Shown here: positions 1 through 64,000 of the stretch, piece by piece
How the letters are laid out: each line of letters opens with the position of its first letter
Numbering within the stretch: position 1 is the first letter of the stretch
DNA from: Bugula neritina
Taxonomy: Eukaryota; Animalia; Bryozoa
Assembly: GCA_964035545.1 (NCBI GenBank)
Contig: OZ037766.1
Location: 8,732,722-8,796,721 of the forward strand
Direction of reading: 5' to 3'
Length of the DNA stretch: 64,000 nucleotides
The notes under the pieces: model-generated
What the model was told of the DNA's origin: nothing
The model's input: only the letters and a program-made list of their open reading frames with translations
Database searches by the model: none
Translations under genes and position numbers: made by a program

Positions 1-3000
1 TTCTTCCCATCAGTCAAGGCCCCGTCTCATGCTCTCCGCCATTTAGACCAGAAATATGATGAGCAAATTGAATTGAAAGACCCAAGCAAAGCCCTGTCTT
101 ACCTCAACAATGTTCAGCTTCAGAAAGATACATCTCTGATCATTCATTTGAATCCTACTGGAGATGAAGAAACCAGCTCAAGATCCCTCAAGAAGAATGG
201 TACGTTCTTGAATTAGAGTTATTTTTAAATTTAGCGTTTAATCATAATTATATTCTTGGACTGCTTTAGCTACATCACATAGTGTGCCTTGGAATACAGC
301 ACATAGTCCCAGCTGATTGTATCTTTAAATATACTTAATTTGATATAAACGCTATTTACATTTAGTTGTGTTAACAAATGAATATGATTCTTTTTAGATG
401 AACTCATCGGTGCAATCATGAAGATAGTTGAGAAACCAGGTTTATCCTATATAGCCTTCTACACTGGTAAAAGTCACAGGGTATGAGCTATGTTAAGCAT
501 TATAGTGTTGATGTATTAGAAATAAGTTCATTTTAACTAGCATTTTACACTGGGACTGGTTTAATTCAATTTCATACATATTATTTTGCATATAATGCAT
601 TCAAGATACAACAAACCATTTTTTGCGTTTAGTATGTGCATGTTTCCTATTTTCTGTATGAACTTATTTATAGCTTTCTGTTAGATTTCAAAATGTACAC
701 TTTTGTATTTTGGTTAGCCATAGAACTAACCTTAGTGTGTGTGCTGTGTGGTGGGTGGCTAGTTTGATGTCTTTAGATGGGTATTATAATTTATAAGTAT
801 GTAGATGCAGTAATGGAGAAATTTGGAAAAGCCTGTGTACTAGATTATAAATGTAGCAAAATGAGTTATGTTCCTTGAATTGTTCAGCTTGTATTCCAAA
901 TCGAAATGTGTAAATATAAGGGACTCAGGCCACTATAACTGCACCCAAGTGATTAAAGAGTGACAGTAAGGGGTGTTAATCTAACAAGTAACTCAGGCTC
1001 GTTAGCTTCTAGTGCTGATACTGAAGATAGATAGTCAACCACAGCTCAGCATTACTGAGTTTGTATTTTACCCATAGTTATTTTTCCAAGATCCCAGCTT
1101 TACTGAGCTTGTGACTATAAACTTATGTCAAATATAGTTGTGATATCATAGCTGTGTGAAGTTGTAATCAAAACCTATAGCCAGCCGCTGTTGGTATGGC
1201 TGTATATTAAAATGTATTATCACATAAATAGTAACTAACATTCTATTTCCACCAACAGAGTGCACACAGTGCAGCAGTGGTTCAAGGAGTGGGAAGACAT
1301 TTACTACAAGTTGAGGATGCAGCTACCACTGACACCATATTCTCTGGTAATAGTAGTATCTGTTTGCTGTATATGGAGTCAGTAACAGTAGGAGCATCTG
1401 TGTTGTCTGGTAACGCCAGTGTCAGCTGTACTGAAGATGCTGCAGCTTCGTAAGTTCACATTTAAATCATTTGGCTATGTTCAGGTTGGGCATTTGTCAA
1501 ATAAATGAAATTTTGCTAAGTTATTTAAACTTGCCGTAGTGACTTCCCAACTGAAAAACTAACAACCTACATTCAGATGAAAAACATAAATAGTATTTTT
1601 GTATACTAAAAGTTTGTGTGTGAATTTTTATGCAATAAAATTTCAATTGTGGTACAATGTATAAGCAACAAGTTTACTTGGGAAATTCTACTGATAATGT
1701 TGCCAGAGAATGCTAATGTATATGTTTGCAGTATATGATATTATTGTGACATTAGCAATGTTGAGCTCTTTGCATTGTTCTTATAGAAATATAAAGTTGG
1801 TAAATATTTTAGGCAGGTGAATATTACCATTACCGATAGCCAGATCCCCTCATCTCTAGAGTAAGTACATGCATATTTTATAGTGTATTATTTATTGCAT
1901 GACAAGTAGCACTTATTATTACTTAGTATTACGTTGGAGCATGTATAGTTACCGTATACTTAAAATGCAATGTTAGCAATGTTAAAGGTTGTGACTGGCT
2001 CAGAGTAGAAACATTATATAATGGTTGATGCAGTGTTTGAATGAACACTTTGGCATGCAGACGTGTTTCTAAAGCAGTAGATAGTAACGATGACTGTGAA
2101 CTAAAAGCTAATAGTAACTAAGCTTGGAGCTGCAGTTTTATGTGTTTGCCAAATTTTTAATATTAGCTTAATTTGAAAATATTTTGTTTTGTTTCGTAAA
2201 CAGACGACATTTTATGTAACAAATAATTACCTGAACTGTTTATAGACATTATCACTCAGCTCTTGTATGCAATTCAATTTCTTGTATATATGGAATGTAT
2301 AATTAATATAAACTCTTTAATTACTAGTGACTATATCAAAAGTTGGCACAAAATTTTCCGTATGATTAAAATTGTATAAAAATTCTTTTTTGTTATATGT
2401 GAATACTTAGTTGTAATTTTGATGGCCTAATGGGGTTGGAAAAAAATGAGTCTGAAATTTAAACATAGAGACAACAAAGCTTGAAAATTGATAGGTAGAT
2501 TTTTGTATTTCTGATGAAAATTTTTTGAATATTAGTGTTAAAAAGCTAGTTCTGACATTTACAATTCCAGATAACTTAGTAACTCAACTATAATGAATTT
2601 GACTGTAATGTTCATGTAACTCGCACCTTGAAAGTAATAAAACTGAAGTATTATTTCTTTATTTTTATCTCTAAAGTAAAGAATTTCCTTAATGAATATA
2701 ATAATAATGACAATACAAACTATTTCTGTAAGATTAAAGCTTAAATTTAAAAATGTAAAATCTCAGTGTTGAGTATACTGTATAATTGAAATTTGGTACT
2801 TTGGTGCTTTTCGGTTACTAAAGTCAATTTATTTGCACACGAAAACTATTTATCTTGGCAAAATATAGCATTCACTTCTAAATTCCACTATTAACCTTTC
2901 AGTGTTTAATTAGAAAATGTAATAGAGTCCAGGAAACTTTATATGGATTCAAACTTAATGTGAAGTTTTGACTCCATCTAATAACAAGGTTATTTTTCTA

Positions 3001-4147
3001 TAGAAAGTAGACAACTCTAAATTAAGCCTGCCCCTATAAAAATATGCCAATTACAATAATATACACATAATTATAGTTTTATAAAGCAGGTATTCTTACA
3101 ATTTTTGATAAATGTTTCATACTTTACAGACTCATTTTTACTAAGGACGCATTTGCAATGTGGAGTTTGGTTAAAGTTGTCTACGATAATATGGTTCTAA
3201 CCTCCAATACTGAAATCAGTGCACCTGTCGGCTTCTCCTATCACTGCAGCGAAAACATTACTTTTAGCAACAGCAGTGCAGCACCTGTAGTGGAGATTAC
3301 ACGCCTGCAGGTATATTTTATGTATATACTCTTTGGTATAAGTGTTATTGAAGTTGCTACAAACCAGCCCAGGTTAAGTGTAGAAATGTTGTATTGAATG
3401 TAACATCTGATGGAGTTATTGACTCTTGAAAATGTGTGGTACTTGAGAGTTTGTTAGAAACTTGAAAATACTTGATTTGAGAGGCTAATAACAAACCTTG
3501 GGCCATATGTGTCTGACCTTCTGGCTATATCTTTAGTCTGTGAAGAAATTGATGGCTTTTAAAAAGCAAGTTTTAAACATAAATCTGAGCTGGCCTTGCA
3601 GATTTATTGAATACCATTGATACACTTTTTGAAAATTACTTGACTTGTTCGGATCTTTAGTTGTTTTTGCAATAATTATTTATTTTTAACTAATTCACTA
3701 AGCAGCTTGATGTTTCAATAGCAATCACATTGACAAAAACTTTTTTTTCACTTTTTATTTCCTTAAATTGCAATAAATTATATTTTTCTTAAACAATTTC
3801 TAAAAACACAGGTGTTCTTAATATCATCAATCACCTTGTGGACAATCGTAGTAACCTTGTGTTTATATGTCAGGAGTATTGTAAAGCTGTTCAGTATTAT
3901 AAATTAAGTAATCTAATGTAACATGTGTTTGCAGGTTCAGGTGTTTAGCGTAGAGACACCCGGTGTGTTTGATAGTGCATATGATTGTACCGGGTTCTTT
4001 ACCATAGCCATATGGACAGGCCTGCTCACCGCCCTGGTTCTTATTGGCGCCACAGTCTATGGTCTGATGATGCTGAATAACATACAGACTTTCGACTTGT
4101 ACGATGACCCCAAGGGCAAACCACTCACAATTAACCTGTCGGAATAA
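1..4147 (+). CDS. ATP6AP1: V-type ATPase accessory subunit S1 (Ac45), 3' part; exons <1-199, 398-480, 1259-1449, 1813-1860, 3130-3310, 3935-4147
   Basis: Phase-consistent GT-AG chain. It includes GRHLLQ (processing-site region), luminal FSYHC, DCTGFFTIAIWTGL transmembrane entry and the C-terminal TFDLYDDPKGK tail typical of Ac45. Confidence 0.92.
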
Positions 4148-5471
4148 CCCTCAGTTCTCTACTGCAGTTCTATGTATTTTGACTTGCTGAATAATATGTT
4201 GTTGAACAAGATGCCAAAACTTTTTAATTAGAATATTCTTTTTCCTATTCTTATATGTTGTATTTTAGACAAGTTCAAGCAATATATGTTTTATGTCTTA
4301 TTATTAGCTGAAACTCACTACATGTAGCTACATAAGTATCATGGTCATCAATAAATATAACATTTCTATAAGCTATTTGTGTGATGATTGACTTACAGCT
4401 CATATATAGTGAGTTAATACATGCAAATTTAGTTACCTGGTCTTTTTAGCCTATCTATGTTCTGAAATAATATTAGTTAATTGAATATTGACGAGACTAA
4501 AAAGACCTAGATACTTCAAGCTATTCATAACTTCTACATATGCTCTGCATTAGTTTTTATATAAAATGTGTTCCTAAAAATTAATGCATACGTCACATTT
4601 GATTTTTTCAGATCACTAACTGCTAGATCAGGTGCCAGAGACTATCCAGTCTTTCTGTTGACAATGGAGTATTTATGTTGAAAAATTAATGCTTTACCCA
4701 ATAAGCAACAAATGCTCATAATTGAGATTATATGGCTATAAAATATAGAAGTTGTCTTAACATGAAAATCTAACTTGCAGAACTGGTTCATGGCATTGCT
4801 TTACATTATAATATTATGCTGCGTTTGAACAAAAAGTGAAAGTGATTCATGACTTACACACTAGTTGCATATATAATGCATTTATAACATTAAACATCAG
4901 GTGTGCTTCAGTACTTAAATATTGTATACAAGTTAATTTATAGAGTGAAAGACACACGTGTTCCTATAAAATTTTCTCTATCATAAATAGCGGGTTTCGT
5001 ACAAAGTTCTTAAAACTTTTCTAAATTTTATACTGGAAGTGCTAGGTATTCTTCCAAGTACTGCAAATTAGCTAGTGACTAAGAAATGGTTTTCCAAGCC
5101 ATAAGACCTTGCATAAGAAGCAAATCTGGTAGCAAGCTTTAATGCTAATGTGCACCAATGTTGGAAATAATTGGAATGTAATTATATTATACACAAATGA
5201 AAATCTAAATAAGTTGATTGCATTATAATAATATATAGTTCTTTATCAAATACTGATGCTAGAACACAAGCAGATTTTTTGCATTTTCCAAAATGAAAAT
5301 AAAAACAAAGAAAGATTTTGCAAACTTCAAAAGATTTATGTCCATATTTGCAGAAGTCTACAAATCGATTCGATATGTGTAACTGCTAAAAATTGTGGCC
5401 TGAGAAATTTGTCTTTATCAAATTTTAGAACTTAAAATACTATATCGTAGTTTATGGCCAACCAGAGTGCT

Positions 5472-7966
5472 TCAACTTGTTACTCGGCCAATAAGAAAGC
5501 TTATTATTGCCACTCCAACTAGTAAAATGTGTGTATACGAAACTAAAGGTCTAGATTTTGTCTCAGCATTGCCATTATATAGTTGTTTCATTTGACTTAT
5601 GTCTCTCTGTAATTCTTGTATATACTGTTGATTCTGAAGAATTCTCTGCTCATTGGAAGTTGTCCGCTCCAATTGTGTTTCCATTAGATGAGAACTGTTA
5701 GCTTGCCACTCTTTACTTTGCTCCTGAAACACCAGCATGTCTAGCTATAGTTGTCTTATGATTTATTGTGCATACATGCATCTAACTCTTATTATATAGC
5801 TATACTCTCTATTTACCCAAATTAACAAAAATAAAAATAAAATTGTGATTTATTATGTATTTGCTATATGCAGATTCATATTAAATATCAATCATTCCAG
5901 CATCTGTATACATTTCCACAGTTGCAACACATGTAATGACTACTATAACCTCCCACATCCTGTCACTTGTTGAATTCTATGATCATACTGTTTATAATAT
6001 GCAGAATATTCTTTTATAAATTGAGCTGCTCGTGGCTTGTAAAATTCTATTAGGTAAAACACTACTTTGGGACAGAGAGAAATAAATAACATGCATTATA
6101 TATTATATTATTTTGTAATTATATGTCCTATGGTATATTGTCATATAATATATCTCGACTTTGTAATTTTAATGTTTTTATTGCCACTTTGAAGTTTGCA
6201 ACTTGCAGGGCTGTTTAAGTGAGGCTACATTATTTTTATACCTCTAGACATCTGGTTGATATTTGTAGAGATAGGATTTGTTGATTTAGGAGTTGCATTC
6301 CCCCTGAGTATGCTGTGGATGCAGGATAGAATGTAGCTGCTGTACCCTGTACACTATGCCTTCTATTTGGTGTGACTACTTGATACGGTAATAAGGCTAC
6401 AAACATAACACAATTATATTACTATATTTAAACAAATTAAGGTGTACAAGTACAATCTTATTAGATACAAAGGCTCATATATATTTTTTTACCTAGTTTT
6501 ACAAATAATATGACTTGTCCGTTGGTATTTTATAGCTTAGATTCATATGCTATTTACAGCTTTTTTCCACATAATAGACAGTCTCAATAATCATGCAGTG
6601 TATTGATATTTGAATTGTTTTGCTGAGAATAAGTAATCCATGAAGCATATAAGTAGTTGGAAGTATGCTCACATGCCGTACGTATGAAATCAACTTAAAA
6701 TAATATATAAATCTGTTATTACAGCCACACAACTAAAAATGTTAACTATATAATATGATTTTATTCTTTACAGTTTAAAACTTCTGGGCATTATCATGAA
6801 AAACTAGTAGTCTTCATTATTTACAATACAGCTTCCATGACTTAGGGCGCTTTCGGATTCCCTAGGCGTAGGGGTAACTGTAGGCCCTACGCGATGACCA
6901 TTCGGTAGGGAATCCGAAAGCGCCCTAATACTAATATATTCTGAAGTCATCAACATAGTATAGTAGAATATTACAACATATCATATTCACTGTACAGTAT
7001 GCAGGCTGACACAGCGAAACCAGTAGAATATTTACTTAACCTGTATTAATTTAATTGCATCATGAACAATTCTTATAATAATATTTTGTTTCAATTTGTT
7101 TGATCAATTTGCAACCTTTTTGGACTTTTTGGGAAAATAATTAATAAGGAGTACATCATACTAAACATGCAAAAGTTGAATCAATTTTGGGGTAAAATGA
7201 CATTTCATTAGTAGGCTGCTAGTTACCAATAACTCTAATGTTAATTTATAACTTAATAATTATTATTAATCAACATGGCAAAAGTCACAGTGTGCTGCGT
7301 GATCTAAGAGTAAGCTTACATGAATACGGTAGTACCCAAAAAGTATCTGTAAATAGTTATTCGTTGCATTTTATAGTCATTTACTGTATATAGTCATTCA
7401 CTGTATTTTATACTGATCTGCTGTATAATAGGGTCATATACTGTATAATATAATCATATACTGCATGATTTAATCACCTATACTTGCATAATATAATCAT
7501 CCACTGTATATAGCCATCTACTGTATAATAAAGCCATCTACTGTACACTAATCATGTACTGTATAATATAGTCATATATTGTATAATATAGTCATATACT
7601 GTATAATATAGTCATATACTGTATAATATAGTCATATACTGTATAATATAGTCATATACTGTATAATATAGTCATCTACTGTGAATAGTCATTTCATATC
7701 AGTTACAGCTGTGGTTTGTAGCAATACAAGACACAAGTTAGAATTACCACAATTACTTTGCTATTCATTTCCAACTTACAAGAGTTCCTTCTGGAATCTG
7801 AGGTGACTGTTGTGACTAAAGCACCTGTGTTTGTAGTCATAGTGAGGCTTTCATTTGAGGAAGAAGGCTGCAAAAACAAACTTCTAACTGGAGCTTCTAC
7901 TAGAAATGAGGGCACTGGTGTGTTTTCAGGTCTAGATCTCAGTGGATCATTCGTGGAAGCTGCCAT
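5472..7966 (-). CDS. Uncharacterised ~204-aa tail-anchored coiled-coil protein; exons 7966-7780, 6396-6242, 5744-5472
   Basis: Three phase-compatible exons (615 nt). Ser/Thr/Pro-rich N-terminus, Gln/Glu-rich predicted coiled coil, C-terminal hydrophobic helix ILLVGVAIISFLIG plus short tail RVTS. Probable non-coding upstream exon at 8517-8448 with strong acceptor and donor. Confidence 0.7.
6845..6925. mobile_element. 81-bp MITE with 20-bp TIR
   Basis: GGGCGCTTTCGGATTCCCTA ... TAGGGAATCCGAAAGCGCCC, flanked by TTA/TAA (TA or TWA target), with an inner hairpin GCGTAGGG/CCCTACGC. GC-rich insert in an AT-rich intron. Confidence 0.8.
7372..7692. repeat. 20-bp minisatellite (ACTGTATAATATAGTCATAT)n
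   Basis: About six near-perfect units at 7558-7683, with degenerate units upstream. Confidence 0.9.
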
Positions 7967-8162
7967 GTTTATACAAACGCTACAACACCACAATATGATA
8001 AATTGGTGGTACAACTTTACTATTTCAGGCATTATTACAGTTCATATGTTGACGTTGGTAAAAGCATGAAAAAATGAAACTTTACTTTGAGCTATTTTTG
8101 GTATGATATGTCTACTCTAGTCTTGCTTATTTGCATCGGATACAAATAGTCATATTTTAATA

Positions 8163-11100
8163 ATGATAAATTTTATTATATTTGTGATGGTGCGTGAGTA
8201 AATCTGCAGGTTTGAAATCTATAATATCATATATAAAATATTATTGACAAGAAATGAAAGTGAACTATGCATGTGTCATGAATTCCTTGATATAATATGA
8301 AAATCATGCAGTTGTAACAAGCTTCATGGGAATAGATTTATAAATATGGTATACAATATACAACATATTATACACAGAATAAAAATTTTATTATATATTA
8401 CTATGGAAAAACTGTGAGTTTATGCTAAAATACTGTAGCAAGCTTACCTGCTTATCCAGTCTGCAGTCTACTTACTTCAAGTGCTACGCTACACACTGCT
8501 ACACACTTCGCGGACACCTGCAAGGAAATGTATTGAGTTGTTTGTAACAAGCACCTTTGTATATTCCTAAAATGACACCATGTGATCTTTATTAATTGAA
8601 AGTTAAAATGATTCATAGAAGCTACGCTATATCAAATTACAGTAACACTAAACACTATCAGTCAAACCAACTGACGTCAATGGAATACCCCAGCTATGCA
8701 GGAACTTTGAGGTGCGCACAAGTCGTTGGTATGATAAGATATAAATCATAACTTATACATCACAGTTTTATGTAAACCACCCGCCTGACTGTGAATAGGG
8801 CGGCAGTTTAATAAGTTTATTAAAAAGCAAAGTGGGTGCATCTATAAAACACTCAGCATAAGAAAGCCTTTTGTTAGCAAGATGAGCATAGTTGTGAAGT
8901 GAAATAACCAGCAGATGTTGTACACATGGTGATTGGTCTTGATGCAAAGCCACTATCTATGTTGTTATAATATATTAATACTAGTTGCTGCTGTTAAATC
9001 TATTAAGCAGTATGAGAGTTTCACAACATAATAATATTTGTATGCAGTACCTTAACATTATACCTTTCTGTAGATAAGTTTTAATTTTTTCAATATCTGC
9101 ATAATTTCTATATCCTAATTTTTTACTAGGGTGTAAATATTTCTTTGCAAATTTCAACTCATTGAGATTGTAGCAGCTATGGTCTAAAATAATAATAATA
9201 ATAATAAAATGAAGACTTCTTACTCTACGGAAGTTACAAATTTCACTCCAAAAAGGAAACAAAGCACAACAGAATACATGTGTTACAGTATGGGAAAGTT
9301 GAAAATAGTTTTATAACACTGCTATTGCATAGCAGGTGCACTTCAGCAATGAAATCGGGGCAGCTAAGAGTGGAAGGAGGGCAAAGTTGGTGTTGCAAAA
9401 TAGCTATTGAATTTAAAAATATGACCAATATTGTAATTTTTCTAAGACCTAATTATTTAGACAAATTCTGAATAACAATTTTGCACATCAACCTTTATGT
9501 ATTATGTATTGTACACATGTACCGTTGCAAATCATGGATATTGACTATCATTTGTGATTTTAAATCTGAAATGAAATCAATCCTTAAGTTTTTCAAATAT
9601 AATTTTGGTCGCCAGGCAACTCTAAAGAATTTTCTAGAAATATTTTCATTACTACCATTTGGCTAGTTAAAACTCAAAATGTTACATAGATAGACTACAT
9701 AAGGGAGTTAAGGACTAAAATTGCACAGCAGTAACTGGCTATATAATGAATCTATCTAAGTGTAGCAACAACATTCAGTTTGCTTGCATGTTGTTTATAT
9801 TATAACTTATAAGTGCATGCATAGATTGTCAAAAGTTGGGTTGACATTAATTAGTATGTTATGTAAGAAAAGACATGATGAACTCAGACATACGAAGCTC
9901 ACCGAGTATAAAGGGTCACCTATGTGGCAAATCATAGAATATAAATCCTACTCAACATAACCCCGTGGTGATTAATTTGTGTGCAGCCGACGTCAAGTGA
10001 TCATGTGCCTGGGATAGCAAGTTGTATAAGCTGATAATAAATGTGTATTAGCACTTATAATGGACTCTCAACCAAAAGTATGTTTTCTTATCAGCTTTCA
10101 GATATGATTAAAATGGTAGAATGATATGATAGCATTTAGCGTGGAATGTAGCCTATGGTTCAGGAATTTGAAATTTTTTTATTTTCCAAAATATGTTTCA
10201 TAGTTAACACTTAACTGCACTTGTATGCATTAATTTTGCTTATAGATGAACTGAAAATAGTTATATTCACGTGGATATAGCTTATTAAAAAATTAATCAA
10301 TAAGTAAACAACTAGTGCAGTTGAAAATGTTTTGTGTTGTCTGATGTATCAGAAGTTATCCAAGTATGCATAAACTACTTTTCTTGTTGTAGTTTATGTG
10401 ATGTAAATGTCATTCAACGTGGTTACAAAGCAACCTCTCTCCCTGACAAGGATGACCCTAACTGCTCCATGACGTTTACTGTATATAGATGTTCACCATT
10501 TTTAAAATAAACAGAAGGTTGAGCAAGAAAACAGTTGGTAATTTATTTACAGAATGCCAATACAGGATAGATACAAGGCTATCTTTTTGTATAACTATCG
10601 TCAGGGAAAGCCGAAAAGGTCATGTTTAAACAAAAAATTGAAAAATCTACACTTTCTACTCATGATTTCACGAGATTATAGGCTAGTAACTATCAGTGCA
10701 GTCTTTATTGTAAAAATTGTAAAAACTACAAGCTTATTGTTCAAAGCTGCAGCAAGATTTTCATTTTATTTTCTCATATACTATATAACCCAAATATGTA
10801 ACGTTTGTGGAAGACAGAACATTATTTTATGTTTTTTTATGCACTAAAATAGTTACATGAATAAGTTAAAGAGCTCTGTAAAAGAATTAATAAGCTGCCT
10901 TGCACACGCGTACATTTAAACTTAATTCAATTCTATATATTTTCATTTTTCTCATAAATTATACTTTAGAGTTTAAATTCACATTACAGTAATCTTTAAT
11001 ATCACAGATTGGAAGCATTTCTAATGTTCTCATCCCAAAATTATTAAAAGTTAACACTCTAAACTCACTAAAGTCTAGACTCTAGATCATTAGCTGCCGT

Positions 11101-11208
11101 GAGTTACACAAAAATGATGCTAGGGAGCAAGCTGCTTATAACACACTGGTAGACCGTGAAATGTGCTTTGAGGCATTAGATACTTTCAGCTTTATTGTGA
11201 AAAAATAG
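8163..11208 (+). CDS. Tentative small Cys-containing, possibly secreted protein; candidate exons 8163-8193, 8662-8728, 9336-9432, (uncertain middle), 10393-10480, 11086-11208
   Basis: The first three exons join in phase to MINFIIFVMVLKPTDVNGIPQLCRNFEVRTSRWCTSAMKSGQLRVEGGQSWCCKIAIEFKNMTNI. The last two join to LCDVNVIQRGYKATSLPDKDDPNCSMTFT-IISCRELHKNDAREQAAYNTLVDREMCFEALDTFSFIVKK*. Linking the halves needs weak donors, and I recognise no homologue. Confidence 0.3.
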
Positions 11209-11769
11209 GCGTTCTCAGCTAAGATTTCCATAGCGCCATTTTCATCATACCAAGTTTCCTTCTATGCTCATAACCTGTAGCTTTACATCATATGCTTACA
11301 ACCCCACGCTTGATTACATTTCATCTGTATTTCCTTACCCATACTGTCATGTATGCTAAAATATGCTAATGACCTTACATGGATAATAGATACTATTGAT
11401 CTTATATTTTAATAATATATTTTGCCCTTTCAATTCAATATACTACATATTTTATTAATTTTGTTTTATTATTTAGTTTTGTTTATAATGGATCGGCTCA
11501 TTATAAGAAAACAGAAATTTACATGAACAGCAGATTTTCACCAATATAAAATACAAGAAAAATAGTCACTGTATGGTTAATACCAGAACAAATGAACAAG
11601 TCTGTATGTACATCGTGATAATTCCTTACTGCATAACAGCCAGAACGTTAACACATCATATTATAAATAATTCAGAGTACACATGAGAAAAATATTACTC
11701 TAATTATGAGATGCAAATATCACACAGCACAATTTATCGTCTAAAAGATTTTAAAATGCCATCATAGGC

Positions 11770-14700
11770 TCAGCTTCGCACGGGCAGGTCAGGTTGAACT
11801 AGTCTGCTCTCCCGTTCCTTATTCTGTGTATGTTCAATGAGCTTCCTCATGACTGGACCGTCAAACTGTTCTGGTGTTTCCTCAACACCTTCAACAATAA
11901 AATAATACATCACAACGTCACTACTGATCATATAAATAGCACACATATGCCATTAAGACTTGGCAAAGAAGCAATACCAAACTTCTATCATGAAGAAGAG
12001 CATAACCAGTAGCTCGACAGTTTCAATAAAAAGTTTGAAACACACTTTTATGACAAAATGATTCTGTTAAGAGTTTAAAATAAAAAAGAATAGAAATATG
12101 AAAAAAAACCACTGGATCAAGGCAACATTAGAAACCTTGAAACTGAGTGTGCAAAATCTGGTGAAATAAAAAGTTTATATGAACAGTTTGAAAACTGCAA
12201 GATGAAAAACAATCTCAAAAACTCACTACTCATCTTTAAAATATTTGGTAGTTCCATAATTTTTTCAATGGAGCTGCAAGGTAAAGCTTATAGAGAGCAA
12301 AATAGAGAGTTTCTCTTCACGTACCTGAAGCCCAATAGTATATCTCCCAGTCATTGCTCGGCAAGTTTATTATTTTATCGTATTCCATCAACTCAACTTC
12401 TGACATCGAGTCCAAATACTTGTGAGCAAAGGTGCTGTTGTAAAAGTAGAGAAGCCAGGTGAGATATTGCAAAATAAATCCATCAAACGCAACAATTAGA
12501 TCTGCACAAATGCATACATAAATTCTCAAAACAATAAAGGAAATTGAATGAAGGGCAGTTGTTGTGATAATTTTATATTTTAGAAATAAAATCACCATTT
12601 AGTTTTTTCTGAATTTAATTTAAATAACCATGTTTTGTTACTGTTATAAATGATAACTTTACAACACTGCAATAGGCAGGTGTTTGGCAATCTGCAGTGT
12701 CATATTGTATGTTACATAACAGTTCAGTTACTTTATTCTACACCCATTTTATAGCTACTGCTCATATTTATACTAAATATGTAGTTAATTATTTGAGTAA
12801 TAACAAACGATGACTGCACTCCACTTAGAGCTGCTATTTCTCAGTTAGATGATTTAAAACTGCCTGGTTTTCTTGAAAGTCACAATACTGTGCCAACTGA
12901 CTGCTATAAAACCTCAGACTGTCAGAGTGTCACTCACAGTTTTGCAATTATAGGTATATGGCAAACAGCAATTTAAAAGTATAGACTGGATAGTGGAATT
13001 TGATAGATGTATGCAAACCTTAGTTAACAGAATACACGCAAATAGCAATCTCTGCCACAGGCTATGTGTACTTTACCTAAGAACTAAATCTGTTTCTTTT
13101 ATGCCACGTTTTCGAGACTGGTATAGAAGCCTGGCTCTCTTTTGTTGAACAGATTCCTCTGGCTTTGCTGAATATACTGGAATTTCCACATAAGTGGTGT
13201 CTCCACAAATGCTATTAGTCACTGAGAGGTTTCTTCTACATAGTTTAGCAACACTTGACTGCCAGCAAAACACAAGTATTTAAGTAAATAGATTATGACT
13301 ATGATCCATAACTAAATACTTAGCAATAAAAAAACTCTATAAGTTTGTAGTTACTATCCCTGTGAGAATCTCTGATGAAAAGGGTTTTTATAAAGTGGAC
13401 TTTTTCTGAAGTGACACAAGAACAATTATAAATAACTGGATGCTCGTCTTAACATCAACGCAGATGTTTGGACTTAACCATTGACTCTGTGTTTACTAGA
13501 CCATGCCTAACCACTGCACCACTACTGCTCTCTAAGATAGTGAGCAATAAAATTGAAGCAATATTAACATGCTTCTTTTTTACCAAGACTGATGAGGCTA
13601 CTATTAGCCAGCGCCTGTAGTGATCACAAAAGACATATTTGAAGTTTATTAGCAAATTACAAATAGTTCTACAGTTGTTAAGTTTCAGTTTTAGTAGAAA
13701 CTCAGTTACTGAGACACGTATGTTACTATTATATTTATTATGGATTTATTAAAAGTAGTTGTGCCAGCCTTTGATAATGATGGCTCATTGATTGAACAGA
13801 AAGCTTTGGAAAACTGCTTACAAACATGTTTTTTTAGCTCAAGCGTAAACTTATCATTGAAGGAGCAATTTTAACTAAACTTGAAACAGAGCATTGCAAC
13901 AATAAAACAACATGCAGTTATCAAACAGCCATCTGCTCAAAATCAAATTTTCAAGCTTTTCAAGGCCAGAAGATTGCAACCTTTTATAAGCATGTGTAAT
14001 GGTTAATAAATTCAGCCAAACCAGATTATCTAGCAAAAATAGAAGACAGGTGACTCTAAAAAGATACTTTTCCAACCTTCATGCTGAACACATATGTTTT
14101 TAAACAGCTCTACACTTGACAGTAAGTATGAGGTTGAACCATTCTGATTGGGAAATATCAAATTCAGTGATTCTCTTCATGATCATTTCATTAATGACGA
14201 ATGATTTATAAAAACTTGAATTATAATACTAAAACTAAAAGTGGAAGTAAATCTTAATTCTTATAGTTATAGTAATAGCTAAATTTCAACTTGGAAGAAA
14301 ATGCAGAGCTTTTAGACTTAGTTTTACTACTAGTACTAGTACTACTGCTGCTAGTACTAGTAGTGGTACCTGTACTACTACTACTACTCCTAGTACTACT
14401 CAACTTTCATCTGCTTATGATGAACTATTAAATTCAAATCGGTCAATAAACACTCGATCTGCTAAGAGAGGAAAACCAACATCAATTTTTGCATCCTCAC
14501 AGACCTTTCACAACAGTTTTCTCCCTCGAAGCATCAGAGATTTGAGGATACCACCTCATAACACAAACTCAGCTTAGCTATGTGCTAAAACCCCTTTACA
14601 TTACAATTAAATATGCAAACTTAGCTAAATGCTAGAATAGATACATTTCAACACATGGTAAACCCAAACAAAAACAACATAAGAGGCACTCATAATTTCG

Positions 14701-15310
14701 CGCCTGTAGGTGTTAGCAGAGTGTTCTAATTCTTACGAAGTGAGTTACGAGGTGAGTTACTACTACTACTAGTAGTAGTAGTACTAGTGGTACTAATAGT
14801 ACTAGGTTTAGTAACTTAAACTAGTACCCATGTGGCATGGCCATACTTATACTGATACTCATACTCAGTCAAAGTCATACTGATAGTTAATCACTGAAAG
14901 TGAATGTGATACTCATAGTCATAGTCATACTGATCCAGATCTGACAGTGACTACGTCTACTGAGTAGGGACGTGCCTACAGAGTCTTATACTTATAGTTT
15001 ATTCATCTTACTTGAATTGTTAGTCGCGTATTTTGATGTCTGAAAAATCTCACAGCAAATACAAGATTGTTTACTGAAGTAACAGACATAACCAAAGGCA
15101 AATTCGATGTTAATAATCTGGATTTTAGAAATATTACTACGAAATTAGCCCGCTACGTTATGTTACTAGTATAGTTTGTAACCAGTGTACCAACCAAGAT
15201 ATCGGGGCTATGCATAAGCAGCACGTCTAAGTTAATTCTTATTTGAAATAAAAAGGCTATTGAAATTTTGTGAAGTTACATAATTTTTAAAGGAGTTACC
15301 TCCTCAACAT
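11770..15310 (-). CDS. SDHAF2: Succinate dehydrogenase assembly factor 2 (SDH5); exons 15310-15300, 13614-13584, 13258-13077, 12434-12325, 11888-11770
   Basis: [25 protein letters not shown] and [10 protein letters not shown] motifs, an Arg-rich mitochondrial-type N-terminus, and all phases fit. Confidence 0.93.
14320..14965. repeat. Promoter-proximal 3/6-periodic tract in SDHAF2 intron 1, split by a LINE fragment
   Basis: ACT/AGT runs at 14324-14400 and 14758-14805, then CAT-ACT-GAT-ACT-type hexamers at 14842-14934. Confidence 0.8.
14401..14760 (+). mobile_element. 5'-truncated non-LTR retrotransposon (CR1/L2/Crack-like): ORF2 C-terminus, 3'UTR and GTGAGTTACGA-type tail
   Basis: Frame 14401-14577 reads ...[33 protein letters not shown]..., resembling the conserved FxNSFFPRTIR end of these ORF2s. 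A second copy lies at 37999-38193. Both flanks are TACTACT. Confidence 0.8.
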
Positions 15311-16024
15311 AGCGAGAAACCAGAAGTTTTCAACTCCTAAAATGGCAACTTGGGACTGTCGAACGCAAAATGTATCTTTTCCAGTTCAATGGTCGAGCGT
15401 ATCGATTGCAACTTGCACGCAGTAGCCAGAGTGATTATATATATATTATATGCAAAAACTGTTCAACCCTATGTAGCAGCCACCACACCATTTTTAGACA
15501 TTAAAATGCAGCCGGTCCAAAAATCAATGAGGAGTTACCACAGCCAGAAAACAAATCTGCTGCAAGCCACTTACAGGCTGAAGCAAAACTTCAGGGAACA
15601 AGTAGATTTTTCAACATGCCATGTTGAAAGGACGCCTGCCAGCCAACCATGCACCCTCACTCCACTCAAACAGGAACAAGCAAATTTAGTACTCATGTAT
15701 CTTATTTTTAATCTAGAATGTTTATGTTGTTAGAACAAAATTAATTATTTGTGTTACCAGGCACAATCAACATTGATTTCATCTTTAATGGCAAAGCAAT
15801 TCATCTAAGCCACACAATAATATTATAGCTTATGGTCACCAGTTCAGAATTGAGCCTGTTCATGCATTTTATGGATGCAATTGGCACTTGGCAGAATAAA
15901 ATAACCAAACAAATGGTGGTAGTGTGTACATGATATATTTCTGTAGAATATACACATTGTTGTAATCGATCCATAAATTGTTGACATTATTGAATAGCAG
16001 TTTGGTACTCCAACAATGTAAACT

Positions 16025-18053
16025 CTATTTCTTGGTGGCCTCTTCTTCCTTAGCATATGTTTGAAGAAGCTCAGCCTTCTTTTGGTTGAGTCTCTCCTCA
16101 CGACGTCTGCGAGCTTCACGGACCTTGTGTCGTCTGGCATCAGCTTGGTCACTGTAACACAGAATAATCTCTTGTAGTTACAACTAAATGGACAACAAAA
16201 TTATCATATTTTGGTCTCTGACCTTCTCCATCTGAAACTGACTTTTTGGGGCACGCTTACCTGAGCTGTTTAGATCTAGCTTGGTCAGCCTTCTTTTTGT
16301 GAATGTGTTCCATGAGTGTTCGCTTGTTCTTGAACACATTACCCTTACATTTGAGGTAAAGAGAATGATACCTAGAAAAAGAGACCATTTGCTTTAACAA
16401 TATAAATATTGTATACAATATGAACAGTATGTTTCAACTATATAAATATTGTATGCAATATGAACAGTCAACATAGCATCAACTATGCCAACCTGAAAAG
16501 ATTACCAATTAATCTTGCATTGAGCTTCTACAGCATCTAGCTTTTACATAGAGCTGGGCATTGCCATGCTGAACTTGCAAACTTTAAGACGCAAACAGTA
16601 TTAAGGTTATTTGTCTAAGGGAAATACGGTTCCTGATGAACTTACAGATGCTTATCAATCTTCTTGGATTCCCTGTACTTTTTAAGCAAACGCCTCAATA
16701 CTCTTTGTCTTCTCATCCACAACACCTGAATTTTTTAGAGAAGCAAATTTCAATAGTTATTCACTCTGGCAAGCTCTTAATAACCTTTTATGAATGATAT
16801 ACTAGTGTTATAATTTTGCAACAACGGCCATATGAAGGTATAAATTGATGAAAGTACAATAGTGTTGTTAATTCTCACCAATATACGATTACAAACTCAA
16901 AGCACAATCAATTTATACTATGTAAATATTAAAAAATGCACATAATGCAATACAAGCAATGCTGATCATTAAACGGCCTATTACCTTGGTTGGCATACGG
17001 GCATTTGCAGTACCCTTTCGTTTTCCAGGACCTGTGTGCCTGCCTTTTCTTCGGGCTATGGCATTACGTCTGACTCTCCAACGAGAATGAATCACTACGG
17101 GTTTTCTAATGATGAGACCATCCTTTATCAACTTTCTAATGTTCTGTCCTAAATCACATAAGATATTGCAATGAATAAAATTAATGCTGTCAAAATTATC
17201 AATAATTGCTGTGAAAGATAAACCAATGCACAGGTTGACCGTTATCATACTCACTTGATCATAATTTAGATGACCAAGTATGAAAATAAGACTCAAAATG
17301 AGAATGAGGATCTGGGTTAGGGTATTACTTACTAGAGTTAGCATTGTTGATTTCATTAGTTTCATTGGGATCAAGCCAAACCTTGTTTTTCCCACATTTC
17401 ATCACAGCGGACGCAAGCCGCTTCTGTAGTCGCAGCGTACTATATAAGAGAAGAAAACCGAGGAAAGTTAAAAATAAAAAATTAGTTGTTAGCATTGTAC
17501 CACTTTGTTTCATCTTTGAATTGACATGTTGATGCTGTGATCATATGCATATCTTCAGTTGCATCGATTAAATATTAACATATTATACTATAAAACTAAA
17601 TGTAATTTAGTAACTAACCGTCATTTAGCTTATCACTTATTTATATTATCAATCAGTTTCACATTTACTTGCAACATCTACACGATTATCATAATGATAA
17701 TGTTTGTTCAAGTCTAACTGAAACTCGTGAATATAATGAGTTTCACTGCGAAATTTGAGTCTTAATTACAATTAGATAACCGTTATAGCAAATTTATTAC
17801 ACAATAATTCTTAAACACCCAAAGTGAACTCTAAAACAGTAACCCGAAGTTTAACATGCAGCGTTGTCATTCGTCATTGAAAGTTACTCAATACTCATAC
17901 TGAATTAAACCAAATTTAGCTTTGCTTTCCGTTATAATTGCACAATAATAAAAACTTTAAAGTTTAAATATTGTAAAAAAATGTGTTTTGAAGATGAAAA
18001 ATACTGTAAAGAGCGTATAACTATGAAATTAAAAGAAAATAGTCTTACCTCAT
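16025..18053 (-). CDS. RPL19: 60S ribosomal protein L19 (eL19), 197 aa; exons 18053-18049, 17439-17333, 17148-16985, 16725-16646, 16371-16261, 16151-16025
   Basis: [28 protein letters not shown]...[21 protein letters not shown]; exons total 594 nt. Confidence 0.98.
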
Positions 18054-18400
18054 GGCTGCCACTTCAATATGGAGGTTGAAAAAGAACCTTTCACGTCGGA
18101 TAACCGGAAGATACCACACGAACATGTAGGTAAATTCGAGGCTGTTGCATTTTTTATTATAGTTTTTAGTTTATAATTCATTATGTCAATAATTTTGTTT
18201 ATTTTTTATTATTTTATTAATGAATTGATAAAATCAACAATATTGTGTGAATATTTACCAACGTTCGCATTTACATTATTATTGTGTAAAAGCAGTGTAA
18301 TAATATAATTGCAAGTGCAGCTTAGTCCAATTAGAAGGCGATGGCAATAAACGCAGTACTTAGCACGTGGTAGCCGGACTACAATCAAGTGCGTTTGGTT
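18054..18400. promoter_or_regulatory. Bidirectional RPL19/POLG2 promoter with TOP/TCT-like start
   Basis: Minus-strand pyrimidine tract TTCTTTTTC at about 18078-18086, just upstream of the RPL19 ATG. Also ETS-like CCGGAAG near 18104, CACGTG near 18364, locally raised CpG, and a candidate plus-strand donor GTGCGT near 18389. Confidence 0.65.
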
Positions 18401-18459
18401 TCGCTTTTACTTTTAGCAATGCAAATTTCAATTTGTAATATAAATAATTATTGCGTTTA

Positions 18460-19170
18460 CTAATAGTAATACCCACAGTACTACCATTAGTAATAATTAT
18501 TTAATACTTTAAAACATTTACATAAGCCAGGGTGTTGATACTAGTAAAAGTTTCAAGGATAACTGTAAAATTGATTATTTTATTTGATATTTTTCAGTTT
18601 GTTTCAAATTCATCTACTTCTACTTCTAGTGATCTACTACTACTAGTACTGGTACTACTAGTACTGCTACTATTACACTTACAAGTACTTGTATTTTTAA
18701 CTTACTGTTAGTGGTAATGTTACACCTACACTTGCAGGTACTGTTACTGTTATATAATAATATTTAGATAGACTTACAGTTATTGTTGCACTTGCACTCT
18801 TACAGTTACTGTTAGTCACTTAGTGTTACTTTAACTTAGTCTTAGTCACTCTTACCGTTGCTCGTAGTATCAGTATAACTATAAGTATAAGTAACTAATA
18901 CTATAAATAAGTCTAAACTCTAAGAGTAAGAGTAAGTCATAGTGATACTCATACTGATACTCATACTGATAGTCATACTGATACCGAATTGGTGAGTCTC
19001 AGTCTCATACTCACTTCCATACCTTGAAGCAATAGTTATATTTATACTTATACTTGTAGCCACTAGACCTGGTGAGTAAATTAGCTTTACTTTTACGGTT
19101 AGTGATAACAAGAATAAAAGGCAATATTCACATTGGGTGGCTTAAGGTTACTTGTACTTCTACTACTTGT
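18460..19170. repeat. Promoter-proximal 3/6-periodic tract in presumed POLG2 intron 1
   Basis: 18935-18982 reads AGT CAT AGT GAT ACT CAT ACT GAT ACT CAT ACT GAT AGT CAT ACT GAT (every third base T). ACT/AGT runs at 18635-18675. Confidence 0.85.
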
Positions 19171-20327
19171 AGTTATAATTTTTCTCTTCGTATTTATATT
19201 TATTTATGCCAACATCTTTTTCATCTGTAACAACAATAATAATAATTAATCTGTAATCTAAATAGAAAATTTCCCTATCTCAATATGATACTAGTAAATT
19301 TTAACTAACCTTATGCTTATGGCAGCCCTTTATTAAGGACAATTGGATACTTCAGGCCCTCTGATTTCATTTGATCTACATCTTTCTGGGGTGAGGTCTT
19401 ACGCCTAGTTTTTGCATGAAATTTAACTTTAAGTTTTAGTTTATGACTGACTTCAAATTAAATCAATGATTATGATAGCATTTTTTGTATCATTGGCCAG
19501 TTTTAGACTTACTGATTGTAGTCAATATATTTTCACATGGCAATGTAGAAACAAATAATACAGAAAAGAAGTATTCCCTATTATCCAGTAATAATTTACA
19601 ATAAGTAAGCTCCAAGCTCCTTATCGTTAAATCAAAGCTGGCTGTGTAATTATTAATTAATGCTGTTAGATAGTTAAATCTAGCCCTGGCACATATTATG
19701 CAAAGTGAGTAAGGTAAATGTTAACCTTTTTAATGGTATAAAAAGTACCAGGTGGTGAAAGACCTTTAAACTCGTCATTGTACTTAGTAAGTCTAATTTC
19801 TTGGAAATCGAAATGCTCACCATCATTTTTTTAATATCATGATTGTAGATTGAGCTTGTCAATGTGAAAAAAAACAACAAAAAACCTGTTCATACAAACC
19901 CTTATAATTGCTGATTTTATATTATATGTGCACCGACAAGCTTTTTTCTTAACCTTTAGCTTGTTTATATACCTCGCAGTTCAAACTATAGTAATAATAA
20001 TATCTGTAAATAAACTGTAAATGACTTTCTGCCAATGCCTTATGGTTTGTTTATGTTAGTTACATGTTTATTAATAGCAGCTCACATAAGTATCATTATG
20101 TTGTTGCATAGGTTGAACAATAATATAGGTTACAACCATAACTACCTGATGCCACTTCTAATTTTTAATTTTTTTTTAATATACTTCAAACACTGTTGAA
20201 ATAGAATAATTTGCAGTATCATAGATAGCAAAGCAAATGTTTGAAAAATATAAGCTTATTATATATAATATATACATGTCAAAACTGAATATTGTAGAAT
20301 GCAAAAATTTAAAGCACTATTAATGTA

Positions 20328-23300
20328 ATGGCAAGAAGGAGTGTGTTTGAATTGTCCCGGGCTCTTCAGTTTTTCTCAGATGCTGGATTCTTCTCTATTT
20401 GTTACAATTCGTCAACTTCATTGCCTTCATACTATCAATATAAGGCTAATGGTGGACTTCTGTTGCACAACTTTATTAATGAATGGTATGGTATCACTAC
20501 GTATTATATCTTATATTTTTTAGTTTAGCAAATATAACATATTAATTGTAGCAGCAGATCCAAGTACTAAATGAATGGTGTGCGTTTTATTTCGCTTGGT
20601 GTGGCATTTTTTACTGTGGAGTGAAATATGTGTACAATCATTTATGTAAACTGTGGCTTACTTGCCAATCCCAATTTAGGGCTAATACATATTTTAGACT
20701 AAAATGGACCTATTGTTATTGTTATCTGCAGGTTTACTGCAAATGTAGCAATAAAAGATAATGTTTCCTTAGTGTCATCTCCTGTATTTTGTGAAGCAAA
20801 AACACCCCGAAGTTCTCTATCCACAGGTTTTTATATTCTACTTTATTTTCTCTGAAAAGTTAATTTTGTATTTGGTATGAATTTAATGAAAGTAAAAACT
20901 TATAGTAATAAAATCAGTTGCATCAAACTGAAAGAATTAATAATTTTTTTGCGTGCAACCTTCGTTTATGTAATAAAATATGCAATATCTTACTTATAGT
21001 GCTTCAATAACTTTTAGTTGTCTTTTTGAATAAAATCAGTATTGCAAGTAGTTTTATGCTTTTGTTCATGTTAAATATAATTTTTTAGAGTAGACACTGA
21101 ACTGAATGCTTGGAAATAGTGTACCTAGTATTATTACTAATTATAGCTTCACTATTTGTATTTAGGTTGAAAATTGTTCTGATCACCATGATTCAGCTAT
21201 AAGTATAATAATGTCTTTTGAATTTACGAAAGTTTTACAAAACGTAATCTTGCCATACCATACCGTGGTGTAACTTTAGCTCATAACAGGAAAACTACTG
21301 AAAACTATTTCCTAGTTTTAATCATTTTTACTTGTGGAATTATACTTTTAGCTACACTTCAATGCTACAATGAACTTCTGAGTTTAAATAATGGCCAACT
21401 TCCGATTGGTGTTGCCTCCAATGGTACGTGTGTAAACAAATGTGACATGAAAGTCTTTGAGATGAATAGGTAATTTAAACCAACCTGTAAAGAGTTATTG
21501 TGCTTTTATCTTAATATTTCTCTGTTGAAAAATAGCAAGCTACTGGGGATTTCATGTTTTATAGATTCTAAAATACAGTAAATGTGTAAGATATTTATAG
21601 TGCACATACATTGTAGTTAAAAAACCTTGTTATTGGCTCATGTGCATCACTTTAATGGATCTTCACTTTAATTGTGAGAAAAAAGTTTTTGCTATTAAAT
21701 TATGTTATTTTTACGGTTTTTGTTGCATGAAGTAATAATATATTTAAGTAAAGTGCTGTTTGTGAATCTTGTAGGCCAAATGAGTACACAGAATGCTCAG
21801 TGCAATACTTTGTGCCACAGAAATCTATTACTGATATTCTTCACAGAATGGAAATAGATCATTTGATGTGGTGGAAAAAAGTATGTAATTATCATTATTT
21901 TTCATAGTAATACTTCTATTTGCAGTTCTGATTTTTACTCAAGTTGGTGTTAAAACAATATAACTCCAGCTTTAAATCTGCTTGCAAAACTAGTGCAGCA
22001 TTGTGATATATCTATGTTCATACATTTGTAGATGTCAAACTCAAAAGATTTCACTCCAGTTAGAACAGAAGGTGGAAATCTTAGCAGTCATATTGTTTAT
22101 TCTAGTTGCCACGGAAACACTACAGTTGAAAGCATTGACGTTAGTGGCCCACATGTGGATTTAGCGAACTCACCATACATAATATCTTCTAAGATCTCAG
22201 CCGATGTTGCAGTGATGGTACTGCTGCATGATGGTTATTCTGAAACCCAGATAAATGATAAATTATTACAGGTGATATGCAACCATTGTTTTACAATATT
22301 TTTAACCATATCCTTCTTGCCAAGTGCATATTAGTTTGACGTGAGTTTTGTTATCTTACCAGAGACTTAGGTTTCATCAAAGGCTTGCCCCTTACAAACT
22401 GGGAATGATGATCAATGGAGAGGACACAAGAGATCTGACAGTAGTTGCTGATTATATAAAAGATGAACTCAGGAAGGAAACGATTCTTATACAGACAAAT
22501 ATTAATAGCTTAGACAGCAACAGGTAAAATAAATACTATGTTCAATGAAGATAAATACTAAGTTTACCAGCTATTCTTTGTCAAAATATTTCATAATGTC
22601 ATAATATTTCATTGGAGGCTGCCATGCAAAGCGAATCGGTGAACAAGCCAAAAGAGTAGAACTTTTATGGGCATTGAATATCTTTAATGAATAAAGAAGT
22701 AACAATAATTTATGTTATAATACAATAAATTTATAATTTTGTCCTTAGTGTCAATTTAGTTTGGGCTAATGGTAATTAATAATTTTGGTTAGTTCAATGG
22801 AAATGCACCCTTACAAGCTTTTATCTTTTGAGTCAAAATAGCAAATTTTTACATTTGTTCAAAATCAACATTCAGTATAATTTAGCCGACGCCCATATTC
22901 CCTTAGGTTGAAATCGCAGAACAGTTACGTCATTTTGAAAGAAAAAGCTTTTTGTTATCAATTTTCATTTACGTGGCATAGAAATAAATGATAAAACTTC
23001 TTTTAAAAATGTTCAATTAGTATCATAGTTATTTTTTGTATATTCAATATTTATTCATTGTGATAATGAGTTTTATCATCATCAATTTTTTGGGCAAATT
23101 TAATATTTCAACACCCTAAAATTAAAGATTTCAAATTAATAACTTTAGTTTAGTATTTTAAAAGTAGTAGTTATGCAAGCGGTTATGATCAACACTCAGA
23201 ATTACTAAAAGAAATGAAGCACAGGTTTAACTAAAGCAAATGACATGCTCTCAACTCCAACTAACAGCTGCTCCATACAATTTTTCTACTATATTTAGCA

Positions 23301-23982
23301 AGAAAACTTATTTCTTTACAAATAGGAACTTTGTAATATGTATGCCTTACTCTTGCAGGTTTTTATACCAATTCCCAACTCTTGAAATTTTATGTTGGTA
23401 ATTGTCTGCTCTAATCTTACAGTTGTATTATATAGATTGCTGAAGGTTGGAGTGCCATATGCGATATCGATTACAGATAGCACTCTGAAAGATGGTAAAG
23501 TGCATCTTCACAATATGTATGCATCTGTGAAGGTAAACAGCAAAACTTTCAAGACTCTTGGTTGTTTTTTATTTAGTTATACAAGTTTATACTGCAATAA
23601 AATTATTTTTTATAAAAAATATCTTCATAAGGTTTTCATTATAATTATTATTATACAAAATTGTCATTGTAAGCACTGTTGAAATCAAAATTTGATTGTT
23701 ATTTGTTTCTAGAGAAATACTAAAATTGACATCTTGTAGTTTTAGGTTTTACTCATTGCTTGCAGTTACTGCAAATATATTATATTGTAGTAACTCTAAA
23801 TATACAATGTAATTATATATTTAATCATCAGTAGCAATTCAGTTTATGAAATTGTTGAGCAATTGGTATAGTACATGGCCAGCAAGATATGTTTAAATAA
23901 TGTTTTGTTAATGTTGTTTTAGGAAGAAGTTCATGTAACTCACATAAAAGAGAGATTAGTCAAGTATCTTAAATCTGCTTAG
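20328..23982 (+). CDS. POLG2: Mitochondrial DNA polymerase gamma accessory subunit; exons 20328-20485, 20732-20826, 21352-21469, 21775-21880, 22032-22271, 22363-22523, 23436-23532, 23923-23982
   Basis: Motifs GLLLHNFINEW, LNNGQLPIGVA, HLMWWKK, LRFHQRLAPYK, GVPYAISITDSTLKDGKVHL and EEVHVTHIKERLVKYL match the GlyRS-like POLG2 fold. Phases are consistent. Confidence 0.88.
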
Positions 23983-24042
23983 CACTGACTGTCGGTGAGA
24001 TGATGAGGAGGCAAAGCTTACGTGGCTTTGCTCTAGTGGATG

Positions 24043-24105
24043 AAATTCAGGAAATGATTTCACATAACTTTACACATTTGTCATCTTTGAAGTCTTCCTG
24101 AATTT
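24043..24105. other. ~63-nt hairpin between the convergent POLG2 and KDELR stop codons
   Basis: Perfect 11-bp stem AAATTCAGGAA/TTCCTGAATTT, with further pairing on the minus strand (GACTTCA/TGAAATC, ATGAC/GTTAT). Confidence 0.5.
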
Positions 24106-24603
24106 TAATAATTGGTAGACTTTGATAGCAGGACAATGTTTACTTTGCTAAGTATCATTGTGCGATGTGTCCAGCGAATTTACATGGCAATATTTTTTTA
24201 TAAACACTTGTATTTTGTAATAATAATCAACACATAACATACATATACATTAAATAACTAGTAACATTATGACCAGATACACCAAATGAGAAGTTTCATT
24301 TTAAAAACTCTAAAAGTTTATCTGTCAAGAAAATAGTTTCCACGGCTAATAATAGAAAATGATGTTGGTCTACCTAGAAAATACAGAGTATTGACCTACT
24401 TGCTCTTGTTACATAACTCTTATTTTGATAAAAGTAAGACAGAAATGTGTGAGCTTGATATACAAATCTACATTCTAATTGACATTATAGGTCTTATTTC
24501 TCTCTTAATAATAAATATTAGCCAATTATAGAGTTGCCTGTGTCACCAATGCTGTTGAGAGAGTATCTAAGTTACCGCGTATGTGGGTGGTATCCAAGGT
24601 TCT

Positions 24604-27530
24604 TTAAGCAGGGAGCTGCAGTTTTTTACCTTGAAGCACTACAAGATATTGACAACGGTAACTTTCGTGATGTGGCACATGTGTCATTAATTATGCACAA
24701 CAAAGAAATGTAATCTAATTAGGTAAAACTAATAACTTCCTATGACAGTTTTGGTGATGGTTTAATACAAAGTTCAAAAATTGAATGCGATAAAATATGG
24801 TGAAAAATTTTATGCAAAAAGTATATTTTGCAATAATTTATTTATAACTGTTATCTGAAACCAAAACAAAACCAAGTTTCAAAAGTTAATTTTTCTCACC
24901 TTTAGTGATGTAGAGATAGAAGAAATCACAGTACAGCACAGTTTGTACTATGCCAGCCACAACTGCTATCACGTCAAAGTTATTCTCATAGTAATATCTA
25001 TAAAGCCAATTCATAATGTATAGGCCACGGTAAGAACCAAGAGCAAACAGGTAATGGCTTGTAATAGTTTCAGCTTCTCCAGTTTTACTAATCATGAACA
25101 GTTGAGGAAGAATGGCTACAGCTTCTAGATAAATGGAAAATGTCCACAGGATCTACAAAAATAGTTACATTTTGTGAACTCGGTTTAGTTGGTTTAGAGC
25201 CAGGGAAAATATTGAATGCCAAACTTTCAGTTGGTAGTGAGCAATACAATATATGAAATAACTTGAGTTAATTTTCTTACCTCCATGGGTGAAAACTCAT
25301 GGTTAACAACAATTGCTAAGAGTGCACAAGGAATAAGTAGGAACTCCATTCTGAAGGTATCATGATTGCCATCATAAGTAGCCTTGAACTTCGTATAAAT
25401 AAGATACACAGTGGCAATCGAAGAGCTCAGAAAGAAGACCTTCATTATAGTGTTATAAGGCGACACAAAATTGGTTACCAAATCCAAATATCTCGTAACA
25501 AACACCAATCCAAAGAGGATCTGACTCTTTCCTGATAAGCCTGTAAAAACCAAACACATTGACATTATTTGTTATAAACCACAAGTAAATGAAGTCAATA
25601 TATGAAGCATCATCTTAAAATTTTCTACTCCTTTTGTAACATTTATTGTATTATTACAGAAATTAAAATTGCTTGATTCTAGGTGGCATGGTAGGTGCAC
25701 TGTGAAAATTATATTTTTATATAGCCAACAAATCTCAAAATATTCAATATTGCACAATACATTTACTCTTCTATACCACAGAATTAATTTTAATTCATTT
25801 TCTAACACAAAATTATATTCTATTTTCGTTCGATTTAGTGAACTGTAAGCTTGCAATGACATAAAAAGTGATACATGATGGATAATTTCCATATAATATG
25901 CCGAAACTTGAGGCTAAAATAGATGTTTGTAACTAGAATATCTAGAATATCGAAGAAATGAAAAATAAAGCCATATTGGCATCACAGTGATTTGAAAGAT
26001 TCAAGGTACAAATAGCCTATCCTGTTTCATCTATGCTCATTCATATATTGCTCTAAAGTAGAATGTAAAAATTATTTTCAACAACTGTATCATGCAGATT
26101 CAACTGAAGATGCACTTTATAAGACAGTTACAGTGAAAAACCAAGCTGCAGAGTGAAAATATTTATGTTTAAGCAAATTTAAATAATTTCTTAGTTGAAC
26201 AGTTTCCACAATTTGGTATAGAAGTTACATGGATGTTAATTTTAATGAGCTATGCATAAAATGTTAGAGTAGGTCAACTTCTCTTGCAGATCGCAGGGTA
26301 ACTGAGCAGCCAGAATGTGGATATTACTGTACTAGTTTAAACAAGTGATGTTATACTCATACATTAATATTTGCATAGGTATGATAACTTCATTCGTATA
26401 TCCAAAAACTTTTTTGAACAGTCTTTATAAATTGCTAACTACATTCCTTATCTTAGTAGACAACAAACTTTAACACAGTTTATTGTTTTCCAAAGCTAAG
26501 ATGTTATTTAACTTAATTTCTCTAAGATTGAATCCCATATATTTTTACATATTAGATATATAAGACTTTTAATATCAAACAACTTTTAGAGGGGCCAAAG
26601 AACTGTAAGAGTAAGTGTTAAAGGTTAATAATTACGAACACTTAGTGGTAGATTTAAAAGTAAATCACCAAATTATCAAATGTATAATCAAATGCTAAGA
26701 AAAATCTAGAGAATTTGATTTTAATTCCAAATTATATTATAAACTAGTCTAAGCAAGTCTTTTCACTTTTCAAATGATAAGTCAGGTCAATTAATTATTA
26801 GAGTTATGACAACTGCTTGTAACTGTAATACTAATTGTAAAATAGTTGTCCTTGTAGACAGTCAATCACATTATCATATATGATTCTCACAGCATAATAC
26901 TAATAGTAATAGTAATATTAATTTCCTGCAAATTATCAATAAATTACTATTACTCAACTATTAGCCATATTAGGACATGAGTGACATTATGATTATGACT
27001 ATTCAGATTCTTATTCTATACTGCTACTTTTGACTTTAGTAATAAAACTGTAGAAATGATATTTTACCTTTAGTTTCATGCCAATGCGGATGCCACTAAA
27101 GCCATTTAAGCATTTGAAACAAAAACTCAAATAATAAACCTAAAGATCGTAAGATAAAGAACTAAGAAGTAAGTTTACTGTTTAGGTTTCACTTCAACTT
27201 CAAGTTTAACTTTAACAATATTACTATATTTATCTCTAAGATTTAATACTTATGATTACCATCACCTTATCATTACGAACACGTGATACAGAATATTATT
27301 ATTATGAGTGAGATATCAGATATGTAATTGTATTAGTATATTTTTATTTTGAACTAATTTAGTATTTGCTCATTGTTTAGTATTTCAATTTGCTCATTAT
27401 TTCGTATTTACTTTTAGTATTTTATTTTTTAAAACTTACCAGCTACAGATCGACTTTTCCATATTTTTAAAAGCAATAAGACAATGGCTGCAAGATGACA
27501 CAAATCACCAACCAGCCTAAAGGCGTTCAT
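24604..27530 (-). CDS. KDELR: ER lumen protein-retaining (KDEL) receptor, 212 aa; exons 27530-27440, 25540-25281, 25152-24900, 24638-24604
   Basis: [13 protein letters not shown]...[10 protein letters not shown]...[18 protein letters not shown]...[23 protein letters not shown]; 639 nt. Confidence 0.98.
26174..26302 (+). repeat. Dispersed ~129-bp repeat, copy 1 (KDELR intron 1)
   Basis: Near-identical to 28893-29021; both end in CTTCTCTTGCAGATCGCAGGGTAAC. Confidence 0.85.
26890..27320. repeat. Promoter-proximal 3/6-periodic tract in KDELR intron 1
   Basis: AAT ACT AAT AGT AAT AGT AAT ATT; ATT ATG ATT ATG ACT ATT; TTC ACT TCA ACT TCA AGT TTA ACT. Confidence 0.6.
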
Positions 27531-27594
27531 TCTTCCAATAGGACGAACTTACGGCATCAACTGATTAAGAAAAAAATGTTTGAAACTGAACGCG

Positions 27595-27625
27595 ACTCAA
27601 TGAAGACGTGGCTTCCCGTGAATTG
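27595..27625. promoter_or_regulatory. KDELR promoter: XBP1/UPRE-like GACGTGGC
   Basis: GACGTGGC at 27605-27612, about 75 bp upstream of the ATG in a CpG-enriched patch. ACGT-core UPR elements are expected in secretory-pathway genes. Confidence 0.4.
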
Positions 27626-28352
27626 TGGGAAGTTCATGTGCCACTGCAGTACCGTTTGTATAAGAAATCGTATCACAGTTCAAGGACATGTAGAAAATCG
27701 GAGATGAACTCAATGGCGACGAATATGATGTTATTTACTATGATTGCGTGACGAGAACGATAAGGGAGGGTAACTCTTTGAAGCAACTTATTTAGAAATA
27801 ACCTCCGATTCTGTCATACATAATACAGCTTCCAGTTGGGTGTCAAATTATGTAAACAACTGTAACACAACAAAACTGAAGTATGCACACCCAAAGTTAC
27901 AACAGTTAATACCACACACACATACACACACGAAAGAAAAAAATCACAACTTGAAAGAAAAAATCCAAAGACTACCAACATAAACTCATGCATCACATCA
28001 TGTTCAAGCTGTCACACAACTTTCTTCTTACAACGACAAAGAACTAGACTGTGTTATGTATTTATTGGAATATTTTGCTCATTTACTTTTTGTTCTTAGC
28101 ATCCTTTTATCTATGTGCTTATTCTTTTTGGTGTACTCTCTTGTGTATACTTTCTTTACTATATTTTCAGTTATGTAGTTTTGTTTTACAGCCTTTATTT
28201 AAATATGTATCTCCTAAAAATACATTTTCGTGACTTTAGACTTTGTGCATATATAAACAAATTTTATGTAGCTGTTCTTGCAGGCTAATACTAGAGAGGT
28301 TTCAACAAATAATTTCTTAATAATGATATGCCAAGAAAAGTAGTTGCAATAA

Positions 28353-28691
28353 TCAATTAAAGCCAGCCCAATCACTTTGCTCTGAGTCTTCATCTGCATC
28401 TATCCCAACACATTTGATTCCGTTTCTAATCATTGGAGTGCCTTTATTTTTACCTGCATAAAGCATAACTTTAATTAATAATCAATTACTCAAATGGTGA
28501 AGGCCAGGCTTGTGTAATGAATGCCATCTTCATTCCGGTGCCGGTATAAAGGTTGAGTTTGCACTTTATAAGCCTGTCAAAAGCTCAACCAGCCAGGTGC
28601 CTGGATTACTCATTACGCATGCCAGGATAAATTACAATTAAATACTACTATAGTTCGACTTTTTTTAGAAATACTAAAACAAATATATACG

Positions 28692-28723
<32 letters not shown>

Positions 28724-29994
28724 TAAAAATAATAACAGTAAATAAAAGTCAAAGTAGTTACCTAATACTCTTGCCAATAGTTTGAGAGTGAGTGACTTGG
28801 AGTTATCTACACTCGTCAACACCAAAGACTCATTGACTAGTTTGTCTTTATATGCATGGAATTCTACATTAATTGTATGACCTTCACCTAAACAAATTTA
28901 AATAATTTCTTAGTAGAACAGTTTCCACAATTTGGTGTAGAAGTTACAAGAATGTTAATGTTAATGAGCTATGCATAAAATGTTAGACTAGGTCAACTTC
29001 TCTTGCAGATCGCAGGGTAACAGATCTCTTCTTCCACTAATACCAATTTACTTTGCTACTCAAACGAAAATGCAATTGAAGTCATTTTAGGTGTTATAGG
29101 AAATCAAAGAAAGTAAACCTAACTGTATATAATGAATAAAGAGATATTAAACTCTTTTAAATGATTATTCCGTTATTAAATATTTAAAAACTTTAAGGTC
29201 TCCTTTTCAACTTCTGCTTTTGCCAATAGACTATTTTAACCTTTTATGCTTTAGAGTCTCAAATGTAAGCTTTCACTTTATCCATTAAAAAGAATCCGAT
29301 ACAATTTCTGCATGCTTTGTGCTTTGATTAGGATTCTAAGTAGTAAATATTGCTAAGATTGTATGTACTGCTTAATTTTACAGATGAGCAACATAAGCAA
29401 CATACAAATAAATTACCATCATCTGTAGGCACACATGATGTTACACGGCAGTGAAGATTTTGCAGTGGATCAGCTGAGATATCCTCTCCAAGATCATCTG
29501 TTACACTAAACTGTATTACATAATGATGGTTCAACTTGAGAAAACCTACAAGAAAACCTGCATGAAGGCATATTTTTTTGGACAAAATTTTGGCATTTTA
29601 GGTTAGGTAGTTTTGTCTAGGGGTTTCAACCCTACAAACATGAAAGATCTACATAACTAAGAATGACAATTTCCCATGGCCTTTCCCCATTTTCACAATC
29701 CAAATTTCATTACATCAAATGACAGAACAAAGTGAAAATTTACATACGAAGATCCACAACATATTATTTTTTGAAATGACAAGAAAATTTACCCAAGTGA
29801 ACTTCTTGAACAGAGTCACTCTTTTTTTCAATTATTATGGCAAGTTCATGACTTCCCTCTGAATCACTTTGCTTGAAATGAACATGAGATTCTTCAGCAT
29901 TATTTTTTCTAGCATCAGCCACTGCAATGTTCAAGTCTTCATCATTAGGTCTATAAGCCAAGCATGATATACTAGTATATGAAACTAATCTACA
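28353..29994 (-). CDS. ADISSP: UPF0687 / C20orf27 (ADISSP) orthologue; exons ~29994-29793, 29545-29417, 28887-28762, 28453-28353; start-codon exon unresolved (first exon about 31560-31457)
   Basis: SHVHF, VHLGFLKLNHHYVIQF, VEFHAYKDKL and ARVLGKNKGTPMIRNGIKCVG...DSEQSDWAGFN* parallel the human C20orf27 motifs. Phases fit. Confidence 0.88.
28507..28623. mobile_element. Degenerate foldback/MITE in the last ADISSP intron
   Basis: GGCTTGTGTAATGA pairs imperfectly with TCATTACGCATGCC; inner pair GGTTGAGTTT/AAGCTCAACC. Confidence 0.5.
28893..29021 (+). repeat. Dispersed ~129-bp repeat, copy 2 (ADISSP intron, abutting the acceptor)
   Basis: Near-identical to 26174-26302. Confidence 0.85.
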
Positions 29995-30479
29995 CTATGG
30001 ACACTTAATATACATTAAATACTAAAAACAACTAGCCCCTGTTTCCATATGCAGATTATATCAACCATTAAGTGTAACTGCCTGTACTTGTGTTAAAATG
30101 AATATTCTGTTACTGATTATTAAAACTTATAATGAGTTATAAATGATAGCCATCTTTATGCTGCCATTTATTAGCAAATGGGAGTCGTACTTTTATTCAT
30201 ATATCAATCTGTTGAATATTTTACTTTATTTTACAGCATCTTTATGTAATAGTAGAACTAACAAAGTTATAGCATTATTTATTTTTAATTTTATGGTTTT
30301 CACAAATTAAGATTAAATTCAAACAGTACCTATCACATAGTCTTGTGCAAATCAAACCATCACCACTTATAATTTATTGCACCATCAACATTGCCATTAG
30401 CTATATATTAATATAAGTAATCTGTAATACTGTAACAGTTATAGTAAATCACAAACTTGTATACATAAAATTGAATGTA

Positions 30480-31110
30480 ATACTAACAGTAACACCGAAT
30501 ATGTAATAAATATAATAATATCTATGTTGATAGTTCTACTTATAGTTATAGACAACAGTGCTAATTAAGAAATTATTATTGTAAATTCATTAAACTTAAT
30601 AATACTAATACTAATAGTGTTAATATTTTTAAAATTTATATAGTAATAATAATATTACTAATAGTAATACTAATAACCTTATAATATAGCAAAATTACAT
30701 AAAATAATACTAATACTAATAGTAATAGTACTAGCAGTCATTTTGGTTTACTCTTATTACTTTTAGTCTTACACTTACAGCTACTGTTAGTGTTACTCCT
30801 AAACTTAGAGTAAATATAAAATTGCAAACAATTAAACATACTTGTGAACTTCAACTGGAGTCCTAGACGTACCAATAGTACCAGTAATTGTAAACGTCTT
30901 CTTTTCCTACTAATACTAATAGTGGTGAGTACTACTAGTCTACGAACTAGTACTACTGTACTAGACCTACGGACAAGCCGCTGGGAGTAGGCGTCTAAGA
31001 GTTAGTCTAACTCAAAGTCTTATAGTTACTAGAAGTAGATAGTTAGTCTTACTACTACTACTACCAGTACTACTACTAGTACTATTATAACTTTATTGCC
31101 TATGGCTGTT
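30480..31110. repeat. Promoter-proximal 3/6-periodic tract in ADISSP intron 1
   Basis: AAT ACT AAT ACT AAT AGT AAT AGT ACT AGC AGT (30705-30738) and ACT ACT ACT ACT ACC AGT ACT ACT ACT AGT ACT ATT (31051-31086). Confidence 0.85.
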
Positions 31111-31294
31111 ATAATAATTTTATACGATTGATTCAAATTTAATCTCGCCAAAGCGAAATGACACAAAGGCACAGCTTATAAGGCTAAGTAGGCAACAAGA
31201 ATGTTTCATCCTAGTAACTGCTGGTGGATAGTGAATACACTCAAATACTAATAGTAGTAGTTTCACTTTGCTGTTACACTATAACGGTTGAATG

Positions 31295-31417
31295 GTTCTA
31301 TAAGCAGCTCTAAGTTGGGGGTGACTGAGTGCAGTAGTTCTATACACTTCAACTTTGAACCCGAAAACCTCAAATTACTGCACTTAATCACTCTGAACTC
31401 AGAGCTGCTTATAGAAC
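31295..31417. mobile_element. 123-bp MITE with ~41-bp imperfect TIR
   Basis: GTTCTATAAGCAGCTCT...GTGCAGTA mirrored by TACTGCAC...AGAGCTGCTTATAGAAC; a similar end sequence occurs near 55613. Confidence 0.75.
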
Positions 31418-32396
31418 ACCTTAGGATCCTTAGCCTTAGAGTTTACAGAACTTACGTAATTTAGTAATGGGAAACGCCAGTGATCGCCACACTCACTGTG
31501 TAGAAATGTCGAGAAGCATCATCTGATCTTGGCAACCCTCTGATTGCTGGTATTACAACCGATAAAACATTGAAATGGAGATAAATCATTTCAATGCAAT
31601 AAAATATTATATGTTATAACTCATCAGGAGTTACAACATCATGTACTGTTTCCCTCCCCCCACTTATTATTTTCTAGTTTGAAACTTTCTTGAATAAACA
31701 AATAAGATTCTCATACTCCACAGCAGTAGTGTGTAATATATTATTATAATTATATAGGAGATCCCTAAGCTATAGAATCTGAATGATAGCACAATTAATG
31801 TTTAAATTATACCCAGCTCACATTATTTGATTGATTCAATGTATAAAATTATGATGATTCATTAGTTTACATAATAATTTAGAACAGTGCAACGCACCCA
31901 GGTCAAAGCTAGGAGTTTGAAGTATTCCACTATTTTTATTGAGTCCACTAAAACCAACAGTGCCCCTACCTATTGAAATGAAAAATTTCATTCCATCTCA
32001 ATACATTCCTGTAATTTTATTTTGTAAATATATAATTGATCAACATCTTAATTTTTATTATTCATTTTTAGTTATATAGTATACATAGTATGCAAAATGG
32101 TACAAGTAATAATATAGGCTAATTGCTTTCATTAAAAATATTATAATCTAGACAAGCATATTGATAGCAGTTAATACAATAGTCATTTTATAACATAGTT
32201 TGGCACAATAAAAAGCACACGTTTAGAGCAGAAAAACATGGATTTAGAGTGAATCAACTTGAAAATGTGTATCTGTAGATGACAGTGAAGAAACTCATAT
32301 GCAAATTATACAATCATAATAAAAAATTGATAGAATATAAATAGAGTTGATAAAGATGCTAATGAGTATATCAGTAGATAAATTATACAGGCTCAA

Positions 32397-37543
<5,147 letters not shown>

Positions 37544-37899
37544 TCTCAAAGTCTACAAACTCTAAAGAAAATAAATACATTCAATTTTAATTTATGAAAC
37601 TTTTCAACATCAATAAAAACCTAAATCATCATGCTCAAAATATAAACAACATACATTAACACATTTTTACTTAATAGATGTGGGGTGACATGTCCAAAAT
37701 CCAAAGAGCACCAATACTATAAATTTATGAAAACCACAACAGTTCAAGGCAAAACTACTTAGGTGAGCTAGTGAGGTTTTTTAGTGACTCAAACTCAAAC
37801 TGATGACATTCATGAAACACCAACACTAACAGAATAAGGATTATTACATAACCTCAGGGCACAGTCTCAATGCCCATTAGCCAATTGTTTTGCTGCTAT

Positions 37900-38640
37900 T
37901 GAATTACTACAAGTGAGTACAACTACAAGTACAATGCAATGTCAATGTGAATGCACAATTTATGGTATAACTGTAACACCAACTATAAGGATAAGAGTAC
38001 ACAAACTCAGCTTAGCTAGCTATGTGCTAAAACCCTTTACATTACAATTAAAATATCCAAACTTAGCCACATGCTAGAATAGATGCATTTCAACATATGA
38101 TAAACTCAAACCAAAACAACATAAGAGGCACTCATAATTTTGCGCCTGTAGGTGTTAAAAGAGTCTTCTAATTTTTACGAGGTGAGGTGAGTTTATGATA
38201 ATCACAATGACGATAACAAACTAAAACTAACCTTATGGTTTATGCTTATTATTAGTATTACCAATTATGTTATTGTTAACCACTGCTTTCAAAATAATTA
38301 TAAATTTAAAGTATTTATGATTATTATTATCATTATGACTATGATTAACATTAAGCTCAAGTTAAACACCACAAGTTGAAGTACTACGACTACGTCCAAT
38401 AGAATAACTATAACTACTGGCACTGCTACTAGTTGAAATACAAGTATTGAGTATAACTATAATTATAACTAAAACTATAAGTATAAGCATAATCACGTTA
38501 ATCTGAATTATAATCATAATGATAATGATTGTCATAATTCATTAATTGTGATGAACTCACTCACTCACTGATGCGATTACAATGATTAATGAATGAATGA
38601 TATTTTATTATTTATAATTATTATTATATCATAAACAATG
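37900..38640. repeat. Promoter-proximal 3/6-periodic tract in the SLC25A46 5'UTR intron
   Basis: AGT ATA ACT ATA ATT ATA ACT AAA ACT ATA AGT ATA AGC (38451-38489); ATT ATA ATC ATA ATG ATA ATG ATT. Confidence 0.75.
37999..38193 (+). mobile_element. Second, shorter copy of the LINE 3' end seen at 14401-14760
   Basis: Aligns by eye with 14561-14757 (ACACAAACTCAGCTTAGCTA...CATAAGAGGCACTCATAATTT.GCGCCTGTAGGTGTTA...GAGGTGAGT). Confidence 0.85.
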
Positions 38641-38929
38641 AATAAATTAACTATTGACTTGGAGCAAAGTGATAGGGTAGCCATTATGATTAACTGATAA
38701 ACTAACTCGGCAACCCTTACAGCTGTGCCTGTGGTGTGAATTCAACCGTGAGTACCAACCACTATGACTATCGGGAGTCAACACTCAATGGATTTGAGAT
38801 TAACTGAAGTTGCATCATAATAATAATATCATTATAATATTGTAGTGAAAAGAGACCGCTAAATAGCCGGCTAAGGAGTTGTTTCCCCGTTATAAGCGCA
38901 TAGCTTTGCATCTTCGAAGCTGTAGAATC

Positions 38930-38953
38930 CAGTGTGGTATATATACCACACTG
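38930..38953. mobile_element. 24-bp hAT-type mini-element (TIRs only) with 8-bp TSD
   Basis: Perfect palindrome CAGTGTGGTATATATACCACACTG flanked by identical GTAGAATC at 38922-38929 and 38954-38961. Confidence 0.8.
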
Positions 38954-40787
38954 GTAGAATCTATATGGAACTTATGATTTTTCGATGCAATTAAACAAAG
39001 TGAAAGCTAAATAAATGCATTATACAACCCGTATATACTATATTGGTCAGCTCAAACACTACTGCTATATGCAATTATTTTGCATATTAGTGTTACATTG
39101 TAGATATCAGCTAAATATAATATTACTGTAAAATGCAATTTCGTACATAATTTGTAAAATGCAGAGCATTTTTTTTAATTTTTTCATAAATTATGTTCAT
39201 GTTTTTTTGCAGCCGTTGTGATTTTAGTAAGCATGCACTTATTAAATTGTATGCTTGATATTCAAGATGCCACTAATAAAAGTGACTTTACTATGTCTTG
39301 ATAACAATCCCAGTGTTTTCACTGGCAGCCATGAGAAAACTTTACCATGCCATCAATGCTGTTATATACTGAATGTTTTAAAATTATATTACAACAGGAT
39401 TTAAATTAGCAATATGTTATAATTAACATATAATGTAGATAAAATTTTATTTCAATAAAGTAACTTTTGCTATACATGCAGTGCAATATTATAAAAAATA
39501 AATGTGGCTCCGTGCAAAAGATAAGGCTGGCTTTGGATATACATACATATTTATGCTACTACTAGCTATAGTTCTTAATTCAGTGACACATACATATTAT
39601 GGGGTAATAAAAAATATATACATGTATGCATATGTGTAATTACAGTACTAAATGGATAGGCTATACTACAGATTCAAATGAACATAAGTTAATATAGCTG
39701 ATGTCTTTATATAGAGAACACTTACCACTTTTTACTGTAAAACAAGATTTAACAGCCTTAATTAGCCATCTTTTATTTAATTTAACATTAGATCAATAGA
39801 TTTTGTTTAATGTCTATACTCTATAAGATATAGCTTTAGCGTCACTGTCACTACTACTCCTAATTTTCTTTCTAATGCTCTGAAGTAAATTGTAGAATGT
39901 AGATTTAAAAGTAGTATTTTGTTACTAATTGCAGAGACAACTTCATCATCTTCCTGTTCAATATCTTCCAATGTTATCCTATGCATGGTCTATCACTTTT
40001 TCCAACACACATACTCCATCATCTAATTCATCTCTGCCAATAGCACTCTTTGCTTTTTAGCGAATACTTTCATTTCTATAACTTCATTTGGATTTCTAAA
40101 ATATGTTTTATAGATTGTCACATTGACTTGCAGACACATGATAAAATATATTTTGGCAACACATTTGTATAATTCACCGTTATAAACTGCATCACAAAGA
40201 TTTGCTATAATTACCGATAGAGGTAAAACAATTCAACAAGTATATTTTGGAATTGTATTCCCTGTTACATTTTTTCTACAGTGCTGTGCAACGCATTGCG
40301 CCATCCATTATGGAGAGCATTATGTACCAACTAGTAACTTTCAAAATATATATTTTGAACAAATTAATTTGTAATAGAGTAAAGAGTTACAATCTTAGAT
40401 GGGTTTCGACGTACTTAAGGTTATATACTAGGGAATACTATAGGGATGTAAATTTAGTAACTGCATATTGATAGAAGGCAACATGTTGTAAAGCTATAAA
40501 CTTTCTTTGTTCAAGTCATAAAAGAAATTATAAATAAACTTACTAAGTAGGAGTGTTGGTTGGAGAGACAATCTCATCCACACTAGTAGTCAGAGAAGCG
40601 TTATCAGAAAGTGAATGTTTGCTAGAGTACAATGTATGAATAAACAGCCAAGGATATATGATCTGAGAACAGAGGAGAATAATCAGCTTGCTTCACCAAG
40701 AGACAGATACAGAGTGAACTTTCGATTGTTGAACTAGTCGCAAGACACAACGCATAATGCAACTTGTGCCATTGTTAACATCATGCT

Positions 40788-41088
<301 letters not shown>

Positions 41089-42643
41089 TAAACATAAAAT
41101 GAAGCATGGCTGAACTTATATATATTAATAATTTAATGCAATAATTACACAACCTATAATTATTGTATTTTATAACTTTGTTAGAGCTTTAGGTGCAACA
41201 ATTAGGCAGAAAACTTTCTACTTTACTAATAATTTCATATAATATTCACAAGCCGTAACCTAGCAACCACTAGCCCCACACAGTGCAGATTGTAGGCCAC
41301 AAAGACATTACTTAAAAGTTAGAACTACGTTGCAGCTTATGTATTGTAAGTTATTGGTAAGTTATTTATGTTTTAAAACTAATTTGTGTAATTATAGTTT
41401 CAGCTAAAACTCGCAGTTATACATTGCTTATGGTTAGCAGTCAACATGCATTATAATACTACATTCATAACTTATATTCACTCATGCATATTGCAGAAAC
41501 ATTACATACTTGCTCATAAAAATAAAATGTGTAAATATAATATTAATTGTGTGCTTGGGTGTAATTGTTTTTAATTGAGTAGCAAAACTAATTTTGGCCA
41601 TTGCAAATTTGTATTGTTACAGTGATCACTCACTCACCTCATAATATTCATATGTATCAGCTTTTCCTTATTAAACCTCAACTGAGTTTAATTTAGTTGT
41701 AGTTTATTCCAACTTTTTCGGCACTACTTGGAATACTCTACTAGAATAAGTAAAATTCAGCCAATCAGAGAAATGGACTAATTCTAGTGTTTCACCATTA
41801 CTTGACAGCTCAATTAACACTAACTCATTAGCAATAAACAAAATTCACAAGATACATGCTATGTGTTGTGGTAAAAATAATCTAGGCCCTAGGTCATATT
41901 TTCAGACCTATTATAGCTTATTTGCACTTTTCAAACATGTTTTAGTGAAGAAATTTGAAAAAAATTAACTCAAAACCTAAATTTAGAATATAAAAAAAAT
42001 AATTCACATAACCAAAATTGCACCACTACCTTTTCACTTGGAGGTAATAAAGGCACTGGGCACACACCTTTCGTTGGCTGAATTTTGCAATGTCAATTAA
42101 TGCTAACACGTAATTATCACAATATTTAATTAGAAACTACAAATTAACTTTTTCTCCGAGTATATTAATTACATTTTATAAAAAGAATATGAATATCAAC
42201 AAATGAAAATACCAAATATTACCTAAATTTTATATAACTATTTCAGTTGTATAAAAAAGTCAACCATAAAAGTATGAGCATATTTTGAAATGAAGGCATA
42301 CAAAAAATAACATAGAACTGAGTGTTTCAACACAACATACAATAGAGCAGTAAGGGGCAACTTCCATTAACTCTTAATTATAAAAATCTGAACGAACATT
42401 AATGAAGCTGCAAACCTCTTCAATACTAAAATAAAAAGAATTATGAGCTTGCAATTACCAAAAAAACTCTCTGAATTATCTGAGCAAAGAAATGATAAAC
42501 AAAAATAGAATGCTATCACACTATATTAGAATGAACATGTGCATTACAATATTACATCAAGTGTGTTGTAAATAATAATGAAAAAGTGAATGGTTTGCAA
42601 ATACCAATAAATTTTTGAGTAATTGGGAAAACAATTTTATGTT

Positions 42644-45600
42644 TTACAAATAAGTTTCTTGAGTCAATTGCTTCTCGGACATAAGTTTTGTGATGTGTTG
42701 ACGGATTCTTTCATATCTACAAGCAAAGAAAGTATTAGGAAACAAGTTTGATAACAAAATAAAAAACAATTTATAAACCAACATGGACACTTGTGTCCTG
42801 AAACTTGCCAAAACAGATTCATTGATAAGCTACGGCCTAGACAGATAGATGTAATTTTCTTAATTTTCAAATTCCATTTTAAAATTATATTTAGTACTAA
42901 ATAATTTGCTCTAAATTAGCATAGCTTCCTAGTTTCGACAGAAATACTAAAATAAAAACACAAATGTTTGTTTTGAAAGTTTGCTTACTTTTCTCTTATC
43001 TTCTTTATCGCAACAGCTTCCTCATTTTCAAACATGTTGAGAAATCCGTTCAACATTGGCTCTGGGAGGCATAAGAAGCCAGCCAACTACAATGACATTG
43101 AATGTTTACAATTTTATGCCAGAGGCTATTTTAATAATAATATAAGTTTGGTATTTTATTGTGCTACTTTTACTAGTAAAAACATATTTTACTTCAACAA
43201 TAGTGATTCCTTGGCCATATTAATGGTAGCATACTGTAAGCTAAACTTTTTACCTTTTTTATATCAATTGCTTGTATTGATCGATTGTTTGATAAATTTC
43301 AAAAAAAAGAAAATTGGTGCACATATTAATGGTCATTACACAATAGTTTCTATACAGCTACAAAATAATAGTTGGTGCTGTGATGCATTGCTGACTATAT
43401 ATCTGGGTTGTAATATGTTAATGATAATGAAATACTGTACTGTCTTTTGTAAATAAAACTACTAAAATAAGCATTTTATCAATAAATAAAAAACTAGGCC
43501 AATACCTTTATTGTTTATTTTATGAAACAATTATATAATTTTTCACTTTCATTGCGAAAACTTCATAAACATATTTTTGTAATTAGTTCTTCAGTTTGAA
43601 AACAACTTTCTGTTACCTGATAATATAAATACAAGACTGAAATTATGATTTTTTTTCAAAACTCAACTTTTAATTCTAAGTTTGAAATTATATTTAAATG
43701 ACATAGCAGCTTCGAATTCTTTGAAGTTTTAAATAAGGGAGGATAAATCTTAACTTTAATATAATATGTATGTATGCTATTAGCTGTTATACTATCATAT
43801 ACTGATGAGTATTATAGGCTAATGAGCAGCATTGCTGCTGGCAAACAAAAGTTACTGATTTAACTACCACAAACTTGACAGACCTCTGGTGACACTTTCT
43901 GTCTCATGACCACAAGAGTCTTGTCTTTTGAAGGAAGGGTTGCATCTTGTGGTGGAGGAACATAGTCTACTGGTTTCCACACGTCAGATATGGTTGATGA
44001 AACTAAACTCTTGTCATTTACTGACTTAATTGGCACATACGAATTATTTGGGAGAAAACTATGCGGCTTATCCATCAAAAATATTCTTGCAGTAGGATCT
44101 ACTAGCATCACCCTTTCTGTTAATGGATGATCATCTGCTTTCAAGGGCCACATCTCTATAAACAACATCCATTTTGGTATCTGTGAGAAAATACTAGCTC
44201 TAAATTGGATTAGACTAGCAATATGACAGTGCAAAAAGTTGACACTAAATAGATGCCGTATGTTGTATATTAAGATTATTAACTCAAACTATTGTACCTA
44301 CGATTTTTCTAGAGTTGATAGAAGCAGACTGAATATTTAAAAATCCTAAGCTAAACGACTGAATAAATTAGTTTCATTCATATGAAGCGTACCTTATGTT
44401 AGAAATATACATATTATATACTCTCCCTCTTTATAAAAGCTAATGGTGAATGAAAACCAACAAAATTATATTTAACATTAAAAAACCATTTGAAAATAAA
44501 AAAAGTTTTACATGATTTACCTCCATTTAACTTCACCATGTACAGAGCAAACGTGGAGGAGTCATTTTCTATTTTAAACTTGTCTAGAAGTCTCTGAATG
44601 ACTTCTACCGTCTGCAAGTGACTTCCTACAAACACTTGAGTCACACTACCGAATGCTGGTGTGAAATCATTCGAGGATTTCTACAATTGAAGTGGAGAAT
44701 ACATCACAGTTTAGTGAGTTGTAGTGGCGGATCTCGATTTATAGAGAAAAGAAAGACAACTTCTTAATACAATGTGTCAATAATAATAATATGTTCTTGA
44801 TTATGATAGCTGACTTTATTAGATTGGGTAAAGGAGGGTTAGTAAAATCAAAGCAGCTCAAAGCCATTTATTAATTTCTTGAATAATATAAATGATACCA
44901 CCCGTGTTGTATGCTGATTCATAAAGAATACAGCAAGTATATAATTTAAAGATTTAAGGCTAAAGTTAAGCTAGCATGAAAAGACAACTCTTGACATATT
45001 ATTATCTATGTTACAGGGTAGCATCCATCCACCAGTGAAGTATTACAGAGTTCACAAATTCTATCCACACTATCCACTATCCAGCTTCTTAGAAAGCAAA
45101 GTATGCATTAAATCTATTATTGAGTAATTACACTACACTACATAGTATAAGATAAATTTGATTACATAATATTTAAACAATATTTATTAATATAAATTTA
45201 ACAATAAGCCTTTAAAACTAAATTTTCATTTTACTATATTATAATAAAGTTTTACTATATAATAGGAGAAAAAACTTGTATAAAGTTACCACTAAAATGC
45301 AATTACACACCAATTAAATGCCGATATTAAGGTGGTGATTGTTTTTGTTCCAGAAAATTGTTTAAAACTAAATTGCATAACTGGCTAATCAATCTTCAGA
45401 ATAAAAAATATTTTCAGCTTATGAGAAGGCAGCTACAAAATTCTCTTAACAACAAGGCATACAACTGTGTCTTGAAAATGATCTAGTATTAAAGATTTCA
45501 TTCAAAATGATGTCAACTATACAAAATTGAATATATTTTATCTTTTAGTTTTTAAAAGGAAAAGAAAAACATTTCAGCAAGTTTACATTTCAACTCTCAT

Positions 45601-48600
45601 TAATAACATAGCAGACTACAAATTAGTGAAATGTTACTGCAATGAAAAGTGAGTCATCCTATACTTTAGTCATCTCACCTTGGCCTTAGCAGCTGTAGGT
45701 CTTACAGAACCTGGCTATCAACAAGATCACCAACATTAAACTTATCAGCTTGTCAAGATATGTTAAGGAGGGTCGGATATTAAAACACATAGGGAAATAT
45801 TTTGAGTAAACAATACCCTCCATGTGTTAAAATGCATAGCCAATACACCCAATAAGTTTACTATTTGTACCATTTGAACACTGATTTACATTAAAACTGT
45901 TTTCACCTGAGAATTTTCATACAACCTGGACTATTTCCAAGACGTTTGTGTTCTTTTGTGATATAAGAATAACTATGACTAGCAAGAAACATACAGTATT
46001 GTGACTTATATCTATAAAACTTAGATCTGGATCTTGTCACCTTGACCCCTGGAACTTAAGTTGATAACCTACAGAATCTATTCAATTGACTCAATTTGCC
46101 CAACTAATTAGCTTGATTCAAAGATTTTGGCTAACAATAAATGATATTTGCATTGAAATTTGATTAAAACAAATTTAATAATGTGATCACAAATCTTCAG
46201 CCATCCAGCACTTCATATATTATTACAAAACTAGTAATTTACTAAATCTATAAAGCATAAAGATAATAAGTCAATAAGAAAAGTAAGTTCTGTTATAAGA
46301 AAGTAAAAGTGTCTTATAAATGAATTCCGAAAAAGTGAGTGATGCTCAAGTGACAACTATTTATGAAAACTTTGTTTTCTAATTTGTAGAAGTTATATTA
46401 TGTGCACTAAACAATATGCGGTTTAGAATCAGTGCATCTCGGTCTTTTAATGACGAAAATCAGTACTAGGTGGCAAAGGAACTTAAACAACATCCAATAG
46501 TTATTATACTTGAGTTCTAATCATACAGCATTTAGTTCATCACCCACTGATGCTAGACGAATATAAATTTAATGAGCTAGAAATGAAGCTACCAACTCTT
46601 CTCTAATCAAAATTTTAAATGTATAAAACCGCTTATAATTTTTTTAATAAATATTCTATAAATATTGAACTAGTTTAAAGTATTAGCTTGAGTTGAGGAG
46701 TTGCACTATCATTTGAATCATTGCTTGATTTGGCCTTTTGCTTGACTTGCATTGACTTCCACCCAGCTCTGAGAAATTAACCCAAAAGTATTTAAAACTT
46801 GTTTTAAATCTGAACATAAAATAATTCTGATGATGTTTACGCAGTTGTAAAATAACCAGCAGCAAAAATTTCAGGTGAAAACAGATCAGTTAATGCCTAC
46901 ACCTCCCCCATAGCTAAACCTAGTAACAATAACAGGAACAATGGCAATAATAGTGAACAAAATATAGTTTATAGCTTTATAATAAAAATATACCCTTTTT
47001 AATGTTTCATCCTCAAATATTGATTCCAGCTACAAAATTTCCAATAATTAACTTAATAATATCACACTAAAATACAAAAACGTATACCACTGAGTGGAAT
47101 AAAAGTCAAGCTTTTACATATGTAAAAAGGAATCAGGCGGCTAAATGTTATATCATTTTATTTGCTCTAATATTGGTTACCTTTAGTTATGCATGGATTA
47201 GCAATGGATTCCTGGTGAAAGAAAACTAAAGGCAGAACCAAGTGGCTTAAATTGTATGTGTATATTTAAGTCAGAATTTCTTTTTTCACTTATAGAAAAG
47301 AATTAATATTTCGTAAGCTTGAAAAATTATCACTTACTTCAAAGTGCAACAAATTTCTACCAAGGGGATAAACTTTAAGAAAATTTCATGTCTTTATATA
47401 TCTTTTATCAACAATGGTTAAATACAAGATCTCTGTTCAGCATTTACCTCATTCTTATAGTAGTGACCATTGATAGAACATCTGCGTGTGACTTTAGATT
47501 CCTTTATAGTGTGGAATTGCCCTCTTTTCATCTTGACTGCCAGAAGCTGCTGAGAGGAAATTTCCGGTGGCACTCCAGAAGATTTCAATGTTTGAAAAGG
47601 GTCCTGGGATGGCTGCTTTACAAAATTTCACAGTATCAAGTAAAGCCTAAATTATAATAATGATAACATTGACTTTTTTCCACTTTTGCTCATGTTTACT
47701 TATTAAGGCCAGTATTTACACTGAATTTCACAATATGTTCCCATGTCTGTTATATGCAATAAATCAATAAAGAACCCATGCTAACAGAATAAAGGTTCAC
47801 GTTAAAACAAAAGTGCTTTTATTCCAACAATTTCAACTTCAGCAAAATGGGTCGGGGCATTGCATTCTTTTTTTTACACATTACATCTCCTATGAAAGTT
47901 TGCAGACACAAACTTGAACTTTAAATTATACAGCAAAACAATCAAACTCAATAGTAGTATATTCATTACATTAGCCAACCTTATCGGGAACATATTTTGA
48001 TGAAAGGTCGCTGTGGAAGCTGCGGGTCTTCATTACACGATGAGTCCTGAGTCTAGCTGTGAATGATGTTGTTTCGGTGCTGTCATCCTTCTTGAACTGG
48101 ATGTTGGTCTGCACACCCCAGTGAACTCTCAGCGGGCCTTCTAAAGTCACGTGTCCATCTTTCTGCAAGAGTATAACAATGAATGTGCTGAGATATGCAG
48201 AAGACAATAGAGAGTCAGCAATGCTGCTTACAAAGTTAACACTGCGGTAGCAGCAATCAAGTTTAGCATGATAGTGTCTTACGAGAGCTTTATTGTACAC
48301 CTGTCACCTCATTATTATAAAAACTTGTTCAACAGATAATTAAAGAGGATAAATGGCATATGATGAATCAAGTAACAATTTTTTTTGTTATGATAAACCC
48401 ACACTGCTAGTTTGCATTTATAATTTGTGCTATCCATTGCTTATGGCATCATACAGTAGTTAAAAAATGTATTCCCATTTATCCACTTTCACGGCTTTCC
48501 ATGGATCGATCTCAGATCGATCTCATCTAGACTATCTAAGAATTGTGCTCAGATCGATCGTTTTCCATGACAATGTCAGATCGATCTTACGTAGTTGCCT

Positions 48601-51600
48601 CCTCTTAAGTAAATAATTTTTTTAAAGATAATTAGTTCACCCACCTGAGTGATTAAAGCTACTGCTATTAGAAAACAAGATTTTTGCAGTTTAGAAATTA
48701 ACATCAGTTATAAACTATACGCAGCAAAGCTTTTAGAGTAAAGTAATTTGACCAATTTAAGATAATTACTCCTAATTTTTTAGCTTGACAGCTTATACAA
48801 AATTGATAGCTGTCTTGAAGACTATTCATAAACTTACAGAATTATTAGGCTTGAAATTACGCAGCAAGTAACTAATAAAAGTAAGTTTTACTAGTCATTA
48901 AAATTCAATTTAAATGCTCCAACTTTTTGTACTTTCTACCGTCTATAATTTTATATAATCGAGTTTTCTTAATCATTATACTGAAAGTCAAAGTTTTGGC
49001 ATCTGAAAAAGTGGCTCCCGTAATTATTAAGTACTTTGCTTAGCAATAAACAATAAGTTATCACTTTTATCAGCAGACAAAATTTTAGCAAGCAGACATT
49101 TTTCTACTTCTCAGATCGATCTTTGACGTCTTTCCATGGACCAATCTCGCCTAGATCGCTTTCAGATCAATCCATGGAAAGCCAGTGTTTATATCCTCTT
49201 CAAGGTAAATGTGAGTATAAAATAAACAAAATAATACTAGTTTTAATTTTTTTTTATAAGGAGTATTAATCATTGCTTCTAGCAACAGATCTTATTACAA
49301 AATTACGTACTGAGTTGATAATTTTGAAGTTATAAAAGAGAAATAATTGGAGAAAGAAGAAAATCAACAGTTGGCATAATTAATGTGAAGAGCTAGATTT
49401 GTTCTTAGGGTATCATCACTGTATGTAAGCAATTATTCTGGCAAGAGGCCAAGTCTACACATCGTGTTTTCAGCAAAACCAAAACAAGACATTTTGTTCA
49501 AAAACTGGTCATCAAATGGAGAGTTGTATATGCAAGACCTACCACTACCAGAATTCTATGTTTTAAACATTTTCCCAAACAATCTAATCATTGAAATGTA
49601 CTAGTTTCTGTAAGGAATGTCTGTTTAAAGTACATGTTGAGAAGTAGATTTCCTTGCATATGTATCCTGGCTCCCAGATGATATTATGTTATATTACAAC
49701 ATATAGGCTACTGTGTATAGCTAATGATACAAGTAACACACAAGGACAGTGTCAAACTAACAGGGCCTACCAGCACCTGCCAGTCATTCAATTACTGGTG
49801 AGAGTGGAATTCTGCATCATCAGCTGATTTTACTCTTTCTGTCAGCTTTTTTATTGTATTTCACAGGAAATGCTAAAATTTACTGCTGCCTTCAGACTGA
49901 AATTTCAGTGAAAGGCAGCAGATGTGACGGTATGAGCAGGTAATGACACTATAATGTAATAGGAATGAAGATAATGACACTGCAGATCTATGTTATATAT
50001 CTACTTACAGTAATCAGGGAGATAAAGTTTTGAGGATGAACATCATTATGTAACTTTAGTTTTTCCTCCAATTCTTGACTAAAAAAAAATTGTCTGTGTG
50101 AATTAAAATGTTCTTTGTTAGATAACTTCAATATATGGATTACTATGAAGACAAAAGGTCATCTATAACAAATAGAATTTATAAAATAAATAAAAATAAA
50201 AATTACCAACTAAAAACCTGCATGTTTACGATTGAGACAGCCTTAAAAATTCTTTATTCCAAATGTTACAAAATAAAATAATCACCGGAACAAACTCTTC
50301 TGGGGCTAACAGCTAAACTAGACGCAGTTTTATACAACACTTTAGCTATTATATCAAAGATCTAAATAATATATAGCTATATGGCACTAACTACTCCACG
50401 TTTTATGGTAATAATGTTGGTTAATTTCTTGTAAGTGCCAGCTGCTCCAACCCTAATAAATATTATATATATGTACATAACATAGAGAACATATATTATA
50501 ATGAACAAGTTCTGTAAGAGCACACGCATACAGCCGCAGAGTAAAGCCTGCACTGACATGATTGGCTGATAAGTGATAGCTGACAGACTATAGCTTCACC
50601 AGCCAATTTGTCACGTGACTTGAAATAAGAAGGTTTGCGAGCAACTGAGTCAATGCTATTTTCTGCAGATTTGAATATAATTAACATTCCAGAAGTTCTC
50701 AAATAGCACGCTTAAAATTTCAGCTGTTGATTCCATAGCACAGAGTGATGCAGCTCATACATGATTATGGGTGATTCAAGGTGATTCAAGGTGAAGGTAA
50801 AAGCCACGCTGAACAGTTTTGACATTTATGAAGAGAGCATTAACTATCAATCATAATTCTGACAACACCAATAGACTGTATGGCTTATAATTTTTCTCTC
50901 AATGTATAAGCACTACTAAACTATGTACAACTGAAAAAAGGAAGTTCAAAACGAGTTTTTCAATTTGGATCATAGTTGAAAAGAGTAGTAGGAGTTTAAG
51001 GTCAACTTACAGCTGTAACTGATTAACTTGTGGTGAGCGGCCTTGGATTCTGGGAGAGTTCATGCTTATGTTGATCTCATTTTGTGCTTTTACTACTGGA
51101 AGTGTACTGGGGGCTAAGATATGCTTTCCTCTTCTATTAACTTTAGGACTATAGTCGTGTGATTCTACTTGAGACCCAAACCCATACAGCTTTGGTCCAA
51201 ATATAGCTTTATAACAAGGTACTTCACAGTAAGGGACTCCTTTATGCTATAAATAAATATATAATATTATAATCTATCGATATATTTATATCAATAGCAA
51301 TGTGGTAGAAATTAGTTTTTTAAATGTTAAATAATGTATTTAAACATTTCAACTCTTTACAGTTTGTCATTAATTTAAATCTTGAGAAGAACTCAAGAAT
51401 TTAAGCATTGCTGATGGTACTATTTATAACTAAACTTCATTTAACCAACATATAAAAGTTTTAAATAGTCACGAGGAAATCTTAGAAAGGGGTTCTAAAG
51501 AGACAGATAGGCCAAAGCTAAGAACTATCTAGCAAACAGTAAAAGAATGCAAGCAGCTATAGAATATAGCAGTTTTCAGAAGTAGAATCCTACAATTCCA

Positions 51601-54195
51601 GCATTTTTAGGACTGTATCTGGTTGCAACTAGTGGTTAGTCAACATATTGAGGGCTCAAGAAGCTTAGTTGTTTTTTGTGTGTGTGTGAAACTCTACAGT
51701 CACTCTACAGTAGCCCACATAAACTATTAGAGCTAGGGCTATGTGAACAACTGCCAACATGTGTATAAAATCAGCTAATCAGTAACTCAAACTTGCTAAA
51801 TTGAACACAATACTTGATAGATAAGACGTAACTCTTTCTCAGTTTAATACAAATGGCAAATATTATAATCTCAAATAACAATGATAAAGAAGTATAATTG
51901 TAAAGCAGTGTATCTTCGTCACAATGGTTACAATGTTCCCAGATTTATTACTCAATATCAGGTTACACGCCCAAACAGCTTAACACCACATAAGTGGATA
52001 CAAAGTAAATACCTAGTAGCCCTTCCTGTTCCATACATGATGGTTAAGTATTAGAGAGGCTTATCAGTCTTGGAAAAATGCTACCAATTAAAACACTTGA
52101 TTGTACCAGAGTACTAAAGAAAGGCTAAACAATGAATTATGGGATAAGCAGTATTACAAACATCTGGGTAGTTGGAAACCTACTAAGATAGTATCTACCA
52201 GAAGTAATTTTACTGCATGAAGGAGTGGTGCTTGAGAAAGAAGATCTTTAAATCACAGCACTTCACACTCAATAAATTATGGAAATAAATCAGGCCTAAC
52301 TTTAATTAAGGGCCAAATATAGTAGAAGTTACCTGATTTTAGTAAGTTAGAAGCTTATTGATCTACTAAGACAACATGTGTGAGTTTTAAATAAATAGCC
52401 AGTATAAATGAATGTGCATGAAGCAAAAATGGCAAGTTTGCCATTTAATGTACTCAATTTTAAAGTGTTGAAATATAATGCAAACAGTAATTTCTATTAA
52501 TAAAACCACATGCAAAGAGCCAATAAAACAGTGTAAGTATATAAGTTAAAACATCCGCAAAATTCATGCTAGAGAATGCAGTCTGAGCAGTTTTGAAGCA
52601 GCTGTGCAAACTCAAAAAATTATAAAAGCTTGTGCTAAAAATTTCAGTTTACAGAAATTAATCTAAAAATCAACACGATCTCAATTTGCTTTTAAAAACA
52701 GATTTTATAAGCACACAAAACCTTCAAAGCTGACAGTTGAATTTTAACTTGATGATTCTAAAAATAGAAAGTACACTAGAAATTTACTACCTCAGCATGC
52801 TGGCCTGGGTTTAGAACTTTGGAGCATGCTTCACAAGTTAGACATTGTCTGTGCCAATCTTTCCCTAATGAATTTTTTCGTTCAGCTGTAACAATGCACA
52901 TGCACACAATTTTAAAAAACTGGTTAGTTCCAAGCAGCAATCAAGCAACTGTCAAAGAATTTAGCAGCACAATGCACAACAATCAACAAGCAATTCCAAA
53001 ACATGTTATTGTCTATTAGGATTTAGGATATCTAGTAAAGAAGCAAACTAGCAAATTCTTCACTCAGTAAGGAATCCTCAGCTACTTAAAGTTATAAAAA
53101 AAAACTTTTTATTTTCAACATTAATTGAAATAAGTGATTTTAGGTAAAGTTGCACTAATAAAAATTACACTGGTAATAATGGCACAAATGGCAAAGTAGG
53201 TAAAAACGGCTCACTTATGTTAAATTTTCCCAAACCCTAAGTCCAGACCCCCAACCCTTAAACATCAAACCCCCATCCTCAAACCTAAACTCCCCCATTC
53301 CAAATACCCAAACACCACCCCAAACCCCAATATTGAAAATGTGCCAGTTTTACCTACTTTGCCATTTGTGCCATTATTACCTCTGCCATTTTTACCGGAC
53401 ACCGAAAGAAGTATAACTTAACCAAATTACATTATATTGCAAATTACGGCTTTATAACCTAAGCACTAAACACTTACTTCACTAAACAGTTTTTCTCACA
53501 GCATAGAAAGCTGTGACTGTAATTATGATTAAATAATTCTAAATATTTGTCAACCTCATTTCAAATTGAACACTTCTTAATCAATATCACCCAAGATAAT
53601 GCAAAGGATACTTATCATTATGGTTATACTCATAGTACATCTACAAACTACAACTAAGACTATTAGTATTACTAGTGACTAATAAAGTGTGAATCACCCA
53701 ACTAAAAGCTATAGTTACAACAGCAGTGCCATTAGACATAGTGATTAGACTCCGGGATAGAAGTAGATGAAGCTAAGTCTAATTATAAGTCTGTCGTCTG
53801 ATACTGAAGCTGATAGCTGCTCTCATACTAATAAGAAAACAGTAATACCCATACTGATACTCACACTGACCCTTATCAAACTTAGTCACACATGGTCACT
53901 TACAGTTACTGACAGCATCATAATCATGATCACTGTTATAATCAAAATTATAACTATGATTTATTCAATTTCACCAACACCAAGTTTAATTAATTGAGTA
54001 CTAGCATTAACTACTACTAGCAGCACTACTAGTACTAGTACTACTGGTTAATCACTTAAAGTTAATCATAATGTGATGTCATTAAAGTTGGAAATAACAG
54101 CTCGAACTTCAGGTTTAACATGACAAAATTTACTTACACTTCAATTTGTACTTACCAAAAAATACACGCTTACTGCAACGCGGACAATATGACAT
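42644..54195 (-). CDS. RASSF: LIM-RA-SARAH Ras-association domain protein (RASSF2/4/6 class); exons 54195-54156, 52885-52791, 51246-51011, 50078-50009, 48162-47980, 47615-47448, (47029-46994, 45714-45679), 44680-44521, 44155-43884, 43086-42989, 42716-42644
   Basis: N-terminal LIM CPRC...[11 protein letters not shown]...[12 protein letters not shown]; [10 protein letters not shown]; SINGHYY; RA domain [11 protein letters not shown]...LLDKFKIEN; [22 protein letters not shown]...KYERIRQHI; ends ETYL* (PDZ-binding type). Confidence 0.92.
48490..49187. mobile_element. ~700-bp non-autonomous TIR element, possibly CACTA/EnSpm-like
   Basis: CACGGCTTTCCATGGATCGATCT pairs with AGATCAATCCATGGAAAGCCAGTG. 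Subterminal repeats of TCAGATCGATC and TTTCCATG occur at both ends, and TTT flanks both sides. Confidence 0.75.
49883..49921. repeat. 39-bp near-perfect palindrome in a RASSF intron
   Basis: CTGCTGCCTTCAGACTGAAA|TTTCAGTGAAAGGCAGCAG. Confidence 0.65.
53143..53404. mobile_element. Foldback non-autonomous element with AACCC-rich core
   Basis: GGTAATAATGGCACAAATGGCAAAGTAGGTAAAA (from 53172) is exactly mirrored by TTTTACCTACTTTGCCATTTGTGCCATTATTACC (to 53381). The centre is degenerate AAACCC(C) units. Confidence 0.8.
53610..54150. repeat. Promoter-proximal 3/6-periodic tract in RASSF intron 1
   Basis: CAT ACT GAT ACT CAC ACT GAC (from 53850); ACT ACT ACT AGC AGC ACT ACT AGT ACT AGT ACT ACT GGT (54010-54048). 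Confidence 0.85.
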
Positions 54196-54219
54196 GCCAA
54201 TACTAATAGTAGGTAGGGA

Positions 54220-54255
54220 GATGACGGGAATTTCCCTCGATCACGTGACCTAAAG
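54220..54255. promoter_or_regulatory. RASSF promoter: kappaB-type site and E-box
   Basis: GGGAATTTCC at 54226-54235 and TCACGTGAC at 54241-54249, 30-55 bp upstream of the ATG. Confidence 0.5.
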
Positions 54256-54814
54256 TCTCACAAATTCTCACCCATACCTCGGGAATTGACACCATCGTAA
54301 TTAAAGACTGAATTCAAGTCACTTTCGAATGGGTTTTTCATCCCTTTCTGTAGCTTCCAATCCGAATATTTTTGGGGCATATTGTAGGGTTATAATATAG
54401 GCAGTAGTGGCATTGAAATAATTCATCATTTTCATATTGAAATTCACACGAGGTAAGTTGCAGAATTCGTCGAAATTTATATGAATGATTTTGGTTTAAT
54501 TTATTATAGCTAAGCTTATTTTTATTACATATCTCACTGCCATATTATCATATAAACAATATTTTTGCAACTATATCTTGTTTCAGCTGCTATTAAATGA
54601 GTAAAATGCATTTAAATTTTCAATTTTTATAGACTGTGACTACGCAACGTCATCGGTCGTAACCACCTTAGTTCCGATATCGTTAGAGGACTCTGGTTTA
54701 TACTTTTTCTAAAGCTTCAAAGTGAAAGTAATTTGATTTAATTAATATTATAATAATTAATATGCTTCAAATTAAAATATAAATGCAATCAATAGTTCAG
54801 CTTTAATTTAAATA

Positions 54815-55160
54815 TAAAATAAAAGTATAACTATAAGTATTTAATAAGTTCTACCTTAACTTTCAGTTTAAAATGTAATAAATACCAATAGTAATAGTAA
54901 TACTAATACTAATAGTTATACTTAATCTTATAGTTATACTAATACTTATAGTCTAATACTAATAGTAATACTAATAAAATTTATAAGTAATATGCTACTG
55001 TTAGTGTTACTATTAAATTACTTATAGTTGTAATAGTAATTACTATTTGAGTATTACTATTAGTATTAGTGTTACACTAAATCTAATACTCAGTTAGACT
55101 TAGTATATTACTATTAGTATTAGTGTAACCCACTATTACAAAACATAATGATATTGATAG
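54815..55160. repeat. 3/6-periodic tract without an identified host gene (orphan 1)
   Basis: AAT AGT AAT AGT AAT ACT AAT ACT AAT AGT TAT ACT (from 54887). It follows a CpG patch (54633-54690) and a plus-strand donor GAG|GTAAGT at 54452. Confidence 0.8.
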
Positions 55161-56984
55161 CAAGTAACTATAATATTTATTATAGGTAAACAAAAATTAA
55201 ATGCAATTACTAATTAGTATTACATTTTTGTTTGCAAATGAAATTACAATTAATGAATGTAACATTGTGGTAAACATTATGTTTTGTTGAACTTGATGGT
55301 TACTCTGTTGACGATGCCCAAGAACATGTCTTTGCTTTGCAAGATTTAATTGCTGATTTTCTTCATCTAAGGCTTTATATCAGCATACATTGCTAATGCA
55401 TCACTAAAGAAAGCCTTCTATCAATGGGTGTTGGATTTAAGAAGTTAAATAGTAATTAAAACTTGTTAATGTCACTAGGAACAAACCCAATAACTTGCAG
55501 GTGTACTAAGCCTGTGTGCTCTAACCTCTACATAGCTAACCCAAAAGCCTATATCAATAACGCCAAATTCAAATGGTGTGGCAAATTTTACTATTTCAAC
55601 ATAAATTGAATTGTTCTATAAGCTGCTCAAATAAATTGTATTTATTTTCAGACTATGTTAATCCACCTTGTACAATTATTTACAGATGAGTCGAACTTCT
55701 AGTGCAGAAATATTTATGATGTGTACAACAGTAGATCATCTTAATCTTTCATCCAAAGTGAACCGGCCAGTCGGTGTGGTTGTGTGCGGTGGATGTGATC
55801 TGGGGGGGGGGACCAAACTCTCTACCATCTTGCAGAAGTTCTTGTGCATCCAGTACAGTTTGACAAGCAATTGGCTAAACTTGCAAACGGCTCTGATCAC
55901 CTTGTTTATTGGCTAGATCCTCATCCGAGGCCTATATAAAGAAGCTATTCGAGCTGGTGAAAGGTTTATGTGTACCTAACACTGCATTCAACAGTCAATG
56001 CTTTTGATTGTACCTTTTTGTTTTATCGTTTTTTGTTAATATTTAATACACAGTAAATTATTTTTTATGCATATTTAATGCTACATTGCATCAAATTTTC
56101 TCTTAATATTTTTGTTTTCAGTCAACTCTTGTTTAAAGACAATCAGTGATTTTTTAAAATATTAGTTAGGAATATAAAGTTGCATTTTATTGCAGAACAA
56201 TATTTTAGTTTTCTTTATTTATACATATTTACAGTAAGCAGCTAGATGTTGCTTTAATAATTTGATAGATAAAAAAACAATTTTTTTATCAGTGAATATT
56301 GCAACAACATGCATTATGCAACAACAAATATCATTAGTCTTCATATATTGATCAGTGGTGTGGTTTAAAGTTCTTCCATTTTTTAAGTTGGTTGCTTCTT
56401 TATCTGTAATGGGGCTTTTTCTAGTTTTACTTGAGTCTGGTCTCTGGTGCCTGGGCAAGTCCTACAACAACCGGAAACTAATCAACATAAGTCAAACCGG
56501 GTTCGGTTATAACAGCCGAACATTTAAATATATTAATTTAAGTGGGTCCGGTTATAATGCTATTTTCTTACATGGGTTGGGTGGCTATGCGTGCACTCGT
56601 ATAAATTATAGATTAAAGTGGGCTAAATAAGCTGGCTTTACCGTGCGTAGGGCGGTATTCATGCGTCCCGTGAATTCATTGCCTCAGTCTTTAGGTTCAT
56701 TTTCTTTTCCGGTTACACGGTACCTGTGACCAATTAGTATGTGGTTGAGTTTGACATTTGTGGTTTTGTAAACTGAAAATATTGATATTGTTCATATGAT
56801 TTGGCATAGATAAAAACATTTGTGTATTCAAATAAGGCATGCTACTTTCAATCTAATTCACTTTCAACACCGTGCCATCAACTGCGAAAGAATCTTATAC
56901 CGTACTACTAATAGTCTATTGACTAGACGACAGCGATTTTGAATACAGAATCACAGAGCGGGGATGATTATCAGATTTACTTTC

Positions 56985-57290
56985 AAGTACTAGTAGTAGT
57001 ACCTATACACTGTGACTGTACAGTAGACTAGTACTAGTAGTACTAGTAGTAGTGACAGCACAGGCACTTGGATTTGGAGTTAGTTATACACTTCCAGTTA
57101 AACTTAAAGTTAATCACTTAATGTTATACTTATTGTTGAATATTTACCAAACACTGAAACAGGTATTATGACACTGGCAGTTTACTAGCAGTTGCTGCTT
57201 AAAATTTGTGCTTCTAATCTCAAAACTAGTATTTGCAAGTTGGTAAAGTTACTACTAGTACTAATCAGTGATACTAATAATTACAGGTTG
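56985..57290. repeat. 3/6-periodic tract without an identified host gene (orphan 2)
   Basis: AGT ACT AGT AGT AGT ACC and ACT AGT ACT AGT AGT ACT AGT AGT AGT, following a CpG-enriched patch at 56480-56965. Confidence 0.75.
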
Positions 57291-57959
57291 ATAATTATCG
57301 GTCATATTTCCTTAGAGAAGCCAAGGTTTGTTGATATGTCCTTGACCTTTAAATATTGACTCTTTTAATATTGCAGCATCACTTCTAGAGTTGTCTTTTC
57401 CTTTTCTATAAGCTCTCGGCAACAATGTTAGGAGAGTTTTTCATTTATAGATTCAGTAATCATGGTTTTAACACTTGTTGAGTGTGTTGTGTTAGAGAAG
57501 CAGCAAGAGAATGTTTTTGCTGCGTTTGTTACATTGCTCTAGACCGATTTTATTTTATATGAATGTTTTCATGCTCAAAACATGATGCATCATCCATTAT
57601 GTTGCTGACATGGCTTCATTCTTGAAATGAGCAAAATAGCTTTATATTATTAGGTTATTACCTAATAATTACTAAAACATTACAATGGTTATCAATACAT
57701 ACCACATAATAAAGCTATATACTAAATTTCTATAACACTTCACAGCCTGCACTACACTATACTTCATTACTTTCAACTACTGCACACAATACTATCTACA
57801 ACATGTGCTACTATTTATATTTGATAGTAGCCCTATATATACCACACTAATTACTAGATATGCATTTTGTATCATTACCGGTAATCGGTTTCATGCTGCT
57901 GCCCTTTTTAAACAGTAACACTTTGCAGTTGAATACTTTCCCTATTGAACAGTGTAGAT

Positions 57960-58400
57960 ATCATAAAATATGCCTGTACAGAGCTGAAGTATGTATCTTG
58001 CTATATAAAAGTGAATCATGAGTTGCTTACAAACACTACACTTGAGTTTCGATGCACTTCCATCGACACTGTCTCCAAACAAAAGGGTGGAAACATGTCC
58101 CTCGCACCACTGCGCAAAAAAAGTCAAATTATATTAGCACCGAGTCACTGCTGCTAAAAAATGAACTTTGGTGGGTAATGTTTCCAGGATAGAGCATGAA
58201 TGTTTACCAAAAAGGGTGCTGTTTGGTAAATTGTGTGATTACCAACAGAACATGAGTAATTGCCTGTAAAAAGACTGATTCAAATTATGTTCTTTGAAGC
58301 AACTAAGTGCACATCTCAGCAACTGGCCAGAACTCAATTTTGACCTTTTCACTTGATGAGCAACCTTTCAATACATTGACAGCATTTGAGGCAGACTTTA
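57960..58400 (+). mobile_element. Decayed RTE-clade LINE ORF2 C-terminal fragment
   Basis: Frameshifted pieces KICLYRAEVCILLYKSES, HFHRHCLQ, STESLLLKNELWW and NVSRIEHECLPKRVLFGKL follow the RTE/BovB consensus order (YRAVV..LLYG.E.W, FH.RCLR, LRW.GHV.RM...RLPK...YGEL). Confidence 0.75.
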
Positions 58401-59173
58401 AAAAGAGTATTGGACAAATTAAAAACCAAGGCACTTGCTGAAAGGCTTAAACTTTTTGCTCTCTTGTTTATTTCTTCTGCTGATTTTTATACTGCTTATA
58501 CACCTTTTGGGTGTTTTTGTGTGCTTTCTTGCATATGATTTGTCATCTTCACTTACTAGCTCTTGCCTTACTTGAATATTCCACAAATTACATTAGCTAA
58601 TGCAATGTATGTAGCTGATGGTAATTCTGCATGGAATTTTGTACAAAAATATGTGTCTGCCTGAAAAATATACCTAGATCAACTTTACTTGATGTTGGTG
58701 CCACAAGTTTTATTATTTCAATTAATCCAACTAGAGAATTTTAGAGTCTGCCCATGTAATAACTTTAATGCGTTTTACTATAAACATGTATATATAATGT
58801 CATGAGACAAACTTCTGAAATAAATCACCAATTTAATTTTGTATAATCATTCATATATCTTCTGCCAATTTTTTAGTAAAAAAATAATAAAATTCCAGTA
58901 GTCTGCTATAATTGAGAAATTTTAAAAAACAATAATACAGAAATGATTTTAATAAATGAATAAGCCATCTATAAAAATAAAAAAATTCGTAACAGTCCTG
59001 ATTATAACTGTGAGAGGAAGATATACTGGAACTACATAAGAACTTGGAAGCAAGCACCCAATACTTTTCAACACAGTCTTGCTTTAAAGTGTTCTCTTTC
59101 ATAGCAAATAAAAACTTTGTACAAAATAAATAACATGGATAAATGCTTCATTAAAGAAAATAAATTGCTAAAA

Positions 59174-62100
59174 TTACTTGGTCTCAATTGTAGTTGTTAG
59201 AAGATTTTGATCGTTTTGTGATCCCTTTTGAAAATCTGAAACAAAGTCATGCAGATTCCTTGCAAGCTCTAAAACTTCTGAACAACTTGTATCTTCACTT
59301 TGCATAGATAGTCTGACAATGCACTCGTACACTCCATCTCTTGTCAACATCGGCACATACTTACTGGCTGCAAACATTAAAGGTCTTTTTATCAATTTTA
59401 ACATAACCCAAGAGTTATTGTAACTGTCTGCAAGTTAATAATTAGGCACATTAATTTTCTTGCCAAGATATACACATGTTATAAAAATTGAAATTTTTAT
59501 AGCTTTCCTGACAGACTGCTTCATAAAATAAAATATTATTCATTTGCTACTTTTCTTTTTTAATTGTATTAAGAATTTTGTGATTAAAACACCATTGCCT
59601 CTTATAGAAACCTAGTTTACATGAAATAAGATATTTACAATTGTCTATAAGCTGCTACAACACTTACGATCTTTAGTACAGACGTGATGAACAGCCCACA
59701 GGGCCCAGTATTGAGAGGCAAGAGATGTGAAAGAATTCAAAAGAGGAATAAAAGGACGGAAGCACCTGTAAGCTACCATAGCAGTTTCCGGATGGTGCCA
59801 ATGAGATATAGCCGTAATCTGCAAACAACCAATTAGCTTTATTTATTGACATTGCAACATCTTTGCCCACAAATATTGGCCAATGATAACTTACTGAGTG
59901 GACAGATATAATATTGATTTTTTTTAAAGCAGTTTGATAAATAATTAATTTGGCTCCAAGCAAAACTAGGCACCAATTTTTAAATATACATAATAATACA
60001 TAAATTATACATAATCTAAACAAGTTTTCTTAATTGATTTTTTCAAATAGAAGTAGTTATGACTAACTTCATTATATAAACTTTATACTTTTAGCATATG
60101 AATTGAATAAAATAATTAATATACAGAAAGTAATGTCTATGTCAATAATTTATTGTAACTTTTTCAAACCTCAAACATAATTTAATTCACCAAATAAAAG
60201 TTAATTAAAGAAAAGTAATTTCAATATAACTTTTAATCCTGAATCGTTTTTCCAAAAAAATAATTCTATTTCAAACAAAAACTTCAGAGACTATAAACAA
60301 AGAAAAGATGAAACTCAAGATGTACAGTACACTAGCTATAAATTCTCTACACGTAAATCAATCTTATGTACATTATGTACTTGCAACTATCACCACTAAT
60401 CATATGAAATAATAGCTATGTTTCTGAAACGTAACTATAATTTAAAACAATAAACAAATGCTTATAGTTACCACTTCAGATTCAGTACTTCTATATTCAG
60501 CCACCAGGTCATCCCATGCTGCATTAGTAGAATCAGAAAGAAGATTAGCAAGTATACCTCCAGAGAAGTAACGCTGTTCACTGCTATCACTCTTCAGAGA
60601 GTTTCTACAACACATTTGGCATATGTCAGCAAAGCTGAGCTACGCTATGTAACAGATAACTCCGTAATGCTAACTGTTAGTTACTATTATTTTCCTGACG
60701 CCACCAAAAACTGTTGGATGATTTGATGCATTGCCTTAGCAGATCAAGAGAACATGCTACGTTATCACCACCAAACCACACTCTTACTTATAGGCTACAG
60801 TCTACACCCTCGTCTGCTACGCTACAGCTACTTTTTAGTTATTTATGGTTGTGCCTAATATGAGAACTTTCATAAAATAAAAAAATATATTAATACAATA
60901 AAGACGTATTGGTCATGGGAATTCTTATTATGTACCTCATCATATCAATGAACCTTCTTGTAATCAATATTCCTCGTAACTCTTTTACTTCAGCAATGTT
61001 ATTCTATATAAAAAAAGGAAAATACATAAAACTGAAAACTATTTACATGTTGATAAAAAAAATAAAATTGTCAATGAGAAACTTATTTTTCCTAATTTAT
61101 GCATTGCAAATGTTTATAGCCAATAAATATAATGCAACATGGAGTTAGCAAATAACTTAACACTTCACATTGCACAAACCGAAAGTACCACAAAAGAACT
61201 TCATACAAGTAACTGTTTATGATGCAGCAACATAAAAAATGCAGTTAGTAATTTTTTCATCATACGAAGCGTATGTAATGCTTGACATTTATGGCATACT
61301 TTATGTAATAACGTACCAATAAGCCAACAACTTTGGTTTGAATTTGGACTTTAGCTTCTACATCACCAATATCTTCATATTTCTGTATACATAAGTTACA
61401 TAATGCATGAGTGATGATACAAATTGCATATTCATAACAAAATGTTTAAATGCTGCTAGAGCTAAATATTTAAACAAAACGAAATAAGTTTATAATTATT
61501 ATAAACAACCAGAGCCAAATTTAAACACGATTTGCTTTTTTAGCATACAACACTATATAGTTGCTGAAGTTATAATTATTGGTAATCTGTAGCAACTGTT
61601 GACGTACATTCAGACAATCCATGACTAAGGAAATGCCATCCAGCTCAGTGAAAGTCTGACAAGCAACTGGGGACTCGTCAGTCAAATTCCAGAGAGCAGA
61701 GAGAGCGAACTTCATAATACAATCTGTAGACCGTTGCATCAACTTGTCTCTTGTAATCTCTAGAAGTCTCGTCATATACTGCCTGTTAGATGCTAAGGAG
61801 CTCGTCTGCTCAGTGGTGATCTAGATAATTGTGCAATATTGAGTAAATATGATGCTTTAGTGAGGTAAATCAGTAAAAAGATAATAACAAAAGTGAGTTA
61901 ACAAGCACAGTGAATAAATTATAGTTATATAGATGAATATATTTAATATATGTAATTTGTATTAAATAAACAAACGTTTCTAATAAATGAAGTCAGTTAA
62001 TATAGTCATTCAGTTTTCATCATATAAGAAACATAAACATATTTAAATTCCAAAAAGCTAATCAAAGAAAAAAGACTAAAATTTTGCTGCAGGCCAGGCA

Positions 62101-64000
62101 TTCCACGGTTTATATGTGAACAGTGCGATTCTAAATACTGTTTATAGAACTCAGGTGCAAAAATAAATTATAGTAAAAATCTATTATGAACATAAATACC
62201 CTTGCAGCAAGAATAGATACAATGGCCAACACCATTCTAACAATACTTGTGTCTTCAAATTTGCACAGGCATTCCATTACCAGTTTAGCACATCTGTATT
62301 TATCAAAATTCTAAAAAAACAAACGATTAGACTTGAGAATGAAAATGTTATTTTTTATACTCAAATAAATAAAACCAAAAGTAAAAGTATATTGACAAGA
62401 AATTTTAATCGCAAAACACAAGAAACTATTTTTATAGTAAACTAAAATATGATAGCAAGAAATGATATTCAAAAAGTTTTTTTATTCAAGCTGAAGTGGT
62501 AGAGTAACAAATGATGAGAAATAGATAGGGACAGGAGATGATAAGAAAGAGCTAGAAGTAACTGCTGCAACGACCAGCAGCTTTTGATAGACTTGATTTG
62601 AAGAGAGGTGCTAGTCACTTGGTATTACATGTATGAATTGTTGTGTAGTAAAGAAATACAACTTGATGTAAAGAGAAAACCAATCTTTTTCTATGCATGC
62701 TGGAGACGGTGGCGCAAAAACCAAACTGTTATACAAACTGAAAATGAAAAATAACTTCAGCTCACTTAAATACTTATCAGCCACACCATACAATGAGCAG
62801 TTTTTAAAGTATTTCTTGTAATTACAAAATATTTGAAAAATGCAATATTGATAATTTAATATAATTATCAATTATGACTGTGTTGGTTGTAAAATTTCAA
62901 AAGAACAAATTTTCTGCATTTATTTATTTAAATTTTACAAATTAATAAAAAGCAAAAATGAGATCATGAAAATATGCTTGTTACAAATTTGTACTTCTAT
63001 TGCTGTAAAAGGAGACAACTTCTATAAATCCAAATGGACAACATTTTAAAAAGATTTATCCCTTTACTATATTTGCACTACTTACCACGTCTACAAGCAT
63101 TTTGTCTGTACAAAGAATAAGGAGGCAGTTTCTCTGTAACTACAATCAAGTAGTATATTAATCATTATCCAAAGTCCTTAAAGCAAGCATTGCAAGCCCA
63201 ACATAGTCTACCATCAATAAAACCAGAGCACTCGACTCAATAAGATTGAGTATCATTTTAGAAAAGCATATTCTCTGCAGTACTTATAAAATATTTTTTA
63301 CCCTAACTTTGCATTAACATGATTAGAATATGTTAGAAAAGTAATTTTTGTCAGAACAGCTATGTAAAAATAATTTTAATTTTAGACATTGCCTAAAGCA
63401 TCTTCATTAGGCAATTATATAACAGTATTATGGTATATGCTGAGCTACAGAGGTTGGTAGTGACAAATCAAACTCATACTGTCATAAAAAATTCTTAGCG
63501 AGAAAAAAAAATGAAGATAAGTTCAACAACGACCTATGTCAGTTAGAGTCAATTCTTTGATACAAAGTAATAGTGTCAATATTATCCATATGGACTTAAT
63601 ACAAGTTGGTTGGTCACTAGGTCTATGTATTCAAAATTCATATTCATCAATGAATAATGAAAAATACAACAGGACAGTCAAACTTAATTACAATAGCTAC
63701 CAAGCTGATAAATTTATAATGGAATACTATATTTAAATTGAGTATTTTACTTTTAAAAACAGCTAATTTTATATCAATCCTTGCAATTTAAAAAATGGTC
63801 AATTATGTAACATTAAGAAGTGCAACTGACCTGTTCATTGCTGGGATACTTGGCCATACTTTCTAGTATATGGTGAACAGCGAGTCTCATACTATCAGGG
63901 TGTATGCGAGTCCCTGACTCCTCTCTCGTCAGGTTATACAAGCATGCTGTGCTAGCCATCTGTACAGTCACATGATCAATATTCTTAGACATGGTTTCCA
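59174..64000 (-). CDS. ZYG11: ZYG11-family CRL2 substrate receptor, 3' part; exons >64000-63831, 63139-63086, 62310-62200, 61820-61608, 61382-61317, 61003-60936, 60604-60472, 59818-59668, 59367-59174
   Basis: ARM-repeat motifs ACLYNLT, LQRNCLL, KFALSALWNLTDESP, GLLNNIAEV, YFSGGILA and MVAYRCFRPF...WALWAVHHVC match ZYG11B rather than ZER1. Phases are consistent. Confidence 0.92.
60648..60826. mobile_element. Candidate 179-bp solo LTR in a ZYG11 intron
   Basis: Starts TGTA and ends TACA, flanked by GCTA on both sides (60644-60647, 60827-60830). More CpG-rich than the flanking intron. Confidence 0.5.

Follow-up and report, generated by a model that had tools for sequence, protein, structure and literature searches.

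Behind many gene starts in the genome of the bryozoan Bugula neritina lie tracts of non-coding DNA, 0.3–1 kb long, that are patchworks of six-base units. The evidence supports a genome-wide, promoter-proximal sequence class that is neither a transposon family nor a plain microsatellite, and no description of such tracts was found in the literature, including the bryozoan genome papers that were searched by term. We tentatively favour a reading in which the tracts are stacked 6-bp duplications with complement flips, left as the DNA was broken with a stagger and rejoined time after time; for the cutting, insertion and excision of a hAT-like element is the strongest candidate. The window is the whole stretch of DNA analysed, 64,000 nucleotides (64 kb; A+T 68%) of contig OZ037766.1, and coordinates below refer to it unless they carry a genome prefix; the genome searched comprises 216 Mb.

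The tracts were located by a period-3 Fourier scan over the 64-kb window and by a lag-6 autocorrelation scan with its cut-off at the 99.99th percentile of block shuffles. A sequence-only reading of the window had named six tracts, at SDHAF2, POLG2, KDELR, ADISSP, SLC25A46 and RASSF, and a weak one at RPL19, and both of these objective scans recovered every one of them. Apart from tracts, the lag-6 signals in the window were three dinucleotide repeats only (28622-28806, 34836-35072 and 40743-41137). The limits first given for two of the tracts needed revision, as those of SDHAF2 and SLC25A46 are each split by a 5'-truncated retroposon copy, and the sequence that follows the RASSF tract on its right belongs to a 2.7-kb mobile element, which has a tract of its own. 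The features are as follows, no strand being assigned to the tracts themselves.

14196-14403, no strand: left half of the SDHAF2 tract, upstream of the minus-strand Sdh5 exons 13273-13076 and 12598-12320
14404-14757, plus strand: retroposon copy in the SDHAF2 tract, non-LTR, 5'-truncated, with a (TACGAGGTGAGT)n tail
14758-15026, no strand: right half of the SDHAF2 tract, abutting the CpG peak 14857-15659
17647-17773, no strand: weak RPL19 tract inside intron 1, lag-6 score 0.21
18526-19275, no strand: POLG2 tract, the focal tract, lag-6 score 0.47 against a shuffle maximum of 0.22
26794-27320, no strand: moderate KDELR tract in intron 1, beginning about 120 bp past the exon-1 donor
30429-31174, no strand: ADISSP tract, between the CpG peak 30847-31194 and the DUF4517 exon 29961-29767 (minus strand)
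37884-38588, no strand: SLC25A46-side tract, split at 37999-38186 by a retroposon copy
37999-38186: second copy of the (TACGAGGTGAGT)n-tailed retroposon, 5'-truncated, in the SLC25A46-side tract
53542-54129, no strand: RASSF-side tract, beginning about 25 bp past a candidate minus-strand donor
54210-56907, plus strand: 2.7-kb non-autonomous cut-and-paste-type element with ends TAGGTAGGG...CCGTACTA
54785-55182, no strand: tract inside the 2.7-kb mobile element, from the comparison of its three copies
56920-57160, no strand: tract right of the insertion site of the 2.7-kb element, from the lag-6 scan

The focal tract lies between the divergent CpG-rich region of RPL19 and POLG2 and the first recognisable POLG2 coding exon (ATG at 20328). 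Its stretch 18460-19170 is a chain of hexamers in which the phase is held as the letters change (e.g. TACTAG TACTGC TACTAT TACACT; CATACT GATACT CATACT GATAGT). Near it, a candidate non-coding exon at 19336-19400, with AG/GT borders, adjoins a bin of faint RNA-contig depth.

Together with four 50-kb blocks on other chromosomes, 264 kb of DNA were scanned, in which 22 tracts make up 10.2 kb (3.9%); within the window alone their share is 7%. Three of the four extra blocks contain tracts, while the fourth (block C1b) is satellite-like and free of them. One tract 20-mer occurs 765 times in the genome at no more than one mismatch, on both strands equally. None of the tracts holds a long ORF, by which a coding origin is ruled out. 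The best matches between tracts are 83-92% identical over 53-90 bp, and those of greatest length (up to 211 bp) reach only about 75%; they occur in both orientations and in several registers, and no two tracts align end to end. Since these matches are so brief and so mixed, the tracts do not form a single dispersed repeat or transposon family, as had already been claimed from the sequence. An inverted-repeat scan for MITEs inside four tracts gave strand-switched sub-arrays only.

The proposal that the class is promoter-proximal was supported, with 18 of the 22 tracts in the 264 kb lying within 300 bp of a CpG peak against 6.2 ± 2.1 expected; in 2000 trials of random placement the maximum was 14. 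Its refinement, that the tracts occupy first introns, is shown directly in two genes and is putative in five. In KDELR, exon 1 is read at 27530-27440 on the minus strand with a GTAAGT donor at 27439 (the exon 2 ORF, 25565-25230, matches PF00810 proteins), and in RPL19, also on the minus strand, intron 1 is set at 17440-18048 by an RNA-contig joint (17439/18049). For POLG2, SDHAF2, ADISSP, SLC25A46 and RASSF the tract is found in every case between the CpG peak and the earliest coding exon that can be recognised, and gene order would place it in intron 1; gene models were searched exon by exon, not as joined models. In RASSF a candidate donor (GTAAGT, 54155-54150, minus strand) follows a candidate ATG at 54195, giving a putative exon 1 from sequence alone. 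The four cases that appear to be one-directional (SDHAF2, KDELR, ADISSP, SLC25A46) have their tract on the gene side of the CpG peak only. Tracts start 25-330 bp behind exon 1 and span up to 1 kb, and within the window none lies away from a 5' CpG peak, which agrees with the earlier remark that internal introns have nothing comparable. Their base composition is strand-symmetric relative to the promoter side, and a bias towards the transcription strand is not present.

Inside the tracts the dominant period is 6. The earlier description, a period of 3/6 nucleotides built from triplets, needs correction in that 3 is not the main period: the match is 0.475 at lag 6 and 0.40 at lag 12, against 0.357 at lag 3 and an expected 0.295. 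Other lags give a match of about 0.25, and duplications at lags 7 and 8 are hardly enriched. TA dinucleotides recur every 3 or 6 bases, with TA-TA spacings of 1 and 4 bases at 30% and 21% in tracts versus 9% and 6% in the background. Positions occupied by C or G (S) recur at lags 6, 12, 18 and 24 without lag 3; the probability of S given S is 0.53 at lag 6 (baseline 0.28) and falls under the baseline, to 0.20, at lag 1, so that S positions are isolated. The context of a lattice S is A.T or T.A in 86-89% of cases. Unit types vary both between and within tracts (TAATAS, ATASTS, TACTAS, ACTGTT and others), higher-order repeats of 12, 15 and 18 bp are present, and no consensus common to the tracts was found.

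Whether an S position holds C or G is nearly random from one unit to its neighbour (identity 0.555, where random is 0.50), and A-versus-T identity between neighbours is kept (0.70). Among the cases with identity at all five following positions, 106 have S flipped and 78 have it unchanged. Among 125 isolated lag-6 differences, 60 are C<->G (48%), 24 are A<->T (19%) and 23 are transitions (18%), so that complement-type changes amount to 84 (67%), compared with 2 of 27 in diverged retroposon copies. These copies, 12 from the same genome with 27 events, served as the neutral-spectrum control and gave 67% transitions, 7% C<->G and no A<->T; in the non-tract part of the 2.7-kb element, three of six differences are transitions and none is C<->G. 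As the tract spectrum is unlike both the retroposon and the element controls, the unit differences do not stem from ordinary point mutation. Runs of lag-6 match pile up at lengths 4, 5 and 11, bounded by complement-type mismatches, of which 43% are C<->G at run length 5 and 78% at length 11. S flips in both T.S.A and A.S.T contexts, and does so independently of flips at the neighbouring central W (A or T) and of the second S in the same hexamer; both S are flipped in 14 of 56 pairs of two-S hexamers. The palindrome content of the tracts equals that of controls in which C and G were permuted at the S positions.

In their head-to-tail short units, unit-length indels and higher-order repeats the tracts resemble microsatellites and the cryptic simplicity produced by slippage. 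They depart from these in the spectrum of unit differences (48% C<->G versus 7% in the genome spectrum, 18% transitions versus 67%), in a C/G identity that is nearly uncorrelated between neighbouring units, and in a position tied to promoters. The statement that the tracts are not simple microsatellites is therefore upheld, as the unit differences lie off the genome's point-mutation spectrum and C and G are nearly random between neighbours.

Mobile elements land in the lattice, and in register with it. Repeats were recognised by a 22-mer index of the DNA read, and all three of the multi-copy element insertions detectable in the window are in or beside tracts, which cover 7% of it. Two of them are copies of the (TACGAGGTGAGT)n-tailed retroposon, of which the genome holds at least 41 copies at 83-97% identity, other copies reaching further 5'. 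This family is young and inserts preferentially in or next to hexamer tracts, with a tract within 1.5 kb of nine of the 11 other copies sampled (loci L002-L012). The third insertion, the 2.7-kb element, has three copies in the genome that are at least 99.2% identical, with sharp ends (TAG...CTA) and different flanks. The two copies outside the window, each with clear tracts on both sides, are as follows.

G000:C2:4168798-4171505: copy of the 2.7-kb element
G000:C6:7726385-7729081: copy of the 2.7-kb element

The window copy sits between two tracts and is bordered by a 7-bp target duplication, CTAATAG, at 54203-54209 and 56908-56914. Across the three copies the duplications read C-TAATA-G, G-TAATA-G and C-TGTTA-G, and their length is 7 bp (8 bp fits two of the three). 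Being of the form S-N5-S, each of them spans, on the 7-bp reading, one lattice S to the next, and the motif STAWTAS is 18-fold enriched in tracts. Between the copies, the element-borne tract shows three substitutions, none of which is C<->G in this small sample, together with a 3-bp indel and the clean gain or loss of a single 6-bp unit (TAATAC, 54898-54903); the rest of the element (2.3 kb) differs by six substitutions and one indel. A clean 6-bp indel between tract copies that are 99% identical, although a single event, shows that growth in 6-bp steps is still going on.

Besides its internal tract, the element has a CpG-rich stretch resembling a promoter, with an exon-like GTAAGT donor (54453), and has the look of a gene 5' region that was captured. 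Its source may be a diverged sequence at G000:C2:14440108-14440334, which matches it in part (79-82% identity). On the minus strand of the window, a candidate RASSF start codon is followed, within 54195-54150, by GTAAGT, and because the element is inserted at the CTAATAG site 8 bp upstream of it, the promoter of the RASSF-side gene may have been displaced. The hAT dimerisation domain has 14 matches in the genome, three of them of equal score and in stop-free open frames of 563 aa, which may belong to an active family.

G000:C1:30462367: hAT domain match in a 563-aa frame
G000:C3:28905230: hAT domain match in a 563-aa frame
G000:C5:1593917: hAT domain match in a 563-aa frame

On the reading that we tentatively favour, the initial few hundred transcribed bases downstream of active, CpG-rich promoters would, in the germline, be cut with a stagger and rejoined many times. 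Every such event would add 6 bp copied from the adjacent unit and leave the base pair at the joint in either orientation, and as such events accumulate, the lattice would result, in which TA returns at steps of 3 or 6 bp and every 6 bp hold one or two C:G pairs of random orientation. A hairpin-forming (hAT-like) cut-and-paste transposase is the foremost candidate enzyme; its element would insert at S-T-N-W-T-A-S sites and then excise; since each round of insertion and excision makes a further target site, a tract would feed its own growth. Local stretches of a single unit type call for duplication in 6-bp steps, and the known process by which short tandem duplications arise with complement changes at the joint is the excision of a hairpin-forming transposon. 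It is for this property, and for the presence of an element in register with the lattice, that stacked scars are ranked first; that excision footprints built the tracts, by such an enzyme and in the germline, is what we infer. Among the three options that the sequence-only reading had left (a protein-binding array or other code, a chromatin or methylation boundary, the footprint of a local mutational process), the mutational footprint fits best. The protein-binding or code option gained no positive support, given the absence of a consensus and of a promoter strand bias and the nearly random orientation of C/G.

The comparison with known footprints of hairpin transposons (the hAT elements Ac/Ds, hobo, Hermes and TcBuster, and Muta1) is mixed. 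These retain a duplication with a complement base at the junction, and hairpin-forming cut-and-paste elements prefer gene 5' regions; on our side, 67% of the unit differences are of complement type and an element with a 7-bp S-N5-S duplication lies in the lattice. Known footprints, however, are single, heterogeneous and derived from an 8-bp duplication, whereas here hundreds would stand in phase, each with a net gain of 6 bp. From the 8-bp duplication of hAT elements or the 7 bp of the resident one, one or two bases would have to be lost per event to give 6, and that the 7-bp duplication must net 6, by one base lost or overlapped at each rejoining, is a misfit of the scar model. In a classic hairpin scar two adjacent junction bases are flipped and short palindromes are left, but here the flipped S are isolated rather than in adjacent pairs, palindromic additions are absent and palindromes stay at the level of the S-permuted controls. 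A hairpin, fold-back or inverted-copy origin was rejected, as palindromes are not enriched and S flips are not joined to flips of the central W.

Further points strain the scar model. With one junction per event, double flips should make up at most about 12.5% on a rough estimate, and the 14 of 56 seen are about twice that, which calls either for repeated hits at a site or for flipping by a distinct process. Flips are seen in both T.S.A and A.S.T contexts, more than one nT...An target rule would cover. Scars of NHEJ tend to be heterogeneous, yet the tracts hold their phase over 100-200 bp. The only recent 6-bp indel is an unflipped copy, which counts against the model, and the presence of tracts on the transcribed side only (four inferred cases) is not predicted by a preference for open chromatin alone. 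Excision alleles were not seen. Footprints of Tc1/mariner type (TA plus terminal bases) were considered and discarded, the 4-nt TA spacers being too diverse for one element end. A broader formulation, which we regard as possible and a step less probable than the scar model itself, is that a transcription-start-linked germline process, be it a transposase or an undescribed cut-and-flip repair, writes the lattice continuously over ~4% of the genome and that the lattice is the preferred landing pad of unrelated mobile elements. If true, first introns would be self-renewing sinks that keep insertions out of exons.

An unlikely alternative divides the signature between two processes, slippage or unequal exchange expanding the hexamers and a separate, transcription-start-linked process flipping C:G to G:C. 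For the flipping, the candidates are loss of cytosine with REV1-type placement of a C across from the abasic site, as in hypermutation that depends on UNG/REV1, and oxidative G-to-C damage. Such a division would account for the independent flipping of every S, even of two in one hexamer, for the saturation of S flipping with W positions intact, for the higher-order repeats of 12, 15 and 18 bp, and for the only recent event being an unflipped 6-bp unit indel. The location of the tracts, which begin 25-330 bp past exon 1, reach 1 kb at most and lie on the transcribed side only (in the four apparently one-directional cases), also speaks for it, this zone resembling that of transcription-linked hypermutation. 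Zones of AID/UNG/REV1 activity start about 0.1 kb past the promoter and show C:G-to-G:C changes on both strands in repetitive intronic DNA, and in them and in switch regions the DNA is rich in palindromic hotspot motifs. The tracts share with them the promoter-downstream zone, the involvement of both strands, the C:G-to-G:C changes and the repetitive intronic DNA, and TACT/AGTA is a context of the WRCY/RGYW type, which counts in favour of two processes. They differ in that a deaminase gene was not found, transitions are few, many ordinary genes are affected and the feature would be a germline one. The genome gave no match to APOBEC_N or Inv-AAD deaminases, which is weak evidence because the search went exon by exon. 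Deaminase pathways would moreover yield many C-to-T changes, yet transitions are at 18%; A<->T flips are enriched too (19% versus 0-3%) and would be left unexplained by a C-specific process; half of the flips fall outside any single deaminase preference; and C<->G makes up none of the three recent substitutions in the element-borne tract, again a small sample.

Rather improbable, in our judgement, is a lattice maintained by selection, in which TA steps every 3 bp and a strong pair every 6 bp would be read without regard to whether that pair is C:G or G:C. An orientation-blind lattice would fit a minor-groove reader; the selected property could equally be mechanical (easy unwinding, nucleosome exclusion), and its role a promoter-proximal one in chromatin or that of a harmless landing pad for mobile elements. 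The W/S pattern is kept while the orientation of S is scrambled, as such a reader would allow, and the consistent promoter-adjacent position, the strand symmetry and the three window insertions, all in or beside 7% of the sequence, are in keeping with it. Against this, unit types differ between and within tracts, so that a common recognition sequence is absent, and a local stretch built from one unit type requires duplication in any case. A minor-groove reader should be indifferent to A versus T, whose identity is nevertheless kept (0.70); RPL19, a strongly expressed gene, shows only a weak tract; and to hold some 4% of the genome under constraint base by base would come at a high cost. Intron 1 of KDELR orthologues in two other species (contigs L045-L049, 39-41% GC, 74% nucleotide identity to the window exon) has no tract, an observation that weighs little. 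A known parallel, the PATCs of C. elegans, was proposed in the sequence-only reading. PATCs are likewise non-coding, intronic, periodic and consensus-free, and the tracts too may go with a gene class, but here the period is 6 and not about 10, the lattice is one of TA and S and not of A/T runs, and the tracts occur only within a few hundred bases downstream of the promoter. The analogy breaks down on the period, the match at lag 10 being 0.275 against 0.295 expected. Were the lattice under selection after all, it would be a new kind of promoter-proximal DNA signal, blind to base-pair orientation.

Promoter-linked staggered breaks made without a transposon, by topoisomerase II, meiotic Spo11 or polymerase-theta templated inserts, are very improbable: the promoter-proximal position suits them and short tandem duplications are known products of filled-in staggered breaks, but topoisomerase II gives duplications of 2-4 bp and Spo11 a 2-nt stagger, neither of them 6, and inverted inserts of the templated kind should turn W over along with S and enrich palindromes, neither of which is seen.

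For transposons that target microsatellites, the microsatellite is, in the cases known, an ordinary, pre-existing target. The insertions described here, by a cut-and-paste element and a retroposon, resemble theirs in entering simple-sequence DNA; the target class, in contrast, is unusual, promoter-linked and possibly produced by the insertions. Examples of such targeting are MuTAnT in Medicago (PMC4486113) and microsatellite-targeting arrays in guayule and rice (PMC5907723).

If the tracts are scars, as we tentatively hold, they would constitute a kilobase-long natural record of the sites at which the germline genome is cut, and would show a mobile element making target sites for itself over a few per cent of a genome. 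For work on bryozoans, they mark gene 5' ends without RNA data, draw in mobile elements, and will mislead repeat masking and short-read assembly. RNA-library contigs for window positions 14000-19999 join the 14.9-kb and 18.9-kb tracts by 'joints' that skip about 4 kb; as these tracts share words, the joints are assembly artefacts and not splicing.

Some minor observations were made along the way. The tract-free block C1b (G000:C1:15000001-15050000; L018-L022) consists almost wholly of repeated 22-mers, with up to 135 occurrences, contains a 5-kb CpG-rich island at 27411-32426 of the block, and looks satellite- or heterochromatin-like. Block C1a (L013-L017) has two identical 212-bp direct repeats, 4 kb apart (37884-38095 and 41962-42173 of that block), each followed by a tract within about 100 bp, which may be the LTRs of a young element. 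Lastly, a 20-bp tandem repeat at 7372-7682 of the window (TATAGTCATATACTGTATAA, 15.8 copies) contains tract-like words at a period of 20, away from the detected tracts.
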